NCBI GenBank assembly: GCA_934572335.1
Contig: CAKTKU010000002.1
Coordinates: forward strand, 58,945 to 122,944
Length of the DNA stretch: 64,000 nucleotides
From: an uncultured Oscillospiraceae bacterium
GTDB lineage: Bacteria; Bacillota; Clostridia; Oscillospirales; Oscillospiraceae
Direction of reading: 5' to 3'
The notes below the pieces were generated by a model. The model ran no database searches. It was not told where the DNA came from and saw only the letters and a list, made by a program, of their open reading frames with translations. How positions within the stretch are numbered: position 1 is the first letter of the stretch; every line of letters starts with the position of its first letter. The position numbers and the translations under genes were made by a program. Shown in pieces: positions 1-64,000 of the stretch.

Positions 1-627
1 GCCCGAGCCTTCCTCAAAGAACAGCGGCTTCACGCCGACCGTCTCCGGGGTGGAACGGAAGCAGAGCGCGATAATGACAGTGCAGACGAGGGAAACAATG
101 GTGACGATGTTGAACGAGTGACGCCAGCCGTACTGGGCTATCCACCCGCCGACGATTGGGCTGAATATCGTTCCGCCGAGACCGGCGAGGGAGACTGTCG
201 CGCCGACGAGCATGCCGGTGTGCTTGGCAAACCATGTGTTGATTATCGTGCCGCAGATGGCAGTCGCGAGGAACGCAAACGCAATGCCGACAACGATGGC
301 CGCGACATAGAACATGCCGAGTGAGGTGGACTTGGAGTAAATAAAGAGGCCGACAGTCATAAGTACGCCGCCGAGAGTGACGATGCCGCGCGTATTTATG
401 AGCTGTTTGAGCTTGCCGAGGAACATATTGGCCACGGCGCACACGATGCTCATTATCGTCATCGTCATGGCATACTGCGCGCGGGTGAACTCGGGGAATT
501 CCGCAAGGATCGGGGCGGTGTAGACGCTGAGCGGGTTATAGATCATGCCGGTAAAGATCATCTGGATGATGACCGTGGTGAGCAGCGCTATCGCCGCAAA
601 GTACCATGTTTTTTTGCTGTCTTTCAT
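1..627 (-). CDS. MFS transporter, 5-prime (N-terminal) part only; the gene runs off the window start
   Basis: Reverse-complement frame reads from ATG at 627..625 (MKDSKKTWYFAAIALLTTVIIQMIFTGMIY...) through the window edge with no stop. Product is hydrophobic with multiple TM segments typical of the MFS fold. Not in the ORF track (no stop inside the window); the listed 14..442 ORF is a different, Arg-rich frame. Confidence 0.55.
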   Translation of the reverse strand, partial: MKDSKKTWYFAAIALLTTVIIQMIFTGMIYNPLSVYTAPILAEFPEFTRAQYAMTMTIMSIVCAVANMFLGKLKQLINTRGIVTLGGVLMTVGLFIYSKSTSLGMFYVAAIVVGIAFAFLATAICGTIINTWFAKHTGMLVGATVSLAGLGGTIFSPIVGGWIAQYGWRHSFNIVTIVSLVCTVIIALCFRSTPETVGVKPLFFEEGSG

Positions 628-669
628 TTTCTTCTAACCTTTCTTTTTATATTAATGGTTTTACGCGCA

Positions 670-1455
670 TCAATAACAGCTCCAGCCGCCGTCACAGCAG
701 ACATTGGTGCCTGTAACATAGCTGGACTCATCCGCCGCGAGGAACACGATCACGGAATCCAGCTCGTCGCCGTCTGCCGGGTCTTTGCAGCCCTTCCCCG
801 GACGCCCCATGGGCGTCTTGCGTTCTATCATCGGCAGCAGCGCCTTGAGCCTGTCGCCGCTGACGGCCTGTGACTCGAAGAAACCGGGGCAGACCGAATT
901 GACCGTAACGCCGCGGCGCGCCCACTCCACGGCGGCGCCGCGCGTAAAGTTCAGCACCGCGCCCTTGCAGGATTCATAGGCAATGCATTTTGCCTCGCCC
1001 GGCACGCCGATACCACCCAGACCGAGTATGGAAGCGATATTTATAACTCTCCCATAGCCGCGCTCCAGCATGTATTTTCCAAAGCCTCTTGTAAATCTGA
1101 ACGTCGCCATAAGCTCAAGCTGCACATGATACATGAACATCTCATCGCTTATGTCCTCCAGCGGAGCGGACGGGCCTCCGCCGGTGTTGTTGACGAGTAT
1201 ATCAACTTTGCCGTATTCTGCGATGATCTGTCCGATCGCGGTCTCTATCTGTCCGGGCTCCGTCACGTCGCACACAACGGGCAGACAGCGCCGCCCCAGC
1301 CCGCGTATCTCCGCCGCGACCTCATCAAGCTTTTCCGCGCGTCTGGCAATTATCGCGACGTCCGCCCCCTGACGGGCAAGCGCTATCGCTTCGCCGCGCC
1401 CCAGCCCCGCAGAGGCACCCGTGACGACGGCGATTCTTCCTGTAAGATCAAACAT
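670..1455 (-). CDS. short-chain dehydrogenase/reductase (SDR) family oxidoreductase
   Basis: N-terminal TGASAGLG Rossmann motif, NNTGG motif, catalytic YxxxK-type region; 261 aa, typical SDR length. Confidence 0.85.
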   Translation of the reverse strand: MFDLTGRIAVVTGASAGLGRGEAIALARQGADVAIIARRAEKLDEVAAEIRGLGRRCLPVVCDVTEPGQIETAIGQIIAEYGKVDILVNNTGGGPSAPLEDISDEMFMYHVQLELMATFRFTRGFGKYMLERGYGRVINIASILGLGGIGVPGEAKCIAYESCKGAVLNFTRGAAVEWARRGVTVNSVCPGFFESQAVSGDRLKALLPMIERKTPMGRPGKGCKDPADGDELDSVIVFLAADESSYVTGTNVCCDGGWSCY

Positions 1456-1467
1456 CAGCCTTCTCCT

Positions 1468-3438
1468 TTAATCGTCGATAGTTGTACCGGCGAAGTATCC
1501 GCCGCGGACAGCCGTGCCTATGCGCCCGACCTTGTCGCAGTCGCCTATTATTCTCACGCGCCATCCGAAGCGCGCTCTCACCGCCTCCGCATATGCGCTC
1601 AGCTTTCTCAGCCCGAAAGCGCTTATCACGGTGTCCGCGGGAAGCACGTTCTCATTCCCGTCAGCGTCCAGCACGTGCACGCCGTCATCCTCGACCGACT
1701 TGACCTTCGTGCTTGTGTGTATGTTGAGCTTATACTCCTTCACAAGCCTGTCCAGCGCGGCGTGGCTCATCATATTCAGGTCGGGCGAGAGCTTCGGCGC
1801 CATTTCCACTATCGCCGGGCATTTTCCAAAGTCCTCCGCCAGCTCTAGCGCACAGTCACAGCCGGACTGTCCGCCGCCGCAGATGACGATATTGTCGCCC
1901 TTTATCATTTCCTTATGCCTGTGCGCATCCTGCACGGTTATCACATTATCCCTGTCCATGCCGGGAATGGGCGGCGTGAACGGCTCAGAACCGACCGCAA
2001 CTATGTATTTATCGTACCCCTCAAGCTCCGGGGAGTCAGCCGAAACGAAGGTGTTGAGTCTCAGATCGACGCCGAGCTTCTCCATCTGAACCTCGTAGTA
2101 CTTGATAAGCGCCTTGAGCTGTCCTTTGAAGGATGGGGTCTCCGCAGCCGTGACCATGCCGCCGACCTTGTCCGCAGCCTCGAAAAGCGTGACCTTATGC
2201 CCGCTCAGCGTCGCCGTGCGCGCGGCCTCCAGTCCGGCAGGACCCGCGCCGATAATGCACACCTTCTTCGGGCTCTCCGTCTTGGGTATGCCCATCCAGC
2301 GCTCCTGACAGGCCTCGGTGTTGACGGCACAGCTCAGCATGGCCATCTTGAACGCGCCTGTCCTGCCTATGCAGTCCTCATTGCAGCGTATGCAGGGGCG
2401 CACATCCTCGCGTCTGCCCTCCATGAGCTTTTTGGGCAGATCAGGGTCGGCAATGAGTCCGCGTGCAAACATCACAAAGTCCGCATTTCCGCTCTCAATG
2501 AGCGCTGCTGCCGTTTCGGGCGTGTGGTTGCCGGAATTCATTATGGGCACACTGACCGCCTGACGCGCCGCTTTCGTGACATACGCCATGCATGCGTCGC
2601 CGAGATAAGCGGGCGGGAATATGTAATCTATCGTCTCATACGAGCCTGCATCCACATCGAATGCGTCCACACCTGCTTTTTCGAGCACCTTCAATATCTC
2701 TATGCTGTCCTCAAGCGTGCGCCCGCCGGGGAAGCGGTGGTCAAGCGAAATGCGCACGATGATGGGCATATCGGCTCTCGCGCCTTTGCGGCAGGCCTGA
2801 ACGGCCTCTATCGCAAAGCGGCAGCGGTTTTCAACGCTTCCGCCGTATTCGTCGGTGCGGTGGTTCCAACAGGGGGACAGAAACTGGTCGATGAGATAGC
2901 CCGCATGTGCATGTATCTCTATTGCGTCGAATCCGGCCTTCGCCGCGTTGGACGCCGCGTTTGTAAACCAGTTCATCACGCGGGCAATATCGTCCTTGTC
3001 CATCTCCTTGCAGATTATGCTCGGGTCAAGCGTCGCCGGGATGGCAGAGGCGCTCATGGGCGTTTTATAACGGCTCGGGAACGCATTTCTGCCAACACCG
3101 CAGCTGAGCTGTATCGCAATCTTCGCGCCATGGCGATGAACCGCCTCCACGAGTACGGACTGACGCGGCACAGAGAATTTTTCCTCGATCGCACCTTCTA
3201 TGCAGCCGGAGGCAAGCTCCTGACTGATGAACGTGCAGCCCTCGATTATCATGCCGACACCGCCCTGCGCTCGGCGCGCGTAGAAGTCTATCTTGTTGTC
3301 GGACATCGTCCCGTCGCCGTTCGCGGCATTCGTGCCGTGCGGCGCTTCGACAATGCGGTTTCTTATCTCCAGACTGCCGATCTTGAACGGCGTAAAGAGA
3401 ACATCATAGTTTGCCATTTTATATTCGTTTCCTTTCAA
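1468..3438 (-). CDS. NADH:flavin oxidoreductase (Old Yellow Enzyme TIM barrel) fused to FAD/NAD(P)-binding domain; 2-enoate reductase / 2,4-dienoyl-CoA reductase family
   Basis: 656 aa. OYE-like N-terminal half (HGAHGYLIDQF-like motif HAHAGYLIDQFLSP), Cys cluster CIRCNEDCIGR (4Fe-4S), C-terminal GAGPAG dinucleotide-binding motif. Confidence 0.8.
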   Translation of the reverse strand: MKGNEYKMANYDVLFTPFKIGSLEIRNRIVEAPHGTNAANGDGTMSDNKIDFYARRAQGGVGMIIEGCTFISQELASGCIEGAIEEKFSVPRQSVLVEAVHRHGAKIAIQLSCGVGRNAFPSRYKTPMSASAIPATLDPSIICKEMDKDDIARVMNWFTNAASNAAKAGFDAIEIHAHAGYLIDQFLSPCWNHRTDEYGGSVENRCRFAIEAVQACRKGARADMPIIVRISLDHRFPGGRTLEDSIEILKVLEKAGVDAFDVDAGSYETIDYIFPPAYLGDACMAYVTKAARQAVSVPIMNSGNHTPETAAALIESGNADFVMFARGLIADPDLPKKLMEGRREDVRPCIRCNEDCIGRTGAFKMAMLSCAVNTEACQERWMGIPKTESPKKVCIIGAGPAGLEAARTATLSGHKVTLFEAADKVGGMVTAAETPSFKGQLKALIKYYEVQMEKLGVDLRLNTFVSADSPELEGYDKYIVAVGSEPFTPPIPGMDRDNVITVQDAHRHKEMIKGDNIVICGGGQSGCDCALELAEDFGKCPAIVEMAPKLSPDLNMMSHAALDRLVKEYKLNIHTSTKVKSVEDDGVHVLDADGNENVLPADTVISAFGLRKLSAYAEAVRARFGWRVRIIGDCDKVGRIGTAVRGGYFAGTTIDD

Positions 3439-3456
3439 ATTGGTTTGTCGGTCAGT

Positions 3457-4788
3457 TTACACGGCAAGGCCGGGGAAAAGCCAGCATATGAGCGCCACCG
3501 TGCAGGTGGATATGGTCGTCGCGACGACGGAGATCATAAATACGCTCGGGTACCCATCCTTTATTTTCACATCGCAGAACGAATGCGCCATGACGACCGT
3601 GCCGGCATACGGCATTGTGTCAAGTATCGCGCCGGCGAAGGACGATATGCGGTGGATCGCCGCGAGGGACACGCCCGCCTTGTGCACTATCGGTGCGACG
3701 ATCGGCACGGCGATCGCCTGTCCGGTCGCGCTGCCGCCGCACAGCATGCACATGATGCATATGGTCACGATAAGCAGCACATACGGACTGACCTGCATGG
3801 TGGACAGCGTATTGACGATCGCATCAAACGCGGGCGTGCTCTGGACTACCTTCGAAAAGCCGATGACCGCGCATATGCTTATCGTCGGCGGAAGCGAGGT
3901 CAGGCAGCCCTTTGTCACCGTCGCCTTTATATCCCGGTTGGGGAAATACTTCATGAACATGAGCGAGGCGATGATGCAGGTTATCGCAAGGGAGAGGTTT
4001 ATATCGAGCTGGGCAAAATCGAAAAGCCCGACGAGCACGATCATGGGGATAAGCGTTATTATCAGATTCGGTCTCGCGCTGATGTCCTCAAAATCCTTGT
4101 CGTTCGGACCGGGCTCAAAATGACCGCCGCGCTTTATGTCGCGCGTGATGAGTATATTCACGAGAACAGTCATCGCGATGATCTCCACCACCGCGCCGAT
4201 TATTCCGGGGATGGGTGCCGACCAAGAGGTCGTGCCGAGTATCTGCATCGGGATAACGTTTCCCGGCTGAGGACTGCCCGGCAGGTCGTTTGCAAAGCCC
4301 AGACAGCCGCCGAGTATGCCGGCAACGATATACTTTTTCGGTATATCCGCGAGCTTATACAATGAGAGCGCGATCGGGTAGAGCACAAACACGACCTGTG
4401 ACGCCCCGACACCGGCAAACTCAAGTATTGCCGACATAAGTATCAGCGCAACTATCACGATGTGCCGCCTCGTCGCCGGGCTGTACGAGTCTTTCAGGCA
4501 TATCTTTGACACCGCCAGCGCAATGGTAAGCCCCGCCCCGCTCTCCGAGTAGAGCACCGCAAGCAGCGCGCAGAAGAACATCATGCCGAAATACTGCGTG
4601 AGAAAGCCGCCCATGCCGACAAGGTAAAGCTCCGTATACGCCGTGACGACGTTCAATCCGTTGAAGACCACGACGGTCAGCGCCCCCGCGAGCGAGCTTA
4701 TCATGATGTTCCACCCTATATAGGTGAGCACGCCCATCACGATGAAGCCAAGCAGGCAGCCTATAAGTCCCACTGTGTCCATATCCAT
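3457..4788 (-). CDS. GntP/CitMHS-like ion-transporter-superfamily permease
   Basis: 443 aa, about 12 hydrophobic segments, two-repeat topology typical of GntP-family permeases; family assignment moderate. Confidence 0.5.
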   Translation of the reverse strand: MDMDTVGLIGCLLGFIVMGVLTYIGWNIMISSLAGALTVVVFNGLNVVTAYTELYLVGMGGFLTQYFGMMFFCALLAVLYSESGAGLTIALAVSKICLKDSYSPATRRHIVIVALILMSAILEFAGVGASQVVFVLYPIALSLYKLADIPKKYIVAGILGGCLGFANDLPGSPQPGNVIPMQILGTTSWSAPIPGIIGAVVEIIAMTVLVNILITRDIKRGGHFEPGPNDKDFEDISARPNLIITLIPMIVLVGLFDFAQLDINLSLAITCIIASLMFMKYFPNRDIKATVTKGCLTSLPPTISICAVIGFSKVVQSTPAFDAIVNTLSTMQVSPYVLLIVTICIMCMLCGGSATGQAIAVPIVAPIVHKAGVSLAAIHRISSFAGAILDTMPYAGTVVMAHSFCDVKIKDGYPSVFMISVVATTISTCTVALICWLFPGLAV

Positions 4789-5016
4789 CCCTCTTTCTCT
4801 TTGTCAGAATTCTGTTTATCCTGTCTGTGCACGAGGATAACACACGTGTCAAAAAAATCACATATGCAATTGCCTCAATATCGCACGCTGCGTTTGTGTT
4901 TTTTCACAAGCAGCTTGTTTTTAGCCATGTATATTTCAGTCAAAAAACATCCTTGTCTTTGTCCTCCGTTTGTGATAACTTTTATTTTAACAATATATTA
5001 TCAGGGAGTGCGCAAA

Positions 5017-6252
5017 ATGGATACTGTCGCTTTCTACAATCTTTTGCTCAGCGAGCTTGCCGCGGGCTCCATTCAGGATATCATCAAGGCCGCCGCAGAC
5101 TATACGCACCAGCACATCACCGTGCTTGATCTGAGCTATAATGTGCTCGCAATGTATCCCAAGGAAGCCATCGGCGATCCGTACTGGGACCCGCAGTTCC
5201 ACTACGGCTATGTCCCCGAGTACAACATGAAAAAAATATTCGAGAATAAATATCCCGACGCCACCTTCGCCGGGGTGTCGTATATCACGTGGGGCGACAT
5301 CGTCTATCCGCGCTGTGTCACTTCCCTGAAAGACAACGGCAAAGCTCTCGCCCACGTCAGCATCTATCACACCGACAACTGCATGAGCCGCGAGGAGATA
5401 ATAGATGTATGCACATGTCTCGATCATATCCTGCGCGTGTATTTTCTGAATAACAACCGCATTTCCACCGCAAACGAAGCCATTATGAGCGCACTTGTCT
5501 CAAAGCTCTTCCTCGGCCAGCAGATAACGCAGTCCTATCTGGAGGAATGGGAGCGCAGTGCCGGCACTCCCCTGCGCGGAAATTACTTTGTCGCCTCGAT
5601 CTCCAACGAGGATATGCACAGCAGCATAATTGAGTTTCTCAGCACACGCATGGGGCATCTGCACAGCTGCTGCGCTTACGCGGAAATGCGCAAGTGCAAT
5701 TATATTCTTTTTTACAGCATCAAGGATCAGCGCCACATGGATAATCTCAAAATGCGGCTGCTGGACTTCATCAACAGCTATAAGCTGCACATAGGCATAA
5801 GCGCGATGTTTTCCGACCTCAACAAAATAGAGATGTATATGTACCAATGCCGGAAGGCGCTCAGCATAGGGCGGCGGGTCGAACCAGAATGCAAGCTCCA
5901 CAGCTTCGATAAGCTGCGCACGGAGATCATGCTGTCATATATACTGTCGAGCATGGATGTCGCGAACTGCACTCACCCGCTTTTCACAAAGCTCATGGAT
6001 GAGGACACGAAAAATGACACACAGTACTGCAAGACGCTCTCCATATATCTCGACTGCATATGCGACAGCGCAAAGGCCGCCAAAGCGCTCTTTATACACC
6101 GCAACACCATGCTCTACCGCCTGAAGCACATTGAAGAGACCTATGACGTATCCTTCAACGACGCCGACTTTGTAAAAGATCTGATGATGTCAGCGTGGGT
6201 ACGTTCTGAAAAAGAAAAAGCGCCAGGCATTTGTGAAGAATCACAACCCTGA
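5017..6252 (+). CDS. PucR-family transcriptional regulator
   Basis: C-terminal PucR-type HTH (ALFIHRNTMLYRLKHIEETYDV). ORF track starts at 4801, but the first ATG with an RBS (cagGGAGtg, 7 nt spacing) is at 5017 (MDTVAFYN...). Confidence 0.7.
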   Translation: MDTVAFYNLLLSELAAGSIQDIIKAAADYTHQHITVLDLSYNVLAMYPKEAIGDPYWDPQFHYGYVPEYNMKKIFENKYPDATFAGVSYITWGDIVYPRCVTSLKDNGKALAHVSIYHTDNCMSREEIIDVCTCLDHILRVYFLNNNRISTANEAIMSALVSKLFLGQQITQSYLEEWERSAGTPLRGNYFVASISNEDMHSSIIEFLSTRMGHLHSCCAYAEMRKCNYILFYSIKDQRHMDNLKMRLLDFINSYKLHIGISAMFSDLNKIEMYMYQCRKALSIGRRVEPECKLHSFDKLRTEIMLSYILSSMDVANCTHPLFTKLMDEDTKNDTQYCKTLSIYLDCICDSAKAAKALFIHRNTMLYRLKHIEETYDVSFNDADFVKDLMMSAWVRSEKEKAPGICEESQP

Positions 6253-6330
6253 CACATACGATTTTTGTCTTTGCACATTGCTCTTTGTCAAAACAAAAAC
6301 TATCATAAATTCATAATTCTTTTTTAGGCG

Positions 6331-7407
6331 GTGATAGTTTTGAAAGGTTTTGGCACAATAATTCACGGTGAAACCGTCGGTTTCATTACAAAGGATATTC
6401 CCGAACCCAAGGAATTTGAGGCTCTGCTTGAGCCTGTCGTTATCGCGCCGTGCACTTCCGACGTGCACATCGCATTTGAGCAGGGACACAATCCCGCACG
6501 CAACAACCGCATTCTCGGGCATGAGTCCGTCGGGCGCATTGTGAAGCTCGGCGCGGGCTGCACGGAATACAAGGTCGGCGACGTTGTGGTCGTCCCCTGC
6601 ACCACGCCCAACTGGCGCACACTTGAGGTGCAGGACGGCGCATTCCAGCACTCCGGCGGGCTGTGTCAGGGCATGCGCATAGGCACAAGTCAGGACGGTG
6701 TGATGGCAGAGTATTACATCGTCAACGATGTTGAAATGAACACCGCGCATATCCCCGACGGTGTGTCGCTTGAAAACGCGCTGATGGTGAGCGACATGAT
6801 GACGACCGGCTTCCACGGTGTCGAGCTGGCCGACGTTCAATTCGGCGACACGGTCGTCGTCATCGGCACTGGTCCTGTCGGGCTTATGGCCGTCGTCGCC
6901 GCGAAGCTGCGCGGGGCGGGGCGCATAATCGCCGTCGGCTCGCGCGCAAAATGCAGAGAGCTCGCCATACACTACGGTGCGAGCAATGTTGTCAACTATA
7001 AAGGCGGCGACATATACGCGCAGATCATGGAGCTCACCGGCGGCAAGCGTGTGGATAGAACTGTAATTGCCGGCGGCGGAACAGAGCAGCTTCCGATCGC
7101 CTACAAGCTCACCCGTCCGGGCGGCGGAATTGGTGATCTTGTTGCGGCGGACACTCCGCCCAAAATTGAGATCGACACACTGGATTTCAACCGCTTCGTG
7201 GCACACCACAAGCTGTCCGGTGGGCTTTGCCCCGGCGGCCGCCGCAGGGCAGAGCGGCTTCTCAGCCTCATCCAGTATGGCCGCGTTGATCCGTCGCTCA
7301 TGCTGACGCATAAATGCTACGGTCTCGACGGCTGCCGCGAGGGCTTCGAGCTCATGCACCAAAAGCCCGAGGATTTGATAAAGCCGATAGTGTATATGAA
7401 CGTATAA
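6331..7407 (+). CDS. adh: NADP-dependent secondary-alcohol (isopropanol) dehydrogenase, zinc-containing MDR family, TbADH-like
   Basis: Strong resemblance to Thermoanaerobacter brockii ADH along the whole length (APCTSDVH, ILGHE, VVVP, GGLCPGGRRR..., DLIKP). True start may be the TTG at 6340 (MKGFGT...) rather than GTG at 6331. Confidence 0.85.
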   Translation: MIVLKGFGTIIHGETVGFITKDIPEPKEFEALLEPVVIAPCTSDVHIAFEQGHNPARNNRILGHESVGRIVKLGAGCTEYKVGDVVVVPCTTPNWRTLEVQDGAFQHSGGLCQGMRIGTSQDGVMAEYYIVNDVEMNTAHIPDGVSLENALMVSDMMTTGFHGVELADVQFGDTVVVIGTGPVGLMAVVAAKLRGAGRIIAVGSRAKCRELAIHYGASNVVNYKGGDIYAQIMELTGGKRVDRTVIAGGGTEQLPIAYKLTRPGGGIGDLVAADTPPKIEIDTLDFNRFVAHHKLSGGLCPGGRRRAERLLSLIQYGRVDPSLMLTHKCYGLDGCREGFELMHQKPEDLIKPIVYMNV

Positions 7408-7421
7408 ATCCAATGTTCGTT

Positions 7422-7470
7422 GACGCGGAGGGCATCTGCTGCTTTCCGCGTCAGTTGCTGTTTGGTTTAT
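7422..7470. terminator. intrinsic terminator between convergent adh and spoVAE
   Basis: GACGCGGA-N15-TCCGCGTC hairpin followed by a T-rich tract (agttgctgtttggttt). Confidence 0.5.
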
Positions 7471-7500
7471 TCTTAGAGTGCCCAGTTTCGCGCCTATTTC

Positions 7501-7872
7501 TTATTTATTCTTATCCTTTGGGCGGAACACCAGCGCCATTATCAGCGCGAAGAACACCGCCGCGCAGATGCCGCCCGCACAGGCGGTCAGCCCGCCCGTG
7601 AACGCGCCCAGCACGCCCGATTCCGCCACAGCCTCGCGCACGCCCTTTGCCAGCGCATTGCCGAAGCCCGTCAGCGGCACGCTCGCCCCCGCAAGCGCGA
7701 AGTCCACGAGCGGCTGATATATCCCCAGAGCGCCGAGCACCACGCCCGCGACGACGTAGCTTGTGAGTATGCGCGCGGGGGTGAGCTTTGTGCAGTCGAC
7801 GAGCACCTGCCCGATAACGCACAGCATGCCGCCCACGGCGAACGCCTTTATATAATCCATGATATTTCCCAT
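7501..7872 (-). CDS. spoVAE: stage V sporulation protein AE (SpoVAEB)
   Basis: 123 aa membrane protein; FAVGGMLCVIGQVLVD...KLTPARI...GASVPLTGFG matches the conserved SpoVAEB/SpoVAC-family core; length fits SpoVAEB. Confidence 0.8.
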   Translation of the reverse strand: MGNIMDYIKAFAVGGMLCVIGQVLVDCTKLTPARILTSYVVAGVVLGALGIYQPLVDFALAGASVPLTGFGNALAKGVREAVAESGVLGAFTGGLTACAGGICAAVFFALIMALVFRPKDKNK

Positions 7873-7875
7873 GCG

Positions 7876-8889
7876 TCAATCCTCCGTTTCCAGCGCCACA
7901 GCGTGGCAGATGCCGGGGATGGGCTGCCCCTGCTGAGCGCTTGTCGGGCTCATGAGGGCTCCCGTCGCCGCGAAGAGCACGCGCTTCCACACGCCGCGGC
8001 GCATCGCGGGCAGGATATGCGCGCACAGCACGCTCGCGCTGCACCCGCAGCCGGAGCCGCCCGCGTGCACGTCCTGCGTGCGCAGGTCGTAGATCAGCAC
8101 GCCGCAGTCCATATACCGCGCGCCGAGCGTCACGCCGTCCGCTGCAAAGAGCGATTGGAGTATATCATGCCCCAGCGCGCCGAGGTCGCCGGTGAAGATG
8201 GCGTCGTAATACTCTGGGGCGCGCCCCGTGTCAGCAAAGTGCGCGCGGAGCGTATCGTATGCCGCGGGTGCCATCGCCGCGCCCATGTTGTTCGCGTCGT
8301 CTATCCCCGCGTCGACAATGCGCCCGGCGGTCACGTGCGTGAGGCGCACGCCGCGTCCCTGCACCGTCACTATCGCCGCGCCAGCGCCCGTCACCGTCCA
8401 CTGCGATGTTGGCGGGCGCTGCCCGCCGTACTCAAGCGGAAAGCGGTACTGCCGCTCCGCCGTGCAGAAGTGCGAGCCTGTCACGGCACACGCTGTGCTT
8501 GCGTAGCCGCCGTCCGTTAGCATCCCCGCGAGCGCCAGCGACTCCGCCATGGTAGAGCACGCACCGTATACGCCGAAATACGGCGAGCCGGTGTCCTTCA
8601 TGGCGAACGCCGTGCTGACGCACTGGTTCAAAAGGTCGCCGGAGATGATGATATCCAGCGCATCCGCCGCCGCGCCCGCCTTATTGCAGGCGAGCGTGAA
8701 CGCATGGCGGATCATGTGGCTCTCCGCCGCCTCCCAGCTCTTCTCGCCGAAATACGAATCGGCGGAGACATAGTCAAAGCACCCGCCGAGCGGTCCCTCG
8801 CCCTCGCGCTTGCCCACCACGGCAGCGGACGCCGCCACGCACGGGCGGCGGGTCAGCTCCGCCGTCTGTCTGCCGAGCTTTTTCATCAC
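7876..8889 (-). CDS. spoVAD: stage V sporulation protein AD (SpoVAD)
   Basis: 337 aa, thiolase/KAS-like fold protein with SpoVAD hallmarks (GVYGACST, FCTAERQYRFP, GGSGCGCS); 4 nt from spoVAE. Confidence 0.85.
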   Translation of the reverse strand: MMKKLGRQTAELTRRPCVAASAAVVGKREGEGPLGGCFDYVSADSYFGEKSWEAAESHMIRHAFTLACNKAGAAADALDIIISGDLLNQCVSTAFAMKDTGSPYFGVYGACSTMAESLALAGMLTDGGYASTACAVTGSHFCTAERQYRFPLEYGGQRPPTSQWTVTGAGAAIVTVQGRGVRLTHVTAGRIVDAGIDDANNMGAAMAPAAYDTLRAHFADTGRAPEYYDAIFTGDLGALGHDILQSLFAADGVTLGARYMDCGVLIYDLRTQDVHAGGSGCGCSASVLCAHILPAMRRGVWKRVLFAATGALMSPTSAQQGQPIPGICHAVALETED

Positions 8890-8991
8890 ATTACCTCACT
8901 TAAACATATAGTGATGGTAGTATCTCCCGGATATACAAAAATACTCCCAGGGTCGAGCCCTGAGAGTATTTTTTGTGTTTTGTACCGTTTT

Positions 8992-10350
8992 TTATTCCGC
9001 GCACTCCGCCTCGGCGCAGACCTCGTCCGCCAGCTTTTCCAGCAGCCCCAGATCCCATGCGAGCTGATACACGGTGTACCGCGCGCGCGTCTCCTTGCAG
9101 TAGAGCAGCGCGTCGCGGAGTATGTCCTTTGTGACGCCGATGTCACGCGGCTCGCACGGGCAGCCGATATCCTTGAGCAGCGCGCGCAGCTTCTCCGCGG
9201 GGTAGACCCCGGCGAGCATGGCGCGCACCTCATCCCAGTGCTGCTGCATGATGTCTATGCGTTTGAGCCGCCCGGCGGTCTGGTTTTTGCCGGACTGCGC
9301 CTCAAGCTCGATTATCGCGCCCGCCGCATCGCCGTAAGCGCGGCGTATCTCACTCTCCCATGCCGCGGCGTCATACTTTGCCGCCGCTTCGCGCGCCGCG
9401 TCAAAGTCCGGCGTTATCGCCGCGAGCTTTGCCGCCACGGTCAGCGCAAGCACCGTGCCCACGGCGACCTGCTCACCATGCATGGCGTAAGGCTTGCCGC
9501 GCTGGTCGCCCAGCACCTCGAGATAGTGCGAGAAGTGGTGCTCCGCGCCGGAAATGGGGCGGGAGCTGCCGTAGAGGCTGATGGACGCGCCGGTCAGCAG
9601 CAGAGCGTTCATCAGCTCGCCGATGGCCGCGGCATCGTGGTTCTTTATCAGCTCCGCCTTGCCCAGAATGTCGTAAACATAGTCCATGACGAGCGTGTCT
9701 ATACTGCGGCAGTAATGGTCGCCGTTGATGAGCACGCCGAGATGCCAGTCGTTTATGGCGTTGAGCTTGCCGATGAGGTCGGCAAAGCCCGCAACGTTCA
9801 TGCGGTACGGCGCGCCGGAGAGCACGTCCGTGTCGCCGATGATGACCTCGGTGCTGTGGGCGGGCATGGTCGCCTTGAGACTGTTGACGTTCATGATGCC
9901 GACGGAGGCGGAGAAGCCGTCCATCGGCGCGCCGGTGGCGACGGTGAAGCACGGCAGACCGAGCTTGAAGCTGGAATAGCGCAGCATATCCGTGATGGAG
10001 CCCGTGCCGACGCCGATCATCACGTCGCAGTCGTCGGGCTTGTTGATGACGATCTCGCCGAGCGTCGCCTCGTCAAAGCCGAGGTGCTGGATGATGAGCA
10101 CATCGGGCGCAAAGCCCGCCGCGCGCAGGACGCTCTCGCACTTCTCGCCCGCGATCTTGTAGGTTATCGCGTCGCAGAGGATGTACGGGCGCTTATAGCC
10201 GAAGCGGTCCATATACTCCGGCAAGGCGTTTATCGCGCCCTTGCTGATGTTGACCGCCTTTATGGGCGCGTAGTGCGTGCGCCCGCAGTCACATTCCAGC
10301 TTGACATTCAGGTATTTTTCGACCGGCTGGGTGGTTTCATACATTTTCAT
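8992..10350 (-). CDS. iron-containing ADH/dehydroquinate-synthase-like superfamily enzyme, sn-glycerol-1-phosphate dehydrogenase (AraM/EgsA)-like
   Basis: 452 aa; glycine-rich GVGTGSITD NAD(P)-binding loop and overall DHQS-like organisation; closest family by eye is G1PDH/AraM. Specific substrate not assignable. Confidence 0.55.
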   Translation of the reverse strand: MKMYETTQPVEKYLNVKLECDCGRTHYAPIKAVNISKGAINALPEYMDRFGYKRPYILCDAITYKIAGEKCESVLRAAGFAPDVLIIQHLGFDEATLGEIVINKPDDCDVMIGVGTGSITDMLRYSSFKLGLPCFTVATGAPMDGFSASVGIMNVNSLKATMPAHSTEVIIGDTDVLSGAPYRMNVAGFADLIGKLNAINDWHLGVLINGDHYCRSIDTLVMDYVYDILGKAELIKNHDAAAIGELMNALLLTGASISLYGSSRPISGAEHHFSHYLEVLGDQRGKPYAMHGEQVAVGTVLALTVAAKLAAITPDFDAAREAAAKYDAAAWESEIRRAYGDAAGAIIELEAQSGKNQTAGRLKRIDIMQQHWDEVRAMLAGVYPAEKLRALLKDIGCPCEPRDIGVTKDILRDALLYCKETRARYTVYQLAWDLGLLEKLADEVCAEAECAE

Positions 10351-10369
10351 GGCTGTGTCCTCCCCGCTC

Positions 10370-10978
10370 TCACTTCATGCCGTGCAGCAGTCTGTCGCCG
10401 ACAGCGCCGCCCGGATGGATGACCGCAAACTGCTCGCGCGTATAGCCGGTCATCTGCATAAGCGCGATGCAGATGGCGTCGAACACAGAAATGACCGCCA
10501 GCGTGCTCGCCGTGGCAAGCATGTTGAACCGGCACGGCTCGCGCGCGACCTTGACGCGCAGATATATGTCCGCCTCGCGCGCAATGACGGAGTCGGGATT
10601 CTCCGACACGCCGATGAGCAGCGCCTTCTTTGTCTTGCAGGCAGGGATGAGATTTGTAAGCTCGCTCGTGTTGCCGCCCTTGCTGATGAGGATGAGCACG
10701 TCCTCCCCCTGCAATACGCCAAGCGCGCCGTGCACCGCGTCAGACGGCGAGAGGAAGAGCGCGGGTATTTCTATGCAGCTGAGCGAGTGGGCGACCTTTT
10801 TCGCCGCCATGGCGGATGTGCCGCAGCCGGAGAGGATGACCTTCCCCTTGCAGTTCATCAGCGCCTTCGCCACTGCGACGACCGTCCCGCCGTCCAGCTC
10901 GGACGTGAGCGCGCGCAGCTCGTCCGCCTCCATGGTTATTGTACGGTTGACCTCCGCCAGTATCTCATTATCGTTCAT
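10370..10978 (-). CDS. SIS-domain sugar-phosphate isomerase-like protein (HxlB/KpsF N-domain-like)
   Basis: 202 aa; LSGCGTSAMAAKK phosphosugar-binding motif, ILISKGGNTSE; single SIS domain. Confidence 0.75.
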   Translation of the reverse strand: MNDNEILAEVNRTITMEADELRALTSELDGGTVVAVAKALMNCKGKVILSGCGTSAMAAKKVAHSLSCIEIPALFLSPSDAVHGALGVLQGEDVLILISKGGNTSELTNLIPACKTKKALLIGVSENPDSVIAREADIYLRVKVAREPCRFNMLATASTLAVISVFDAICIALMQMTGYTREQFAVIHPGGAVGDRLLHGMK

Positions 10979-11157
10979 ATTTACCTCCCGGGCGCCCTGC
11001 GGTCTTTGACCGAAAGCGCCTTATGCGTTTTTAGCTCTAATATCATCTTTATATCATTATGCTTTGACGGCAGTCAATAGCGCGGCGCACTTTGGCGGCG
11101 AACTTGACATACGCCCTCACCATGCGCACAAAAACGCGCACAAATGAGCAGCTATGT

Positions 11158-11919
11158 TCAGTCCTCCGGGTAGATGAGCCTGTCGCCCAAAAGCTCCTTA
11201 AGCGCGCTGTTTGTCGGGCGCTTATCCGTGACGATATAGTCTATCTCGTGCAGCGAGAAGAGATTGAAGAAATACTGCTTGCCGAATTTCGTGCTGTCGC
11301 AGAGGAGGATATGGAGCTTGGAATTGCGGTAGAACGCGCGCTTGACGGCGACGTTCTCATCGCTGAACTCCATCGCCCCCTGCTCCTGCGTGAAGCCCGC
11401 GCAGGAGAAAAAGAACACGTCCGCGTACATCCCCTCTATGCTTTTTATTGCGATGTTGCCCGTCAGCTCTCCCCATGGCGAGCGCAGGTAGCCGCCGCAG
11501 GAAAGTATGGAAAGCTTGGGCGAACTGCTCATATTCGCGATTATATCCACGCCGTTCGTTGCGATCTTCACATCCGGGTACCCCGTCAGGCGCGAGGCGA
11601 GAACGGCGCTCGTCGAGCTGGAATCAAAAAAATACGTCGACGACGGGCGCAGAAAGCGGCTGGCAAGCTCCGCAATTTTGACCTTTTCCGCGAGCTGCTG
11701 GGTCTTTCTGAGCTGGGCAGGCGTATCAAAGGTGCTGCCGGCGGTGAGCACCGCGCCGCCGTGCACGCGCTTGAGTATTCCCTGCTCCTCCAGCTCCGAC
11801 AGGTCGCGGCGGATGGTGCTGGCGCTGGCGTAGAGCCGCGCGGACAGCTCCTGCACGGTGACGGTGTTGTGCTGGCTGAGATATGAAAGTATCTGCTGCT
11901 GTCGTTCTTTTGTGAGCAT
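11158..11919 (-). CDS. DeoR/GlpR-family transcriptional regulator
   Basis: N-terminal wHTH (TVQELSARLYASASTIRRDLSELEEQG) plus C-terminal DeoR sugar-phosphate sensor domain; 253 aa. Confidence 0.85.
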   Translation of the reverse strand: MLTKERQQQILSYLSQHNTVTVQELSARLYASASTIRRDLSELEEQGILKRVHGGAVLTAGSTFDTPAQLRKTQQLAEKVKIAELASRFLRPSSTYFFDSSSTSAVLASRLTGYPDVKIATNGVDIIANMSSSPKLSILSCGGYLRSPWGELTGNIAIKSIEGMYADVFFFSCAGFTQEQGAMEFSDENVAVKRAFYRNSKLHILLCDSTKFGKQYFFNLFSLHEIDYIVTDKRPTNSALKELLGDRLIYPED

Positions 11920-12203
11920 AGCTTTCCCTCCGTTTGCTCATTTATGGCGGTATTTGCGCGATTTCACTTGATTAAAAATATCATATTCCAATATGCTTGT
12001 CAAATGTTACGGTAATATTGACGAAAAACAATGAAAATGTTATAAAGGAGCAGAGCTGTTTTCGACAGTTTGACAGCTGACAGAGCCTCAAGCCGGCAAT
12101 CATCTGGCTTATGATAATCAGTTTTGATTATATCTTGCTCGTTTTTTCCGCATTTCCTGCATATTTGCTCACCATATATATGCTATTCGGAGGGTTATCA
12201 TCC

Positions 12204-13325
12204 ATGAGCGTTGGCATCAACATTGAACACGCGGTAAAGCGTTATGGCAGCAACACGATCATTCCTGATCTCTCGCTGCACATCCGCCCCGGTGAGTTTT
12301 TCACCCTGCTTGGTCCGTCCGGCTGCGGCAAAACCACTCTTCTGCGAATGATTGCGGGTTTCAACACAATCGAAGGCGGTGAATTCAAATTCGGCGAGAA
12401 GCGCATAAACGATCTCGACCCCGCAAAGCGCAACATCGGCATGGTGTTTCAGAATTACGCCATTTTCCCGCACCTGACGGTCAGGAAGAATGTTGAGTTC
12501 GGGCTTAAAAACCGCCATGTCCCCAAGGCGGAGATCGCCGCGCGCAGTGACGAATACATGAAGCTCGTGCACGTGGACGAATATGCCGAGCGTATGCCGG
12601 AGCGTCTTTCCGGCGGGCAGCAGCAGCGCGTCGCGCTCGCCCGCGCGCTCGTCATCGAGCCGGATGTTCTGCTGATGGATGAGCCTTTGTCCAATCTTGA
12701 CGCAAAGCTGCGTGTTGAAATGCGCAGTGTTATAAAGCGCATACAAAACGACGTAGGCATTACGACTGTGTATGTCACGCACGATCAGGAAGAGGCGATG
12801 GCCGTCTCCGACCGCATCGCCGTGATGAATCAGGGTGTTATACAGCATATCGGCACACCCAAGGACATATATCAGCGTCCGGCGAATGTCTTTGTCGCGA
12901 CGTTCATCGGCAGGACGAATATGCTGGACGGCAAGCTCGCATTTAGTGACGGGAAATACACGCTCACCCTCCCCGGCGGGTACACTGTCGTGCTGGACAC
13001 TGTGGCGGCAGGCGCGGCGGAAAATCAGGATGTGTGCATTTCCGTCCGCCCGGAGGAATTCATCGTCAGCCGCGAGAGCGGTCTCGGCATGAGCGCTGTT
13101 GTGACGGACAGCGTGTTCCTCGGTCTCAACACGCACTACACGCTCACCCTCGCCACAGGCGAGGAGGTTGAGACGATTCAGGAATCCTCCATTGACTCCA
13201 TCATCGAAAAGGGCAGCACCGTGTCCCTCACGGTCAAGACAGAAAAGATAAACGTGTTCACTGCCGACGGAACGGCAAACCTCCTGCGCGGTGTGCACAA
13301 CGACCTTGAGGAGGGTTCGGTATGA
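12204..13325 (+). CDS. ABC transporter ATP-binding protein, PotA/FbpC type with C-terminal TOBE domain
   Basis: Walker [10 protein letters not shown], signature [15 protein letters not shown], Walker B LLMDEPLSNLD, H-loop VTHD. ORF track starts at 12111; ATG at 12204 has a GGAGGG RBS (MSVGINIEH...). Confidence 0.85.
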   Translation: MSVGINIEHAVKRYGSNTIIPDLSLHIRPGEFFTLLGPSGCGKTTLLRMIAGFNTIEGGEFKFGEKRINDLDPAKRNIGMVFQNYAIFPHLTVRKNVEFGLKNRHVPKAEIAARSDEYMKLVHVDEYAERMPERLSGGQQQRVALARALVIEPDVLLMDEPLSNLDAKLRVEMRSVIKRIQNDVGITTVYVTHDQEEAMAVSDRIAVMNQGVIQHIGTPKDIYQRPANVFVATFIGRTNMLDGKLAFSDGKYTLTLPGGYTVVLDTVAAGAAENQDVCISVRPEEFIVSRESGLGMSAVVTDSVFLGLNTHYTLTLATGEEVETIQESSIDSIIEKGSTVSLTVKTEKINVFTADGTANLLRGVHNDLEEGSV

Positions 13326-14974
13326 GCGCCGGACGGAAAAAGTTCGAGATATGGACTGCAATATCCCTTGCGCTGTTTTTGATGTTTGCGGTGTTCTTCA
13401 TCTACCCGATATGCACACTGCTGCGTCAGGCATTCACGACAAAGGAAGCCGCGTTAACACTCGACAACTTCATCAAGTTTTTCAGCAAGCCCTACTACTA
13501 TAATACCATCTTCAACAGCTTCAAGGTCTCGCTTGCCGTCATGGCGGTCTCTCTCGCCATCGGCATCGTCATGTCATATTTCTACTCGTTCTACGAGCTG
13601 AAAGGGTCAAAGTTCATCCTCGTTTCCAGCATACTGTGCTGCATGTCCGCGCCGTTCATCGGGGCATATGCGTGGATACTGCTGCTTGGGCGTTCGGGCG
13701 CGATGACGCTCATGCTCAAGGCACTCGGGATAAAGGTGGGCAGTATATACGGCTTCGGCGGCATTCTGCTCGTACAGGCGACAAAGCTGTACCCGCTCGT
13801 GATGATCTACATGAACGGTATGTTCGCCAATCTCGACAACAGTCTCATGGAGGCCTCGTCCAACCTCGGCTGCACGGGTCTGCGCCGGTTTTTCAGCGTT
13901 GTTCTGCGCCTCTCCATGCCCACGATCCTCGCCGCCGCGCTGTTGGTATTCATGCGCGCGTTCGCCGACTTCGGCACGCCCATACTCATCGGCGAGGGCT
14001 ACCGTACCTTCACGGTCGAGATATACAAGCAGTTTCTGAGTGAGACGGGCTCGGACTATGGCTTTGCATCCGCTATCAGCGTCATCGCCATCATCCTCAC
14101 CGCCGCCATCTTCCTCCTGCAAAAATACGCGACCAACAAGTTCAGCTTCACAATGAACGCGCTGCACCCCATCGAGAAGAAAAAGCCGCACGGCATCGGC
14201 GGCGTACTGATGCACGTGTTCTGCTATCTGACAGTCGCGGTGTCCATGCTGCCGCAGCTTTACATCATTTACGTGTCGTTCCGCAACTCCAAAATGGGCG
14301 TGTTCCAAGAGGGGTACTCTCTGGCGAACTACCGCTCCGCGATAGATAAGCTCCTGCTGCGCGCGACGAAGAACACCGTCCTCGTCGGCATTGTGGCGCT
14401 CGCCGCGATAATCATCCTCGCTGTGATGATCTCATATCTCGTTGTGCGCCGCCCCAACGCGCTCAACCACACTATCGACACCATCTCAATGCTGCCGTAC
14501 ATCATGCCCGGCTCCGTCATCGCCATCGCGCTTGTCATAGGCTTCGGGAAGAAGCCGCTCGTGCTGACCGGCACGCTGACGATAATGATAATGGCAGTCA
14601 TCATACGCCGTCTGCCGTATACGACGCGCTCTGCCACGGCGACGCTCATGCAGATACCGATGTCGATCGAAGAGGCCGCCATCAGCCTCGGCGCGAACAA
14701 GATGAAGACCTTCTTCAAGGTGACAGTCCCGATGATGTCCTCCGGCATCATCTCCGGCGCGATACTCAGCTGGGTATCCATCGTGACGGAAGTTTCCAGT
14801 GCCGCGATACTCTACAACAACCGCTCCATCACTCTCACTGTCGGCACGTACACCGCCGTGAATCGCGGCAACCTCGGCGAGGCCGCCGCCTTTGCCGCCG
14901 TGACGACCGTGCTGACCGCCATTTCCCTTGTGATATACCTCATCATCAACAAGGGCAAGCAGATGGAGCTATAA
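13322..14974 (+). CDS. ABC transporter permease, fused double permease domain (FbpB/iron(III)- or 2-AEP-type)
   Basis: 550 aa with two tandem permease repeats each carrying an EAA-like loop; ATGA start/stop overlap with the upstream ATPase. Confidence 0.8.
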   Translation: MSAGRKKFEIWTAISLALFLMFAVFFIYPICTLLRQAFTTKEAALTLDNFIKFFSKPYYYNTIFNSFKVSLAVMAVSLAIGIVMSYFYSFYELKGSKFILVSSILCCMSAPFIGAYAWILLLGRSGAMTLMLKALGIKVGSIYGFGGILLVQATKLYPLVMIYMNGMFANLDNSLMEASSNLGCTGLRRFFSVVLRLSMPTILAAALLVFMRAFADFGTPILIGEGYRTFTVEIYKQFLSETGSDYGFASAISVIAIILTAAIFLLQKYATNKFSFTMNALHPIEKKKPHGIGGVLMHVFCYLTVAVSMLPQLYIIYVSFRNSKMGVFQEGYSLANYRSAIDKLLLRATKNTVLVGIVALAAIIILAVMISYLVVRRPNALNHTIDTISMLPYIMPGSVIAIALVIGFGKKPLVLTGTLTIMIMAVIIRRLPYTTRSATATLMQIPMSIEEAAISLGANKMKTFFKVTVPMMSSGIISGAILSWVSIVTEVSSAAILYNNRSITLTVGTYTAVNRGNLGEAAAFAAVTTVLTAISLVIYLIINKGKQMEL

Positions 14975-15036
14975 CAAGGTTCATTCGTGCGAAAGCACAT
15001 TGATAAAACACAAAAAACAAAAAAGGAGACCAGCAA

Positions 15037-16110
15037 ATGAAAAAGTTACTCGCACTCATCCTCGCACTGACCATGGTCTTCGTGCTGTGCGCCTGCGGCC
15101 AGCAGTCCGCCCCAGCCGAAGCCCCCGCAGCCGACGCCGAGACCCCCACCGAGGAGGCCCCGCTTTCCGGCACTGTCGTCATATACAGCACGCAGACCGA
15201 TGTTGACCACGAGGTATTCCTCAACATCTTCAACGAGCTTTACCCCGATGTCAATGTTGAGTTCATCAGCGGCTCTCTCGGTGAGCTGACCGCCCGTGTC
15301 GACGCTGAAAAGGAAAATCCTCAGGCCGACATCATCTTCGGCGGTCTCTCCCAGACCGACGGCGACCAGTACATCGACCTGCTTCAGGAGTACACCCCGA
15401 AGTACGCCGATGACTGCGCAGTCGAATCCAACGGCTACTACACCTACTTCACCTATCAGTACATCTGCCTCATCAAGAACACCGAACTGCTCGCTGAGCT
15501 GGGCGTTGATGTGAACGGCTATGCCGACCTGCTCCAGCCGGAGCTCAAGGGCAAGATCATTCAGGCCGACCCCTCCGCTTCCTCCTCCGCATGGCGTCAG
15601 CTGCAAACCATGCTCTACCTCATGGGCGATGAGTTTGGCGACGAGAAGGCTTGGGATTACCAGCACCAGCTCATGGAGAACTGCGACGGCGTCATCTCCA
15701 CCAGCTCTTCCGCTTGCTACAAGAACGTGTATAACGGCGAGTATGCCGTCGGCCTCACCTACGACAACGGCGCTATCTCCCTGCTGATGAGCGGCGCGGA
15801 CAATGTTGAGATCGTGTGGCCGGTCGAGGGCAACACCGTGTGCGCCTTCGCCTCCGCGATGGTCAAGAACTGCCCGCATCCCGAGCTTGCGGCCGCCGTG
15901 CTTGATGTTCTCTCCTCCGCCGACTTCCAGCTCGCCCGTGAAAAGGCAGCCGGTTCCCGCGGCACCAACACCACCTATGTCAACGACGAGAGCTACTTCC
16001 CCGCCGACCTTGACGATGGCGTTGTCCCCATGGACTTTGCCAAGATGTCCGCTGAAAAGTCCGACCTCATCGCAAAGTGGACCGATATGTGGGCAAGCAT
16101 CAACGGCTAA
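15037..16110 (+). CDS. ABC transporter substrate-binding lipoprotein (SBP family 1, Fe3+/FbpA-like)
   Basis: Lipoprotein signal MKKLLALILALTMVFVLCACG (lipobox LCAC-G), low-complexity linker, then periplasmic binding fold. Confidence 0.75.
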   Translation: MKKLLALILALTMVFVLCACGQQSAPAEAPAADAETPTEEAPLSGTVVIYSTQTDVDHEVFLNIFNELYPDVNVEFISGSLGELTARVDAEKENPQADIIFGGLSQTDGDQYIDLLQEYTPKYADDCAVESNGYYTYFTYQYICLIKNTELLAELGVDVNGYADLLQPELKGKIIQADPSASSSAWRQLQTMLYLMGDEFGDEKAWDYQHQLMENCDGVISTSSSACYKNVYNGEYAVGLTYDNGAISLLMSGADNVEIVWPVEGNTVCAFASAMVKNCPHPELAAAVLDVLSSADFQLAREKAAGSRGTNTTYVNDESYFPADLDDGVVPMDFAKMSAEKSDLIAKWTDMWASING

Positions 16111-16132
16111 AACCCCATCTATAACTTTTCAC

Positions 16133-16163
16133 AAAAGGCACACCCCGCGCGGGGTGTGCCTTT
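16133..16163. terminator. bidirectional intrinsic terminator
   Basis: Perfect palindrome AAAGGCACACCCCGCGCGGGGTGTGCCTTT between convergent genes. Confidence 0.65.
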
Positions 16164-16178
16164 ACCGTTTCTATGGTC

Positions 16179-16919
16179 TTACCACCACTTGATGGCATCC
16201 TCGACGTGCACGCGCTTTTCGATGAACTCGGGCGACGCGATGTCGCGCGGGCGCGGCATATCAAGGCGCAGGTCCTCTTTTATGCTCGCGGGCTTATTCG
16301 TGAGGATGAGCACTCTGTCGGCGAGATAGCACGCCTCTTCCACATTGTGCGTGATGAAGAGCACCGTGCTGCCAAGCTCCTGCCAGAGACGCACGACCTC
16401 GTCCTCAAGATAGAAGCGGGTCTTTATGTCCATCTGGCCGTAAGGCTCGTCCATCAGCAGGAGGTCGGGCTCCATCGCGAACGCGCGCCCGATGACGACC
16501 TTCTGCTCTGTGCTGACCGACAGCTCATGCGGATACTGCTTTCTGCTCTTTGTCAGCCCCATGAGCTCTATTATCTTGTCGGTCTGCTCCTTTATGCGCT
16601 TCTTCGGCCATCCCTTTATCTCCATGCCGAAAGCGATGTTATCCTCGACCGTGAGCCACGGCATTGCCGACGGCTCCTGAAAGACGAAGGAGAGATTGTG
16701 CTTGCGCGGGTCCGCCTTCTCGCCGTCGATGAGTATTTCGCCGGAGGTCGGCTCTATGAGGCAGGTGAGGGTGTTGAGAAACGTCGTTTTGCCGCAGCCG
16801 GTAGGACCGACGACACAGACGAACTCGCCCTTGCCTATATTGAAATTGCAGTTTTTCAAAACTTCGAGGGAGCCGAAGTTTTTGCAGAGGTTGCGTACCT
16901 CGACCTTGTACTCGCTCAT
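16179..16919 (-). CDS. ABC transporter ATP-binding protein (NitT/TauT family) with degenerate signature motif
   Basis: Walker A GPTGCGKTT, Walker B LLLMDEP, H-loop ITHN; the position of the LSGGQ signature reads LSVSTEQKV instead. Confidence 0.8.
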   Translation of the reverse strand: MSEYKVEVRNLCKNFGSLEVLKNCNFNIGKGEFVCVVGPTGCGKTTFLNTLTCLIEPTSGEILIDGEKADPRKHNLSFVFQEPSAMPWLTVEDNIAFGMEIKGWPKKRIKEQTDKIIELMGLTKSRKQYPHELSVSTEQKVVIGRAFAMEPDLLLMDEPYGQMDIKTRFYLEDEVVRLWQELGSTVLFITHNVEEACYLADRVLILTNKPASIKEDLRLDMPRPRDIASPEFIEKRVHVEDAIKWW

Positions 16920-16931
16920 TCTATCTTCACC

Positions 16932-17708
16932 TCATTCCAGCGTGAGCGCTTCGTTGGCTGCGATCTCCTGGCGGATGCGCATGAAGTCCTCGGACACGTG
17001 GCTTCTCGGTCTCTGGAGCGAGCTGAGATCGTACACGCGCTTGACCTTTGCCGGGCGCTCCGTGAACTGTATAATGCGGTCGCCGAGCGTGACGGCTTCC
17101 TCGATATTGTTCGTGACGAACACTATCGTGCGCTTTTCCGTCTGCCAGATGCGCAGTATCTCTTCCTCCATGGCGTAGCGCGTCTGCGCGTCGAGCGCGC
17201 CGAACGGCTCATCCATGAGGAGTATTTCGGGGTTTGCGGTGTACGCGCGCGCAATGCCGACGCGCTGCTTCATGCCGCCGGACAGCGCATGGGGATAGGC
17301 GTTTTCAAAGCCCTGAAGCCCGACGAGCTCAAGGTACTTCTGCGCCGCCGCGCGGCGCTCCGCCTTCGGCACGTTTCTGTATTTCAGCCCGAGCTCCGCG
17401 TTCTCCATGGCGGTCTTCCACTCGTAGAGACCGGTCTTCTGGAAGACCATCGCGATGCGGCTGTCAGTGCCGCTGATGGGCTTGCCGTTGAGCGTGATCG
17501 TGCCGGAGGTCGCCTTCACGAGCCCGGCGATGATGTTGAGAAACGTCGTCTTGCCGCACTGGCCGGGACCGAGCAGGACAAGAAACTCGTTCTCACGCAC
17601 ATCGATGGATATGTCCTCTATCGCGTCGGTATCTCCCTTGGACGAAAAGAACGTCTTTGCGATATGGTCAGCCTGCAGTATTATTTTCTCTTCCACGGAC
17701 ACAGCCAC
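16932..17708 (-). CDS. ABC transporter ATP-binding protein (NitT/TauT family), canonical
   Basis: Walker A GPGQCGKTT, canonical signature LSGGMKQRVGIARA, Walker B LLMDEPFGALD, H-loop VTNN. Confidence 0.85.
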   Translation of the reverse strand: MAVSVEEKIILQADHIAKTFFSSKGDTDAIEDISIDVRENEFLVLLGPGQCGKTTFLNIIAGLVKATSGTITLNGKPISGTDSRIAMVFQKTGLYEWKTAMENAELGLKYRNVPKAERRAAAQKYLELVGLQGFENAYPHALSGGMKQRVGIARAYTANPEILLMDEPFGALDAQTRYAMEEEILRIWQTEKRTIVFVTNNIEEAVTLGDRIIQFTERPAKVKRVYDLSSLQRPRSHVSEDFMRIRQEIAANEALTLE

Positions 17709-18481
17709 CTTTCCAAAAAGTCAAAGCCATAGGCGAACAGCGCGCCGAACGCGCCTATCATGACCATGCCGACAATGGCAAGCGTGAGGTCATTGGCGCT
17801 GCTGCCCTGCATGATGAGGAAGCCGATGCCCTCGCGCGCGCCGAGCATTTCCGACGCGAGCAGCACCATCCAGCCGCCGCCGAGCGCCGTGCGTATGCCG
17901 GCGAAAATGGCGTTGAGCGAACTGGGCAGGACGACATCAAAGAGCATATCCGTGCTCTTCGCGCCGAACACGCGGCCGACCTGAAAGTTTATCTCCGGCA
18001 CCATGATAACGCCGGAATACGAGTTGATGACGATGGGCATGAACACGCCCATTGTGATGATGGCGACGCGGGAGAACTCCGTCGTGCCGAACCACAGCGT
18101 GAAAAGCGGGACCCACGCGATGGGCGGGACGGGTCTGATGACCTCAAAAAGCGGTTTGAATATGGCGCGGAACATCTTGCTCCACCCCATGGCGATGCCG
18201 AAGGGCACGCCCACCACCACGGAGAACAGCAGCGCCGTGAGCACGCGGCGCATGGAGATCCACACGTGGTATATCATCGGGTGCTTGGCAACGTTGCCCG
18301 ACCAGATCGTTATCAGCCTTCTGAGCGAGGCGTAGGGGCTGGGCAGCTGGGTGGTGCCGGTGGCGGAGACGTTCTGCCACAGCAGCAGAAACGCCGCGAT
18401 GAGCAGATACGGCCCGATATAATATATAGTCTTATAGAGCGCGCTGCGGTTTTCCAGCAGCGGATTTTTCTTAGTTTTCAT
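17681..18481 (-). CDS. ABC transporter permease (NitT/TauT family, SsuC-like)
   Basis: 266 aa, 6 TM pattern, EAA-like loop; overlaps neighbours by a few nt. Confidence 0.8.
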   Translation of the reverse strand: MKTKKNPLLENRSALYKTIYYIGPYLLIAAFLLLWQNVSATGTTQLPSPYASLRRLITIWSGNVAKHPMIYHVWISMRRVLTALLFSVVVGVPFGIAMGWSKMFRAIFKPLFEVIRPVPPIAWVPLFTLWFGTTEFSRVAIITMGVFMPIVINSYSGVIMVPEINFQVGRVFGAKSTDMLFDVVLPSSLNAIFAGIRTALGGGWMVLLASEMLGAREGIGFLIMQGSSANDLTLAIVGMVMIGAFGALFAYGFDFLERWLCPWKRK

Positions 18482-19314
18482 TTTTTAGGTCTCCATTTCA
18501 ACACGACTCTCTCAACGAGTCCGACAATGCCGGATGAGATGAAGCCAAGTATGCCGATGACGATAATGCCCGCCATGATGAGGGACACGCTGCCGAAGGA
18601 GCGTCCCATCTGTATCATATAGCCGAGACCGTTGGACGAGGCGAGCATTTCTGCCGCGACGATAGTACCCCATGCGCTTCCCATTGAGGTTTTAAGCCCT
18701 GCAAATATCATGGGCATAGCGGAGGGAATGCCCACCTTGCAGAAAATCTTGAAGTTTCCGGCGCCGCAGGTCTTTGCGACATTTATGAGGGTCTGGTTTG
18801 TCGAGCGCACGCCGGTGTAGGTGTTGAGCACCGTGGCGACAAAGCACCCGGTAAATATGATGACGGACCTCGCCTCCACACCGATGCCGAGGAACAAGAG
18901 CACGATGGGTATCCATGCAAGGCTCGGTATAGGGCGCACCATCTCAAAAAGCGGGCGGATTATACGGTCGCAGAGGCGGAACCACCCCATGAAGAGACCG
19001 AGAGGTATCCCAATGACCGCCGCCAGAAGGAACCCGAGCCAGACGACCTTGGCGCTGGCCCAAATATGCTGGATGAGCACGCCGCCGTCGGGCTTTTTGT
19101 CCGTGACCTTTCTTGCGATGGTCTCAATGACGCCGACGGGCGAATCAAAAAATCTGGTGCTGACAAGGTGGAACTGAACGGCAAGCTGCCACACGAGCAG
19201 CACGAAGAGGACGACCACCACGCTGACGGTGAAGTACTTCATGCTCTCCCGGCGCATTGCCTTCGTTTCGGCGATGCGCGCTTCAGCCCGAATCTGTGCG
19301 TAATCTTTTTCCAT
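18478..19314 (-). CDS. ABC transporter permease (NitT/TauT family, SsuC-like), second copy
   Basis: 278 aa paralogue of the adjacent permease. Confidence 0.8.
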   Translation of the reverse strand: MEKDYAQIRAEARIAETKAMRRESMKYFTVSVVVVLFVLLVWQLAVQFHLVSTRFFDSPVGVIETIARKVTDKKPDGGVLIQHIWASAKVVWLGFLLAAVIGIPLGLFMGWFRLCDRIIRPLFEMVRPIPSLAWIPIVLLFLGIGVEARSVIIFTGCFVATVLNTYTGVRSTNQTLINVAKTCGAGNFKIFCKVGIPSAMPMIFAGLKTSMGSAWGTIVAAEMLASSNGLGYMIQMGRSFGSVSLIMAGIIVIGILGFISSGIVGLVERVVLKWRPKK

Positions 19315-19399
19315 AAAATGTTCTCCTATGTGCAGCTGATCCCATTCCCCGGTAATCCGGGGAATGGGACAAGACCGACATTTTCAGTCTTTCCGGGGA

Positions 19400-20551
19400 T
19401 CAAGCGGTATGGAGCTCCTTGTACATCTCGATGGCCTTGGCAAGGTAGCTGGAATCAACGGCTGCAAGGACCGCTTCGCGGTCGGCGGCATCGCGGTTGC
19501 CGATGGCGACCTGGATGTCAAAGAACGTGCCGAACTCATTCTGGAGCCCGGTGAGACCGTTCTCCTGAACCTCGCAGAGGTTCTCATAGAAGCTGAGATC
19601 GGGGAACATGGTCATCTTCTCGCTGGCAAGAGCGGCGTCAACGGTCGTCTCGGTGCCGAACTCGTCAAGCATGACCTGGGAGAACCACTCCGCGCCCTGC
19701 TCCTGGTTGGCGTTGTCCGCGCACCACAGCAGAACCTCAAGCGCGCCCTCGAGGTACTTCACAACGGTGTCCTCGTTCGCGGCGAGCCAATCGCCCTCGG
19801 CGATGATGTTGCCGGCCATTGCGGCGTTCATGCCGCCCATGGTGTGGCAGACGGTGTAGTTGGGATCCTCTTCAAGCATGGTGGTGTAGGTGCCGGAGAC
19901 AAAGATAACGTCGGCAGAGCCGCTGGTGAAGGCCTGATAGCCCTTGTCGATATCGGAGTTGACGATGTTGACGTCGTCCTCGGTGAGGCCGAGCTTGTCG
20001 AGCATGAACATGAGGTCAGCGTCGCACACGGTGCCGCGGCCGACGAGGATGGTGAGACCCTTCCAGTCGTCAGCGGAGCCGAGAGTCTCGGGGATCTCGC
20101 CCTCAGCCGCCTTAGCAAGCGCGCTGTCGGAGCGGCAGAAGGCCTTGTTGGAGTAGTCATAGCCGGAGAGGGAGATGACCTTCATGTTGTAGGTCAGCAC
20201 GCCGGTGATCGCCGCGGGAGCGCCGATCCAGCCGATGTCCCAGTCGCCGGAGGGGTTGGCCTCGAGCTGGGGAGGACCGGAGACATAGTGGGTGCGGGTG
20301 ACGTTGAGCCCGAGCTTCTCCCAGATGCCCATCTGCTCGCCCGCGATGAGGGGAACGGCTGTCTGGACAACGTTCTGGCCGGAGGTGGGCAGGTCGACCA
20401 TCTCAACGGGGGCTTCGGCGTCGGCATTGCCGGCGTCAGCCGCGGGGGCGTCGGTCTTGGTGTCGGCTGCGGGCTGGGAAGCGGTGCTTCCGCAGGCGCA
20501 GAGTGCAAATACCATGCACAGCGCCAAAACCAGTGCTAGGATTTTTTTCAT
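19400..20551 (-). CDS. ABC transporter substrate-binding lipoprotein (NMT1/SsuA-like, NitT/TauT family)
   Basis: ORF track begins at 20587; the ATG at 20551 gives MKKILALVLALCMVFALCACG (lipobox) with an AGGAGG RBS; Ala/Asp-rich linker then SBP domain. Confidence 0.75.
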   Translation of the reverse strand: MKKILALVLALCMVFALCACGSTASQPAADTKTDAPAADAGNADAEAPVEMVDLPTSGQNVVQTAVPLIAGEQMGIWEKLGLNVTRTHYVSGPPQLEANPSGDWDIGWIGAPAAITGVLTYNMKVISLSGYDYSNKAFCRSDSALAKAAEGEIPETLGSADDWKGLTILVGRGTVCDADLMFMLDKLGLTEDDVNIVNSDIDKGYQAFTSGSADVIFVSGTYTTMLEEDPNYTVCHTMGGMNAAMAGNIIAEGDWLAANEDTVVKYLEGALEVLLWCADNANQEQGAEWFSQVMLDEFGTETTVDAALASEKMTMFPDLSFYENLCEVQENGLTGLQNEFGTFFDIQVAIGNRDAADREAVLAAVDSSYLAKAIEMYKELHTA

Positions 20552-20608
20552 TTTTGGATTCCTCCTGTTTTTTATTTCGGCGGTCAATTTTACCGCGTAC
20601 TTACTTTT

Positions 20609-21550
20609 TTATTTCTGTGCCTGAGCGTAGGCTTCGAGGAAACGTGCGCAGAAGCTTTCCGTGACGGGCTCGCCCGCGTCCCACATTGCCTCGGCGGCAG
20701 CGCCGTATACCGGCGGCGCGTTTTGCAGCACGAGGTTTGCGCCCGGTGCGCTCTTCTGCTTTATCGCCTCAAAATACTCCGGGAAGTGGCTGACTATCCC
20801 GCCGCCCGCGACGACGTTGAATCCGCCGTCAAAGCTTGTCTGCGCGGCGTAGGTCAGATCCGCCATGAGCGCCGACTGGCGCTGGAATATCTCCTCGCAG
20901 ACGCGGTCGCCCATTCTGCGTCCGGCAAACACCGCCGCGGCAAACGACGCGATATACGGTCTCCCTCCGCGGTGCACCATCGGGATGACCCGGTCGTCCA
21001 CCGGGCAGCCGAGCATTTCGCCCAGCAGCTCCTGCAGCACGGTGCGCTCTATCCTGCCGTCCGCGGCGCGCAGTGCCATGCATATGGCGTCGCGCCCGAT
21101 CTCAAACCCGCTGCCGCCGGTGTCGATCATATAGCCCTTGCCGCCGATGTGGCGGAGCGGCTGTCCCTCGCGCCGGACGAAGAGCGAAGAGCCCGTCCCG
21201 CAGACCATCCCGCAGCCGTCGGCATGCCCGAACGCGCCGGAGATGAGGTTGCAGCCGTCGTCCTCGATGCGGATGCAGCGTATATCATAGCGCCGAGAGA
21301 TCTCGTCGGAGTATATGTCTCCATTGGGGAGCGTCCCCGCGATGCCGCCGTAGAGCGTTTCGACCGCGCCCCCGGCATTCCGGTACACCGCGTCGATGTC
21401 CTCCATCAGGCGTTTTCTCGCCTCGTCGCAGCCGATGTCGGTCGGGTTGTTGCCGGGACCTACGTGACGGGCGAGGATGTTCCCCTCCGTGTCGAAGAGC
21501 ACGGTGTCGGTCTTTGTCCCGCCGCCGTCAATGGCTATACAGTACTTCAT
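20609..21550 (-). CDS. BadF/BadG/BcrA/BcrD-type ATPase, N-acetylglucosamine-kinase-like sugar kinase (ASKHA fold)
   Basis: N-terminal IDGGGTKT phosphate-1 motif, GTGS, DTGGSG; 313 aa. Confidence 0.75.
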   Translation of the reverse strand: MKYCIAIDGGGTKTDTVLFDTEGNILARHVGPGNNPTDIGCDEARKRLMEDIDAVYRNAGGAVETLYGGIAGTLPNGDIYSDEISRRYDIRCIRIEDDGCNLISGAFGHADGCGMVCGTGSSLFVRREGQPLRHIGGKGYMIDTGGSGFEIGRDAICMALRAADGRIERTVLQELLGEMLGCPVDDRVIPMVHRGGRPYIASFAAAVFAGRRMGDRVCEEIFQRQSALMADLTYAAQTSFDGGFNVVAGGGIVSHFPEYFEAIKQKSAPGANLVLQNAPPVYGAAAEAMWDAGEPVTESFCARFLEAYAQAQK

Positions 21551-21565
21551 AAAACTCCCCCGCCT

Positions 21566-22987
21566 TTATTCGAGGTCTATTTTATACTCGCCCGGTATCG
21601 CCGCGGCCTCCGCGTCGTGCAGATAGAGATGATCCATCCTGCCCGGATAGTGCGGATGTGTCTTTGTGACCTTTTCGTATGTCACGCTGCTCCTGGTCTT
21701 GTTCACATCGCTGTTGATATATTCGTCGAGGAGCCGCTTCATCTCAGATACGGTCGGGTCTGCCGCGTCATAGCACTCGTGCTCCTCGGGAATATGGTCA
21801 AAGTAGAAGTATCTGTCCTCCGCGCGGCGGTATATGAGCTTGTGCGTGCCGTCTATTATCATATATGTGCCGACGTCGCCGCAGCCGTGCTGGGAATAGA
21901 CGTACTTTCTGCCGTTCTCGCCGAAGAGATCAACGCCGTCAAACTCATCCGCGTCGTACTTCGCGCCCGCGTAGTGCAGCAGCGTCGGGGCAATGTCCAC
22001 AAGGGAGCACACATCGCCGCTTCTTCCCGGCTCCGCGCCGGGGTATTTTATCATCAGCGGAACATGGCACGAGGAATCGACCATCGTGCGCTTTCCTATC
22101 GCGCCGTAGTCGCCCATCATGTCGCCGTGATCGCTGGAAAAGACGATGAGTGTATCGTCATACATGCCCTTGTCCTTGAGCGCCTTGATTATCCGCCCGA
22201 CCTGATAGTCCACGAACGACACGCAGGCATAGTAGAAGTTCTTGCTGCGCAGAACGTCCTGACGGCTCATGTCGAGGCGTCTGCACGAGCAGCGCTCGCC
22301 GATGAGCGAAGAGAAGCGCGCAAACTCCGCCTCCTCCGGCATGAACGGCGCGGGGGGATCATCGCGGTAGAGCTTCTGCCACGGGGAGGGCGGGCAGTAG
22401 GGCGGGTGCGGATGGATGAACGAGGAGAAGAGGAACATGGGCTTGTCGGAGGAGTAGTTCTCTATATACTCAACGCTCTTGCTGCCCACCCACTGCGTCG
22501 GGTGATCCTCGGGTGCAAGCTGAGAGATCTGCGGCATGTAGTACATTTCACTGCGCATGCCGTTGTAGTCGAACACCCACGGGTATTTCGCGCGGATGAA
22601 CTCCATATACTCGTCGCCCTCGGCGGCAAGCTCCTCCTGCGAGTGGCGCTTTTCAAAGCCGATGTCGCCATAAGCGTCCCACAGATAGTGCATCTTCCCG
22701 ACGCAGCAGCTGTCATAGCCCTGCGCCGTTATGCGCGAATAGAAGCCCTCTCCGTCATAGCATTTTTCGGTGTTGTTGTTGTTGCAGCCGGTTCTGGCCG
22801 GGTACTGCCCCGAAAACAGCGACAGCCGCGCCGGGACGCACACCGGCGACGGCGTGACGCAGCTGTCAAAGCAGACGGAATCCCGCGCGAGCGCGTCGAG
22901 ATTCGGCGTCTGGATATGCGTGTTCCCGAACGCCCCGATAGTGTCATATCGCTGCTGGTCGGTAAAGAGGATCAAAATATGCTTCAT
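21566..22987 (-). CDS. Cys-type sulfatase (formylglycine-dependent, alkaline-phosphatase superfamily), no signal peptide
   Basis: Sulfatase signature CVPARLSLFSGQYPARTG (C-x-P-x-R), N-terminal ILILFTDQQRYD metal-binding region; ORF may extend to ATG at 23005, but the 22987 ATG (MKHILILF) is better placed. N-terminus is not signal-peptide-like. Confidence 0.85.
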   Translation of the reverse strand: MKHILILFTDQQRYDTIGAFGNTHIQTPNLDALARDSVCFDSCVTPSPVCVPARLSLFSGQYPARTGCNNNNTEKCYDGEGFYSRITAQGYDSCCVGKMHYLWDAYGDIGFEKRHSQEELAAEGDEYMEFIRAKYPWVFDYNGMRSEMYYMPQISQLAPEDHPTQWVGSKSVEYIENYSSDKPMFLFSSFIHPHPPYCPPSPWQKLYRDDPPAPFMPEEAEFARFSSLIGERCSCRRLDMSRQDVLRSKNFYYACVSFVDYQVGRIIKALKDKGMYDDTLIVFSSDHGDMMGDYGAIGKRTMVDSSCHVPLMIKYPGAEPGRSGDVCSLVDIAPTLLHYAGAKYDADEFDGVDLFGENGRKYVYSQHGCGDVGTYMIIDGTHKLIYRRAEDRYFYFDHIPEEHECYDAADPTVSEMKRLLDEYINSDVNKTRSSVTYEKVTKTHPHYPGRMDHLYLHDAEAAAIPGEYKIDLE

Positions 22988-23038
22988 GCTCCGCCTGTCT
23001 CCCATAGTCTAATGAATTCCAGAGTTTGTTTCGTTTTT

Positions 23039-23062
23039 CTTTCAAAACGAAAGTTGATTATT
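23039..23062. promoter_or_regulatory. perfect 9-bp inverted repeat TTTCGTTTT-N6-AAAACGAAA, candidate operator
   Basis: Seen in the divergent intergenic region between the sulfatase and DeoR genes. Confidence 0.4.
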
Positions 23063-23207
23063 GCGTTTCAAAAAGTATGTATATATAATATATTTTGCGG
23101 TCCGTTTTGTAAAGTGGCCGATTTGATGAAAAAATTGAAGTGTTTTTGTGAAAGTTACACATAGTTTTTGTGGATGTTTTAACGTTCTCCGCGGCTTTTT
23201 TCGCAAG

Positions 23208-23236
23208 TTGACAATTACGGAGAGAAACATTATAAT
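23208..23236 (+). promoter_or_regulatory. sigma-A promoter, consensus TTGACA-17-TATAAT, upstream of DeoR regulator
   Basis: TTGACA at 23208-23213, 17-nt spacer, TATAAT at 23231-23236; ATG of the regulator at 23286. Confidence 0.6.
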
Positions 23237-23285
23237 GAACAGCGTCGATTTGACCAAAAATCTGTTTAACGAAAGCTGATATATA

Positions 23286-24038
23286 ATGGGAAAAAGCATT
23301 GGAGACCGCCGACAGGAGATACTTGACCTTGTGAACCATTACGGTTCCCTCGACTTCTCTCAGCTCCGCGAGAGGTTCCCCGGCGTGTCGGACGTCACAC
23401 TGAGAAAGGACCTTCAGTTTCTTGACGACACCCGGCAGGCCATACGCACCCACGGCGGCATCAAGTCCATCCCCTCCGCGCTCAACTACTATTACCGCTC
23501 CAACGTCAACCACGTCCTGAAAAAAATGATTGCGGCAAAGGCCTCCGCCCTCATAAAGCCGGGGGATTCCATCTTCATCTCCGCCGGGACGAGCTGTGCA
23601 GAGCTTGCCCGCTGCCTCCCCGTCTTCCCGCTGAAGGTTTGCAGCGACGGGGTGTACACCGTCAGCAATATCTCCACGCTGCCGAGCATATCCGTGCAGC
23701 TGCTTGGCGGGGATGTCGATCTGAACATCATGCGTGTGGAGGGCATCTCCGCACTCGACCAGCTCGACAGCTGTCACTTCTCGCTCGCTTTCATGAGCGC
23801 GCTGTCGCTCGACCCGAACTACGGCTTTGCGCACAACAGCGCGATGACCGTCGCCATCCTTGAAAAGGTCATCGCCCATTCGGACAAAACCGCCGTCCTG
23901 CTCGACTCCACCAAGGCGCGCGGCGGCTTCTACCCGCACATGGTGCCGCTCTCCTCGGTTGATATTCTCGTCACGGACGACGCTTTTCCCCCCGCCACGG
24001 CGGAGCTTCTGCGGGAAAAGGGCATAGAGATAATCTGA
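23286..24038 (+). CDS. DeoR/GlpR-family transcriptional regulator
   Basis: N-terminal HTH (RRQEILDLVNHYGSLDFSQLRERFPGVSDVTLRKDLQFL) plus DeoR C-terminal domain; 250 aa. Confidence 0.85.
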   Translation: MGKSIGDRRQEILDLVNHYGSLDFSQLRERFPGVSDVTLRKDLQFLDDTRQAIRTHGGIKSIPSALNYYYRSNVNHVLKKMIAAKASALIKPGDSIFISAGTSCAELARCLPVFPLKVCSDGVYTVSNISTLPSISVQLLGGDVDLNIMRVEGISALDQLDSCHFSLAFMSALSLDPNYGFAHNSAMTVAILEKVIAHSDKTAVLLDSTKARGGFYPHMVPLSSVDILVTDDAFPPATAELLREKGIEII

Positions 24039-24113
24039 AATATACACGCAAAAAATCCCGGATAATGCCGAATACGAAGCATTATCCGGGAATTTGTCGT
24101 TTTCACGCACGGA

Positions 24114-25229
24114 TCAGCGTTTTCTCTTCGCGGCGATTCCCTCCGCCATTTTCCGCATACGCTCCGCGGAGTAGGCAAAGAACGCCTCATAGCAGCCGCA
24201 CCATTTGTTCACCGCGGGTATGCCGGCGTCGAGCGGCTCGCGCTCGCGGCGGCAGCCGTTTCTGCACAGGGCGTACCATCTGCACGCCCGGCACTTCTCC
24301 GGCACGGGCAGCGAGTCCGCCACAAAGCGCTCGCCCACGGGCGAGCCCGCCAATTTGAAAAACGAGCTGTCGTTTATATTGCCGAGCTTCCACTCGTCCA
24401 GCACATAGAAATCGCAGGGGTAGACGCTGCCGTCCGCCTCTATGAGGTAGTACCTGCCGCAGCGCCCGCACATCCCGCAGTTTTCCGGCTGCTGCCCGAG
24501 GAGGATGGAGAGGTAGTTGTCAAAGTTCCGTATGCTCACGGGACGTCCCGCCGCATACGCCGCGTAGTACATATCAAAGCTCTTTTTCAGAAAGCTCAGG
24601 TACTCGTCCGGCGTGAGCGAATATTCCGCCTTCGTGCCGTCCAGATGGTCAAGGCACGGGATGTACTGGATATACCCATAGCGCGCGAGGCTTTCAAAGC
24701 ACTCCTCCGGGTGGGCGGCGACGTCGGAATTGACAACGCAGAGAATGTTGAAGTCGATGCCGCGCTGCTCCAGCTTTTTCAGCGTTGCCTCCACCCGCTC
24801 CGCTGTGCCGTTCCCTGCCGCGTCCCGGCGGTATTTATCGTGCAGCGCCGCCGTGCCGTCAAACGACACGCCGAGGAGAAAATTCTCCCGCGCGAAGAAG
24901 TCCAGCAGCTCATCGCTGATATTATATCCGTTCGTCTGCAAGGAATTGTGGATCGTCAGTCCCTTGGAGTTGTAGCGCTTTTCAAGCTCAACAAGCTTCT
25001 GAAAAAAGCCAAGCCCCGCGAGCGTCGGCTCGCCGCCCTGAAAGGCAAAGGATATTTCCCTGTCCGCGTATGCCGCGGCGCGGCGCACGATGTTGTCCAG
25101 CGTCGCCTCCGACATACGCCCGAGGTCGGCGTGCTCGCGGTTTTCCGCCACGTCCGTATAAAAGCAGTAGCGGCAGCGCATATTGCACAGCGCAGACACG
25201 GGCTTTATCATTATCGACAGCGGCGGCAT
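24114..25229 (-). CDS. anaerobic sulfatase-maturating enzyme (radical SAM, SPASM domain)
   Basis: CNMRCRYC radical-SAM cluster motif near the N-terminus; two C-terminal SPASM Cys clusters (CGMCGRCGRY...PCDF and CRACRWYALCRNGC); 371 aa. Confidence 0.85.
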   Translation of the reverse strand: MPPLSIMIKPVSALCNMRCRYCFYTDVAENREHADLGRMSEATLDNIVRRAAAYADREISFAFQGGEPTLAGLGFFQKLVELEKRYNSKGLTIHNSLQTNGYNISDELLDFFARENFLLGVSFDGTAALHDKYRRDAAGNGTAERVEATLKKLEQRGIDFNILCVVNSDVAAHPEECFESLARYGYIQYIPCLDHLDGTKAEYSLTPDEYLSFLKKSFDMYYAAYAAGRPVSIRNFDNYLSILLGQQPENCGMCGRCGRYYLIEADGSVYPCDFYVLDEWKLGNINDSSFFKLAGSPVGERFVADSLPVPEKCRACRWYALCRNGCRREREPLDAGIPAVNKWCGCYEAFFAYSAERMRKMAEGIAAKRKR

Positions 25230-25242
25230 TTCGTTTCTCCTC

Positions 25243-27168
25243 TCAGCTTATTTTCAGCGTCTCCCACAGGGAGTTGACATAGTCGAGCATGGCGCTGTCG
25301 AGCGTGCGGTAGGCATACTCGTTATAGAGCGCAGCAAAGTCGTCTATCTCCGGATATAGTATATCCATTGCGTCCTCGCCCATGTCGTCGATGTACCCCT
25401 CGTCGGTATACACCGCGGAGTTGGGGGAGGCGTAGCAGATATACTCCGCGTTCGCGATCGCGGGCTCGGGCGAGAGCATATAGTTGATGAATATCTCGGC
25501 GAGCTCCTTATTCTGCGCGCAGCTTGGGATGCACATGGCGTCGATGAAGTAGTTCGTGCGCTCGGGGTAATAGAACCGGAGGTCAACGCCGTCCGCCTGC
25601 GCGTCGAGCATGGTGAAGTAGTCCCCCGCGTAGTATGCCGCTATCGCCGCCTCGCCGGACTCCATCATATTATATACCTCGTCCATGACGTAGCTCTTCA
25701 CGAGCGGGGACTGGCGCTTGAGTTCTGCGAGCGCAGCGTCCCACTCGGCGCGGTCGGTGCTGTTGACATCGAGACCGAGCTTATACTGCGCCGTGGCAAA
25801 GGCGTCGCGGGAGTTGTTGAATTGCAGTATCTCCCCGGCGTATTTGTCGTTCCACATGAGGTCCCAGTCGTCCGCGTCCGCCTGGTCGACGACCGCGGCG
25901 TTATAGATTACGCCGACAACGCCGTAGGTATACGGCACGGTGTACATATCTTCCGGGTCATAGTAAAGCCCGTGGAAGCTCTCGTCGATATTTTCGTAGT
26001 TCGGGATATTGTCAAAGTCGAGCGGGAGGAGCATGCCCTCATCCTTCATGCGCGCGATCATATAGTCCGACGGGATGACCACGTCAAAGCTCACAGCGCC
26101 GGAGGAGAGCTTTGCATACATATCCTCGTTGCTGGCAAAGGTGGTGTAGTTGACCTTGACCTTCCGGCCGTAGGTCTCCTCATACCACTGCTCGAACGCC
26201 TTGATGGTGTTGAGCGAGTCGTCCGACCCGTCGGAGATGTATTCGCCCCAGTTGTAGACGTTCAGCTGCTGCGTGCCGTTGCCCGCGAGGATGAGCACCG
26301 CGATGCCCGCCGCGGCGAGCACCACGCCGATAACACCCGCCGCCACACGCTCGGAGCGTCTGCGCTCGCGCTTGGCCTTCTTGGGCTTCGCGTCGTCGTC
26401 GACAAGGTTCGTGAGGATCAGAAGAGCGAGGATGACGAAGAATATGATGGTCGCCAGCGCGTACATCTTCGGCGTGACGGTCTTTTTCGTCATGCTGTAT
26501 ATGCGTATGGGCAGCGTTTCAAACCCGTTGCCGGAGGTGAAGTAGCTGATGACAAAGTCGTCGAGCGAGAGCGTGAACGCCATGATGAAGCCAGTGACGA
26601 CGCCCGGCATTATCTCCGGGATCTCCACCTTCATGAACGCCTGCACCGGCGTGCAGCCGAGGTCCATCGCCGCCTCCGGCAGCGCCCTGTCCATCTGGCG
26701 GAGCTTGGGCAACACCTGCAGAATGACATACGGCAGGCAGAACGTCACGTGCGCGATGAGCATCGTCCAGAAGCTCAGACTCGTCGCCGCGCCGAACAGC
26801 CGCCCCACGAACACGAACATCAGCATCAACGATATGCCGGTGATGATGTCCGGGTTTATCATGGGAATATTCGTGACGGTGTCCATCGCCGCGCGCATCG
26901 CGCGGTTGCGGAGCTTGTTTATACCCACGGCAGCCGCCGTGCCCATGACGGTGGAGATCACCGCCGCGCACAGTGCGAGCACGAGGGTGTTGCGCACCGC
27001 GCCCAGCGTCTCCGCGTCGCGGAACAGCTCCCTGTACCAGTTGAGCGAGAAGCCGGAGAACACGGAGAGGCTCTTCGCCTCATTGAACGAGAACACCAGA
27101 AGTATCGCGATGGGCGCGAAGAGGAAGAGCATTATCAGCGCCGTATATACCTTGGACATTTTTTTCAT
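25243..27168 (-). CDS. PotC-like ABC permease fused to PotD-like periplasmic substrate-binding domain
   Basis: N-terminal roughly 250 aa permease with EAA-like loop; Lys/Arg-rich linker; extra TM helix (VAAGVIGVVLAAAGIAVLILAG); then about 340 aa SBP domain. Confidence 0.75.
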   Translation of the reverse strand: MKKMSKVYTALIMLFLFAPIAILLVFSFNEAKSLSVFSGFSLNWYRELFRDAETLGAVRNTLVLALCAAVISTVMGTAAAVGINKLRNRAMRAAMDTVTNIPMINPDIITGISLMLMFVFVGRLFGAATSLSFWTMLIAHVTFCLPYVILQVLPKLRQMDRALPEAAMDLGCTPVQAFMKVEIPEIMPGVVTGFIMAFTLSLDDFVISYFTSGNGFETLPIRIYSMTKKTVTPKMYALATIIFFVILALLILTNLVDDDAKPKKAKRERRRSERVAAGVIGVVLAAAGIAVLILAGNGTQQLNVYNWGEYISDGSDDSLNTIKAFEQWYEETYGRKVKVNYTTFASNEDMYAKLSSGAVSFDVVIPSDYMIARMKDEGMLLPLDFDNIPNYENIDESFHGLYYDPEDMYTVPYTYGVVGVIYNAAVVDQADADDWDLMWNDKYAGEILQFNNSRDAFATAQYKLGLDVNSTDRAEWDAALAELKRQSPLVKSYVMDEVYNMMESGEAAIAAYYAGDYFTMLDAQADGVDLRFYYPERTNYFIDAMCIPSCAQNKELAEIFINYMLSPEPAIANAEYICYASPNSAVYTDEGYIDDMGEDAMDILYPEIDDFAALYNEYAYRTLDSAMLDYVNSLWETLKIS

Positions 27169-27184
27169 TACGCCTTGCCTCCTC

Positions 27185-28051
27185 TCACGCTGCCGTGCGC
27201 CGCGCGGCGGCGTGCTGCATCAGCGCCATGCATGCCAGCAGTATCACCATCAGTATGAACGCGATCGCCGCGGCAAAGTGCAGGTTGTTGGCAACGTACT
27301 GTCCCTCTATCGCGTCGCCGATGAGGTAGAACTTGCCGTTGCCGAGCTTCTGGGAAATATAGAACGTGGAGATGGACGGGATGAGCACCATGTTGATGCC
27401 GGAGATAACGCCCGGCAGGCTCAGCGGCCATATCACGCGGCGCAGCACACCCGCACTGTTGCAGCCGAGGTCGCGCGCCGCTTCGATGAGGCGCGTGTCC
27501 ATCTTCGCCATGATGGAGTATATCGGCAGTATCATATACGGGAAGTAGTCATACACCATGCCGATCACGACTGCCGCCTCCGTGCCGATGACATGGATGC
27601 GCCCCAGCCCCAGCGCGGAGAGAAAGCCGTTGAGAATGCCGGTGTCCTGCAAGATGGTCATCCATGCGTATGTGCGGATGAGAAAGTTCATCCACATGGG
27701 GATCATGATGAGCGTTATCATTATCTTCTGCGCTCTCGCCTCGGCGCGGGCGATGATGTACGCCATGGGGTAGCCGAGGATGAGGCAGATGAGTGTGGAG
27801 ATCACGGCGAGCTTCAGCGAGCGCAGGAAGATGACGATATATGTGCGCACCTCGCCCGCGTCCGTCGCCGAGGTCGCGGTGAAAAACCGTGCGACGTTGT
27901 CGAACGTAAAATTGAAGCTGTTGTCGGTAAAGGCGTAGTACGCCACGAAGAAAAGCGGCACCACGATGAACAGCACCGCCCACACCGAGTACGGCGCGAG
28001 AGTCAGCCGCTGGATAAGCCCCGCGCGGCGGGCATTGGCATTTGCGTTCAT
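27185..28051 (-). CDS. PotB-like ABC transporter permease
   Basis: 288 aa, 6 TM, EAA loop. Confidence 0.8.
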
Positions 28052-29166
28052 TCTTCGCTCTCACTTTCCGCGTCGCTCAGCTCGTCGAGCTCATTGGAGA
28101 AGGACGAGTAGTCGCCGTACATGCCGGAGTATTCGGATTTCTTCATTATATGTATCGCGTCCGGCTCGATGTAGAGCCCGATATGCTCGTCCACATCCAC
28201 AAAATCCGTGGTCTGGATCATCCACTTGAAGCCGTTGATGTCCACGATTATCTCATAGTGCACGCCGAGGAACGTCACAGACGTGACGACGCCGCGCAGC
28301 ATGCCGCGCTCCTCCGGCACGATGTCCACATCCTCCGGGCGTACGACGACGTCCACCGCCTCGCGCTTTTCAAAGCCGAAGTCGACGCACTCGAACGTAT
28401 GTCCGGAAAACGCGACCTTGTAGTCCGCGAGCATAACGCCGTCGACAATGTTGCTCTCGCCGATGAAGTCCGCCACGAAGGCGTTCTGCGGCTCGTTATA
28501 TATATCAATGGGCGTGCCTATCTGCTGGATGCGTCCCTCGGACATGACGACCACGGTGTCGGACATGCTCAGCGCTTCCTCCTGGTCGTGCGTGACGAAC
28601 ACGAAGGTTATCCCCGTCGCCTTCTGTATCTTTTTCAGCTCCGCCTGCATGTCCTTTCGCAGCTTCAGGTCGAGCGCCGCCAGCGGCTCGTCCAGCAGCA
28701 GGACCTTCGGGCTGCTTATGAGCGCGCGCGCGATGGCGACGCGCTGCTGCTGTCCGCCGGAAAGGCTCGTTACGCTGCGGTTTTCAAACCCCGTCAGCGC
28801 GACCATCGCCAGCATCTCCTGCACGCGCGCGGCTATCTCCTCGCGCGCTACCTTCTTCTCTCTCAGCGGGAAGGCGACGTTTTCATAGACGTTCAGGTGC
28901 GGGAAGAGGGCGTAGCGCTGGAAAACGGTGTTGACATTGCGCTTGTAGGGCGGCACATCGTTTATTCTCTCGCCCATGAACACAACGTCGCCGCTGTCGG
29001 GCGTCTCGAACCCGCCGATGAGGCGCAGCGTCGTGGTCTTGCCGCAGCCGGAGGGACCGAGCAGCGTGATGAACTCATTGTCGTAAATGTCCAGACTGAT
29101 GTTGTCCAGCACGGTCTCTCCATCAAAGGATTTTGTGATGTTTTTCAGCTCGATGATTTTTTTCAT
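28048..29166 (-). CDS. PotA-like ABC transporter ATP-binding protein with TOBE domain
   Basis: Walker [10 protein letters not shown], signature [15 protein letters not shown], Walker [13 protein letters not shown]-loop VTHD; acidic C-terminal tail. Confidence 0.85.
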
Positions 29167-29188
29167 GTTCTTTCACCCCGGAAGCAAA

Positions 29189-29218
29189 AATGACGCATGC
29201 ACAATTGCATACGTCATT
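29189..29218. promoter_or_regulatory. near-perfect 30-bp palindrome AATGACGCATGCACAATTGCATACGTCATT followed by a T-run, about 20 nt upstream of the potA-like start
   Basis: Full dyad symmetry including the CAATTG centre suggests an operator. In RNA it could also fold as a hairpin plus U-tract (attenuator) immediately before the RBS. Confidence 0.4.
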
Positions 29219-29565
29219 TGTTCAGCAGGTATAGAACACCCCCGGCAAGCGTGCGCTGGGTCTCCTATCCCAATTGGTTTGAGAGTCTATATAGCAAGAA
29301 ACTACTTTTACTACTCTTATTGACCATTTCACAAGTTTGTATGCTGTGCAGCACTGGTTTATAGTAACCAACTTATAAAATTTGAGCCCTTTTGCTGAGC
29401 CCACGCGGGGAGCGCCCCGCTAAATCAATAAGGCAACAGAAGTTGCCGCCGCATTCCGCGGAAAATCGGCATTCGACCCGGCTGTCCGTGTGGCCTTGGC
29501 TGCGCTTATGGCACAGCGGTCGTCATCTTGCTTCGGATATATCGACTATCCAATTGAGATGCTTT

Positions 29566-29594
29566 ATTCTAACAACATTCTCCCTGTATGTCAA
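29566..29594 (-). promoter_or_regulatory. candidate sigma-A promoter TTGACA-17-TAGAAT at the far end of the 470-bp region upstream of the potA-like gene
   Basis: Would give an unusually long (about 390 nt) leader. Confidence 0.35.
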
Positions 29595-29634
29595 CAATAA
29601 TTTTCACATTTTTCGCGCGTTCCCGCGCGGCGGC

Positions 29635-30372
29635 TCAGTATCTGACCTCCCACAGCGTCAGCCCGTGTGCGGGCGCGGTGAAGCCCGCACTGTCCCGCTC
29701 GCGCGAAGAGAGTATCGCCGCCATGTCCTCCGCCGCGCGGCGGTGCGTGCCGACCTCCAGAAGCGTCCCCGCGATGATGCGCGCCATGTTGTATAAAAAT
29801 CCGTCGCCCGTCATCGCGATGCGCACCTCGCCGCCCCGGCGCTCTATGTCGATGCTTTTTAGGCGGCGGACAGCGGATTTCTTCATGCGGCGGTTGGCGC
29901 AGAACGCCGTGAAGTCATGCTCCCCGCAGAGCGCGTCCGCCGCGCGGCGCATCGCGTCCTCGTCGAGCGCGGGCGTGAAGCGGTACATATACCGCCGCTC
30001 GAACACGTTCGGCGCGGCGCTGTTCCACACGCGGTAGACGTAGGTCTTCTCCCGGCAGCTCAGCCGCGCGTGAAAGCGCGGCGCGGCCTCCTCAAGCGCG
30101 AGCGCGCCTATATCCTCCGGCAGAGCTTCGCGCAGCGCCGCCAGCACCGCGGCGCAGTCGAGCGCGCTTTCGGTGTGGAAAGAGCACACCTGCGCCCTCG
30201 CGTGCACGCCCGCATCCGTGCGCCCCGAGCCCGCGACCTCCGTCTCCGTACCCAGCACGCGCCCCAGCGCCGCCTCAACTCTGGCCTGTATGGTGTTGTC
30301 CGTGTTGCCCTGCCTCTGCCAGCCGCGGTAGCGCCCGCCGTCGTAGCAGAGCGTGAGAGAGTATGTGTGCAT
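29635..30372 (-). CDS. truA: tRNA pseudouridine(38-40) synthase TruA
   Basis: GRTDAGVHA catalytic motif, YRGWQRQ, overall TruA length (245 aa). Confidence 0.9.
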   Translation of the reverse strand: MHTYSLTLCYDGGRYRGWQRQGNTDNTIQARVEAALGRVLGTETEVAGSGRTDAGVHARAQVCSFHTESALDCAAVLAALREALPEDIGALALEEAAPRFHARLSCREKTYVYRVWNSAAPNVFERRYMYRFTPALDEDAMRRAADALCGEHDFTAFCANRRMKKSAVRRLKSIDIERRGGEVRIAMTGDGFLYNMARIIAGTLLEVGTHRRAAEDMAAILSSRERDSAGFTAPAHGLTLWEVRY

Positions 30373-30585
30373 AGCCTTTCTCCGTCTCTTGTGGTCTTGT
30401 CCGTGTGTATTTATTATGTATATCTTCTATGTGTGCTTTCGTGTGTTATTTTACCGCATCGCGCCGCCGCTTGCAATCGCGATCCTCCGCCGGGAGAAAT
30501 TTTTTGTCAAAAATCCCCCTCCGCACTTGCAAGAAACCGCGCGGTATGATAAACTTTTTGTGTTTTTTTATCGGAGGTCAACACT

Positions 30586-31677
30586 GTGGAGTTTACCAAG
30601 CAGGACACAAAGATAATAAAGGGCATCGCAATATGCTTCATGCTCTTCCATCACCTGTTCGCCTTTCCGGAGCGGGTGACGGAGGGCACATTTGTGTCGC
30701 TGTGGTACTTCAACGAGACAAATCTCGCCGTGTGCCTGGGCGCGTTCGGGCGTATCTGCGTTCCGATATTCACATTTCTCAGCGGCTACGGCATCTACCG
30801 CTCCTCTCTGAAAAACGAGGACTGCTCTGCACTCGTTGTGCGGCATATCAAGAGCCTTTATAAGACCTATTGGATGGTCTTTTTCGTGTGTCTGCCTGTG
30901 ATCGTGCACAAAAGCTTCCTTTCCCGGCGCTCACTGCTAGCATACGATATTATCTACAACTTTCTTGGGCTGAGCTTTACATTCAATAACGAATGGTGGT
31001 TCGTGCTGCCGTTCGCGGTGCTGCTGGTGCTCTTCCCCGCGATGAAGCGCTTTGCCGAGCGTCGGCGCGCAGGGCTTTGCGTCGACCTCTTTCTCGTGCT
31101 CATTCTGAACGCGGTCATTGTCTACATCATTCCGTACGTGATGACGCTCTCTGTGTTCGCCGGTCTCTCGTCCACCGTGTTCTGGTCGAGGACAAGGGAA
31201 GTGCTGGAGCTTCTTCCCGCGTTTCTCACCGGCATTATCTTCGCGCGCTGGGACGTGCTGTCGGCTGTGAAGGCCAAGTTCGGCGGGCGGCTTTTGTGGT
31301 GCGCCGCCGCAGTCGCCGGGATGTGCGCGATATTCCTCGTCCGCGCACACAACGCCAAATACTATGACTTTGTCAACGCGGCGGCGTTCGTCATGTGCCT
31401 TGCCGTGCTTCTGCCGACAAAGCCGATGGCGCTTGCGGGCAGAGTGTTGGCAAAGCTCGGCGAGGAATCCGCCATAATGTGGCTTGTGCACACGTTTTTG
31501 TGCTACTATTGGTTACAGCGGCTCGTCTACGCGCCGAAGTACGCGGTGCTGATATTCCTGTGGCTCGTCGCGCTGAGCTACGGCTTTGCAAAGCTTATAC
31601 GCCTGCTGTGGAAATGGACATGTCGGCTCGTCAAGCGCCTGTCCGCGAGGAAAGAGGTGTCCGCCGATGGTACTTGA
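30586..31677 (+). CDS. acyltransferase family 3 (OatA-like membrane O-acyltransferase)
   Basis: GTG start preceded by a GGAGG RBS; 363 aa, about 10 TM, N-terminal KGIAICFMLFHH motif typical of Acyl_transf_3. Confidence 0.7.
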   Translation: MEFTKQDTKIIKGIAICFMLFHHLFAFPERVTEGTFVSLWYFNETNLAVCLGAFGRICVPIFTFLSGYGIYRSSLKNEDCSALVVRHIKSLYKTYWMVFFVCLPVIVHKSFLSRRSLLAYDIIYNFLGLSFTFNNEWWFVLPFAVLLVLFPAMKRFAERRRAGLCVDLFLVLILNAVIVYIIPYVMTLSVFAGLSSTVFWSRTREVLELLPAFLTGIIFARWDVLSAVKAKFGGRLLWCAAAVAGMCAIFLVRAHNAKYYDFVNAAAFVMCLAVLLPTKPMALAGRVLAKLGEESAIMWLVHTFLCYYWLQRLVYAPKYAVLIFLWLVALSYGFAKLIRLLWKWTCRLVKRLSARKEVSADGT

Positions 31678-33310
31678 TCCGTGCGTTCTCTCATGCCGCT
31701 ACACTCGCCGCGATGCCGTCATCGCCGTGGTTCTGGCCTTCGTTGTTCTCATAGCCGCACTGGGTTCACTGTACCCAAGCTGCGGATGGGGCGACGATTT
31801 CGCCGCTTACATCAACGAGGGCATCGCCATCGCGAACGGCACATTTCACGAGCTTGCAAAGCTCAACTATATAATGCACCCCTCCATTCTGCCGGAAGGC
31901 ACCGGCGGCGAGCTTGTATATGTCTGGGGCTACCCGCTCATGCTCGCAGTCGTGTATTTGCTTTTCGGTTATGACACCGTCGGTTTCAGCAGCATTATAT
32001 ACTACAAGCTGCCGTCCGTTCTGTGCTTTGCGGCGTTCGCTGCCGTGCTGTATCTTTTCCTGCGGCGGCGGTTTCCCGCATGGTCATCCGCGCTGCTCAC
32101 CGCCGCGTATTGCGGCGCGCCTGTTTTTTACGATCTTATAAATTCCGTTTACAGCGATGTCGTGTATATGTTCCTGTGCACGCTTGCGCTGCTTTGTACA
32201 GAGGTATATTTTTCACGAGGTATAAAAAAACGGCTCGTCCCCGGCATTCTTATCGGCGTACTGCTATGGTACACCTACGAAGTCAGGCTCAACGGGCTTG
32301 CGCTGCTCGGTGTTTTTCTGCTGTGCCATATTGTCACGCTCATTCGGAGCAAAGACTTCAGCAAAGCGGATATTGTAATTCATCTCGCGCCGTATCTCAG
32401 CTTTTTCGTCCTCAAGCTCGTGTCAGAACGTTTGCTTCTGCTCCCGCCGACGCTGAACTCCGGCGATGTGAGTGGCTTTGACATCAGCACAACGCTCTCA
32501 AATGTGCTCTACTATATCATCAACCTTGCCGACACTGTCCGTGCTTCCGTCTATTGTGCGATATTTGCGTTCGTCCCCAAATCCGTTCTTACCTGGCTTC
32601 CGCAGAGCGTATATAATTTTGTGTTCGACGTTTCCAGCGTGTTATCATGGCTCACTCTCGCGCTGACCGCAGTCGGACTGATAAGCGATGGCATAAAGCG
32701 CAATCTTCAACTCTCCGTATACTTCGTCGGCAGTGCGATCGGCACGTGCCTTTTACCATACACGCAAGGGCTGCGCTACCTTTTCGGCATCATGCCGGTA
32801 ATGCTGATGTTTGCCGGATACGGCTGCCGTGCCGTTTATGCCTTCATTCTCAGCCGTCTGCGCTGCCGGGCAAACGCCAAACATTCTCGCCGCTTGACTT
32901 ATCCCGTGCGGGCTGTGCTTGCTGCCATGCTGTGCGTTGCGTTCTTCTCACAGACGGCAATGCTTGATGTACAAAATCTCCGCACTCTCCGTGCCGCTGA
33001 TGGGGACATTTACGCCAACATGTCGGGCGCATACTCGCCGGATGCGATCGCCGTATACAAATACATTCAGCAAAACACCGCTGATGATGACATCATCGTG
33101 TTCCACAAGCCGCGGGCAATGTACCTCAACACCGGCCGCATTAGCTTTTCATATCTCTACAATGACCGGAGCCCGCTTGACGCGGACTGGTGTGTGTTGA
33201 CGGAGTTTTTTGTTGACTACTACACGAACACAGAGACCCCTGATTGGTTCTCCTCATTCGAGCCTGTAATGACCAGCGGTGAGTTGACCGTTATGAGAAA
33301 AACACAATAA
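31667..33310 (+). CDS. polytopic membrane protein, GT-C-fold glycosyltransferase-like (ArnT/PMT-like)
   Basis: About 547 aa, more than 10 TM helices with large loops. ORF track begins at 31586; first plausible ATG at 31667 overlaps the upstream gene by 11 nt. Family assignment is weak. Confidence 0.4.
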   Translation: MVLDPCVLSCRYTRRDAVIAVVLAFVVLIAALGSLYPSCGWGDDFAAYINEGIAIANGTFHELAKLNYIMHPSILPEGTGGELVYVWGYPLMLAVVYLLFGYDTVGFSSIIYYKLPSVLCFAAFAAVLYLFLRRRFPAWSSALLTAAYCGAPVFYDLINSVYSDVVYMFLCTLALLCTEVYFSRGIKKRLVPGILIGVLLWYTYEVRLNGLALLGVFLLCHIVTLIRSKDFSKADIVIHLAPYLSFFVLKLVSERLLLLPPTLNSGDVSGFDISTTLSNVLYYIINLADTVRASVYCAIFAFVPKSVLTWLPQSVYNFVFDVSSVLSWLTLALTAVGLISDGIKRNLQLSVYFVGSAIGTCLLPYTQGLRYLFGIMPVMLMFAGYGCRAVYAFILSRLRCRANAKHSRRLTYPVRAVLAAMLCVAFFSQTAMLDVQNLRTLRAADGDIYANMSGAYSPDAIAVYKYIQQNTADDDIIVFHKPRAMYLNTGRISFSYLYNDRSPLDADWCVLTEFFVDYYTNTETPDWFSSFEPVMTSGELTVMRKTQ

Positions 33311-33312
33311 AA

Positions 33313-33352
33313 ATCAAGAGGCAGTCCTTTTAAGGCTGCCTCTTGATTTTTT
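33313..33352. terminator. bidirectional intrinsic terminator
   Basis: ATCAAGAGGCAG-N10-CTGCCTCTTGAT hairpin flanked by A- and T-runs, between convergent genes. Confidence 0.7.
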
Positions 33353-33355
33353 ACC

Positions 33356-34585
33356 TCACCCCAATGCTTCCAGCACTGTGCGCAGCGTTACATCGAGCGC
33401 GCCGTTATTGTCGACGGTCACGTCGGCAAAGCGCGCGTACATGGGTTTGCGCTTTGCGTACAGCGCGGCAAGATCTGTCGACTGTGAGATAGGTCTTCCG
33501 TCCACCGGCAGACGCTCCAGCGCGCGCTCAAGGCAGACGATCGTGCCGTTCTGGTGCAGCAGCGGATAGTTCTCCCCGCGCGTGACAGCGCCGCCGCCGG
33601 TCGCGATGACCGCGCCGGAGAGCTTGCCCAGCTCCGCGAGCGCCGCGGTCTCCGCGCGCCTGAACGCCTCCTCGCCGCGCGTGCGTATAAGCGTCTCCGC
33701 GCTCTCGCCGGTCATCTCCAGCACCTTATCGTCGCTGTCGTACACCGGTCTGCCGAGCTTTTCCCCAAGCGCCGCGGCGACGGTGGTCTTGCCGCTGCCG
33801 GGCATGCCGATGATGACGATATTCTGCATATTCCGCGCGAGCGCGCCGCGTATGCGCGGTATCTCGCTGTCGGGGATAGTGCTGCCCATGAAAAGCTCCG
33901 CCGAGCGCTTTGCCTGCGCCACCAGCATATACAGCCCGCTCTCACAGCGGATGCCAAGCGCCTCCGCCTGCAGGATGAGCGCGGTGCGCGCGGGGTTATA
34001 CACCACGTCCAGTACGCCCTCGCATTGCGGAAAATCGCGCAGATCGACCGCCGCCGCGCCGTTTTTCGGGTACATACCCACAGGCGTCGCGTTGACGATG
34101 ACCTCCGCGTCGCGGTACGGCGCGAGATCGCCGTAGCCCGCGCCGCCATGGCGCGACAGCACGCGCACGCTCGCCGCGCCTAGCTTTTCCAGTACGGCGC
34201 ACACCGTGACCGAAGCGCCGCCGCTGCCGAGCACGACCGTCTTCTTGCCGCGCACGTCTATGCCGCTGTGGCAGACAAGGCTCTCAAAGCCGAAGGCGTC
34301 CGTATTGTCGCCGTAAATGCTGCCGTCAGACCGGCGCACGACCGTGTTGACACTGCCGAGCCGCCGCGCCATGTCGGAGAGCTCGTCGCAGAGCGCGGCG
34401 ACCGTTTTTTTATATGGGATCGTAACGTTGAAGCCGTCGAGCCCGCTGTCTCTGACAAAATGCTCGACCTCGTCTGGCGCGCACTCATAGAGCTTGTACT
34501 CATAATCTGCAAGCATGGCGTGTATCTCGGGCGAATAGCTGTGTCCCAACTTTTCGCCAAGCAGCCCGCATCTGAGCTTGTCCAT
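33356..34585 (-). CDS. aroE: bifunctional shikimate dehydrogenase / shikimate kinase (AroE-AroK fusion)
   Basis: N-terminal AroE half (GHSYSPEIH, NVTIPYK, NTD), C-terminal AroK half with P-loop GMPGSGKTT; start taken at MDKLRCG, 1-nt overlap with pheA stop (ORF track extends to 34630). Confidence 0.8.
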   Translation of the reverse strand: MDKLRCGLLGEKLGHSYSPEIHAMLADYEYKLYECAPDEVEHFVRDSGLDGFNVTIPYKKTVAALCDELSDMARRLGSVNTVVRRSDGSIYGDNTDAFGFESLVCHSGIDVRGKKTVVLGSGGASVTVCAVLEKLGAASVRVLSRHGGAGYGDLAPYRDAEVIVNATPVGMYPKNGAAAVDLRDFPQCEGVLDVVYNPARTALILQAEALGIRCESGLYMLVAQAKRSAELFMGSTIPDSEIPRIRGALARNMQNIVIIGMPGSGKTTVAAALGEKLGRPVYDSDDKVLEMTGESAETLIRTRGEEAFRRAETAALAELGKLSGAVIATGGGAVTRGENYPLLHQNGTIVCLERALERLPVDGRPISQSTDLAALYAKRKPMYARFADVTVDNNGALDVTLRTVLEALG

Positions 34586-35727
34586 CACACCACCTCGCTG
34601 TAGCTGCCGAGATAGTTGAAGCTCTCGCATATATCGGAAAGCTCGCCCATGAGGAGCATGAACTGCGGCGAGTAGACCGAGGTCTCAAGATCGAAATAGA
34701 ACATGAACTCAAAATTCCTGTCCGGCATGGGACGGCTTTCGAGCTTGTTGAGGTTGATGCCGAGCGCGTAGAAGCGCGAGAGCACCTTGTAGAGCGAGCC
34801 AGCTTTGTGCGGCAGGGTCATCATGAGGCTCGTCCTGTCCGCGCCGGGGTATATCTCAAGATTTTTGGAGATGCAGATGAAGCGCGTGAAGTTGCTGCCC
34901 TGATCCTGCACGGCGGGCTTGAGGCATTCCAGATTATAAAGCTTCATGCACTCGCGCGAGGAGAGCGCCGCCGCGTCGCCGCGCTCCGACTCCGCCACGA
35001 GCTTTGCCGCGACGGCGGTGTTCTCGCACGGGATGATCTTCACGCCCCTAAGCGTGGAGAGGAACGCGGAGCACTGGTTTATCGCCTGCTCGTGGGAGTA
35101 TATCTCCTTTATATCCTCCAGCTTCGTGCCGGGGCGGACGAGGAGATTGTGGTCGACCTTTATACGCACGGAGCGGACGATGCGGAAATTATGCTTCATC
35201 ATGAGGTCGTACACTGCGTTGACAGAGCCCGCCGTGCTGTTTTCAAGCGGGACGACGCCGTAGCGGCAGAAGCCGCTCTCAATGGCGGAGAACACCGCGT
35301 CAAAGCTGTTGCAAAAGAAAATGTTCGGCATTTTGAAAAGCCGCTCGCACGCGAGCTGGGAATACGCACCCTCCACGCCCTGGCACGCCACTGGGACATT
35401 CTCCGGGAAGAGCTGGGGCGTATTCTTTATCGCGTTTTCGATCTCCGCGGGGAGCGTGCTCTTCGTGCCGATAAAACGTGCCTGACTGCTGCGGCTGAGC
35501 TCCATGAGCATGGAATAGAGCGTCACGGCGTACTCGCTCAGCTCCTCCGGCACCTTGTCCGCGACGGCGCGCAGCTTCTCCCGCTCGCGCTTCGCGTCCA
35601 GCACGGGGAGGTCGTTTTCGCGCTTATACTCCGCGATATGCCGCGCGACCTCCATACGCTTTTCAAACGCCGCAAGAAGCTGCTCGTCCGCCGCGTCCAT
35701 CTCTCTGCGATAGTCGTTAAGATCCAT
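34585..35727 (-). CDS. pheA: chorismate mutase / prephenate dehydratase (PheA, CM-PDT-ACT)
   Basis: N-terminal AroQ-type chorismate mutase helix, PDT domain, C-terminal ACT domain (ESRP motif region). Confidence 0.85.
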   Translation of the reverse strand: MDLNDYRREMDAADEQLLAAFEKRMEVARHIAEYKRENDLPVLDAKREREKLRAVADKVPEELSEYAVTLYSMLMELSRSSQARFIGTKSTLPAEIENAIKNTPQLFPENVPVACQGVEGAYSQLACERLFKMPNIFFCNSFDAVFSAIESGFCRYGVVPLENSTAGSVNAVYDLMMKHNFRIVRSVRIKVDHNLLVRPGTKLEDIKEIYSHEQAINQCSAFLSTLRGVKIIPCENTAVAAKLVAESERGDAAALSSRECMKLYNLECLKPAVQDQGSNFTRFICISKNLEIYPGADRTSLMMTLPHKAGSLYKVLSRFYALGINLNKLESRPMPDRNFEFMFYFDLETSVYSPQFMLLMGELSDICESFNYLGSYSEVV

Positions 35728-35732
35728 TTTCT

Positions 35733-36803
35733 TTACCTCATTTCCTTTCTGCGCGCGAGAAGCGCGTCATACACGGCGAGCGCCGCCGCCGCTTCAACGC
35801 AGGGCACGGCGCGCGGCACGATACAGGGGTCATGTCTGCCGGTTATTCTGATGTCCTTAGCCTCAAGCGCGGCCATGTCCACGCTGTGCTGCGTTTTTGC
35901 GATCGACGGCGTCGGCTTTATCGCGGCGCGAAAGATGATGGGCATGCCGTCGCTTATGCCGCCGAGAATGCCGCCGCAGTTATTGGTCACGGTGACGACC
36001 GCGCCGTTTTCAACGGCGAACGGGTCGTTATCCTCGCTGCCGCGCATACCGGCGGCGGCAAAGCCCGCGCCGAACTCCACGCCCTTGACGGCGGGGATGC
36101 CGAACACGGCGGCGGCAATGCGGTTTTCCATGCCGCCGAACATCGGGTCGCCCAGCCCTGCCGGAACGCCGATGACCGCGCACTCCACCACGCCGCCGAC
36201 GGAGTCTCCCTCCGCCCGCGCCGCGGCTATTGCCGCGCGCATTTCCTCGCCGCGCGCGTCGTCCACCGTGGGGAAGTCCTTCTCCGCCGTGGAGGCTGTC
36301 AGCTCGCCCGCGTCCTCGATATCCGCGATGGACTTTATGCGGCTGATGATCTCTATGCCCTCGCGCGAGAGAAGCTGCTTGCATATTCCCCCGGCAATGC
36401 ACAGCGGCGCTGTCAGCCGCCCGGAGAAGTGCCCGCCGCCGGAGGCGTCCTGCGCGCCGCGGAACTTCACCTGCGCGGTGTAGTCCGCGTGCCCCGGGCG
36501 GGGCGTCAGGCGCAGGGCATCGTAATCCTGCGGGCGGGTGTTGGTGTTGCGTATTACCGCGGTGAGCGGCGCGCCGCAGGTGACGCCGCCGACAACGCCG
36601 CAGAGGAATTCCGGCGCGTCGCTCTCGCGGCGGGGCGTGCTGTACTCATTGCGCCCCGGGGCGCGGCGGTCGGTAAAGCGGCGGAGCTCGTCCATGTCTA
36701 TCCGCTCTCCCGCAGGTATCCCCTCGATCGTCACGCCGATCGCGTCGGAGTGCGACTGGCCGAATATCGTGATGCGTATATTTTCGCCGTAGCTGCTGCT
36801 CAT
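35733..36803 (-). CDS. aroC: chorismate synthase
   Basis: GxSHG-type N-terminus (FGQSHSDAIGV), RPGHADY, whole-length AroC pattern; 356 aa. Confidence 0.9.
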   Translation of the reverse strand: MSSSYGENIRITIFGQSHSDAIGVTIEGIPAGERIDMDELRRFTDRRAPGRNEYSTPRRESDAPEFLCGVVGGVTCGAPLTAVIRNTNTRPQDYDALRLTPRPGHADYTAQVKFRGAQDASGGGHFSGRLTAPLCIAGGICKQLLSREGIEIISRIKSIADIEDAGELTASTAEKDFPTVDDARGEEMRAAIAAARAEGDSVGGVVECAVIGVPAGLGDPMFGGMENRIAAAVFGIPAVKGVEFGAGFAAAGMRGSEDNDPFAVENGAVVTVTNNCGGILGGISDGMPIIFRAAIKPTPSIAKTQHSVDMAALEAKDIRITGRHDPCIVPRAVPCVEAAAALAVYDALLARRKEMR

Positions 36804-38053
36804 TCCGTTACCTCCAAGCCGTCAAGGTCGTCCCAGAATCCGGGGTAGGATTTCGCCGCGCAGTCGCTGCCGAGGATGGTGACGTCCCCCCGGCTGACAG
36901 AGGCGGCGACGGCGGCGGACATTGCGATGCGGTGGTCGCGGCAGGCGTCCGCCGTGCCGCCCGCGAGCGCCGGTACGCCGCGTATTATAAGCCCGTCCTC
37001 AAGCTCCGTGATGTCCCCGCCGAGCGCGGAGATGAGCCGCGCGGTGCTTGCAAGGCGGTCAGACTCCTTCAGCCGAAGCCGCGCGGCGTTCACAATGCGC
37101 GTCTCGCCCTGCGCCGTCGCCGCGGCCACGCTGAGCACCGGGATAAGATCCGGTATCTCTCGCGCGTCGACCGTGCAGCCGGTGAGCGCGGCGCGGCGCA
37201 CGGTCACGCTATTGCCGTGCTCCCGCACATCAGCGCCGAGGCGGCGGAGAATATCCAGCACGGCGCGGTCGCCCTGCGGCGAGCGCAGATTCAGCCCGTC
37301 CACCGTCACACCGCGCGGCGAAAGCGCTCCCATGCACAGAAAGAACGCGGCGTTCGACCAGTCGCCCTCCACGGCGCAGTGCCGCGGCATGGCGGCGCGC
37401 TGCGCGCCGGGGATGGTGTATACATTATCATTCTTTTCAAATTTCAGCTTCGCAAGCTCAAGCGCGGCCTCCGTCATGGCGACGTAGGGCGCAGATTCCA
37501 GCTGTCCCGTGACCTCAAGACGGCTAACGCCGTCAAGCCGCGGCAACGCCATCAGAAGCCCCGAGATATACTGCGACGACACCCCGCCGCTGACGGAGTA
37601 CGTCCCCACGCGGAGCTTCCCGGAGCAGATGAGCCGCGCACCGTCGCGCTCAAGGCGCATTCCGTGCTCTTCCAGCACCGCGTCCAGCGGCGCGAGAGGG
37701 CGCTGGGGCAGCCGTCCCTCCATCTCAAACACCGCGTCCGCGCCGAGCGCGCCCACTAGCGGCAGCAGAAAGCGCAGGGTCGACCCGCTCTCTCCGCAGG
37801 GGAGAATGCAGATTTCCTCCTTGGCGCGCTCTATCGGGCGGACGGTCATCTCCTCGCCCTCGATGCGTATATCCGCGCCGAGCGCGTTGAGGCAGCGCAC
37901 CGTGGCGGTGATGTCATTCGACGCGCCCTCGCAGCGGAGCGTGCACTCACTCTCGCCGAGCGCGGCACAGATGAGCAGCCGGTGCGCCTGTGATTTGGAC
38001 GCCGGGATATGTACGCGCCCGGTGCGCGCGCCGCAGCGTACGGTCGTATTCAT
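36800..38053 (-). CDS. aroA: 3-phosphoshikimate 1-carboxyvinyltransferase (EPSP synthase)
   Basis: Start taken at MNTTVRCG (417 aa; ORF track extends a further 103 Arg-rich codons upstream, overlapping aroB). Carries the LPCGESGSTLRFL and conserved C-terminal AroA motifs. Confidence 0.85.
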   Translation of the reverse strand: MNTTVRCGARTGRVHIPASKSQAHRLLICAALGESECTLRCEGASNDITATVRCLNALGADIRIEGEEMTVRPIERAKEEICILPCGESGSTLRFLLPLVGALGADAVFEMEGRLPQRPLAPLDAVLEEHGMRLERDGARLICSGKLRVGTYSVSGGVSSQYISGLLMALPRLDGVSRLEVTGQLESAPYVAMTEAALELAKLKFEKNDNVYTIPGAQRAAMPRHCAVEGDWSNAAFFLCMGALSPRGVTVDGLNLRSPQGDRAVLDILRRLGADVREHGNSVTVRRAALTGCTVDAREIPDLIPVLSVAAATAQGETRIVNAARLRLKESDRLASTARLISALGGDITELEDGLIIRGVPALAGGTADACRDHRIAMSAAVAASVSRGDVTILGSDCAAKSYPGFWDDLDGLEVTE

Positions 38054-39111
38054 GCTATCCCTCCGTCTCTGAGCCAGCCGGGCAGCTCGTCCGCCGCCGC
38101 CGGAACTATGCGGCAGCGGCCTATATTCTCCGGCACGACGAGGCGCAGTCTGCCGCCCGCAATCTTCTTGTCGCTGAGCATTGCGCGGCTGAGCTCGTCC
38201 GCCGTGTACTCTGTCTCTGTCGGCAGTCCGCATTTTTTCAGCAGCGCCGCCGTGCGCTCCAAGGATGACATGGGGCATATGCCGCGCGCCGCGGCCGCGC
38301 GCATTATCACGACCGTGCCGATCGCCACGGCGCTGCCGTGCGGCACGGCAAAGCCGCTGCACTTTTCAATGGCATGCCCGACGCTGTGGCCGAGGTTCAG
38401 AAGGAGCCTGCGCCCGGTGTCAAATTCGTCCTCCTCGACGATGTCGCGCTTCATCTCCACACATCGCGCGATCACGCGCTCAAGCTGCGGATGAACGCCG
38501 CCGCGCTCAAGCGCGGCAAAGAGCTCCGCATCGCCGAGCACGCCGTATTTCACGACCTCGGCACAACCGTTGGCAAACTCCGCCTCCGGCAGCGTTGAGA
38601 GCGTGTCCGGGTCGCACAGCACCGCGCACGGCTGATAAAAGCAGCCCGCCTGATTCTTCCCCGAGGGGAGGTCGACGGCGGTCTTGCCGCCGACGGAGGA
38701 ATCGACCGCGGCAAGCAGCGTTGTGGGTATCTGCGCGAACGCCGTGCCGCGCTGATACGTCGCCGCGGCGAAGCCTGCAAGATCGCCCGTCACGCCGCCG
38801 CCGAGCGCGGCGACAAGGTCGGTGCGGGTGAAATGCTCGCGCGAGAGGAAGTCCATGAGCCTTGCGTAGGTCTCAAGCGTCTTATATTGCTCCCCGCCGG
38901 GGTACACGAACGACACCACGCGGTAGCCCGCGCGCTCAAGCGAGGCGGCAAGCCGCGCGCCGTACAGCGCCGCGACGCGCTCCCCGGCGACGATGGCGGC
39001 GGTGGAGCCGCGCTCGTTCACGCGCCTGAGCTCGTCCCCCGCGCGGTCGAGTATGCCGCGCTCTATAATAACGTCATATTCCCTTGACGCTTTCACGTGT
39101 ATAGTCGTCAA
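38050..39111 (-). CDS. aroB: 3-dehydroquinate synthase
   Basis: GGGVTGDLAGFAAATYQRG nucleotide-binding motif and HxxGH metal ligands (NLGHSVGHAIE). Confidence 0.9.
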   Translation of the reverse strand: MTTIHVKASREYDVIIERGILDRAGDELRRVNERGSTAAIVAGERVAALYGARLAASLERAGYRVVSFVYPGGEQYKTLETYARLMDFLSREHFTRTDLVAALGGGVTGDLAGFAAATYQRGTAFAQIPTTLLAAVDSSVGGKTAVDLPSGKNQAGCFYQPCAVLCDPDTLSTLPEAEFANGCAEVVKYGVLGDAELFAALERGGVHPQLERVIARCVEMKRDIVEEDEFDTGRRLLLNLGHSVGHAIEKCSGFAVPHGSAVAIGTVVIMRAAAARGICPMSSLERTAALLKKCGLPTETEYTADELSRAMLSDKKIAGGRLRLVVPENIGRCRIVPAAADELPGWLRDGGIA

Positions 39112-39941
39112 TGCCCGTCGACCTCCGCCTTTATTCTCCTGCCCTCGTCGAGAAGCTCCGTCAGGCGCTGCTTGTCGCCGTCGGCAATAGCGTCGCGGTA
39201 CTGCTGCATACTGCCGATGAAGCAGTCTATCTCCTGTAAAAGGAAGTCACTGTTCTCCATAAAAAGCTCCGCCCACATTGGCGCATTGAGCCATGCCACG
39301 CGCGTCAGATCCTTGTAGCTGCCCGCCGAGAAGCCCTTGTGGCGCGCGGCGGTCGGGCTTTTGACATATGCGTTGGAGACGACGTGTGCCAGCTGGGAGG
39401 TGAACGCGATCATCGCGTCGTGCGCCTCGGCATCCGTGAACGAGAAGCGCCCGAACCCCGCCGGGGCGAGCAGGGTCTTTGCCCGCTCCATCAGCTCAAA
39501 ATCGTCCGGATTCGGCGGAACGATGACCATCGGCGCGCCGTGGTATAGCTCGGCACGCGCGTATTTGAAGCCGGAGTTGTGCGTGCCCGCCATCGGGTGT
39601 CCGCCGAGAAAATGCACGCCGTTTGCCTCGGCGATGGGGAAGCACGATGCGCATACCTCGCGCTTTGTGCCGCAGCAGTCGAGCACCACGGGCTTATCCC
39701 CGATATACGGCGCCATATCGGCAAAATAATCTATCGCTGCGCGCGGGTAGAGCGTGATGAGCACGAGGTCGCACCCGGATATATTCTCCCGCGTCAGCTC
39801 CGCGTCCACGCAGCCGCTCATTATCGCGAAATCCAGCACGCTGCGCGTGCGGTTAAAGGCGAGCACGCGCTCTCCCGCGGCGGAGTACGCCTTGGCAAAC
39901 GAGCCGCCGATGAGCCCCAGCCCGACAATGCCGACCGTCAT
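39108..39941 (-). CDS. tyrA: prephenate dehydrogenase
   Basis: Start taken at [15 protein letters not shown] (Rossmann GxGxxG); 277 aa; ORF track extends further upstream in an Arg-rich stretch. Confidence 0.8.
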
Positions 39942-40942
39942 GCCGTCACGACCTCTCTCACGCGCATGACCTTTTTCACAAGCGCGTCGTACTCCTCCGG
40001 GCGCAGGGACTGCGCGCCGTCGCACAGGGCGTGCATGGGGTCGTTGTGCACCTCGATTATCAGTCCGTCCGCACCGGCGGCCGTGGCGGCGAGCGCCATG
40101 GGCGGCACAAGGCGGGCGATGCCCGTGGCGTGGCTGGGGTCGACGATGATGGGCAAATGCGTCAGCTCGCGCAGCATCGGCACCGCCGCGAGGTCGAGGG
40201 TGTTGCGGGTGTAGTCGTCAAAGGTGCGGATGCCGCGCTCGCAGAGGACGACCTGCTCGTTCCCGCCCGCCATGATGTACTCCGCGCTCATAAGAAGCTC
40301 CTTGAGCGTGTTGGCAAGCCCGCGCTTGAGCAGTATCGGCTTTCTCAGCTTGCCCAGCTCGCGCAGGAGGTCAAAGTTCTGCATATTGCGCGCGCCGACC
40401 TGAATGAGGTCGACATCCTCGAACTCCGGCAGGGCGGACACGCTCATTATCTCCGTGACGATGGGCAATCCCGTCTCGCGCCGGGCGATTTTCAAAAGCT
40501 CTATCCCGTCGCCCTTGAGCCCCTGAAAATCGTAGGGGGAAGTGCGTGGCTTGTACGCGCCGCCGCGCAGCATGTTCGCGCCCGACGCTTTCACCGCCTT
40601 TGCCACGGTGACGATCTGCTCCTCAGATTCGACCGAGCAGGGACCCGCGATGAGGCAGAAGTTGCCCCCGCCGATCTTCACGCCGCCGACATCCACAACG
40701 GTGTCATCCGGATGGAACTTGCGGTTGCAGCACTTGAACGGCTCCGTCACGCGCGTGACGGAATCGACGATGCCGAGACTGGAGATGAGGTCCATGTCCA
40801 CCTTCGTCGTGTCGCCGATAAGACCGAGCACCGTCTGATAATCGCCGACGGAGATGTGAACGCCGAGGTTCTGTCCCTTCAGCCAGTCGATAAGCTGGTC
40901 GCGCTTTTTTTCTTCAACACCGTGCTTGAGTACAACAATCAT
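39938..40942 (-). CDS. aroF: 3-deoxy-7-phosphoheptulonate (DAHP) synthase, type I-beta with N-terminal regulatory domain
   Basis: Start MIVVLKHGV (GGAGG RBS); about 80-aa N-terminal ferredoxin-like regulatory domain, then KDO8PS-like barrel ([22 protein letters not shown]). Confidence 0.85.
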
Positions 40943-40956
40943 CGTTTTTTCCTCCG

Positions 40957-40994
40957 GATAAAAAATTAAGCGGCACAGGCGTAACCTGTGCCGC
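40957..40994 (-). terminator. intrinsic terminator (attenuator) immediately upstream of aroF RBS
   Basis: On the minus-strand transcript: GCGGCACAGG-UUACG-CCUGUGCCGC (10-bp perfect stem) followed by UUAAUUUUUUAU, ending about 12 nt before the GGAGG RBS of aroF. Confidence 0.7.
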
Positions 40995-41045
40995 ATGAAA
41001 CCTACTTGCTGATCGTAGCATTTTTTGCATCACAAATTACCCTTA

Positions 41046-41102
41046 CTATTTTTCAACAGTAAAGTAGTAATAAGCGTATGCAAAAATAATGCTGCTTCTC
41101 AT
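41046..41102 (-). CDS. 18-codon leader peptide MRSSIIFAYAYYYFTVEK (Tyr/Phe-rich)
   Basis: ATG preceded by AAGGAG at 7 nt; 4 Tyr + 2 Phe codons clustered (F-A-Y-A-Y-Y-Y-F); lies between the promoter and the terminator of the aro operon leader. Confidence 0.6.
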   Translation of the reverse strand: MRSSIIFAYAYYYFTVEK

Positions 41103-41133
41103 AAGAAAGCTCCTTAGTTAAATCTACGGTTAG

Positions 41134-41162
41134 AGTATACAAATTCGCGCCAACATTGTCAA
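41134..41162 (-). promoter_or_regulatory. sigma-A promoter TTGACA-17-TATACT driving the aro operon leader
   Basis: On the minus strand: TTGACA (41162..41157), 17-nt spacer, TATACT (41139..41134). Confidence 0.55.
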
Positions 41163-41279
41163 CTGCATTTTTTCACAAAATGCCGCGGGTTTCGCGCGAA
41201 AAGTTTGGTATATTACTGCTCATGGCAAAAACTCACGCCGCGGATGTGTGCCGCGGCGTGAAAGGGCTTTCGTTTTCTA

Positions 41280-41414
41280 TTACTCCTCGGGGCTGAAATC
41301 GTCCTTGCCGACGCCGCACAGCTCGCAGGTGAAGTCTTCGGGAAGGTCTTCCCACTTCGTGCCCTGCTCGTCCTCGTCGTAGACCCAGCCGCACACATTG
41401 CATACATATTTCAT
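41280..41414 (-). CDS. rd: rubredoxin
   Basis: 44 aa [44 protein letters not shown] with the two CxxCG iron-binding knuckles; AGGAGG RBS; absent from the ORF track (below length cutoff). Confidence 0.85.
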
Positions 41415-41438
41415 GGTGTTTCCTCCTCTATAAGTCGA

Positions 41439-42002
41439 TCAGAAATATCTTTTCAGCAGACCGGCGAAGGCCTTGCCGTGTCTCGCCTCGTCTCGCGCCA
41501 TCTCGTGGATGGTGTCATGCAGTGCGTCGAGATTATACTTCTTGCAGAGCTTTGCAAGGTCGGTCTTGCCGAGGGTGGCGCCGTTCTCCGCCTCGACGCG
41601 CATCTCAAGGTTTTTCTTCGTGCTGTCGGTGACGACCTCGCCCAGAAGCTCGGCGAACTTGGCGGCGTGCTCCGCCTCTTCAAGCCCTGCCTTCTCCCAG
41701 TACAGGCCGATCTCGGGATAACCCTCGCGGTGGGCGACGCGCGCCATCGCAAGATACATGCCGACCTCGGTGCACTCGCCCATGAAGTTGGCGCGCAGAC
41801 CTTCGATGATCTCGTTGCGCACTTCCTCCGGCACATCCGCGCCGAACTGCTTGCCGACGCCGACAACGTGCTCCGCTGCCCAGCTCATATCGTCCTTCTG
41901 CTCGACGAACTTCGAGCCGGGGACATGGCACTGGGGGCAGAACTCAGGGGGCGTATCACCCTCGTGAACATAACCGCAAACCGGGCAAACCCATTTCTTC
42001 AT
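41439..42002 (-). CDS. rbr: reverse rubrerythrin (N-terminal rubredoxin-like domain + ferritin-like diiron domain)
   Basis: Start at [11 protein letters not shown] (AGGAGG RBS); CPVCG...CPQCH rubredoxin-like knuckles precede the diiron four-helix-bundle (ExxH motifs). Confidence 0.85.
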
Positions 42003-42084
42003 AATAATTTCCTCCTCATTAGTGTTTTGTACTGTTTTATATTCATTCCATATATCTTTATCGCGCAAGCGCAATAAACAAAAA

Positions 42085-42483
42085 TTATTCCCCGCGGCAG
42101 CGGTCGCACAGTCCGTGCAGCGTGAGCGTATGCCCCTCGGTCAGAAAGCCGAAGCGGACATCCACCTCGCCGTACAGCGCGCTCACCACATCCGGCAGGA
42201 AAACATCCAGCACCCTGCGGCAGCCACGGCAGACAAAGTGCGCGTGCGGCTCTGTGCGCGCGTCATAGCGCTCCTGCCCGTCGACCTTGCCCACGGAGAT
42301 TATCTGCCCCTCCTCCATCAGCACCGCAAGATTGCGGTACACCGTGCCGAGGCTCAGCTCCGGAATGTCCGGCTTGAGGGCGGCATACACCATCTCCGCC
42401 GTGGGATGATCCGTCACGGAGCAGAGGTAATCATATATCGCCTGACGCTTTTTGCTGTTGTTTCTCTTCGCCTCCACCGGCAC
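42085..42483 (-). CDS. perR: Fur-family transcriptional regulator, PerR-like
   Basis: 132 aa; Fur-family DNA-binding N-terminus, HAHF and CxxC...CxxC metal sites ([13 protein letters not shown]). Confidence 0.8.
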
Positions 42484-42513
42484 ACCTCCGTTCCTACGCT
42501 TTTTGTTTATAAA

Positions 42514-42536
42514 TCAGTAATAGTTCTTATTACTGA
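42514..42536. promoter_or_regulatory. Per-box-like palindrome TCAGTAATAgttcTTATTACTGA in the perR promoter region
   Basis: Near-perfect inverted repeat about 30-50 nt upstream of the perR start, with AT-rich half-sites resembling Fur/PerR boxes. Confidence 0.45.
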
Positions 42537-42607
42537 AATAAATATAGCACAGATTTTTCGATTTGTAAAGGGGTATTTTCAATTTCTCTAAAATTTTTTT
42601 GCTTCCC

Positions 42608-43696
42608 TTATTGCGCGCCATCTGGCTGCTCGACCAATGCTGCGAGGGCCGGGGCGGCGCTCTCACCGAAGAGGCGCACGGCGGCAAGTGCCTCCTGCAA
42701 GGTATTGCCGCTGCTGCCGACCTCAAGGATCATGGAGCCGGGCGAGAGATGCTGGTTATACCGCTGGGGGACGAGCTGCACAGGACGCATGAGCGTGGGG
42801 TGCGCGGTGCTGACCGCCTGCTGGAGATACACCGCGAGGGCGAGGTTATCCCGCCAGCCGCTGTGGGCAAGCCCGCTCTCATCCGTGCCGATGAGCATCA
42901 TCACCTGACTTGCGCACACGCCGTCCTCCTCCGCCATGGTCTTGTACACCGTGCCGTTCTCACCGAGCGCATCGCGGTGGACGTCGATGACCATACGGAT
43001 GCTGGGGTAGTCCGCCAGCCAGTTGGCTATCGCCTGTGCCGAGCGCGTGTAGGAGCCGGTATAGCTGGGGTAATCGTATATCCCCCGGTCGTGGATGACG
43101 TGCAGCCCCGCGTTTTCCAGCACCGCCGTCAGCTCGTCGCCGACGCGGACGATGTTGTACTGCGTGTCCTCGGTGCGCGCCTCGTCGCTCGCCTCGTATT
43201 TATCCAGCCCTGCGGGGGTGTACGCCTCGCTGGAATGCGTGTGGATGATGAGTATCTGCGCGCCCTCCGCTGGGAAGCGAAACGCCGGTCCCGCGAGCAG
43301 CAGCTGCCCGATGTCGGTCTTGTACCCCGTCTGATTCTTGATGGCAAGCCCGCCCTCTATCGTGGTCTCCAATATCTCCTCGCGCCCGTCCGGCGTTTTC
43401 GTGACGGTGATGGCCTCCACGGTCTCGCCGCCGTCCGCGCTGTCGGGGATGTACGCCGCGATGGGCGCGGCTGTCGGCGCGGGCGCGGTCTCCCGCATCG
43501 TAGTGTCAACATCCGGCGGCGCGGTCTCCGCCGCGGACGGGGCATCCGCCGCTGTCACGGTCACATTCTTCATGCGACCCGCCTCTATGGTCTGCCGCGC
43601 GCGGCGTTCGGCATAGGCGTACAGCGGCGAGGCGGAGAGGATATACATGCTCAGCGCCATCACAAGCGCGGCGGAAATGCTTCTTATCGCGCGCAT
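42608..43696 (-). CDS. spoIIP: stage II sporulation protein P (SpoIIP)
   Basis: N-terminal membrane anchor, low-complexity linker, C-terminal SpoIIP/amidase-like domain (ILIIHTHSSEAY, MVIDVHRD). Confidence 0.8.
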   Translation of the reverse strand: MRAIRSISAALVMALSMYILSASPLYAYAERRARQTIEAGRMKNVTVTAADAPSAAETAPPDVDTTMRETAPAPTAAPIAAYIPDSADGGETVEAITVTKTPDGREEILETTIEGGLAIKNQTGYKTDIGQLLLAGPAFRFPAEGAQILIIHTHSSEAYTPAGLDKYEASDEARTEDTQYNIVRVGDELTAVLENAGLHVIHDRGIYDYPSYTGSYTRSAQAIANWLADYPSIRMVIDVHRDALGENGTVYKTMAEEDGVCASQVMMLIGTDESGLAHSGWRDNLALAVYLQQAVSTAHPTLMRPVQLVPQRYNQHLSPGSMILEVGSSGNTLQEALAAVRLFGESAAPALAALVEQPDGAQ

Positions 43697-43830
43697 CGGC
43701 TCTTCCTCCTTTGGCTGGTGTTCTCACTTGTCCTTTCAGCGTATGCCCCGCGCCGCGCGATTATGCCCATTGCAAAATGCCGCCGCTCGTGATAAACTGT
43801 GCGCATACAATATAAAAGAGGTGTTTTTTT

Positions 43831-44082
43831 ATGAAATATACATACAGACCGCGCGGCGTATGCTCGCAGCAGATGGAGATCGACATTGATGACGGCAAGG
43901 TCATGGGGCTGAAGGTTCTCGGCGGGTGCAGCGGCAATTTGCAGGGCATCGCCAAGCTCGTGGAGGGCATGGACGTGGACGACGTTATCGCCCGGCTCGA
44001 GGGCATACACTGCGGCTTCAAGTCCACCTCCTGCCCCGATCAGCTCGCCAAGGCTCTGCGGGAGATAAAGGAGGCGCAGTGA
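43831..44082 (+). CDS. TSCPD-domain protein (TIGR03905-like)
   Basis: 83 aa with the literal TSCPD motif and conserved Cys (GGCSGN, HCGFKSTSCPDQ). Confidence 0.7.
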   Translation: MKYTYRPRGVCSQQMEIDIDDGKVMGLKVLGGCSGNLQGIAKLVEGMDVDDVIARLEGIHCGFKSTSCPDQLAKALREIKEAQ

Positions 44083-44954
44083 GGCGTATTTACCGGCGCG
44101 CCGCGTGCGCGCTGATATGCGCGGCGCTAATGCTCGCCGCCCTCTGCCCCTCGGCAGCGGCGGACGATGCCGTCCCCTCCCCCGCGCGCGAGCGCCCGGA
44201 GCTTGAGGACGCGCGGGTGTACATCAACGGGCTTTTGTCCGGGCGCGCGTTCATCAAAAGCGGCACGGCGTACCTCGCCCTTGCCGACATCGGCGAGATG
44301 TACGGCGTGGATATACGCACAAGCGTGACGGAGGACGGCTTCACCGCGTCCGCCCCCGGATTGGAGCTTTCGGCGGCGCGCGACGCGGGCTATGCCGAGG
44401 CAAACTTCCGCTACATCTATCTGCCGCGCGGGTACATCACCTGCGGGGAGGATGTGTACCTCCCGCTCGACGCGATAGGGCGCATATTCTCGCTCACGGG
44501 CGAGCTGACGGATGAGGGCACGGTGGAGATATCCACAACACAGGTGCGCATGATAAGCGGGAACGAGGACTATTACGCGACGCATTTTTCCGCCGATGAG
44601 CTGTACTGGCTGCCGCACATCGCCTATGTTGAGGCGCTGGAGGAGCCGCTGGCGGGGATAATGGGCGTGGTGTCCGTGGTGCTCAACCGCGTGGAGGATG
44701 ACGACTTCCCGGACACTATTTTTGAGGTGCTCTACGACAGCCGCACCGCCGTGCAGTTCACCCCCGCCGCCACAGGCTCCATGCACGGCAAGCCCACGGA
44801 GCTTTATTATATTGCAACCTACCTCGTGCTCGAGGGGTACAACACCGTCGGCGAGAGCATATACTTCGTCAACCCCGAAAATAACGGCAACTACTGGTTC
44901 CGTGAGAACCGCACGTATGTGACCGCCATCGGCGACCACGAATTTTATAAATAG
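44079..44954 (+). CDS. cell-wall hydrolase, SleB/CwlJ-domain protein with signal peptide
   Basis: GTG start overlapping the upstream stop; N-terminal signal/anchor, stalk domain, C-terminal Hydrolase_2 (SleB) domain (VVLNRVEDDDFPDTIFEVL...AIGDHEFY). Confidence 0.75.
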   Translation: MRRIYRRAACALICAALMLAALCPSAAADDAVPSPARERPELEDARVYINGLLSGRAFIKSGTAYLALADIGEMYGVDIRTSVTEDGFTASAPGLELSAARDAGYAEANFRYIYLPRGYITCGEDVYLPLDAIGRIFSLTGELTDEGTVEISTTQVRMISGNEDYYATHFSADELYWLPHIAYVEALEEPLAGIMGVVSVVLNRVEDDDFPDTIFEVLYDSRTAVQFTPAATGSMHGKPTELYYIATYLVLEGYNTVGESIYFVNPENNGNYWFRENRTYVTAIGDHEFYK

Positions 44955-44967
44955 GGTTTAACTTTTT

Positions 44968-45672
44968 ATGCTGGAAGACATTTTGAAAACCGGCTTTGCC
45001 GAGCTTGGCGTCACGCCGGACGGCGCGGCGCTGCCGCGATACCGGACATATTATGAGCGCCTGACGGAGGTCAACCGAGTGATGAACCTCACCGCCATCA
45101 CCGGCGAGGATGAGAGCGCGCGGCTGCACTTTCTCGACAGCGCCGCCATCCTCACCGCGGCGGATATGCGCGCAAAGCGCGTCATCGACGTGGGCACCGG
45201 CGCGGGCTTTCCCGGTCTCGCGCTGAAGATCGCGCAGCCGGAAATGGACCTGACGCTGCTGGACAGTCTCGACAAGCGCGTCGGCTTTCTGCGCGACACC
45301 TGCGCCCTCCTCGGCTTTGACGATGTGGAGTGCGTCCACGCCCGCGCGGAGGAGGCCGCGCGTGAGCGCCGCGAGAGCTATGACTTCGCCGTGGCGCGCG
45401 CCGTGGCAAGGCTTGAGCTTTTGTGCGAGCTGTGCCTGCCGTTCGTGAAGGTCGGCGGCAGCTTCATCGCGATGAAGGGCCCCGACTGCGGCAGCGAGGT
45501 GGACGAGGCGGCGCATGCCGTCTCCGTGCTGGGCGGGCAGCTCTGCCCCATCGTGAGCTACACCGTGCCGGGGACGGACGCGGTGCACTCGTTCGTCATC
45601 ATCGAAAAGTGCCGCCCCACGCCGGAAAAATACCCGCGCCGCTGGGCGCAGATAAAAAAATCGCCGCTGTGA
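44968..45672 (+). CDS. rsmG: 16S rRNA (guanine527-N7)-methyltransferase RsmG
   Basis: VIDVGTGAGFPGL SAM-binding motif and the GidB family pattern along the whole length. Confidence 0.9.
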   Translation: MLEDILKTGFAELGVTPDGAALPRYRTYYERLTEVNRVMNLTAITGEDESARLHFLDSAAILTAADMRAKRVIDVGTGAGFPGLALKIAQPEMDLTLLDSLDKRVGFLRDTCALLGFDDVECVHARAEEAARERRESYDFAVARAVARLELLCELCLPFVKVGGSFIAMKGPDCGSEVDEAAHAVSVLGGQLCPIVSYTVPGTDAVHSFVIIEKCRPTPEKYPRRWAQIKKSPL

Positions 45673-45704
45673 CACCACAGCGGCGATAGCTATATATACC
45701 TACT

Positions 45705-46352
45705 TTACTTGAGTGCTTCAAAAAGCTCCTCCGCGGAGCGGACGATGCACGACGCGCCCTCGGCGCGCAGCATGTCCTCGTCGCGAAAGCCCCACGCCAC
45801 GGAGATGCAGTCCATCCCGGCGCGGCGCGCGGTCTCAATGTCGACCTCGGAGTCGCCGACGTAGACGCACTCGTCCTTTGAAACTCCCATGAGCTTTGCC
45901 GCGGCGAGCACCGCGTCCGGGCAGGGCTTGAGGCGCACGGTCTCGCTCTCGCCGACGGCGGACTCGATAAGCCCGCCGAAGAAGAGCTCCGCCAGCTCCT
46001 TCACCGCGCCGTCGGGCTTGTTGGACACGACCGCCTGCTTCACGCCCGCGTCGCGCAGACGCTGCATCAGCTCCGTAATGCCGGGGTAGGGCGCGGTCTT
46101 CTCGCGGCAGTGCGCGTCATAATACGGCTTATAAAATTCAAGCACCGCGTCCGCCGTTTTCTCGTCGGTGTTCTCCGGCAGACAGCCCATTATCAGCCGC
46201 CTCGCCCCGTTGCCGAGCACGTCGCGCACGTGCATGGTAGGCTGCTCCGGCAAGCCGAAGTGCCGCAGGGAGACGTTCACCGCGTCCGTGAGGTCGGCGA
46301 GCGTGTCGAGCACCGTGCCGTCCATATCGTACAATACCGCTTTGTATTTCAT
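45705..46352 (-). CDS. HAD-superfamily hydrolase (subfamily IA, phosphoglycolate-phosphatase-like)
   Basis: DMDGT motif I at the N-terminus (LYDMDGTVLDT), VSNK motif, GDSEVD motif IV. Confidence 0.85.
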   Translation of the reverse strand: MKYKAVLYDMDGTVLDTLADLTDAVNVSLRHFGLPEQPTMHVRDVLGNGARRLIMGCLPENTDEKTADAVLEFYKPYYDAHCREKTAPYPGITELMQRLRDAGVKQAVVSNKPDGAVKELAELFFGGLIESAVGESETVRLKPCPDAVLAAAKLMGVSKDECVYVGDSEVDIETARRAGMDCISVAWGFRDEDMLRAEGASCIVRSAEELFEALK

Positions 46353-46476
46353 GCCCTTCCCTCCGTGGAATATATTGCTTTTCTACTAATTCTTTATTAC
46401 GACTGGATTATATCACAGCTGTCAAGCTTGCTATTGCCGCCGAATTATGGTTAAATATATAGTATAAACTCGGATT

Positions 46477-47613
46477 TTGGAGCAGACTATGAAAATACGC
46501 AATCTGCTGGCCGTGCTCGCGGCGCTGGTGATAGTCGGCGGGATATACATCTTTGCCGTGTCGCGCCCGGACGACGCGCGCGGCGCGATAACGGTGTGGT
46601 ACGTCGAGGGCGGCACAATGTCGGATGAGTTCGTGGCGCTCGCGGCTGGGTATAATAAGAGCATATCCCGCGCGTCGCTGCCGGTGCAGTGCGTCCCCTT
46701 TGCCGATGAGGACGCGATGGCCGCCGCGTTCGACACGCAGGCGCCCGATCTCGTGCTGTGCTCGCACTACCGCGCGTTCGATATGCACGCGCGCGGAAAG
46801 CTCACGGACATATCCGCCGCGCTGGGCGACAACGCGCCGGACTATCCCCGCGCGCTCTCAAGCCGCAGTGCCTGCATCGGCGCGAGCTACTTCCCCGTCG
46901 GGGCGGAGGTTCAGGTGCTCTTTGTGAACACCACGCTCACCGCCGGGCGCGATCTCACGACGCTTGAAGCGCTGAGCGCCGCGGCGGAGGAATACCGCAG
47001 TGAGACCGGCAAGCCATTCTACGCCGCGGCGGACTATGCCCCGCTATTTTTCACGGAATACCTGCGCGAGGGGGAGGAGTTCGACGCCGGCTCCGCCGCG
47101 CGCTCAAGCAAGGTGTATAAGCACATATATAATCTCCTCGCCGAGAATGCCTACACCGGCGCGCTCTCGCTGACGAGCGGGGACGAGGTCTCCGCCGTCA
47201 GCGATGGGGAGCTGGGCTGCTCCGTGGTGGGGACGACCGCCCTGTCCAAAAAGCTAGGTCGCGGCGTCTCCGTCCTGCCTGTGCCGCCGCTGACGGCGGC
47301 GGGCGGCGAGGGCGCGCTGGGCGAGGCGTGGGGACTCGCCGTGGTGGCGCGCGGCAGCCGCAGCACGGGGGACATTTCCGCATTTCTCGCATGGCTCTTC
47401 TCCTCCAACCGCGACACGCGCCTCGCGCTGCAAACGCAGCTTATCCCCGCGCGGACAAGCTCCCTCATCACGCGCGACGCGCTTTGGAGCGCGCTGATCA
47501 CCCTCAACACGGGCGGGATCGTCGCCCTGCCGCCCGCCGACAGCGATTTTGCCGTGAACCGCGCGGATTTTGAGCGGGACATACGCGCAAAGCTCGCCTT
47601 TCTTGCACAGTAG
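46477..47613 (+). CDS. membrane-anchored extracellular solute-binding-protein-like protein (orphan, no adjacent transporter)
   Basis: N-terminal TM anchor then ITVWYVEGG... resembling SBP family-1 domain starts; assignment weak. Confidence 0.35.
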   Translation: MEQTMKIRNLLAVLAALVIVGGIYIFAVSRPDDARGAITVWYVEGGTMSDEFVALAAGYNKSISRASLPVQCVPFADEDAMAAAFDTQAPDLVLCSHYRAFDMHARGKLTDISAALGDNAPDYPRALSSRSACIGASYFPVGAEVQVLFVNTTLTAGRDLTTLEALSAAAEEYRSETGKPFYAAADYAPLFFTEYLREGEEFDAGSAARSSKVYKHIYNLLAENAYTGALSLTSGDEVSAVSDGELGCSVVGTTALSKKLGRGVSVLPVPPLTAAGGEGALGEAWGLAVVARGSRSTGDISAFLAWLFSSNRDTRLALQTQLIPARTSSLITRDALWSALITLNTGGIVALPPADSDFAVNRADFERDIRAKLAFLAQ

Positions 47614-47622
47614 TATAAAACA

Positions 47623-47651
47623 TTGCAAAGCGCGGGAAACGGTGTTATAAT
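47623..47651 (+). promoter_or_regulatory. sigma-A promoter TTGCAA-17-TATAAT upstream of hypB
   Basis: TTGCAA at 47623-47628, 17-nt spacer, TATAAT at 47646-47651. Confidence 0.55.
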
Positions 47652-47684
47652 ACTGACATTCTAAAATACTGAGAGGTATAATCC

Positions 47685-48356
47685 ATGGAAGGATTCAGAG
47701 TTCTTGAAATAAAAAAGAGCGTTTTTGAAAATAACGACCGCGAGGCGGAGCTTCTGCGCAAGGAGCTCAAGCGCGACAAGACGTTCCTGCTCAACCTCAT
47801 GAGCTCCCCCGGCTCCGGCAAGACCACGACGCTCAAGGCCACCATCGCCGCGCTGAAGGATGAGTTTAAGATCGGCGTCATGGAGGCGGATATCGACAGC
47901 GACGTCGACGCCGCGACGATCGAGAAGACCGGCGCGAAGGTCATCCAGCTGCACACGGGCGGCATGTGCCATCTCGACGCGGGCATGACCAAGCAGGGGC
48001 TTGAGGGTCTCGGCGTGGACGATGTGGACTTTGCAATACTTGAAAACGTCGGCAACCTCGTCTGCCCGGCGGAGTTCGACACAGGCAGCTCCAAAAACGC
48101 GATGATACTCTCCGTCCCCGAGGGCGACGACAAGCCCCTCAAGTACCCGCTGATGTTCTCCATCTGCGACGTGCTGCTCATCAACAAGATCGACGTCATG
48201 CCGTACTTTGACTTTGACCTTGAGGCGTGCAAAAAGTACGTCCGCCGCCTCAACCCGAACATAAAGATCATCCCCATCTCCGCCCGCACCGGCGAGGGCA
48301 TCGCCGAGTGGACAGACTGGCTGCGCACCGAGATACGCGCATGGAACGAGGGCTGA
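47685..48356 (+). CDS. hypB: hydrogenase/urease nickel-incorporation GTPase HypB (G3E family)
   Basis: P-loop SPGSGKTT, metal-binding GGMCHLD (CH motif), NKID base-specificity motif; 223 aa. Confidence 0.85.
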   Translation: MEGFRVLEIKKSVFENNDREAELLRKELKRDKTFLLNLMSSPGSGKTTTLKATIAALKDEFKIGVMEADIDSDVDAATIEKTGAKVIQLHTGGMCHLDAGMTKQGLEGLGVDDVDFAILENVGNLVCPAEFDTGSSKNAMILSVPEGDDKPLKYPLMFSICDVLLINKIDVMPYFDFDLEACKKYVRRLNPNIKIIPISARTGEGIAEWTDWLRTEIRAWNEG

Positions 48357-48370
48357 TCCTCTATACAATT

Positions 48371-48400
48371 CAACAGCTTTATCCCGTCCCGATAAGGGGC
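48371..48400 (+). terminator. intrinsic terminator after hypB
   Basis: ATCCCGTCCC-GATAA-GGGGCGGGAT hairpin followed by TTTATT. Confidence 0.6.
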
Positions 48401-48577
48401 GGGATTTATTATGTCAACAAAAATTGACGCGGATTTTTCGGACAAATCTGCCGATCTGTCCGCTTTGCGCGCTATTCTTTATAGACTTTTCTTAGATTTA
48501 GATATATAATTGATTGTATATTATCAGGCGAACTATGGCTGTATATCTGCGCATGGCGTACTGCTTACGGAGGAATT

Positions 48578-50620
48578 ATGCGGAACATACTGGCTGTCTT
48601 CAAATATGACATTAAAACGCTCAGCCAACACTTTTTTGCCATGGCTGTAGCGCTGGCGATATGCCTGCTGCCCAGCCTCTACGCATGGCTGAACATCTAC
48701 TCCAACTGGGACCCTTACGGCAACACCGGCAACATCTCCATCGCCCTCGCCTCCATGGACAAGGGCTATGTCGACGATGACGGCACGGTCACGAACAAGG
48801 GCGACGAGGTGCTCGACAACCTCCGCGAGGCGACGAGCATCAACTGGATCTTCCTCGACAACGAAGAGGAGGCAGTCAACGGCGTGTACTCCGGCGAATA
48901 CTACGCCGCCGTCGTCATTGATGAGGACTTCTCCTACAACATGTTCAACATGCTCACGGAGTGGACGGGCAAGCCCAGCATTACATACTATGAAAACGCG
49001 AAGAAAAACGCCGTCGCCACGAAGATAACCGACACCGCCGCCGAGAGCGTGAAGACCTCGATAAACGAGGCGTATCTTGAGGTCGTCATCAACACTGTGA
49101 TGGAGTCGGCCAACCGTATCGCCGAGGACATTGAGAGCGACGACCCCTCCGGCACGTTCCACGGCATTATAAAACAGGCGATAACCACGCTCAAGGCCGC
49201 CGACCAGACCATGGCGGCGTTCTCCGCCGCGACGTCCGGCATCCCGCAGAACTCGCTCGACACGCAGAGGCTCGACGAGATACTGATGCAGATGGAAGAG
49301 AACATGCCCACAGCGGCGGACATCAACGCGACTGTCGCCGAGATAAACATGAACATCAACGAGATAAACGCGCGCCTTGAGGAAGCGCTGAGAATACTTC
49401 AGGACAGCAACAGCAGCGGCGGCGCGGTCGCTAACGCGCAGCAGGTCGTCACCGACAGCGCGGACAGTCTCAAAGCCTTGTCGGAAACGCTCGGAGCCAT
49501 GTCAAATCTGCCCGGGGATTACGGGAAGCTGATGACGGATATGTCAGACGCCGCGAACGAGACGAGCAAGTGGCTCTATATGCTCGCCGAGCAGGAGATA
49601 CTCGCCGGCACGGTGGAAAACGTCAGCTCCTCGCTTGAAACGCTCATCGCGCTCAACTCATCGTTCATTCCCTGCGTGGAGGATATAGGGCGCGAGCTCT
49701 CGGCGACGTTCCTCAACGTGGCCGACCTGCTCGAAAGCTCAAAGATCATGCTCAGCGACGCGGCAGTGCTCAAGGAAGCCGCGGCGCAGACGAAGGCCGA
49801 CGCGAACGAAGTTGTCAACATCCTCAAGCCCGCCGGAAAGCGCGTGACCAATTCGCTCAACGATGTGCTGCACCGGCTGGAAACGCTCGACGGCGAGGAA
49901 TATATCCAGACGCTCATTGAAATTCTCGGCGGCAGCCCGGTGGTCTACGGCGAATACTTTGCCCAGGTCGTGCAGACGACCGTCACCCCCGTGTACCCCA
50001 TTGAAAACTACGGCTCCGCCATGGCGCCGTTCTACACGATACTTTCAATATGGGTCGGCGGCGTTATGCTCGGCGCGATATTCAAGCCGCACGCGCGGCG
50101 CGACGGGCTCATCGACCCGAAGCCGCACGAGCTGTACTTCGGGCGCTACCTGCTGTTCTTCGTGCTCAGCCAGATACAGACCGTCGTCATTCTGCTGGGC
50201 GACCTGTTCATACTCAAGATACAGTGTCTGCACCCCGGGCTGCTGTTCGTGTGCGGCGCAGTGACGAGCTTCACATTCAGCCTGCTGATCTACTCGCTCG
50301 CCGTATCGTTCGGCGACGTGGGCAAGGCGATCGTCGTTGTCGTGATGGTTTTGCAGATTGCGGGGTCGAGCGGCACCTTCCCGATAGAGCTTCTGCCGGA
50401 AATTTTCCGGAAGATATACCGCTTCTTCCCGTTCCCCTACGCCATCGACGCAATGCGCGAGTGCATATGCGGCGTATACGGCAGCACGTTCATCGTAAAG
50501 CTGGGGCAGCTGCTGATCTTCGCTGTGGTGGCGCTGCTGATAGGACTGTTCGCGCGCAAGCCATTCATCGGCGTGAACGACTTCATGGAAGAGCAGCTTG
50601 AAGAGACCGGGATGTTTTAA
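48578..50620 (+). CDS. YhgE/Pip-domain membrane protein (phage-infection-protein / EsaA-like)
   Basis: 680 aa. N-terminal TM, large Ala/Glu/Asn-rich coiled extracellular domain, C-terminal multi-TM bundle with the YhgE/Pip C-terminal pattern (GSAMAPFYT...GSSGTFPIELLP). Confidence 0.75.
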   Translation: MRNILAVFKYDIKTLSQHFFAMAVALAICLLPSLYAWLNIYSNWDPYGNTGNISIALASMDKGYVDDDGTVTNKGDEVLDNLREATSINWIFLDNEEEAVNGVYSGEYYAAVVIDEDFSYNMFNMLTEWTGKPSITYYENAKKNAVATKITDTAAESVKTSINEAYLEVVINTVMESANRIAEDIESDDPSGTFHGIIKQAITTLKAADQTMAAFSAATSGIPQNSLDTQRLDEILMQMEENMPTAADINATVAEINMNINEINARLEEALRILQDSNSSGGAVANAQQVVTDSADSLKALSETLGAMSNLPGDYGKLMTDMSDAANETSKWLYMLAEQEILAGTVENVSSSLETLIALNSSFIPCVEDIGRELSATFLNVADLLESSKIMLSDAAVLKEAAAQTKADANEVVNILKPAGKRVTNSLNDVLHRLETLDGEEYIQTLIEILGGSPVVYGEYFAQVVQTTVTPVYPIENYGSAMAPFYTILSIWVGGVMLGAIFKPHARRDGLIDPKPHELYFGRYLLFFVLSQIQTVVILLGDLFILKIQCLHPGLLFVCGAVTSFTFSLLIYSLAVSFGDVGKAIVVVVMVLQIAGSSGTFPIELLPEIFRKIYRFFPFPYAIDAMRECICGVYGSTFIVKLGQLLIFAVVALLIGLFARKPFIGVNDFMEEQLEETGMF

Positions 50621-50635
50621 AGGAGGTGCAGTGCA

Positions 50636-51289
50636 ATGCCTGACAGCAGATATCATCAAATGTTTGACCGCCTCGTCAGCGAGGTCACTGCCATTCATCA
50701 GGCGAACCAGCAGCGCATACATAAGGGGCTTTGGGGCATGGTCATCGTGCTCGTGCTGTACCTGACGCTGCTGTTCGTGACGCAGGGGTCTAAGGTCATT
50801 ATACTGCTGCTGTGGATAATGACCATGTTCGCGCTCGCGGCGTACCTCATCGCGGTCGAATACCTCAACCACGAGCTGAAAAAGAAGCTGGAGCACATCA
50901 CGCAGATGGAGCTTGACCTCGGTCCCACGGCGGCTGACCCCGTCGCGGAGGCGAACCTTGCGAAGCTGCGCGGGATGATCGCGGCGACACCGTCGCTCGT
51001 GGACGTTATTCTCCGCCGCCTTGAAAACGACGCGCAGAGCGCCCCCGCCGCGGAAGAGAGCACGCCCGAGGGCGAAAAAGCCGTGGCGGAAGCGGTGGCG
51101 ATAGTTGAAAACACGATAGAGGCCGAGGCAGAAGAGGTCACTGAGGAGGCGGAAGCCCCCGCCGGTGAGACCAGCAACGCCGATAACGCCGCGAGCGCAG
51201 ACGGCGAGACTGACAGTGCCGCGAGCGCCGAGGTCAAAGCCGCCAGTACAGATAAAGAGAGCAGCGAGTCGCCGGAGGTGCGCGTATGA
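50636..51289 (+). CDS. small membrane protein (2 TM) with Glu/Ala-rich acidic C-terminal tail
   Basis: 217 aa, two hydrophobic helices then low-complexity acidic region; tightly packed between the two YhgE/Pip genes (15-nt gap upstream, ATGA overlap downstream). Confidence 0.5.
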   Translation: MPDSRYHQMFDRLVSEVTAIHQANQQRIHKGLWGMVIVLVLYLTLLFVTQGSKVIILLLWIMTMFALAAYLIAVEYLNHELKKKLEHITQMELDLGPTAADPVAEANLAKLRGMIAATPSLVDVILRRLENDAQSAPAAEESTPEGEKAVAEAVAIVENTIEAEAEEVTEEAEAPAGETSNADNAASADGETDSAASAEVKAASTDKESSESPEVRV

Positions 51290-53937
51290 AAAACATATGG
51301 GGCATATTCTGCCGCGACATCGAAAAGTTGACAGAGAGCGTTGTGCCGGTCATCGTCATTATCGGTCTCTGCCTTGTGCCGTGCCTCTATGCATGGTTCA
51401 ACATCATGTCCAACGCCGACCCCTACGGTCCGGCGTCAACGTCGAACATCAAGGTCGTCGTCGCAACGGAGGACAAGGGCAGCGATCTTCTGGGGCTTGA
51501 GCTGAACATCGGCGACATGGTCATTGACGGCATAAAGGGCAACGACCAGATGGGCTGGTGCTTTGTGGACACGCGCGAGGAGGCCATGGACGGGCTCTAC
51601 GCGGGCGACTATTACGCCGCGCTCATCGTGCCCAAGGACTTTACGAAGAACTTTCTCAGCATTCTTGACGGCGACCTTGTCCACCCGGAGGTCGAGTATT
51701 ACGAGAACGAGAAGAAAAACGCCATCGCGCCGAAGATAACGAACAAGGCGAAGACCGCCGTGCAGGAGCAGATAAACAGCACCATCGTCAGCAAGGTCGC
51801 GGATTCGCTGAAAACGATAAGCTCCATCTTCAACGCGCTCGGTCTTGATTCGGACGATATTGCCGACGGGCTGACAGAAAAGATGGACAGCGCGTGCGAA
51901 AAGCTGGACACGATGCGAAAGCTCATGCGCTCGGTCAAGGTGCTCGCCGCCGACACGCAGAATCTGCTTGAGGTCGGCGCGATAACGCTGGACGATGCGG
52001 GGCAGGTCATGATCGACGGGGGCGCGGTGTCCCATCAGGCGGGCATCACCGCCGGCACGATATATGATTCCTCCGTCACATCGGAGCAGAACATTCTCAA
52101 CGCCCTCAACGACATTGATCAGAACCTTGCCGACACGATAAACCTTTTCGGCGCGTGGGCGGGCGATCCTCAGTTTGCCGACAATGTTGCCGGGTATCTC
52201 GACAGCGCGAGCGACGCGCTTTACTACGCCGAGTCGCTGGGTGCTGACTTGTCCAGCGTCGATTTCGGCACCGTGCAGGACAATATCAGCAGCATGCGCA
52301 GTCTGCTGAACAACACGACCGACGATGCTTTCTCGCAGGAGTATCTGAATTACTCTGGACTCACGGTCACGGAGCTGAACACTTACAGCGCGGACGCGAA
52401 TATTGCCGCGAACGCCATCGCCAATGCGCTCAACTACGCAAACGCCGTCTATAACGACCTCGCCTCCGGCATCGACCCGTCTGCTGACTTCAACGCGCTG
52501 GGCAATGAACTCAGCACGGCAAACACGTACACGGATATGAGCTATGAGCTTTCCCTGTACAACGCCGCGGTCGACGCAAACAACTTCGGCGATTTCGGCT
52601 CCGCCATGAGCTATATCAACGACCTCAGCCTCATGCTCGACAGCAAATACAGCCTCATCAGCGAGGCAGCGGGCTATATCGACAGCGCGTATAGCGATGT
52701 CGCCGCCGCGCAGCAGCTCGTATACGATTATCAGGATAAGCGCGCGTTCTACGACCAGACGTTGGTGATGATACAAGCAAATATTGACGCGCTGGTATCG
52801 CTCAAAGCTGTCGCGCCCGCGACATCGCAGGCGCAGATACAGGCTATCATAGATAGGCTTTCGGCTCTGTACGACACCGTGAAGACGTCCGGCGATCCCG
52901 CAAACGCGGAGAGCTTCATCGCACAGGCAAACGAGATACGCCAGCAGCTGCGCGAGGCGGCGCTGTCGCTCAACTCCAACGTGAACGGCATGATACAGGA
53001 TGCCGCACAGCAGACGCAGGAGACCATGGCGAGCATGGAGGAGCTGATGATAGCGGGCGCAGACGGCGCTGTGAGCCTTGCCGACACGATGCAGCGCTTT
53101 GCCGGCGCCATGGCCAGCTCGCAGCTCACCATTGACGAGGCGATAGAGCTCTCCGATCAGGTGTATGACTACGTCAAGAGCGTGGCGGACGACGTGCGCC
53201 GCATGGTCAACAGCGAGGCGTTCCACCAGATAATGGACGTGCTGGAGAACAACCCGGACGGACTGGCGGATTACCTTGTCTCACCTGTGGATATGCGCAC
53301 GGTCATTGTGTACGAGATCGCGGACTACGGCTCCGCCATGTCGCCGTACTACATCATGCTGGCGCTGTTCGTCGGGTCGCTGCTGTCGGTGGCGATGATA
53401 AAGCCGCTCGTCCCCTATCCGGAGTTTGCGAATGTCCCGCAGATACAAAAGTACTTCGGGCGGCTGCTGCTCTTCCTGTTCATCGGGATGTTCCAGGCGC
53501 TCGTCACGTCGCTGGGCTGCCTATTCTACGTGAAGATACAGTGCTTGAGCCCGCTCCTCTTCGTGCTGGGGTGCATGATCATCTCGCTCAACTTCATGAT
53601 GATGAACTACTCCTTCTCCTACGCGCTGGACAATGTCGGTCTCGCCGCGTCGGTCATCATCATGGTCATTCAGGTGGCGGGCTCCGGCGGCTCGTACCCC
53701 ATCCATGTCCTGCCGCAGATATTCCAGGATCTCTACGCTTTCATGCCGTTCCACTACGGCATGGATCTCGTGCGCGAGTGCGTGGGCGGGTTCTATCAGG
53801 GCACATATCTCAAGTGTGTGCTGATACTGCTGCTGATGTGCGTGATATTCTTCGTCATCGGCATCACGCTCTACTACCCGGCGAAGAAGCTCAACGAGAT
53901 AATCGCCAAGAGTAAGGAAGCCTCCGGCGTCATGTAA
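51286..53937 (+). CDS. YhgE/Pip-domain membrane protein, second larger paralogue
   Basis: 883 aa with the same architecture as 48578..50620 (GSAMSPYYIM...GSGGSYPIHVLP); longer coiled-coil region. Confidence 0.75.
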   Translation: MKNIWGIFCRDIEKLTESVVPVIVIIGLCLVPCLYAWFNIMSNADPYGPASTSNIKVVVATEDKGSDLLGLELNIGDMVIDGIKGNDQMGWCFVDTREEAMDGLYAGDYYAALIVPKDFTKNFLSILDGDLVHPEVEYYENEKKNAIAPKITNKAKTAVQEQINSTIVSKVADSLKTISSIFNALGLDSDDIADGLTEKMDSACEKLDTMRKLMRSVKVLAADTQNLLEVGAITLDDAGQVMIDGGAVSHQAGITAGTIYDSSVTSEQNILNALNDIDQNLADTINLFGAWAGDPQFADNVAGYLDSASDALYYAESLGADLSSVDFGTVQDNISSMRSLLNNTTDDAFSQEYLNYSGLTVTELNTYSADANIAANAIANALNYANAVYNDLASGIDPSADFNALGNELSTANTYTDMSYELSLYNAAVDANNFGDFGSAMSYINDLSLMLDSKYSLISEAAGYIDSAYSDVAAAQQLVYDYQDKRAFYDQTLVMIQANIDALVSLKAVAPATSQAQIQAIIDRLSALYDTVKTSGDPANAESFIAQANEIRQQLREAALSLNSNVNGMIQDAAQQTQETMASMEELMIAGADGAVSLADTMQRFAGAMASSQLTIDEAIELSDQVYDYVKSVADDVRRMVNSEAFHQIMDVLENNPDGLADYLVSPVDMRTVIVYEIADYGSAMSPYYIMLALFVGSLLSVAMIKPLVPYPEFANVPQIQKYFGRLLLFLFIGMFQALVTSLGCLFYVKIQCLSPLLFVLGCMIISLNFMMMNYSFSYALDNVGLAASVIIMVIQVAGSGGSYPIHVLPQIFQDLYAFMPFHYGMDLVRECVGGFYQGTYLKCVLILLLMCVIFFVIGITLYYPAKKLNEIIAKSKEASGVM

Positions 53938-53946
53938 AAAAATATA

Positions 53947-53980
53947 CTGGCTGTCCAACCGGGCAGCCAGTAATTTTTTA
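53947..53980. terminator. bidirectional intrinsic terminator
   Basis: CTGGCTGTCC-AACC-GGGCAGCCAG hairpin followed by TAATTTTTT. Confidence 0.65.
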
Positions 53981-53988
53981 TGTATTCT

Positions 53989-54807
53989 TCACTTTTCGCA
54001 TTTACCAAGCTGATAGAACGCCACGGCGCTCGCCGCCGCGACGTTGAGGGAATCCACCCCGTGGGACATCGGGATGCGCACGGTATAGTCGCAGCCAGCA
54101 ATGGTCGCGGAGGCAAGTCCGTCCCCCTCCGTGCCGAGCACCACGGCAAGGCACTCCTCCGCCGCGAGGCGCGGGTCGGCAATGCTGAGCGAATCATCCC
54201 GCAGCGCCATCGCCGCCGTCTTGAACCCCAAGCCGCGCAGAAGCTCCGTCCACGGTCTGTCCTCCGGCAGGTATGTCCACGGCACCTGGAACACCGTCCC
54301 CATGCTCACGCGCACGGCGCGGCGGTACAGCGGGTCGCTCCCCGCGCTCGTGAGCAGCACGGCGTCCATGCCAAGCGCCGCCGCCGAGCGGAAGATCGCG
54401 CCGATGTTCGTCGGGTTCATCACGTTTTCCAGCACCGCCACGCGCGTCATGCCGCGCAGCAGCTCCTCCGCCGGGAGAAGGCGCGGGCGGCGCATCGCGC
54501 AGAGCATGCCGCGCGTGAGATGAAACCCCGTCAGCGCGGTCAGCACCTCCAGCGGCGCGGCGTACACGGGTATATCCCCGCAGCGGGCGATGAGCGCGCG
54601 CCCCTTGCCCTCCACGTGCTTCGTCTCCATCAGAAACGACACCGGCACGCACCCCGCGTCCAGCGCCCGCCCAATCACGACGGGGCTCTCGGCGATGAAA
54701 AGCGCGTCCTCCGGGTGCGCGCGGTTGACGAGCTGGTTTTCCGTCAGGCGGGCATATATGTCCAGCTCCGGCGCGGAGAAATCGGCGATTTCTATCACAT
54801 TCGGCAT
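53989..54807 (-). CDS. TrmH/SpoU-family RNA 2-prime-O-methyltransferase
   Basis: Start at MPNVIEI (RBS AGAGGAAAA); SPOUT motifs (LENVMNPTNIGAIFRSAAALG, VLGTEGDGL, SLNVAAASAV). Confidence 0.8.
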   Translation of the reverse strand: MPNVIEIADFSAPELDIYARLTENQLVNRAHPEDALFIAESPVVIGRALDAGCVPVSFLMETKHVEGKGRALIARCGDIPVYAAPLEVLTALTGFHLTRGMLCAMRRPRLLPAEELLRGMTRVAVLENVMNPTNIGAIFRSAAALGMDAVLLTSAGSDPLYRRAVRVSMGTVFQVPWTYLPEDRPWTELLRGLGFKTAAMALRDDSLSIADPRLAAEECLAVVLGTEGDGLASATIAGCDYTVRIPMSHGVDSLNVAAASAVAFYQLGKCEK

Positions 54808-55088
54808 GGTGTTTTCCTCTTTCGGGTGTTGTTTTCTTTCATTATACCTCACAGCGCCCGCCGGTTCAACAGCGATCGCCGCGCAGTGTTCACCAAAAGT
54901 TTATCTTTTCGTCCCGCCGTACTCTTGACCTCGACCTGACTTTAGGTTATATAATAAAGGACAGCTGGTTCAGCCATATCGCGGTTGAGGTCCCCGGCGA
55001 GGGGTGCAGCAACGAATAGTGCGAGCCGGTGAGCGACGAGGAATACAGCAAGCTTTAAGCTATTTTAGATATAAGGAGGATATATATC

Positions 55089-55418
55089 ATGGCTGTCAAA
55101 CAGACCGCCGGGCGCGACGCACTCGGCGAATTCGCCCCGAAATTTGCCCAGCTCAACGACGATGTGCTCTTCGGCGAGGTGTGGAGCCGGGAGGACAAGC
55201 TGTCACTGCGCGACCGCTCGCTCGTCACCGTCGTGGTGCTGATGGCACAGGGGCTGACGGATGAGAGCTTCCGCTACCATCTGATGAGCGCGAAGAAAAA
55301 CGGCATAACCAAGGATGAGATCGCCGAGATCGTCACCCACGCCGCGTTCTACTGCGGCTGGCCGAAGGCATGGGCCGTGTTCCGCATAGCAAAGGAGATC
55401 TGGGCAGACGAAGAATAA
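55089..55418 (+). CDS. carboxymuconolactone-decarboxylase (CMD/AhpD-like) family protein
   Basis: 109 aa; AhpD-like helix pattern with the conserved HAAFYCGWP region. Confidence 0.75.
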   Translation: MAVKQTAGRDALGEFAPKFAQLNDDVLFGEVWSREDKLSLRDRSLVTVVVLMAQGLTDESFRYHLMSAKKNGITKDEIAEIVTHAAFYCGWPKAWAVFRIAKEIWADEE

Positions 55419-55425
55419 CGGCATA

Positions 55426-55457
55426 TAAAAACTGAGGGCAGGCACCCTCAGTTTTTT
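55426..55457. terminator. bidirectional intrinsic terminator
   Basis: CTGAGGG-CAGGCA-CCCTCAG hairpin followed by TTTTTT. Confidence 0.65.
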
Positions 55458-55468
55458 ATATCACAGTG

Positions 55469-56389
55469 TCACGCGAAGTAATGCTCCAGCGCGCAGGCAA
55501 AGCGCGCGTTGAACTTATCCGCCGCCTCACGCGCGAGGGCGGTGTCCGGCTGCATCATGTCAAAGGCGTGCATATCCGTGTGGTATACGTCGACCTCCGC
55601 GGGAATGCCGCAGCGTCTGAGCGCGTCGATATAGCTCAGCGTCTCGGCATAGAACGGCTCCCCGTCGCCGACGAAGGTGTAGGCGGGCGGCAGGGCGGTG
55701 TAGTCCGTCTGCCGCGCGGGCGCGGCATAGGGCGAAACATCGTCCCGCTTTGCGCTGCCGCGCAGATACATCCGCCACGCGAGGTGATTTTTGCGCGTGT
55801 TCCACACGCGGCCGTGGTTGTCGCGCGAGGACGCGGTGTCGAGATTATCCAGCATGGGGTACAGCGGCATCTGGAAAGCGACCTTCACCTCTCCCCTGTC
55901 GCGCGCGAGCATGCACACCGCCGCCGTCAGTCCGCCTCCGGCGCTCTCCCCGCCGACCATTATCTGTCTCTCGTCGACACCAAGCGCGTCGGCGTTATTT
56001 TTTATGTGCAGCAGCGCCGCGTAGCAGTCCTCCAGCGCGGCGGGGTACGGCGCGAACAGCGCCAGCCTGTACCCCGGCGACACGACCGTCACGCCGAAGT
56101 CTTTCACAAGCTCCACCGCGCGCGACATGTACACCATTTCCTTCATGCCCGAGATATACCCGCCGCCGTGTATCCACAGCACGCACGCGCGCGACCGCGC
56201 GCCGCCCCTCGGCGTGAGCACGAGCGCCGGGATCGTCCGCCCCTCCGCCGCGATGCGTATTTTCTCCACGCAAATGTCCTTGTCCGGTCTCATCGACTTC
56301 ATACTCTGCCCTCTTTTCATTAGTGCCATCAGTATACCACAGCGAACGCCGGAGAAAAAGTGCGTATTTCGCAAATTTATATCCCCCAT
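55469..56389 (-). CDS. alpha/beta hydrolase fold-3 esterase/lipase (Aes-like)
   Basis: HGGGY oxyanion motif (LWIHGGGYISG), GESAGG nucleophile elbow, Asp/His downstream. Confidence 0.8.
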   Translation of the reverse strand: MGDINLRNTHFFSGVRCGILMALMKRGQSMKSMRPDKDICVEKIRIAAEGRTIPALVLTPRGGARSRACVLWIHGGGYISGMKEMVYMSRAVELVKDFGVTVVSPGYRLALFAPYPAALEDCYAALLHIKNNADALGVDERQIMVGGESAGGGLTAAVCMLARDRGEVKVAFQMPLYPMLDNLDTASSRDNHGRVWNTRKNHLAWRMYLRGSAKRDDVSPYAAPARQTDYTALPPAYTFVGDGEPFYAETLSYIDALRRCGIPAEVDVYHTDMHAFDMMQPDTALAREAADKFNARFACALEHYFA

Positions 56390-56473
56390 GGGGGCTTAAA
56401 ATGCCGCATCGTATCTGCTATACTTTTATCATTCTTTTTAGAATGATGCAGAATGATAAAGAGGTAAAGCAAA

Positions 56474-57631
56474 ATGAAAAAGAAATTGACCGCAGCTATA
56501 CTCGCGCTGGCGATGGTATTCGCGCTTGCCGCCTGCGGCAGCAGCGCCGCGCCCGCGCCGACAGAGGCTTCCGCCCCTGCCGATGATACCGCGGCAGAGG
56601 AGACCGCCGCAGCACCCGAAACGCGCACCGTCACCGACACCTGGGGGCGCGAGGTCGAGATACCATACACCGTGGAGAGCATCGTCTGCCTCGGCTCCGG
56701 CGCGCCGCGCATGGCGGCGTACCTCGACGTTGTGGACATGATGGTGGGCGTTGAGGATCACGACAAGGAAAACTACACCGTGCTGCGCGACTATAACCCC
56801 GTCTACCGTGACGAAATAAAGGATCTGCCCTCCGTCGGCTCCGGCGGCGGCAGCGGCGCGAACAACGGCTACGCCGAGGAGATAATCAACCTTGCACCCG
56901 ATGTCATCCTCGCGGGCTTCTCCGCCGAGGCGGCGGACGAGCTTTACGGTCAGACCGGTGTCCCCGTGGTCTGCGTGCGCTATCTCAGCCGCAATTTTGT
57001 CGACGACAGCTTCTATGACGCGATGCGCGTGTTTGCCGAGGTCGTCGGCGCGCAGGAGCGCTGCGAGGCGGTGCTCGGCTTCATTGACGAGTGCAAGCAG
57101 GATCTCGCCGACCGCACCGCCGGTATTCCCGACAGCGACAAGCAGACGGTCTACGCCGGGGCGGTCACGTTTTCCGGGCGGCACGGCTTCGGCGGGACGT
57201 ATGCCCACTTCGGTCCGTTCATCGGCGTGAACGCGCTTAACGTCGCGGACGAGGCGGAGGATCAGAACTATTACGAGGTCGACCTTGAAAAGGTCATCGA
57301 GTGGGACCCGGACGTCATCTTCCTCGATCCGGGCAACATGGACCTCGTCAACGACGAGTACAGCACCAACCCCGGCTTCTTTGACTCCCTGCGCGCGATC
57401 CGCGAGGGCAATGTGTACACCATGCCCTCATTCAATAACTGCGGCACGAACATCACCTACGCGCTCATGGACGCATATTACGCCGGCATCGTGCTCTATC
57501 CCGAGCAGTTTGCCGACGTGACCATGCCCCAGATCGGCGTGGAGATACTCACCTTCATGCTCGGGCAGGACACCTTTGCCGAGATGGAAGCCGGCGGGCT
57601 TTATTACGGAACGCTTACCATTGGAGAATAA
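56474..57631 (+). CDS. ABC transporter substrate-binding lipoprotein, class III (TroA/FecB/BtuF-like: iron-siderophore or corrinoid type)
   Basis: Lipobox signal MKKKLTAAILALAMVFALAACG, Ala-rich linker, periplasmic binding protein domain. Confidence 0.75.
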   Translation: MKKKLTAAILALAMVFALAACGSSAAPAPTEASAPADDTAAEETAAAPETRTVTDTWGREVEIPYTVESIVCLGSGAPRMAAYLDVVDMMVGVEDHDKENYTVLRDYNPVYRDEIKDLPSVGSGGGSGANNGYAEEIINLAPDVILAGFSAEAADELYGQTGVPVVCVRYLSRNFVDDSFYDAMRVFAEVVGAQERCEAVLGFIDECKQDLADRTAGIPDSDKQTVYAGAVTFSGRHGFGGTYAHFGPFIGVNALNVADEAEDQNYYEVDLEKVIEWDPDVIFLDPGNMDLVNDEYSTNPGFFDSLRAIREGNVYTMPSFNNCGTNITYALMDAYYAGIVLYPEQFADVTMPQIGVEILTFMLGQDTFAEMEAGGLYYGTLTIGE

Positions 57632-57637
57632 ACGGTT

Positions 57638-58717
57638 TTGAAGAGAGAGAGCCTGAAAACGCTCACCCACGATTATGAGCGGTATATATGGAAAAAGTGG
57701 CTCGTGCTGCTGATAATGCTGGCGCTCACGCTCACCGCGGCGCTCGTGTCGCTCGCGGCGGGCTCGGCGGGGCTGTCGGCGGGGGAGGTCATCCGCGCCG
57801 TGCTGCGCCGCGGCGATATGCGCACGGAGACGATAATATGGAACGTGCGCATGCCGAAGCTGGCGACAGCCGCCGTTGTCGGCATGGCGCTGGCGATGAG
57901 CGGCTGCGTGATGCAGAACGTGCTGCGAAACCCGCTCGCCTCGTCGTCCACACTCGGCGTTTCGCAGGGCGCGTCGTTCGGCGCAGCGGTCGCGATCGTG
58001 TACCTCGGCGCGGGCATACAGGTCAACGCCGGGGGCACGTCCTCCGCGCTGACCGTGACGAACCCCGCGCTCGTGACGCTGTGCGCGTTTGCGGGCGGCA
58101 TGGCGACGACCGTCGTCATTCTCGCCATCTCGCGGCTGCGCGGCGTGACCCCGGCCACGATGGTGCTCGCGGGCGTTGCGCTCAGCTCCATGTTCACGGG
58201 CGGCACGGCGCTCATCCAGTATTTCTGTGACGACGTCATGGTCGCCACGGTCGTTTACTGGACGTTCGGCAGCCTAGGGCGCGCCGGTTGGCGCGACATC
58301 GCCATCATCGCGGTGCTGTCGTTCGCAGCGCTCGCGTACTTCATCTTCAACCGCTGGAACTACAACGCCATGGAGAGCGGCACCAGCACCGCGAAGAGCC
58401 TCGGCGTGCCTGTTGACGCGCTGATACTGTGCAGCATGGCAATGTGCGCGCTCATCTCCTCCGTGGCGGTGGCGTTCGTCGGCTGCATCAGCTTCATCGG
58501 GCTCATCGCGCCGCACATCATGCGCCGCTTCCTCGGCAATGACTACCGTTTTCTCATCCCCGGCTCCGCCTTGTGCGGCGCGGCACTGCTGATCGTGTCG
58601 GACATCGTCTCGCGCACTCTCATCTCCCCGACGGTGCTGCCCATCGGCGCGCTCACGTCGTTCCTCGGCGCGCCGCTGTTCCTCTACCTTATCATAAAGC
58701 GAGGCGGGATGAAATGA
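57638..58717 (+). CDS. FecCD-family ABC permease
   Basis: 359 aa, about 9-10 TM, typical FecCD Gly-rich helices; non-ATG (TTG) start in the ORF track. Confidence 0.75.
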   Translation: MKRESLKTLTHDYERYIWKKWLVLLIMLALTLTAALVSLAAGSAGLSAGEVIRAVLRRGDMRTETIIWNVRMPKLATAAVVGMALAMSGCVMQNVLRNPLASSSTLGVSQGASFGAAVAIVYLGAGIQVNAGGTSSALTVTNPALVTLCAFAGGMATTVVILAISRLRGVTPATMVLAGVALSSMFTGGTALIQYFCDDVMVATVVYWTFGSLGRAGWRDIAIIAVLSFAALAYFIFNRWNYNAMESGTSTAKSLGVPVDALILCSMAMCALISSVAVAFVGCISFIGLIAPHIMRRFLGNDYRFLIPGSALCGAALLIVSDIVSRTLISPTVLPIGALTSFLGAPLFLYLIIKRGGMK

Positions 58718-59481
58718 TAGAAGTGAATAATCTCTGCTTCTCCTACGGCAGGGAGGACATACTGCGCGGCGTGAGCTTTTCCGCCGCGGACGGCGAGTGC
58801 GTCGGCATTCTGGGCAACAACGGCGCGGGCAAAAGCACGCTCGTCACCTGCATCAACCGCATAAATACCCCCCGTGAGGGCAGCGTGCTGCTCGACGGGG
58901 AGGACGTCGCCGCGATGACGAAGCGCGCCCTCGCGCAGAACATCGCCTATGTTGCGCAGAAGAACGAACAGACACAGGCGACAGTTTTCGACAGCGTGCT
59001 CCTCGGGCGCAAGCCGTACATAAAATGGGCGGTCAGCGACGAGGACATCGCCATCTGCGACGAGATGATCGCGCGCGTCGGGCTGGAGGCGCTGCGTCTG
59101 CGCCCGGTGGACGAGCTTTCCGGCGGCGAGCTGCAAAAGGTGATGCTCGCCCGCGCGCTCGTGCAGCAGCCGAAGGTGCTGCTCCTCGATGAACCGACGA
59201 GCAACCTCGACCCGCGCAATCAGTACGAAATGATGAAGCTGGTGCGCACCGTCGCCGATGAGAAGCACATAACCGTGCTTGTCGTCATCCATGATCTGAG
59301 CCTCGCCCTGCGCTTTTGCGACAGGTTTCTGCTGATGAAGGACGGCAGTGTCTACGCCAGCGGCGACTCCTCCGTCCTGACGGACGGGAACATTTACCCG
59401 GTCTACGGGATGCACGCATATATTGAAACCGTGCACGGCGTGCCGGTCGTTGTGATGCTGGAGGACGGCGATGTGGACTGA
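58714..59481 (+). CDS. ABC transporter ATP-binding protein (FepC/BtuD type)
   Basis: Start at MIEVNNL (ATGA overlap with permease stop); Walker A GNNGAGKST, signature LSGGELQKVMLARAL, Walker B LLLDEPTSNLD, H-loop VIHD. Confidence 0.85.
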   Translation: MIEVNNLCFSYGREDILRGVSFSAADGECVGILGNNGAGKSTLVTCINRINTPREGSVLLDGEDVAAMTKRALAQNIAYVAQKNEQTQATVFDSVLLGRKPYIKWAVSDEDIAICDEMIARVGLEALRLRPVDELSGGELQKVMLARALVQQPKVLLLDEPTSNLDPRNQYEMMKLVRTVADEKHITVLVVIHDLSLALRFCDRFLLMKDGSVYASGDSSVLTDGNIYPVYGMHAYIETVHGVPVVVMLEDGDVD

Positions 59482-60256
59482 AAAAGTGAAATGGGACAGC
59501 GCCGCCCCGGATTATCAGAGCGTTTTCCGCCTCGGCATCAACGAGTATAACGCCCGCCAGCTGAACTTCTGGCGTGAGCGCGGCATGCTCACGCCGGGCT
59601 GCCGCGTGCTCGACATCGGCTGCGGCGTGGGAAAATACGGGGTGTATCTCGCCCGGCTTGGCTACGACGTGACGCTCATCGACATATCCGAAAAAATGAT
59701 AGAGCAGGCGCGGCGCAACATGGCGGAGTTCACCACGCCGTGGCAGGTGCAGTGCTGTGACTTTGACGCGGTCACTGGCGTGGAGGATATTTTCGCGCCG
59801 GGGTTTGACTTCGCCATATCCACAATGTCACCCGCCGTGCACGACGCCGCAACAGTGCGCAGAATGAGCCGCATGACCCGCGGCTGGTGCTTCATCACCC
59901 GGTTTTACGATTGGCGTCAGCCGTTCCGCGATGAGCTGCTCTCCGCCGTCGGGCTGCCCGCGCGCCCCGCGTTCGACCGCGATCTCAAAGCCGACTGTGC
60001 GGAGATACTTTCCGCCGTCAGAGAGGCGGGGTACACGCCGGAGGTCGACTACGTCGACTACTGCTGGGCGGACACGCGGACGTGCGACGAGATGGCGGAC
60101 TATATGCGCCGCAATTACTTTCCGCAGTCGCCCGACGCGGACACGCTGCGCGAAAAGATGCGTGCACACCTGCGCGGAATATGCTATAATGACGGCACAG
60201 TGAGCGACGGCGTTGACACAAAGGTCATGCGGATATATTGGAAAACGGAGGAGTAA
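59471..60256 (+). CDS. class I SAM-dependent methyltransferase
   Basis: VLDIGCGVG motif I, acidic residue after strand 2 (IDIS); overlaps ATPase gene end by 11 nt. Confidence 0.75.
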   Translation: MWTEKVKWDSAAPDYQSVFRLGINEYNARQLNFWRERGMLTPGCRVLDIGCGVGKYGVYLARLGYDVTLIDISEKMIEQARRNMAEFTTPWQVQCCDFDAVTGVEDIFAPGFDFAISTMSPAVHDAATVRRMSRMTRGWCFITRFYDWRQPFRDELLSAVGLPARPAFDRDLKADCAEILSAVREAGYTPEVDYVDYCWADTRTCDEMADYMRRNYFPQSPDADTLREKMRAHLRGICYNDGTVSDGVDTKVMRIYWKTEE

Positions 60257-60258
60257 GC

Positions 60259-60672
60259 ATGGATATAAAAGAGCTGTACAGATCGGCGGGGCTGCTGCAC
60301 GGGCATTACTGCCCGGGACTTGCCATCGGCGTGCGCGCGGCGGCAGAGGCGCTGGACATACTCAAGGTCAAACGCGGCATCCGCGGGCTGTACTGCATCG
60401 CCGAGCAGCGCGCGTGCTATCTCGACGGGCTACAGATGGTGTTCGGCACAACGCTGGGCAACAAGAACATTGAGCTGCGCGAGACCGGCGAAACGGCGTT
60501 TGACTTCTACGACCGCGCCGGCGGGCAGAGCGTCCGCCTTGTCGTCAAGCCACAGTCCGAGGGGCTGACGCGCGATGAAAAGACGGAGTTCATCCTCACC
60601 GCGCCCTTTGACGATGTTCTTGAGCGCACCCCCGTCCGCTTCACCGCGCCGGAGTATACGCCGAAGAAGTGA
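60259..60672 (+). CDS. FmdE-family (formylmethanofuran-dehydrogenase subunit E-like) domain protein
   Basis: HGHYCPGLAIGVRAA motif characteristic of FmdE-like proteins; GGAGG RBS; 137 aa. Confidence 0.7.
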   Translation: MDIKELYRSAGLLHGHYCPGLAIGVRAAAEALDILKVKRGIRGLYCIAEQRACYLDGLQMVFGTTLGNKNIELRETGETAFDFYDRAGGQSVRLVVKPQSEGLTRDEKTEFILTAPFDDVLERTPVRFTAPEYTPKK

Positions 60673-60851
60673 TATGCAAAAGCCATCGGGACGTGACCTT
60701 ACCGCCCCGGTGGCTTTTACTCGGCTTTATAACGCAACCAATGATAACAAACATCACATAAATATGACAAGCGCAGTTGGTGGAAATCCCCGCAGCCGTG
60801 CGTTACAATATTCATACAATTCTGATTATTATATCGTTATGGAGGAAAAGT

Positions 60852-61913
60852 ATGAAAACCGTATTGCGGGTCGTTCTTATCATCGTCTGCGCCGTCATTG
60901 TCATCGCCGCGCTGGCGTTCGGGCTGTACTGGCGCAAAAATATACACTGGTACGATAAATATGAGCGTGCGCTCGATCGTGCCGGGGCGCAGGAGAAGCA
61001 GGTGACGCTCCCCTCCGGGCGCGTCATCAACTACGGCGAGGTGGAAAACGACAAGCCCGCGCTGCTGCTCATCCACGGGCAGATGGGCATATGGGAGGAT
61101 TACGCCCCCGTGCTGCCCGCGCTGGGCGAGAAATGGCACATCTACGCCGTCGACGTGTACGGGCACGGCGGCTCAACGCATGATGAGGGGCTTTACTATC
61201 TCGATGTGAACGGCGACGACCTCATCTGGTTTATCAACAACGTCATCGGCGGTCCCACCGTCGTCGCGGGGCATTCCAACGGCGCGCTCACGGCGGCGTA
61301 CATCGCCGCGTATGGCGGGGAGAACGTCGCGGGCACGGTGCTGGAGGATCCTCCCGTGTTCTCCACCGAGGGCGAGGGCTGGGAGCAGAGTTTCGCGTAT
61401 CTCGACACCTACAAGACTCTGCACGAATACGACCTTTCGGACAAGTCCGAGTGCTGGGAAGCGTTCTATCTGCGCCGCTGCCTGTGGGGGCAGCTGTACA
61501 TGGCATCCTCCATGCCCGGCATCGCCAGCTACGCCCAGAGCTACCATGACCTCCACCCCGGCGAACCGGTGAAGATCGGCTTTCTGCCCGCCTCCGTGTG
61601 GTCAGTGTTCCAATACGCGATGGAATATGACTTCGCCTATGGCGAGCATTTCTATGACCTCAGCTGGAACAACGGCCTCTCGCACGCCAGGATACTCTCG
61701 GACATCGCCGTGCCGTGCGTGTACATCCACGCAAAGGAGAGCGTGAGTGATGGCGGCACGTATCTGTGCGCCGCATCGAGGGAGCAGGCCGAACGCGCTG
61801 CCCGGTACATCGGCGATAGCTGCACGCTCATTGAGACTGACACCAGCGACCACGTGATACACTCTGTCCACAGCGAGCTCTATATCGACGCGGTCAATTC
61901 GCTTTTGAAATGA
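60852..61913 (+). CDS. membrane-anchored alpha/beta hydrolase
   Basis: Start at MKTVLRVV (GGAGG RBS); N-terminal TM, HG oxyanion (LLLIHGQMG), GHSNG nucleophile elbow. Confidence 0.75.
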   Translation: MKTVLRVVLIIVCAVIVIAALAFGLYWRKNIHWYDKYERALDRAGAQEKQVTLPSGRVINYGEVENDKPALLLIHGQMGIWEDYAPVLPALGEKWHIYAVDVYGHGGSTHDEGLYYLDVNGDDLIWFINNVIGGPTVVAGHSNGALTAAYIAAYGGENVAGTVLEDPPVFSTEGEGWEQSFAYLDTYKTLHEYDLSDKSECWEAFYLRRCLWGQLYMASSMPGIASYAQSYHDLHPGEPVKIGFLPASVWSVFQYAMEYDFAYGEHFYDLSWNNGLSHARILSDIAVPCVYIHAKESVSDGGTYLCAASREQAERAARYIGDSCTLIETDTSDHVIHSVHSELYIDAVNSLLK

Positions 61914-61923
61914 GGAGAAAAAC

Positions 61924-62358
61924 ATGCTGAAAGAAAATCTGACCATGCTACGCGGCATCAATGGCTATTCGCAGGAGGAGATCGCCGAGCGGATCGGCAT
62001 ATCGCGCCAGGCATACGCCAAATGGGAGAGCGGCGCGACCATCCCGGACGTTGAGAAGTGCCGCCGCCTCGCCGAGGTATACGGCGTGACGGTGGACGCG
62101 CTTTTGAAAACGGAGCAGGTCGACGGCGCGGGCGTGCTGCCTCCCGCGCCGAAGGGCAAGAACGTGTGGGGCTCCGTCGTGATGAACGAGCGCGGCCAGC
62201 TCGTCATCCCCAAGGCCGCGCGCGAGCATTTCGGCTTTGAACCCGGCCAGCGCTTCATCGTCCTCAGCGAGGACGCCGAGGGGCTCGCCCTCGTCCCGGC
62301 GGAGATATTCGAGGAGAAAATGCGCCGCCTGACGGAGCTTGCACGGACGGGAGAATAA
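61924..62358 (+). CDS. XRE-family HTH regulator fused to C-terminal SpoVT/AbrB-like swapped-hairpin domain
   Basis: N-terminal HTH_XRE (GYSQEEIAERIGISRQAYAKWESG), C-terminal ERGQLVIPKAAREHFGFEPGQRFIV matching AbrB/MazE-type looped-hinge helix fold. Confidence 0.7.
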   Translation: MLKENLTMLRGINGYSQEEIAERIGISRQAYAKWESGATIPDVEKCRRLAEVYGVTVDALLKTEQVDGAGVLPPAPKGKNVWGSVVMNERGQLVIPKAAREHFGFEPGQRFIVLSEDAEGLALVPAEIFEEKMRRLTELARTGE

Positions 62359-62376
62359 GCATAACAGCATGAAACA

Positions 62377-62408
62377 GCGCCCCGCGGTTTTTTCCGCGGG
62401 GCGCTTTC
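62377..62408. terminator. bidirectional intrinsic terminator
   Basis: GCGCCCCGCGG-TTTTTT-CCGCGGGGCGC perfect 11-bp stem. Confidence 0.7.
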
Positions 62409-62516
62409 GCCACGGCGCTGAGACGCGCCGATCGTCGCCATCTGATATAAATCAGAATTGTAAAAATGCGTGATAAATACTCGGAAACTATTCCGTGAAA
62501 AATGCTTTGCGGGTTA

Positions 62517-64000
62517 TTACTTGGTGAAAGTGGTCATGCAGCTGCCGTCGGCAAAGATGAACTGGATCTCATGCGTGCCGGCTTCAAGCGCCTCAATGAC
62601 CGCAGAGGCGATGGTGACAGTGCCGTCCTCGGCAACCGTGAACTCGACCTCTACGCCGTCAATGAGGACCTTCACGACCGCGTTGGAGTTGAGCACAAAC
62701 TCAAGGTCTCCGTCCGTCCACTGCTGACCCTTGCCCTCAAGCACAAGGTACTTCGCGTACAGAGGTGCAGAAGCGATAGCTGCGGCGGCAGCGGAAGTCT
62801 CGGTCTTGTTATCCTCTGCGGGTTTGGGGTCGGGGTCGGGCGTGGGTTTGGGGTCGGGGTCGGGCGTGGGTTTGGGGTCGGGGTCGGGCTTGGGCTCGGG
62901 AACGGTATAGGTCTCGCCGATCTTTACCTCAACGCCGTTGATGTAAATGGTGTTGCCGCTGTTGTTGACGATCTTTACGCCAACGGGAACGTCGTCGATT
63001 TTTTCACCATCGGGCGCTTTGACAACCGTGACGGTCCCGCCGTCCTTGGCAAGATCATAGCCGGATTCGCCGACAGCGTACTTCCCGTTGCTCTCGACAA
63101 CGACGGTATCCTCAACGTACTTACTGGGGTCAACACTGAACGTGCCGCCGGAAATGGCTATATTATTTCCCCTTATTGTACCCGTGAAATTTCCGCCGGA
63201 AATAGTTACGTTGCGGTCAGTATCCGGGTTCCAAATCACGTTATTACTGCTGCCTTTACCGGTGAATTTGCCGCCTTTTATGGTGATATTACTATTATGC
63301 AAATTATTCACCGTGCCGTCAATTTCAGCGCCATCTATTATAGTGGTCGAAACCGAAGAACTTCCACTCGAACTGGCGCCGCTGGATATAGCTCTATCAT
63401 TACTACCGCCAACAACCTTCACACCTGAATTGATGGTCATATCCCCGCCGTCATTGCCCAACGCAGCAAAATTATCCGTATTGATGTAAGTCCCGCCATT
63501 CAATGTTGTTGTAGCGTCAGCGCATGTTTTAACCGTGTAAGAATTAGACGTGGTTTTAAGTATACCGCCGCCCACAGAATCATTGATAGTGAGATTTCCA
63601 TAATTTTTGATGAGCTCACTTATCGTCCTGGACGTAATAGTGCGCCCGTTCAAATCAATGGTTATGGTTTGCCCGCTGCGGATCTCGTAGGATGGACTTC
63701 CTTCAATGTCGCTCTCGATCTTAATGGTATCTCCATTGTTAGCTTTAGCAATGGCTTCTTCGAGCGTCGGATACCACGTGCCGCCGATAGATGCCTCATT
63801 GCTGGAGACACCTGAGGTGCCTTCGCCCTCAAGCGTGGTGGTTTCCCGCACATACAACAAGCGCGCCCGTGGAAATTTTGAGGTGCCTTCGCCCTCAAGC
63901 GTGGTGGGTTCCATGCCGATTTGGGCATCATCGCCGCCGGACGCACCATCCTCTTCCTTGGGTTCTTCATTCACATCGCCGGAGCCGTCGGATTCTTCTT
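62517..64000 (-). CDS. secreted/surface right-handed beta-helix (pectate-lyase-fold) repeat protein with PDPDPKPT linker; C-terminal part only (N-terminus beyond window end)
   Basis: The frame stays open to the window edge. It carries repeated N-x-(S/T)-I-x-GG beta-helix rungs (ITIKGGKFTG, VTISGGNFTG, IAISGGTFS), a PEPKPDPDPKPTPDPDPKPTPDPDPKP linker and a C-terminal Ig-like domain. Confidence 0.6.
   Translation of the reverse strand, partial: EESDGSGDVNEEPKEEDGASGGDDAQIGMEPTTLEGEGTSKFPRARLLYVRETTTLEGEGTSGVSSNEASIGGTWYPTLEEAIAKANNGDTIKIESDIEGSPSYEIRSGQTITIDLNGRTITSRTISELIKNYGNLTINDSVGGGILKTTSNSYTVKTCADATTTLNGGTYINTDNFAALGNDGGDMTINSGVKVVGGSNDRAISSGASSSGSSSVSTTIIDGAEIDGTVNNLHNSNITIKGGKFTGKGSSNNVIWNPDTDRNVTISGGNFTGTIRGNNIAISGGTFSVDPSKYVEDTVVVESNGKYAVGESGYDLAKDGGTVTVVKAPDGEKIDDVPVGVKIVNNSGNTIYINGVEVKIGETYTVPEPKPDPDPKPTPDPDPKPTPDPDPKPAEDNKTETSAAAAAIASAPLYAKYLVLEGKGQQWTDGDLEFVLNSNAVVKVLIDGVEVEFTVAEDGTVTIASAVIEALEAGTHEIQFIFADGSCMTTFTK
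62808..62895. repeat. tandem ~30-bp GC-rich DNA repeat (about 3 units) encoding the PDPDPKPT linker
   Basis: gggtttggggtcggggtcgggcgtgg iterated three times in the sequence. Confidence 0.7.

What the first reader, a model, noticed from the sequence alone, without database searches (positions are those of the whole stretch)
16179..29634. Import-desulfate-phosphorylate locus: cytoplasmic Cys-type sulfatase + anSME + GlcNAc-kinase-like enzyme embedded between two ABC importers
On one strand a sulfatase (CVPAR motif, no signal peptide), a BadF-type N-acetylglucosamine-kinase-like ATPase and a complete NitT/TauT (sulfonate/taurine-family) ABC importer form one tightly packed 6.8-kb operon (22987 down to 16179; gaps of 21 nt or less, or overlaps). 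A DeoR regulator is transcribed divergently from a consensus promoter. The anaerobic sulfatase-maturating enzyme is the last gene of the adjacent PotA-PotB-PotC/D-fusion transporter operon (13-nt gap). Both the sulfatase and its maturase lack export signals, so the substrate must be taken up as a sulfated small molecule and desulfated in the cytoplasm before the kinase can act (a 6-O-sulfate would block 6-phosphorylation). Gut Bacteroidetes sulfatases are exported. A cytoplasmic sulfatase hard-wired to two ABC importers and a kinase in a Clostridia-like genome is, to my knowledge, not a characterised pathway. The Pot-like and NitT/TauT-like transporters may not carry polyamines or sulfonates here.
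Basis: partly seen in the sequence, partly recalled or inferred. Interest (0 to 1): 0.62.

Follow-up and report, generated by a model that had tools for sequence, protein, structure and literature searches.

The report
Cytoplasmic sulfated-sugar catabolism island
A 9-kb accessory gene block in a gut Clostridia genome appears to import a small sulfated sugar-like molecule, remove its sulfate inside the cell and phosphorylate it; the principle is known, but this enzyme set is uncharacterised and its substrate is unknown.

Summary
The interpretation needs three corrections. (1) A sister-species contig runs from the potCD stop codon straight into the ABC genes beyond the locus. Window 16164-25242 is therefore one indel block: the anSME belongs to it and the Pot transporter is only a neighbour. 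(2) In species with an orthologous sulfatase (at least 60% identity) the kinase (11/14) and DeoR (12/14) are conserved, while importer families are swapped. An AraM-like glycerol-1-phosphate-dehydrogenase-family gene, with or without an arabinose-5-P-isomerase-like SIS gene, often sits in the same operon. In the window these two genes lie at 8992-10978, outside the reported coordinates. (3) The sulfatase is closest to BT1918 (S1_46, GlcNAc-3-sulfatase) but carries the Y94N/N174E/R327G signature of a clade whose substrate is published as unidentified. No NagA/NagB was seen in the annotated loci. GlcNAc-6-sulfate is therefore not favoured. Import-then-desulfate precedents exist (B. breve, Pseudomonas AtsRBC/AtsA). 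Verdict: real, conserved, a new variant of a known kind.

The parts
16164..25242 (.). Accessory block ('island') present in the window and absent from the sister-species contig L097. It holds the anSME, DeoR, sulfatase, kinase and NitT/TauT ABC genes.
   Evidence: blastn of the window against L097: L097 3-4107 matches window 29344-25243, and L097 4125-11414 matches window 16163-8936. Junction sequences are shown. GC is 58.3% against 59.0% for the window.
24114..25229 (-). Anaerobic sulfatase-maturing enzyme (radical SAM/SPASM). It converts Cys56 of the sulfatase to formylglycine.
   Evidence: TIGR03942 364.1 bits (cut-off 349.45); Pfam Radical_SAM plus SPASM; CX3CX2C at residues 15-22. It has its own RBS (GAGGAG), 13 nt after the potCD stop. 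An anSME lies next to the sulfatase, TauE or G1PDH-like gene in relatives.
24056..24091 (.). Strong bidirectional terminator hairpin between the 3' ends of deoR and the anSME gene.
   Evidence: 14-bp stem followed by a T-run.
23286..24038 (+). DeoR-family regulator of the island.
   Evidence: HTH_DeoR plus DeoRC. Best NCBIfam hit is AgaR at 104 bits, below the cut-off. It is conserved next to the sulfatase in 12 of 14 orthologous loci.
23006..23285 (.). Divergent control region. It contains the deoR promoter TTGACA-17-TATAAT (23208-23236, +), the sulfatase promoter TTTACA-17-TATTAT (23113..23085, -), and the candidate operator inverted repeat TTTCGTTTT/AAAACGAAA (23029-23052).
   Evidence: Promoter scan, repeats, and conservation of both promoters and of TTTCGTTT in five species.
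21566..23005 (-). Cytoplasmic Cys-type formylglycine (S1) sulfatase, S1_46-like, of the Y94N/N174E/R327G type.
   Evidence: Pfam Sulfatase. The CVPAR motif cysteine (C56) is invariant across the family alignment. Best solved structure is 7OZ8 = BT1918 (176 bits; 34% identity). The BT1918-type metal-site residues Q268 and H293 are invariant.
20609..21550 (-). BadF/NAGK-family (ASKHA) sugar kinase. It forms a distinct subfamily with an invariant GYLIDTGGSG loop.
   Evidence: It is adjacent to the sulfatase in 11 of 14 orthologous loci.
19400..20551 (-). Lipoprotein substrate-binding protein of the NitT/TauT (SsuA/TauA/NMT1) type.
   Evidence: NMT1 25.6 bits and SsuA_fam 46 bits. Lipobox LCAC. 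76-86% identical in relatives.
19315..19399 (-). Structured spacer between the SBP and permease genes.
   Evidence: MFE -43.9 kcal/mol, z = -4.73, with no U-tract.
16179..19314 (-). Two TauC-like permeases (18478-19314, 17681-18481) and two ATPases (16932-17708, 16179-16919).
16137..16160 (.). Ancestral bidirectional terminator hairpin. It now ends the sulfatase operon and is homologous to the hairpin after potCD in L097.
10370..10978 (-). Single-domain SIS sugar-phosphate isomerase (arabinose-5-P-isomerase-like). Probable downstream enzyme, encoded outside the island.
   Evidence: KpsF/GutQ 150 bits; PDB 3fxa 250 bits. It lies inside the sulfatase operon in L005, L006 and L008.
8992..10350 (-). 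AraM-like glycerol-1-phosphate-dehydrogenase-family enzyme (452 aa, N-terminal CxCGxxH). Probable downstream dehydrogenase.
   Evidence: Fe-ADH_2; G1PDH model 179 bits (cut-off 413); PDB 9h4x 144 bits. It is next to the kinase, sulfatase, anSME or TauE in L005-L008, L010, L012, L092, L116, L121, L131, L133 and L135.

Best explanation
Window 16164-25242 is a self-contained accessory catabolic island for a small sulfated carbohydrate, either a monosaccharide or a sugar alcohol, and probably not N-acetylated.

Proposed sequence of events:
1. A lipoprotein SBP of the sulfonate/taurine (NitT/TauT) type captures the anionic substrate, and the 2-permease/2-ATPase ABC importer brings it in intact.
2. 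The anSME, encoded in the same island, oxidises Cys56 of the signal-peptide-less S1 sulfatase to formylglycine. The matured enzyme removes the sulfate in the cytoplasm.
3. The BadF/NAGK-family kinase phosphorylates the freed sugar.
4. The phospho-intermediate is the likely inducer for the DeoR repressor, which binds the conserved TTTCGTTTT/AAAACGAAA repeat.
5. An AraM-like G1PDH-family dehydrogenase and an arabinose-5-P-isomerase-like SIS enzyme carry the product into central metabolism. In this genome they are encoded 5 kb away, under a second DeoR regulator and beside an AEP-type ABC importer.

The Pot transporter is not part of the system.

Shown here: gene identities, the cytoplasmic location, the island boundaries, and conservation of the sulfatase-kinase-DeoR core and its recurrent partners. 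Inferred: the order of the reactions, the role of the dehydrogenase and isomerase, the effector, and the class of substrate.
For: -
- There is no signal peptide: the alignment to BT1918 starts at residue 6, and orthologues begin at the first beta-strand.
- The island is a single indel relative to L097.
- The identical island is present in other human-gut samples.
- The core is conserved only among orthologues: kinase 11/14, DeoR 12/14, PotCD 0/80.
- Gene order is permuted, and importer families are exchanged around the same sulfatase-kinase pair: NitT/TauT, TctABC, Opp-type and CUT1.
- SIS and the G1PDH-like gene lie in the same operon in L005, L006 and L008. The kinase-G1PDH adjacency is seen in L010/L089 and L092.
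- In a metagenome scan seeded with the G1PDH-like protein, all 6 loci carrying a kinase at 39% identity or more also carry a sulfatase.
- A TauE-type anion exporter and an anSME lie next to the sulfatase in many relatives, which fits sulfate being released in the cytoplasm.
- The promoters and the operator repeat are conserved.
- Published precedents for importing and then desulfating exist.
Against: - There are no biochemical data for any member of the family, and the substrate is unknown.
- In the window, SIS and the G1PDH-like gene have their own regulator. They lack the island's operator motif.
- G1PDH-like genes also occur without sulfatases, with AEP-type ABC importers or in a PTS context. 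Their link to the island could therefore be indirect.
- Only 6 of 14 orthologous loci show a G1PDH-like gene within 10 kb. Others carry AP_endonuc_2 or HAD genes instead.
- Partner sulfatases in multi-sulfatase loci are nearest to GlcNAc-6-sulfatases. This keeps an amino-sugar substrate possible, although their recognition triad is not conserved.
- The neighbourhood analysis rests on tblastn with fixed thresholds, on contigs that are sometimes truncated.
Confidence: 0.6

Rival explanations
1. GlcNAc-6-sulfate (or Gal-6-sulfate) is taken up by two cooperating ABC importers (NitT/TauT-like and Pot-like), desulfated at O6, and then phosphorylated at O6 by a GlcNAc kinase.
For: - The kinase belongs to the NAGK/MurK/hexokinase branch.
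- B. breve uses GlcNAc-6-S through a cytoplasmic sulfatase.
- Some relatives pair this sulfatase with a sulfatase nearest to S1_11 GlcNAc-6-sulfatases.
- In B. thetaiotaomicron, S1_46 and S1_11 act in sequence on 3S,6S-GlcNAc.
Against: - The Pot operon lies outside the indel and is never linked to the sulfatase elsewhere.
- The nearest characterised sulfatase is a 3-O-sulfatase, not a 6-O-sulfatase.
- The residues that contact the N-acetyl group and the sugar ring are replaced: Y94N, R143 to A/S, N174 to E/D, R327G, and no equivalent of Y408. The authors of the S1_46 study consider such sequences to have an unidentified substrate.
- The NagK equivalog model scores 70 bits against a cut-off of 370, and the sugar-binding loop differs.
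- No NagA/NagB appears in the annotated loci.
- The S1_11 triad D/R/H is G/G/R in the partner sulfatase.
Confidence: 0.12
2. A sulfur-scavenging system of the Ats type. Sulfate esters are imported and hydrolysed only to supply sulfate, as with AtsRBC/AtsA of Pseudomonas, and the kinase is incidental.
For: It has the same transporter family and a cytoplasmic Cys-type sulfatase.
Against: - The regulator is a sugar-phosphate-type DeoR, not CysB or Cbl.
- The kinase is adjacent to the sulfatase across phyla and across gene rearrangements.
- Dehydrogenase, isomerase or epimerase genes share the operon in relatives.
- TauE-type exporters beside the sulfatase suggest disposal of the anion rather than a need for it.
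Confidence: 0.08
3. A desulfation system for non-carbohydrate host or dietary conjugates (aryl, steroid or bile-acid sulfates, or choline-O-sulfate). The kinase and neighbouring enzymes would be unrelated.
For: NCBIfam arylsulfatase (252 bits) and choline-sulfatase (208 bits) models are the best hits, both below their cut-offs. Choline sulfatases are the second-best solved structures.
Against: - The sulfatase-kinase-DeoR core is conserved.
- The best structural relative is a carbohydrate sulfatase that shares the unusual Q/H metal site.
- No betaine, steroid or aromatic catabolic genes were seen in any annotated locus.
Confidence: 0.07

Closest known systems
Bifidobacterium breve UCC2003 GlcNAc-6-sulfate cluster (Bbr_0851 transporter, Bbr_0852 sulfatase, Bbr_0853 anSME/AtsB)
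   Same: A Gram-positive gut bacterium takes up a free sulfated monosaccharide and desulfates it inside the cell with an anSME-matured sulfatase. It uses the sugar as a carbon source.
   Different: - B. breve uses a secondary 'glucose/fructose transport protein' rather than a NitT/TauT ABC system.
- Its cluster has no BadF kinase or G1PDH-like gene.
- Its downstream route is NagA/NagB, whose double mutant abolishes growth. NagA/NagB were not seen at any annotated locus of this family.
- The substrate of the present island is unknown.
Pseudomonas aeruginosa AtsRBC sulfate-ester ABC transporter with cytoplasmic arylsulfatase AtsA
   Same: An ABC importer for aromatic and aliphatic sulfate esters is coupled to a cytoplasmic Cys-type S1 sulfatase. 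That AtsRBC belongs to the sulfonate-type transporter family, and that AtsA is cytoplasmic, are from my own knowledge of Hummerjohann 2000 and Beil 1995.
   Different: - Ats is a sulfur-starvation (cys regulon) system in an aerobe, with aerobic FGly formation.
- Here the block has an anSME, a sugar kinase and a DeoR regulator, and points to carbon catabolism.
BT1918 of Bacteroides thetaiotaomicron (SulfAtlas S1_46, exo GlcNAc-3-O-sulfatase; PDB 7OZ8)
   Same: It is the best solved relative: 176 bits, and 34% identity over 385 aligned positions. It shares the atypical metal-site residues Q292 and H318, and it acts at the monosaccharide level.
   Different: - BT1918 is a periplasmic Ser-type enzyme.
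- Its sugar-contact residues Y94, R143, N174, R327 and Y408 are not conserved here.
- The window enzyme matches the Y94N/N174E/R327G group listed in the S1_46 table, which includes Anaerotruncus sp. CAG:390 and Kiritimatiella. The substrate of that group is stated to be unidentified.
AraM (glycerol-1-phosphate dehydrogenase) and AraL (HAD phosphatase) of the Bacillus subtilis ara operon
   Same: A G1PDH-family dehydrogenase sits inside a sugar-utilisation operon. In relatives it is accompanied by HAD, class II aldolase/epimerase and FGGY kinase genes.
   Different: - The protein here is 452 aa, with an N-terminal CxCGxxH motif and a C-terminal extension.
- It scores 179 bits against a cut-off of 413 for the G1PDH model.
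- Its linkage to sulfatases has not, to my knowledge, been described.

Membership tests
S1 formylglycine-dependent sulfatases | Sulfatase fold plus the C/S-X-P-X-R motif and metal-binding residues. | tested here: met
   Pfam PF00884 at 149 bits; C56-V-P-A-R60. The cysteine C56 is invariant in 23 sequences. D16/Q17 and D292/H293 are conserved.
SulfAtlas subfamily S1_46 | Closest to BT1918, and shares its atypical metal site (Q292 and H318). | tested here: met
   7OZ8 is the best PDB hit. It was identified as BT1918 from residue numbering. Q268 and H293 are invariant.
SulfAtlas subfamily S1_46 | BT1918-type GlcNAc recognition residues (Y94, R143, N174, R327, Y408). | tested here: not met
   These positions are N, A/S, E (HMMER) or D (MAFFT), G, and none. 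This pattern equals the Y94N/N174E/R327G group in the published S1_46 table.
SulfAtlas subfamily S1_46 | Formal assignment by SulfAtlas HMMs or phylogeny. | not testable with these tools
   No SulfAtlas profiles are available here.
Anaerobic sulfatase-maturing enzyme (anSME) | Radical SAM CX3CX2C motif, SPASM domain, and a score above the curated equivalog cut-off. | tested here: met
   TIGR03942 at 364.1 bits, above 349.45. PRK13758 at 399.8 bits, below 441. Radical_SAM plus SPASM domains; C15/C19/C22.
NitT/TauT ABC importers (taurine, sulfonate, nitrate) | TauC/SsuC-type permeases, TauB-type ATPases and an SsuA/TauA/NMT1-type SBP. | tested here: inconclusive
   The best hits are all from this family (TauC 155/149 bits, TauB 220 bits, SsuA_fam 46 bits, NMT1 25.6 bits), but every equivalog cut-off is missed. 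This supports family-level membership only, with no substrate assignment.
N-acetylglucosamine kinase (NagK/NAGK) | Score above the NagK equivalog cut-off, and a conserved GWG..GD(E/D)GS sugar loop. | tested here: not met
   NF046058 at 69.7 bits against a cut-off of 370. The loop is GGKGYMIDTGGSG in the window protein, and its YxIDTGGSG core is kept across the sulfatase-linked kinases. The protein is a member of the wider BcrAD_BadFG sugar-kinase fold (78 bits, above 31.5).
PotABCD polyamine importer (as part of the system) | Co-inheritance with the sulfatase block. | tested here: not met
   The Pot operon is present without the island in L097. PotCD is found in 0 of 80 sulfatase loci. The PotD domain scores 192-195 bits against Gram-positive PotD. 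The WxEY, S..Y, D257 and Y293 positions are kept, and D168N, E171D, W229Y and W255F are changed.
Glycerol-1-phosphate dehydrogenase (AraM/EgsA) | Score above the equivalog cut-off. | tested here: not met
   NF002022 at 178.8 bits against 413. This is family-level similarity only. The substrate was not tested.
Arabinose-5-phosphate isomerase (KpsF/GutQ/KdsD) | SIS domain plus tandem CBS domains, and a score above the cut-off. | tested here: not met
   TIGR00393 at 150.5 bits against 203.7. The protein is 202 aa with an SIS domain only. It is closest to the single-domain SIS protein 3fxa.
Ats-type sulfur-scavenging system | Control by sulfur starvation (CysB/Cbl regulon). | not testable with these tools
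   Only the presence of a DeoR regulator and a sugar kinase argues against it.

The most novel reading that the evidence does not exclude
The island and the adjacent AEP-type-ABC/DeoR2/SIS/G1PDH module together define an undescribed route in gut Clostridia. In this route the sulfate ester (through sulfatase plus kinase) and the phosphate ester (imported directly) of the same polyol or sugar converge on an AraM-like dehydrogenase. If so, it would supply the missing substrate for the divergent Y94N/N174E/R327G clade of S1_46 sulfatases. It would also give the AraM-like G1PDH family a catabolic role.
Probability: 0.3. Interest if true: 0.7.

Novelty: new variant of a known kind. Interest (0 to 1): 0.52.

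Why it matters
Work on sulfated host and dietary glycans in the gut has centred on exported Bacteroidota sulfatases. This block indicates that many gut Clostridia carry a compact, exchangeable cassette for scavenging a free sulfated sugar-like molecule and desulfating it in the cytoplasm. These include Oscillospiraceae, Hungatella and Lachnospiraceae, and the cassette also occurs in Sphaerochaetaceae. It probably supports cross-feeding on products released by primary degraders.

The cassette offers a concrete set of genes (SBP, sulfatase plus anSME, kinase, dehydrogenase) with which to identify the substrate of an S1_46 clade that the literature calls unidentified. It may also explain why AraM-like enzymes sit in sugar operons.

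The comparison with L097 also shows that close spacing alone can mislead. The anSME looks like the last pot gene only because the island was inserted at the potCD stop codon.

Tried and rejected
- **Pot transporter as a second importer.** Rejected on the L097 colinearity and on 0/80 co-occurrence.
- **GlcNAc catabolism.** I looked for NagA/NagB in the Pfam-annotated relatives and found none.
- **S1_11-like partner sulfatases as evidence for 6S-gluco substrates.** Their recognition triad is not conserved, so they give no support.
- **Transfer of BT1918 specificity.** Rejected after residue mapping.
- **A 689-aa ORF after the G1PDH-like gene in L005.** It is an antisense artefact.
- **A shared operator between the island and the SIS/G1PDH promoter.** Not found.
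- **Literature searches for this gene combination.** Nothing specific was found. A 2026 paper lists an S1_46 sulfatase in a Gram-positive mucin forager as neither differentially transcribed nor detected by proteomics.
- **UniProt accession mapping to the S1_46 table through cluster members.** This failed.
- **Structure prediction.** Not run. The outputs (fold neighbours only) would not discriminate between substrates.

Full report
**Observation**

The minus strand from 23005 to 16179 encodes the following genes.
- A 479-aa sulfatase: Pfam Sulfatase 149 bits, with C56-V-P-A-R60.
- A 313-aa BcrAD_BadFG-family ATPase. Its best solved relatives are the broad-specificity hexokinase of S. tokodaii and the MurNAc/GlcNAc kinase MurK.
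- A lipoprotein substrate-binding protein of the NMT1/SsuA type.
- Two TauC-like permeases and two ATPases.

A DeoR regulator (23286-24038) is transcribed divergently from a 12/12 consensus promoter at 23208-23236. The sulfatase has a TTTACA-17-TATTAT promoter at 23113..23085. The anSME (24114-25229) passes the TIGR03942 cut-off and starts 13 nt after the stop of a PotC-PotD fusion gene.

The sulfatase has no room for a signal peptide. Its alignment to BT1918 begins at residue 6, against residue 25 of the Bacteroides chain. Orthologues begin directly with MKHILILFTDQQR.

One stated detail is wrong. The SBP-permease gap is 85 nt and folds into a strong hairpin (z = -4.7). The kinase-SBP gap is 57 nt from the lipoprotein ATG.

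**The island**

A human-gut metagenome contig from a sister species (L097, about 86% nucleotide identity) is colinear with the window from 29344 down to 25243. That stretch runs through the potCD stop codon. After 17 nt, L097 continues at window 16163 and runs down to 8936.

In L097 the potCD stop is followed by a terminator hairpin. In the window the same stop is followed by GAGGAG-N7-ATG of the anSME, and the homologous hairpin now sits after the last ATPase gene, at 16137-16160.

Window 16164-25242 is therefore one 9.08-kb indel. It carries the anSME, DeoR, the sulfatase, the kinase and the ABC importer. The anSME is an island gene that became the apparent last gene of the pot operon through the insertion. 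A strong bidirectional terminator (24056-24091) separates it from deoR.

The identical island occurs in other human-gut assemblies, including a Hadza sample. It contains no integrase, and its GC content is unremarkable.

**Conservation**

A scan of one genome per GTDB species returned 80 loci. I annotated them by tblastn.

| Sulfatase identity | Loci | Kinase within 10 kb | DeoR | NitT/TauT SBP | G1PDH-like | SIS | AP_endonuc_2 | HAD | TauE | anSME |
|---|---|---|---|---|---|---|---|---|---|---|
| at least 60% | 14 | 11 | 12 | 7 | 6 | 3 | 5 | 3 | 3 | 2 |
| 47-60% | 37 | 4 | 2 | 0 | 2 | 0 | 5 | 0 | 3 | 4 |
| below 47% | 29 | 0 | 0 | 0 | 0 | 0 | 1 | 0 | 0 | 1 |

PotCD was found in none of the 80 loci.

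Gene order is permuted between species: sulfatase first, sulfatase last, or kinase after the ATPases. The importer is replaced by a TctABC system (L093/L094, L092), by an Opp-type ABC (Hungatella, L085), or by a CUT1 ABC (Sphaerochaetaceae, L087).

The stable core is sulfatase plus kinase plus DeoR. Uptake is modular. Both promoters are conserved in five species, as is an inverted repeat, TTTCGTTTT/AAAACGAAA, between the sulfatase promoter and the start codon. This repeat is a candidate DeoR operator.

**Missed partners**

In the closest relatives the operon continues with two further genes. One encodes a 202-aa SIS protein. The other encodes a 452-aa member of the glycerol-1-phosphate dehydrogenase (AraM/EgsA) family.
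- In L005 the order is sulfatase-kinase-SIS-G1PDH.
- In L006 and L008 the pair follows the ATPases.
- The kinase-G1PDH pair is also adjacent in L089/L010 and in a Lawsonibacter locus. That locus holds an anSME, TctABC and five sulfatases.

In the window these genes lie at 10978..10370 and 10350..8992. They follow a second DeoR gene (11919..11158), which is divergent from an AEP/PhnS2-type ABC importer at 12111-16110. L097 has that module without the island.

A metagenome scan seeded with the G1PDH-like family shows three contexts.
- After AEP-type ABC genes, together with a HAD, a second paralogue and a class II aldolase (L101-L115).
- Beside a PTS-type regulator and a ribulose-phosphate 3-epimerase (L144).
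- Beside sulfatase, kinase, anSME or TauE genes (L116, L120, L121, L125, L131, L133, L135, L165).

All six loci from that scan that carry the kinase also carry a sulfatase.

This pattern suggests that the dehydrogenase acts on a phosphorylated polyol or sugar that can be produced in several ways. The sulfatase plus the kinase would be one of them. This is an inference. In the window the pair has its own regulator and lacks the island's operator motif.

**Substrate**

The closest solved structure is 7OZ8 (176 bits). Five residue numbers from the paper map onto it with one constant offset, which identifies it as BT1918. BT1918 is the S1_46 exo GlcNAc-3-O-sulfatase.

Identity is 34%. The unusual metal-site residues of BT1918 (Q292 and H318) are invariant in the window family. 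The sugar and N-acetyl contacts are not:
- Y94 is replaced by N.
- R143 is replaced by A or S.
- N174 is replaced by E or D.
- R327 is replaced by G.
- Y408 has no equivalent.

The published S1_46 table contains exactly this Y94N/N174E/R327G group, with Anaerotruncus sp. CAG:390, a Spirochaete and Kiritimatiella among its members. The authors state that gut sequences with such changes may target an as yet unidentified substrate.

Other evidence points the same way.
- The kinase fails the NagK equivalog model.
- It replaces the GWG..GD(E/D)GS loop with GGKGYMIDTGGSG, and the YxIDTGGSG core of that loop is kept across the sulfatase-linked kinases.
- No NagA/NagB was seen in the annotated loci.
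- Partner sulfatases in multi-sulfatase loci are nearest to S1_11 GlcNAc-6-sulfatases, but they lack the D/R/H triad.

I therefore do not favour GlcNAc-6-sulfate. I cannot name the substrate. The absence of glycoside hydrolases suggests a free monosaccharide-sized molecule.

**Comparison with known systems**

Importing a substrate and then desulfating it is established.
- B. breve UCC2003 grows on GlcNAc-6-S with a transporter/sulfatase/anSME cluster and requires NagA.
- P. aeruginosa couples the AtsRBC sulfate-ester ABC transporter to cytoplasmic AtsA for sulfur supply.

The present island differs from both in several respects.
- It has a sulfonate-type ABC importer in an anaerobe.
- It has a dedicated BadF-type kinase and a DeoR regulator.
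- It shows a recurrent link to an AraM-like dehydrogenase.
- Its sulfatase comes from an uncharacterised S1_46 clade.

My searches found no description of this combination. A 2026 study of a Gram-positive mucin forager lists an S1_46 sulfatase that was neither differentially transcribed nor detected by proteomics under the conditions tested.

The PotD domain resembles Gram-positive polyamine-binding proteins (192-195 bits). Four of its canonical residues show conservative changes. It gives no reason to connect it with sulfated substrates.

**Verdict**

The finding is a new variant of a known kind of system, of moderate interest. Its main value is as a tractable gene set for identifying an unknown sulfated substrate.

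Noticed in passing
window 8992-16110: This is a second module: an AEP/PhnS2-type ABC importer (12111-16110, +) divergent from DeoR2, an SIS isomerase and an AraM-like G1PDH-family dehydrogenase. The same ABC type followed by a G1PDH-like gene, with a HAD, a second paralogue and a class II aldolase, is common in human-gut contigs (L101-L115). Its function is unknown; it may be uptake of a phosphorylated polyol or sugar.
   Followed up: partly
window 19315-19399 (-): The 85-nt spacer between the SBP and the first permease gene folds into GC-rich hairpins (-43.9 kcal/mol, z = -4.7) with no U-tract. It may be an intra-operon mRNA stabiliser that raises SBP expression.
   Followed up: partly
window 23029-23052 and 23268-23280: The inverted repeat TTTCGTTTT/AAAACGAAA lies downstream of the sulfatase promoter, and TTTCGTTT is invariant in five species. 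A related AACGAAAG lies just before deoR. These are a candidate operator and a possible autoregulation site.
   Followed up: partly
L008 2000-8800; L095 14650-21400; L120 2000-9000: Relatives carry a paralogous cassette: a NitT/TauT-type ABC, a BadF kinase and a 495-515-aa sulfatase. The sulfatase is nearest to S1_11 GlcNAc-6-sulfatases, but its D/R/H triad is replaced by G/G/R. The cassette is often adjacent to the S1_46-like one.
   Followed up: partly
L089 19570-20352; L095 11486-12268; L133, L135, L121: A TauE/SafE-type anion exporter gene sits next to the sulfatase, anSME or G1PDH-like gene in many relatives. It is absent from the window. It may export the released sulfate.
   Followed up: no
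L165 1-21248: One contig holds two clusters side by side. The first has a sulfatase, BadF kinase, AP_endonuc_2, G1PDH paralogue and ribulose-phosphate 3-epimerase, with a CUT1 SBP. The second has a G1PDH-like gene, a HAD, a glycerophosphodiester phosphodiesterase, an FGGY kinase, a type I phosphodiesterase and a CUT1 ABC.
   Followed up: no
window 25243-27168 (PotC-PotD fusion): The PotD domain keeps the WxEY, S..Y, D257 and Y293 positions. It has D168N, E171D, W229Y and W255F relative to E. coli PotD numbering (residue roles recalled from the literature).
   Followed up: partly
window 8992-10350 and homologues: The G1PDH-like family has an invariant N-terminal C-x-C-G-x-x-H motif and a C-terminal extension of about 140 aa beyond the part that aligns to canonical G1PDH (query residues 32-303).
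   Followed up: no
window 16173-17732 (+), 20723-23164 (+): Long ORFs (519 and 813 aa) lie antisense to the ABC and sulfatase genes. They are GC-content artefacts, not genes.
   Followed up: yes
window 1-8900 and 33356-41000: The upstream flank encodes an SDR, an OYE/Pyr_redox_2 reductase, a PucR-type regulator, two ORFs with no Pfam match (3457-4788, 6241-7413) and SpoVAD. The downstream flank holds a shikimate-pathway cluster: an ORF at 33356-34630 that looks like a shikimate dehydrogenase/kinase fusion (read from its sequence, not run against Pfam), EPSP synthase, prephenate dehydrogenase and DAHP synthase.
   Followed up: no

What the first reader, a model, noticed from the sequence alone, without database searches (positions are those of the whole stretch)
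40943..41170. Candidate ribosome-mediated attenuator (Tyr/Phe-rich leader peptide + terminator) controlling a 7-gene aromatic amino-acid supraoperon
Upstream of aroF-tyrA-aroB-aroA-aroC-pheA-aroE::aroK the minus strand shows, in order: a sigma-A promoter (TTGACA-17-TATACT); an SD (AAGGAG); an 18-codon ORF MRSSIIFAYAYYYFTVEK with 4 Tyr and 2 Phe codons in a run of 8; about 50 nt later a perfect 10-bp GC-rich hairpin plus U-tract ending roughly 12 nt before the aroF RBS. This is the classic trp/pheL-style attenuation architecture, responding to the two end-products whose branch enzymes (tyrA, pheA) are in the operon. Firmicutes usually use T-boxes or TRAP for aro/trp control, and I see no T-box consensus here. 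The Tyr codons (UACUAC) are complementary to a GUAGG segment between the peptide and the terminator, a possible alternative pairing.
Basis: seen in the sequence. Interest (0 to 1): 0.65.

Follow-up and report, generated by a model that had tools for sequence, protein, structure and literature searches.

The report
Tyrosine/phenylalanine leader-peptide attenuator of aro operon
A tiny upstream gene packed with tyrosine and phenylalanine codons, followed by a switchable transcription stop signal, very probably lets this gut Clostridium turn on its seven-gene aromatic amino-acid pathway only when those amino acids run short; the mechanism is textbook, but this family appears undescribed and is widespread in its bacterial order.

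Summary
On the minus strand there is an 11/12 sigma-A promoter, a Shine-Dalgarno (SD) site, the 18-codon ORF MRSSIIFAYAYYYFTVEK, and an 11-bp GC-rich terminator ending 27 nt before aroF.

- **Switch:** an antiterminator exists. GUAAUUUGUGAUGC (41040-41026) pairs either with the Tyr/Phe codons or with the terminator's 5' arm and loop.
- **Conservation:** 72 of 80 related Oscillospirales genomes have an aromatic-rich short ORF plus a strong terminator before aroF (≥6 aromatics in 8: 62/81 regions versus 3/405 shuffles).
- **Co-evolution:** both alternative helices fit their own partners better than foreign ones (0/5000 permutations each).
- **Geometry:** a ribosome stalled on aromatic codons leaves the switch strand free. 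A ribosome at the stop codon covers it (94% of loci each).
- **Other genes:** in metagenomes the same leader also precedes pheA, where its codon run holds Phe only, and a PF04392 ABC-transporter binding protein, where three of five peptide variants are Tyr-rich.
- **Not known families:** no T-box or other Rfam family and no NCBIfam model match.

Verdict: a new member of the classical trpL/pheL-type ribosome-mediated attenuators, in a phylum classed as having runaway transcription. Regulation itself is untested.

The parts
41134..41162 (-). Sigma-A type promoter: -35 TTGACA (41162-41157), 17-nt spacer, -10 TATACT (41139-41134)
   Evidence: 11 of 12 matches, and the only promoter-like site in 32800-41300. 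Equivalent promoters scoring at least 10/12 occur upstream of the leader ORF in 47 of 72 related loci, against 1 of 72 shuffles.
41110..41115 (-). Shine-Dalgarno AAGGAG of the leader ORF, 7 nt before the ATG
   Evidence: An SD-like 4-mer sits at -18..-4 in 61 of 72 related leaders.
41046..41102 (-). Leader ORF, 18 codons plus TAG: MRSSIIFAYAYYYFTVEK
   Evidence: Homologous aromatic-rich ORFs are present in 72 of 80 related genomes.
41061..41084 (-). Regulatory codon run, codons 7-14: UUU GCA UAC GCU UAU UAC UAC UUU (F A Y A Y Y Y F)
   Evidence: Across the family the leader peptides total Phe 337, Tyr 273 and Trp 4 residues.
41055..41093 (-). Region 1: 5' strand of the anti-antiterminator hairpin P1, lying inside the ORF and including all the Tyr/Phe codons
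   Evidence: MFE structure. The P1 inner helix is 92.8% paired with compensatory changes in 47 sequences. Native region 1 x region 2 duplexes beat non-native ones, 0/5000 permutations.
41017..41050 (-). Region 2: 3' strand of P1, containing the stop codon. Its sub-segment 41040-41026 (GUAAUUUGUGAUGC) is the 5' strand of the antiterminator
   Evidence: The conserved motif GTAAKRGNNATTTGTGNTGC recovered further family members from metagenomes.
40981..40995 (-). Region 3: terminator 5' arm plus loop, which is the 3' strand of the antiterminator
   Evidence: the antiterminator fold is -18.8 kcal/mol while the terminator 3' arm is still untranscribed. It drops to -7.6 and releases the arm if nucleotides up to about 41033 are covered by a ribosome at the stop codon.
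40960..40994 (-). Intrinsic terminator (attenuator): GCGGCACAGGU-UAC-GCCUGUGCCGC followed by UUAAUUUUUU
   Evidence: The hairpin is -22.1 kcal/mol. The terminator helix is 93.1% paired, with compensatory changes at 12 of 12 pairs.
40951..40955 (-). SD GGAGG of aroF
39938..40942 (-). aroF: DAHP synthase with an N-terminal ferredoxin-like domain
   Evidence: PF00793 at 6e-75 and PF18152 at 1e-20.
39108..39941 (-). tyrA: prephenate dehydrogenase (ATG 39941 overlaps the aroF stop)
38050..39111 (-). aroB: 3-dehydroquinate synthase
36800..38053 (-). aroA: EPSP synthase (likely start ATG 38053 with an SD)
35733..36803 (-). aroC: chorismate synthase
34585..35727 (-). pheA: chorismate mutase, prephenate dehydratase and ACT domain
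33356..34588 (-). aroE::aroK fusion: shikimate dehydrogenase plus shikimate kinase (start GTG 34588 or ATG 34585)
33306..33351 (-). Operon-end terminator: AAAAATCAAGAGGCAG ... CTGCCTCTTGATTTTT
   Evidence: Read directly. The pattern scan did not list it.

Best explanation
This is a ribosome-mediated (leader-peptide) transcription attenuator that senses the supply of charged tRNA-Tyr and tRNA-Phe.

Transcription starts about 25 nt upstream of a short ORF. While RNA polymerase transcribes the roughly 130-nt leader, a ribosome translates the ORF.

When Tyr-tRNA and Phe-tRNA are plentiful, the ribosome runs to the TAG stop codon. There it covers the first half of region 2 (41040-41026). Region 3 is then free to pair with region 4, the terminator forms, and transcription stops before aroF.

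When Tyr-tRNA or Phe-tRNA is scarce, the ribosome stalls on codons 7-14, which lie inside region 1. Region 2 is neither covered nor paired with region 1. It pairs with the terminator's 5' arm and loop (antiterminator, -18.8 kcal/mol) before the 3' arm is made. Polymerase then reads through into aroF-tyrA-aroB-aroA-aroC-pheA-aroE::aroK.

Without translation, regions 1:2 and 3:4 both form and transcription terminates.

Shown here: the sequence elements, the mutually exclusive structures, their conservation and co-evolution, and the ribosome-footprint geometry. Inferred: actual translation of the ORF, stalling, and the response of read-through to Tyr or Phe.
For: **Anatomy in the window.** Promoter, SD, ORF and terminator are all present. 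The free-RNA MFE is P1 (1:2) plus the terminator, with z = -7.5. The antiterminator 41040-41026 x 40995-40981 is -18.8 kcal/mol, falling to -7.6 when a ribosome at the stop codon is modelled.

**Conservation.**
- At least 6 aromatic residues in 8 occur in 62 of 81 upstream regions (80 related Oscillospirales loci plus the window), against 3/405 shuffles and 2/81 reverse complements.
- 72 regions (71 related loci plus the window) have an aromatic ORF plus a terminator of mostly -15 to -27 kcal/mol, at a median 34 nt before aroF.
- SD-like sites occur in 61 of 72. Promoters scoring at least 10/12 occur in 47 of 72, against 1 of 72 shuffles.

**Structure.**
- P1 plus terminator is 85.8% paired, against 71.3% in shuffles and 34-53% when slid, and 33 of 35 pairs show compensatory changes.
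- The antiterminator core, tested on an alignment not fitted to it, is 76.5% paired against 21-63% when slid.
- Native region 2 x terminator-arm duplexes average -15.1 kcal/mol against -11.6 for foreign pairs, 0/5000 permutations.
- Native region 1 x region 2 duplexes average -11.1 against -8.6, 0/5000 permutations.

**Geometry.** Region 2 begins at least 12 nt after the last aromatic codon in 94% of loci. It begins no more than 15 nt after the stop codon, or inside the ORF, in 94%.

**Codons track the regulated gene.** The same leader upstream of pheA has a run containing only Phe (MYVSILFAFLFTFTGLQ). Upstream of a PF04392 ABC-transporter binding protein, three of five peptide variants are Tyr-rich (6-7 Tyr against 1-3 Phe), one leans to Tyr (5:3) and one is balanced (4:4). 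Upstream of the aroF operons that contain both tyrA and pheA it is mixed.

**Other classes.** No T-box or other Rfam family matches.
Against: - No expression, 3'-end or reporter data exist for any member.
- In an equilibrium fold of the complete leader with a stalled ribosome modelled, the terminator (-22.1) still wins. The switch therefore has to be kinetic, as it is in the classical systems.
- Column-wise covariation in the antiterminator core is modest, because that core is conserved in sequence.
- The P1/terminator counts come from an alignment fitted to that structure.
- In the window, a 5' helix (the SD region pairing with the spacer, 41113-41095 with 41015-40997) could re-form behind a stalled ribosome and compete topologically with the antiterminator. 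It is not conserved (25 of 61).
- Bacillota are classed at phylum level as having RNA polymerases that outrun ribosomes (PMC13323073). That would work against a mechanism needing a closely following ribosome unless the polymerase pauses.
- The pheA-linked Phe-only leaders probably represent a single lineage.
Confidence: 0.85

Rival explanations
1. The terminator/antiterminator switch is real but is set by a trans-acting factor: an RNA-binding protein of the TRAP or PyrR type, an uncharged tRNA as in a T-box, or a small ligand. On this view the short ORF is incidental.
For: Firmicutes commonly use such devices. Region 2 (GTAAKRGNNATTTGTGNTGC) is unusually well conserved for a leader-peptide attenuator. 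The phylum is classed as having runaway transcription.
Against: No T-box or any other Rfam family matches, even at E up to 10. An in-frame ATG with an SD and an aromatic codon run is kept in 72 of 80 genomes while the rest of the peptide and its length vary. The position of region 2 tracks the stop codon and the aromatic run as ribosome footprints would require. The codon make-up changes with the regulated gene. The conservation of region 2 is explained by its need to pair both with codon-constrained region 1 and with region 3.
Confidence: 0.05
2. The ORF encodes an arrest peptide or a functional micropeptide. The nascent aromatic peptide would stall the ribosome in response to free amino acid, as TnaC does, or would act in trans, rather than sensing tRNA charging.
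For: A recurrent peptide pattern (F-A-A-E/Q, then a Y/F run, then F-T or F-F) is seen across the family. Runs of bulky aromatic residues could slow peptide-bond formation or passage through the exit tunnel.
Against: The conserved non-aromatic residues coincide with RNA helices: the FAAQ codons pair with UUUGUGCUGCAA, and the YFT codons pair with AGUAAGG. Peptide length (13-42 aa) and C-termini are not conserved. No NCBIfam family matches.
Confidence: 0.04
3. The hairpin is a constitutive, leaky terminator or a stabilising 5' structure. The ORF merely modulates translation or mRNA stability, with no amino-acid-specific switch.
For: The equilibrium fold favours the terminator in every modelled ribosome state. 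There are no experimental data.
Against: Region 2 co-evolves with both of its alternative partners. The footprint geometry is conserved. The element is specifically associated with aromatic biosynthesis and transport genes.
Confidence: 0.05

Closest known systems
E. coli pheL-pheA attenuator (Rfam Phe_leader RF01859)
   Same: It has a short 5' ORF with a run of aromatic codons, followed by 1:2, 2:3 and 3:4 alternative hairpins and an intrinsic terminator before an aromatic biosynthesis gene. The peptide [15 protein letters not shown] shares the F-A-F-x-F-T-F pattern with the pheA-linked member of this family (MYVSILFAFLFTFTGLQ). In both, Ala and Thr codons supply G/C for pairing.
   Different: pheL uses Phe codons only, controls a single gene, and is found in gamma-proteobacteria. 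No Rfam family reached E of 10 or better in the window leader on the RNA's strand. My family model scores the E. coli leader only 16 bits (E 5e-4 in a 501-nt search, which is not significant at genome scale). The resemblance is therefore in design. Homology is not shown.
Corynebacterium glutamicum aroR leader upstream of aroF (Neshat et al. 2014, as summarised in PMC11802643)
   Same: It is a leader peptide upstream of a DAHP-synthase operon containing both Phe and Tyr codons (Phe-Tyr-Phe), and it works by ribosome-mediated attenuation.
   Different: It is in Actinobacteria, has only three regulatory codons, and is reported to respond to Phe but not to Tyr. Here there are 5-16 aromatic codons per peptide, with Tyr nearly as frequent as Phe.
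uORFC-13-1 motif upstream of aroF in Acholeplasma (Brewer et al. 2021, PMC8632094)
   Same: It is a predicted uORF with promoter elements and U-rich Phe codons, immediately upstream of an intrinsic terminator and of aroF, in a Gram-positive-derived lineage.
   Different: It is reported only from Acholeplasma and environmental sequences, with at least one Phe codon and no Tyr-rich run described. Relatedness to the present family was not tested because no model was available.
Predicted His leader-peptide attenuators in Firmicutes (Bacillus cereus group, Peptostreptococcaceae, Erysipelotrichales: PMC2965389 and PMC9413887) and the S. aureus Leu-rich ilv attenuator peptide (PMC5794164)
   Same: They are classical leader-peptide attenuators occurring in Bacillota, where T-boxes are otherwise usual.
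   Different: They sense different amino acids, regulate different operons and occur in different lineages. None concerns aromatic amino acids or Oscillospirales.
T-box riboswitches and TRAP, the usual aromatic-pathway control in Bacilli
   Same: They have the same output logic: an antiterminator competing with a terminator upstream of aro/trp genes, sensing amino-acid sufficiency.
   Different: Their sensor is an uncharged tRNA or a protein, not a translating ribosome. No T-box match was found here.

Membership tests
Ribosome-mediated leader-peptide transcription attenuator (trpL/pheL/hisL class) | Short ORF with its own SD and start codon at the 5' end of the transcript, upstream of a biosynthetic operon | tested here: met
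   The median distance from the -10 element to the leader ATG is 33 nt across the family.
Ribosome-mediated leader-peptide transcription attenuator (trpL/pheL/hisL class) | Cluster of codons for the amino acid(s) made by the regulated operon | tested here: met
   The window has 4 Tyr and 2 Phe in 8 codons, and the operon contains tyrA and pheA. The feature is conserved in 72 of 80 relatives.
Ribosome-mediated leader-peptide transcription attenuator (trpL/pheL/hisL class) | Intrinsic terminator between the ORF and the first structural gene | tested here: met
   (-22.1 kcal/mol).
Ribosome-mediated leader-peptide transcription attenuator (trpL/pheL/hisL class) | Antiterminator (2:3) mutually exclusive with the terminator (3:4), and an anti-antiterminator (1:2) whose 5' strand carries the regulatory codons | tested here: met
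   This is computational and comparative evidence. There is no structure probing.
Ribosome-mediated leader-peptide transcription attenuator (trpL/pheL/hisL class) | Footprint geometry: a ribosome at the stop codon masks region 2, and a ribosome stalled at the regulatory codons leaves it free | tested here: met
   94% of 72 loci meet each condition.
Ribosome-mediated leader-peptide transcription attenuator (trpL/pheL/hisL class) | Read-through increases when the cognate charged tRNA is limiting, and depends on translation of the ORF | not testable with these tools
   This needs Term-seq or reporter assays in a cultured carrier.
T-box riboswitch (RF00230) | Specifier loop and conserved T-box sequence recognised by the covariance model | tested here: not met
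   There is no match at gathering score in the window or in 20 related loci, and none at E of 10 or better in 40850-41350.
Rfam amino-acid leader families (Phe_leader RF01859 and the other leader models in Rfam 15) | Significant match to the family covariance model | tested here: not met
   Searches gave no leader family hit. In the reverse test, my model R1 scores E. coli pheL at only 16.1 bits.
C. glutamicum aroR / Acholeplasma uORFC-13-1 | Sequence or structure homology to those leaders | not tested
Only context and design were compared.

The most novel reading that the evidence does not exclude
This is one member of an order-wide (Oscillospirales) and so far uncatalogued leader-peptide regulon. 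One conserved RNA/peptide module would be re-used in front of the aro supraoperon, pheA alone, and a TrpX/HisX-type (PF04392) ABC importer, with its codon mix tuned to each target: mixed Tyr+Phe, Phe only, or Tyr-leaning.

It operates in a phylum classed as having runaway transcription. It would therefore imply locally enforced transcription-translation synchrony in Clostridia, for example polymerase pausing at the P1 hairpin or at U-rich Phe codons. It would also provide a natural reporter for testing that synchrony.
Probability: 0.5. Interest if true: 0.6.

Novelty: new member of a known kind. Interest (0 to 1): 0.45.

Why it matters
Aromatic amino-acid supply by abundant gut and rumen Clostridia (Oscillospiraceae, Ruminococcaceae, Acutalibacteraceae) feeds both microbial and host metabolism. 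This element is the likely main transcriptional control of the whole shikimate-to-Phe/Tyr pathway in these mostly uncultured organisms.

- It adds a Tyr+Phe-sensing family to the short list of leader-peptide attenuators in Bacillota.
- It supplies a covariance-model-ready family for annotation. About 110 members were collected here (72 in genomes, 48 in metagenomes).
- It suggests that an uncharacterised PF04392 ABC transporter imports tyrosine or other aromatic amino acids.
- Ribosome-mediated attenuation needs the lead ribosome to keep up with RNA polymerase. A conserved family of such attenuators in a phylum classed as having runaway transcription therefore offers a concrete test of whether, and how, coupling or pausing is achieved in Clostridia.

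Tried and rejected
- **Rfam.** I scanned the whole window at gathering score and the leader at E of 10 or better. There is no T-box, Phe_leader or other cis-regulatory family. The weak hits (mir-11, snoRNAs, STnc310) are noise.
It is absent from the MFE and constrained folds, and the GUAGG spacer is not conserved.
- **Equilibrium folding with a blocked ribosome footprint.** The terminator always wins, so this cannot discriminate between states. I replaced it with folds of the nascent RNA lacking the terminator 3' arm.
- **RNAalifold on a plain MAFFT alignment.** It recovered only 5 terminator pairs, because two subfamilies use different registers in P1. I replaced it with a hand-annotated seed, a covariance model and alignment-free duplex tests.
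- **SD sequestration of the leader ORF in the full-length fold.** It occurs in the window but is not conserved (25 of 61), so I dropped it from the model.
- **Other amino-acid-rich leader ORFs or second copies in the window.** None was found.
- **NCBIfam scan of ten family peptides.** No hit.
- **Literature.** Eight full-text searches found no description of this family. Subscription-only papers could not be searched, for example the early comparative-genomics work on aromatic regulons in Gram-positive bacteria.
- **Exceptions.** Of the eight related genomes without a qualifying leader:
  - In five (L006, L007, L015, L051, L057) aroF follows another gene or a plain promoter, with no Rfam element.
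  - In L067 aroF follows another gene and a terminator.
  - L060 has an odd GC-rich upstream region.
  - L003 and L064 carry recognisable leaders with fewer aromatic codons, and L003 also matches model R1.
Full report
**1. Observation**

- The promoter is TTGACA-17-TATACT at 41162-41134, with 11 of 12 matches. It is the only promoter-like site between 32.8 and 41.3 kb.
- AAGGAG lies at 41115-41110.
- An ATG at 41102 opens MRSSIIFAYAYYYFTVEK, ending at TAG 41048-41046.
- The hairpin GCGGCACAGGU-UAC-GCCUGUGCCGC spans 40994-40970. It has 11 pairs and folds at -22.1 kcal/mol. It is followed by UUAAUUUUUU.
- The aroF SD GGAGG is at 40955-40951 and the aroF ATG at 40942.

The upstream rubredoxin-like ORF has its own terminator (41262-41232), so the leader begins a separate transcription unit.

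Pfam confirms the seven genes: DAHP synthase, prephenate dehydrogenase, dehydroquinate synthase, EPSP synthase, chorismate synthase, chorismate mutase/prephenate dehydratase, and a shikimate dehydrogenase::kinase fusion. Five of the six junctions overlap by a few nt (one to four, mostly four), and pheA starts 5 nt after the aroC stop. A strong terminator follows the last gene (33351-33306).

The ORF is not a chance feature. It is the only short ATG+SD ORF in the 64-kb window with at least 6 aromatic residues in 8. The 186-nt leader folds at -65.4 kcal/mol, z = -7.5.

**2. The switch in the window**

In the free RNA, the ORF from codon 4 to codon 16 (41093-41055, region 1) pairs with 41050-41017 (region 2) in a long hairpin. 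The terminator forms independently.

I then folded the nascent RNA as it exists before the terminator's 3' arm is made.
- GUAAUUUGUGAUGC (41040-41026) pairs with GCAUGCGGCACAGGUUAC (40995-40981), which is the terminator's 5' arm and loop. This antiterminator is -18.8 kcal/mol, provided region 1 is unavailable.
- If the first 8 or so nucleotides of that strand are also removed, as under a ribosome sitting at the stop codon, the fold drops to -7.6 kcal/mol and no longer touches the terminator arm.

This is the classical 1:2 / 2:3 / 3:4 arrangement, with all Tyr and Phe codons lying inside region 1.

Equilibrium folds of the complete leader always keep the terminator. The choice must therefore be kinetic, as in the trp operon.

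The Tyr codons pair with AGUAAGGGUAAU.

**3. Comparative evidence**

A search of one genome per species with the AroF protein returned 80 loci at 64-90% identity. By record title they are all Clostridia of the Oscillospiraceae / Ruminococcaceae / Acutalibacteraceae kind, including Hominicoprocola, Angelakisella, Pseudoflavonifractor, Lawsonibacter, Faecousia and Oscillibacter. Hominicoprocola is placed in Oscillospiraceae.

*Presence of the parts*
- Upstream of aroF, 62 of 81 regions contain a short ORF with at least 6 F/Y/W in 8 residues. The controls give 3 of 405 shuffles and 2 of 81 reverse complements.
- Using a 450-nt upstream window and a threshold of at least 5 in 8, 72 regions have such an ORF followed by an intrinsic terminator. 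These terminators are mostly -15 to -27 kcal/mol and end a median 34 nt before aroF.
- An SD-like site precedes 61 of 72 ORFs. The peptides are 13-42 aa long with 5-16 aromatic residues. In total they hold 337 Phe, 273 Tyr and 4 Trp.
- A promoter scoring at least 10/12 lies a median 33 nt upstream of the ORF in 47 of 72 loci, against 1 of 72 shuffles.

*Exceptions.* In L006, L007, L015, L051, L057 and L067, aroF follows another gene, a terminator or a plain promoter. L060 has an odd GC-rich upstream region. L003 and L064 carry recognisable leaders with fewer aromatic codons.

**4. Conserved RNA design**

The leaders share recognisable sequence.
- The end of the aromatic run (UAUUACUUUUUU or UACUUUACU) pairs with a stretch that includes the stop codon (AAAAAGUAAUAG or AGUAAGG).
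- The codons just before the run (often F-A-A-E/Q, UUUGCAGCACA) pair with UUUGUGCUGCAA.
- That same UUUGUGCUGC pairs with the terminator arm GCCGCACAG, plus the loop.

This explains the recurring non-aromatic residues of the peptide as constraints at the RNA level.

I built a covariance model from 12 sequences with P1 and the terminator annotated. It finds the window element at 46.4 bits (E about 4e-9) and 46 of the genome loci at E below 2e-5. It finds nothing else in the window.

On that 47-sequence alignment:
- P1 plus terminator is 85.8% paired, against 71.3% in shuffles and 34-53% when slid. Compensatory changes occur at 33 of 35 pairs. This alignment was fitted to that structure.
- The antiterminator core was not used for fitting. 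It is 76.5% paired, against 21-63% when slid. Its covariation is small but above shuffles (0.189 against 0.152, reached by 1 of 500). One position is a conserved mismatch.

Registers differ between subfamilies, so I added alignment-free tests.
- Each locus's own region 2 pairs with its own terminator arm and loop better than with foreign ones: -15.1 against -11.6 kcal/mol, 0 of 5000 permutations. The loop sequence visibly tracks the 5' end of region 2. Examples are GUAAUU/GGUUAC, GCGAUU/GAUUCGC, GGUUUG/CAAACC and GUGAUU/GAAUCAC.
- Region 1 against region 2 behaves the same way: -11.1 against -8.6 kcal/mol, 0 of 5000.
- In nascent-RNA folds, 77% of terminator 5'-arm bases pair upstream in the stalled state. 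The figure is 52% with the upstream sequence shuffled and 40% with a ribosome at the stop codon.

**5. Geometry**

Region 2 starts a median 20.5 nt after the last aromatic codon, and at least 12 nt after it in 94% of loci. It starts either inside the ORF (50% of loci) or no more than 15 nt after the first base of the stop codon; together these make 94%.

A ribosome stalled on aromatic codons therefore leaves region 2 free. One that finishes the ORF covers it. Short-ORF and long-ORF variants satisfy the same rule by different routes, which is hard to explain without translation.

**6. Beyond aroF**

A metagenome scan with the region-2 motif returned 80 loci, and 48 of them match the model. The downstream gene varies.
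- Most precede aroF.
- Nine precede pheA. Those leaders encode M(M)YVS.(L/M)FAF.FTFTGLQ, with four Phe and no Tyr in the run.
- About fourteen precede a lipoprotein of Pfam PF04392, an ABC-transporter substrate-binding protein. Of five distinct peptides, three are Tyr-rich (6-7 Tyr against 1-3 Phe, for example MKTVVSNVAYRFYYYSYFYFKDKVRAICDARS), one leans to Tyr (5:3) and one is balanced at 4:4.
- One precedes a MerR-type regulator gene.

Eight representatives of the pheA-, transporter- and MerR-linked groups were examined. All have a terminator and a predicted antiterminator duplex, weaker (-9.3 to -10.9 kcal/mol) in three transporter-linked ones.

Codon content that follows the regulated gene is what a codon-reading sensor predicts. 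The pheA group is probably a single lineage, so this counts as one observation, not nine.

**7. Comparison with what is known**

The mechanism is the textbook one. The closest cases are these.
- E. coli pheL. Its peptide [15 protein letters not shown] resembles the pheA-linked member. However, no Rfam family reaches E of 10 or better in the window leader on the RNA's strand. My model gives E. coli only 16 bits in a 501-nt search. The design is shared and homology is unproven.
- C. glutamicum aroR upstream of aroF, with Phe-Tyr-Phe, reported as responsive to Phe but not Tyr.
- The Acholeplasma uORFC-13-1 motif upstream of aroF.
- Leader-peptide attenuators predicted or shown in Firmicutes for His and Leu.

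I found no description of this family in Rfam 15, in NCBIfam, or in eight full-text searches. Subscription-only literature was not searchable.

I therefore rate it a new member of a known kind. It is not a new mechanism.

**8. Significance and limits**

Bacillota are classed at phylum level as having runaway transcription, in which RNA polymerase outpaces ribosomes (PMC13323073). A conserved ribosome-dependent attenuator family in Clostridia is therefore mildly unexpected. It offers a way to test how synchrony is achieved; pausing at the P1 hairpin or at U-rich Phe codons is my speculation.

Nothing here shows translation of the ORF, stalling, or regulation. Which of Tyr and Phe is actually sensed is open, since aroR in C. 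glutamicum responds only to Phe.

Confidence in the attenuator model is 0.85.

Noticed in passing
L092, L105, L128, L150, L129, L126, L097, L153, L155 (metagenome loci; e.g. L092:9772-9917, minus strand): The same leader family sits directly upstream of pheA (chorismate mutase/prephenate dehydratase). There the codon run contains only Phe (MYVSILFAFLFTFTGLQ). It resembles E. coli PheL, [15 protein letters not shown].
   Followed up: partly
L089, L101, L108, L125, L148, L156, L158, L109, L099, L149, L094, L096, L146, L120 (e.g. L089:555-619, plus strand): The same leader family sits upstream of a lipoprotein of Pfam PF04392, an ABC-transporter substrate-binding protein of the TrpX/HisX type. 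Three of the five distinct peptides are Tyr-rich (6-7 Tyr against 1-3 Phe), one leans to Tyr and one is balanced. This suggests an aromatic, possibly tyrosine, importer under the same control. L102 has the leader upstream of a MerR-type regulator gene.
   Followed up: partly
window 41030 opposite 40991 (alignment A4, columns 148/202): One position in the middle of the antiterminator helix is a mismatch in 35 of 43 sequences (A-G in the window, U-C in most). The terminator pairs perfectly at that base. It may keep the antiterminator weaker than the terminator.
   Followed up: no
window 41113-41095 with 41015-40997: In the window's full-length fold, the leader SD and start region pair with the spacer before the terminator, sequestering the SD. 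This is not conserved: the SD is paired in 25 of 61 relatives.
   Followed up: yes
window 29466-29522, minus strand: Rfam match to SpF59_sRNA (ldcC RNA, RF02440) at 65.7 bits against a gathering score of 37.2. It is the only Rfam family found in the window.
   Followed up: no
window 33356-40942: The seven-gene operon has no recognisable 3-dehydroquinate dehydratase (aroD/aroQ), so that step must be encoded elsewhere. Shikimate dehydrogenase and shikimate kinase are fused in one 410-424 aa protein.
   Followed up: no
window 33306-33351: A strong, symmetric (potentially bidirectional) terminator lies right after aroE::aroK. The pattern scan did not list it.
   Followed up: no
window 41213-42074, minus strand: Immediately upstream are a rubrerythrin gene (41439-42074) and a 64-aa ORF ending in a rubredoxin-like CxxC motif with no Pfam hit. 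They have their own terminator at 41262-41232. SpoIIP is at 42608-43696.
   Followed up: no
L001:2238-2500: In the closest relative (AroF 90% identical) the near-identical leader and terminator lie 114 nt before aroF, against 27 nt in the window. The extra spacer was not examined.
   Followed up: no
L201:7584-7726 (E. coli K-12 pheL-pheA leader): The Oscillospirales family model aligns end to end with the E. coli pheL attenuator at 16.1 bits. This is too weak to claim homology but reflects a very similar layout.
   Followed up: partly
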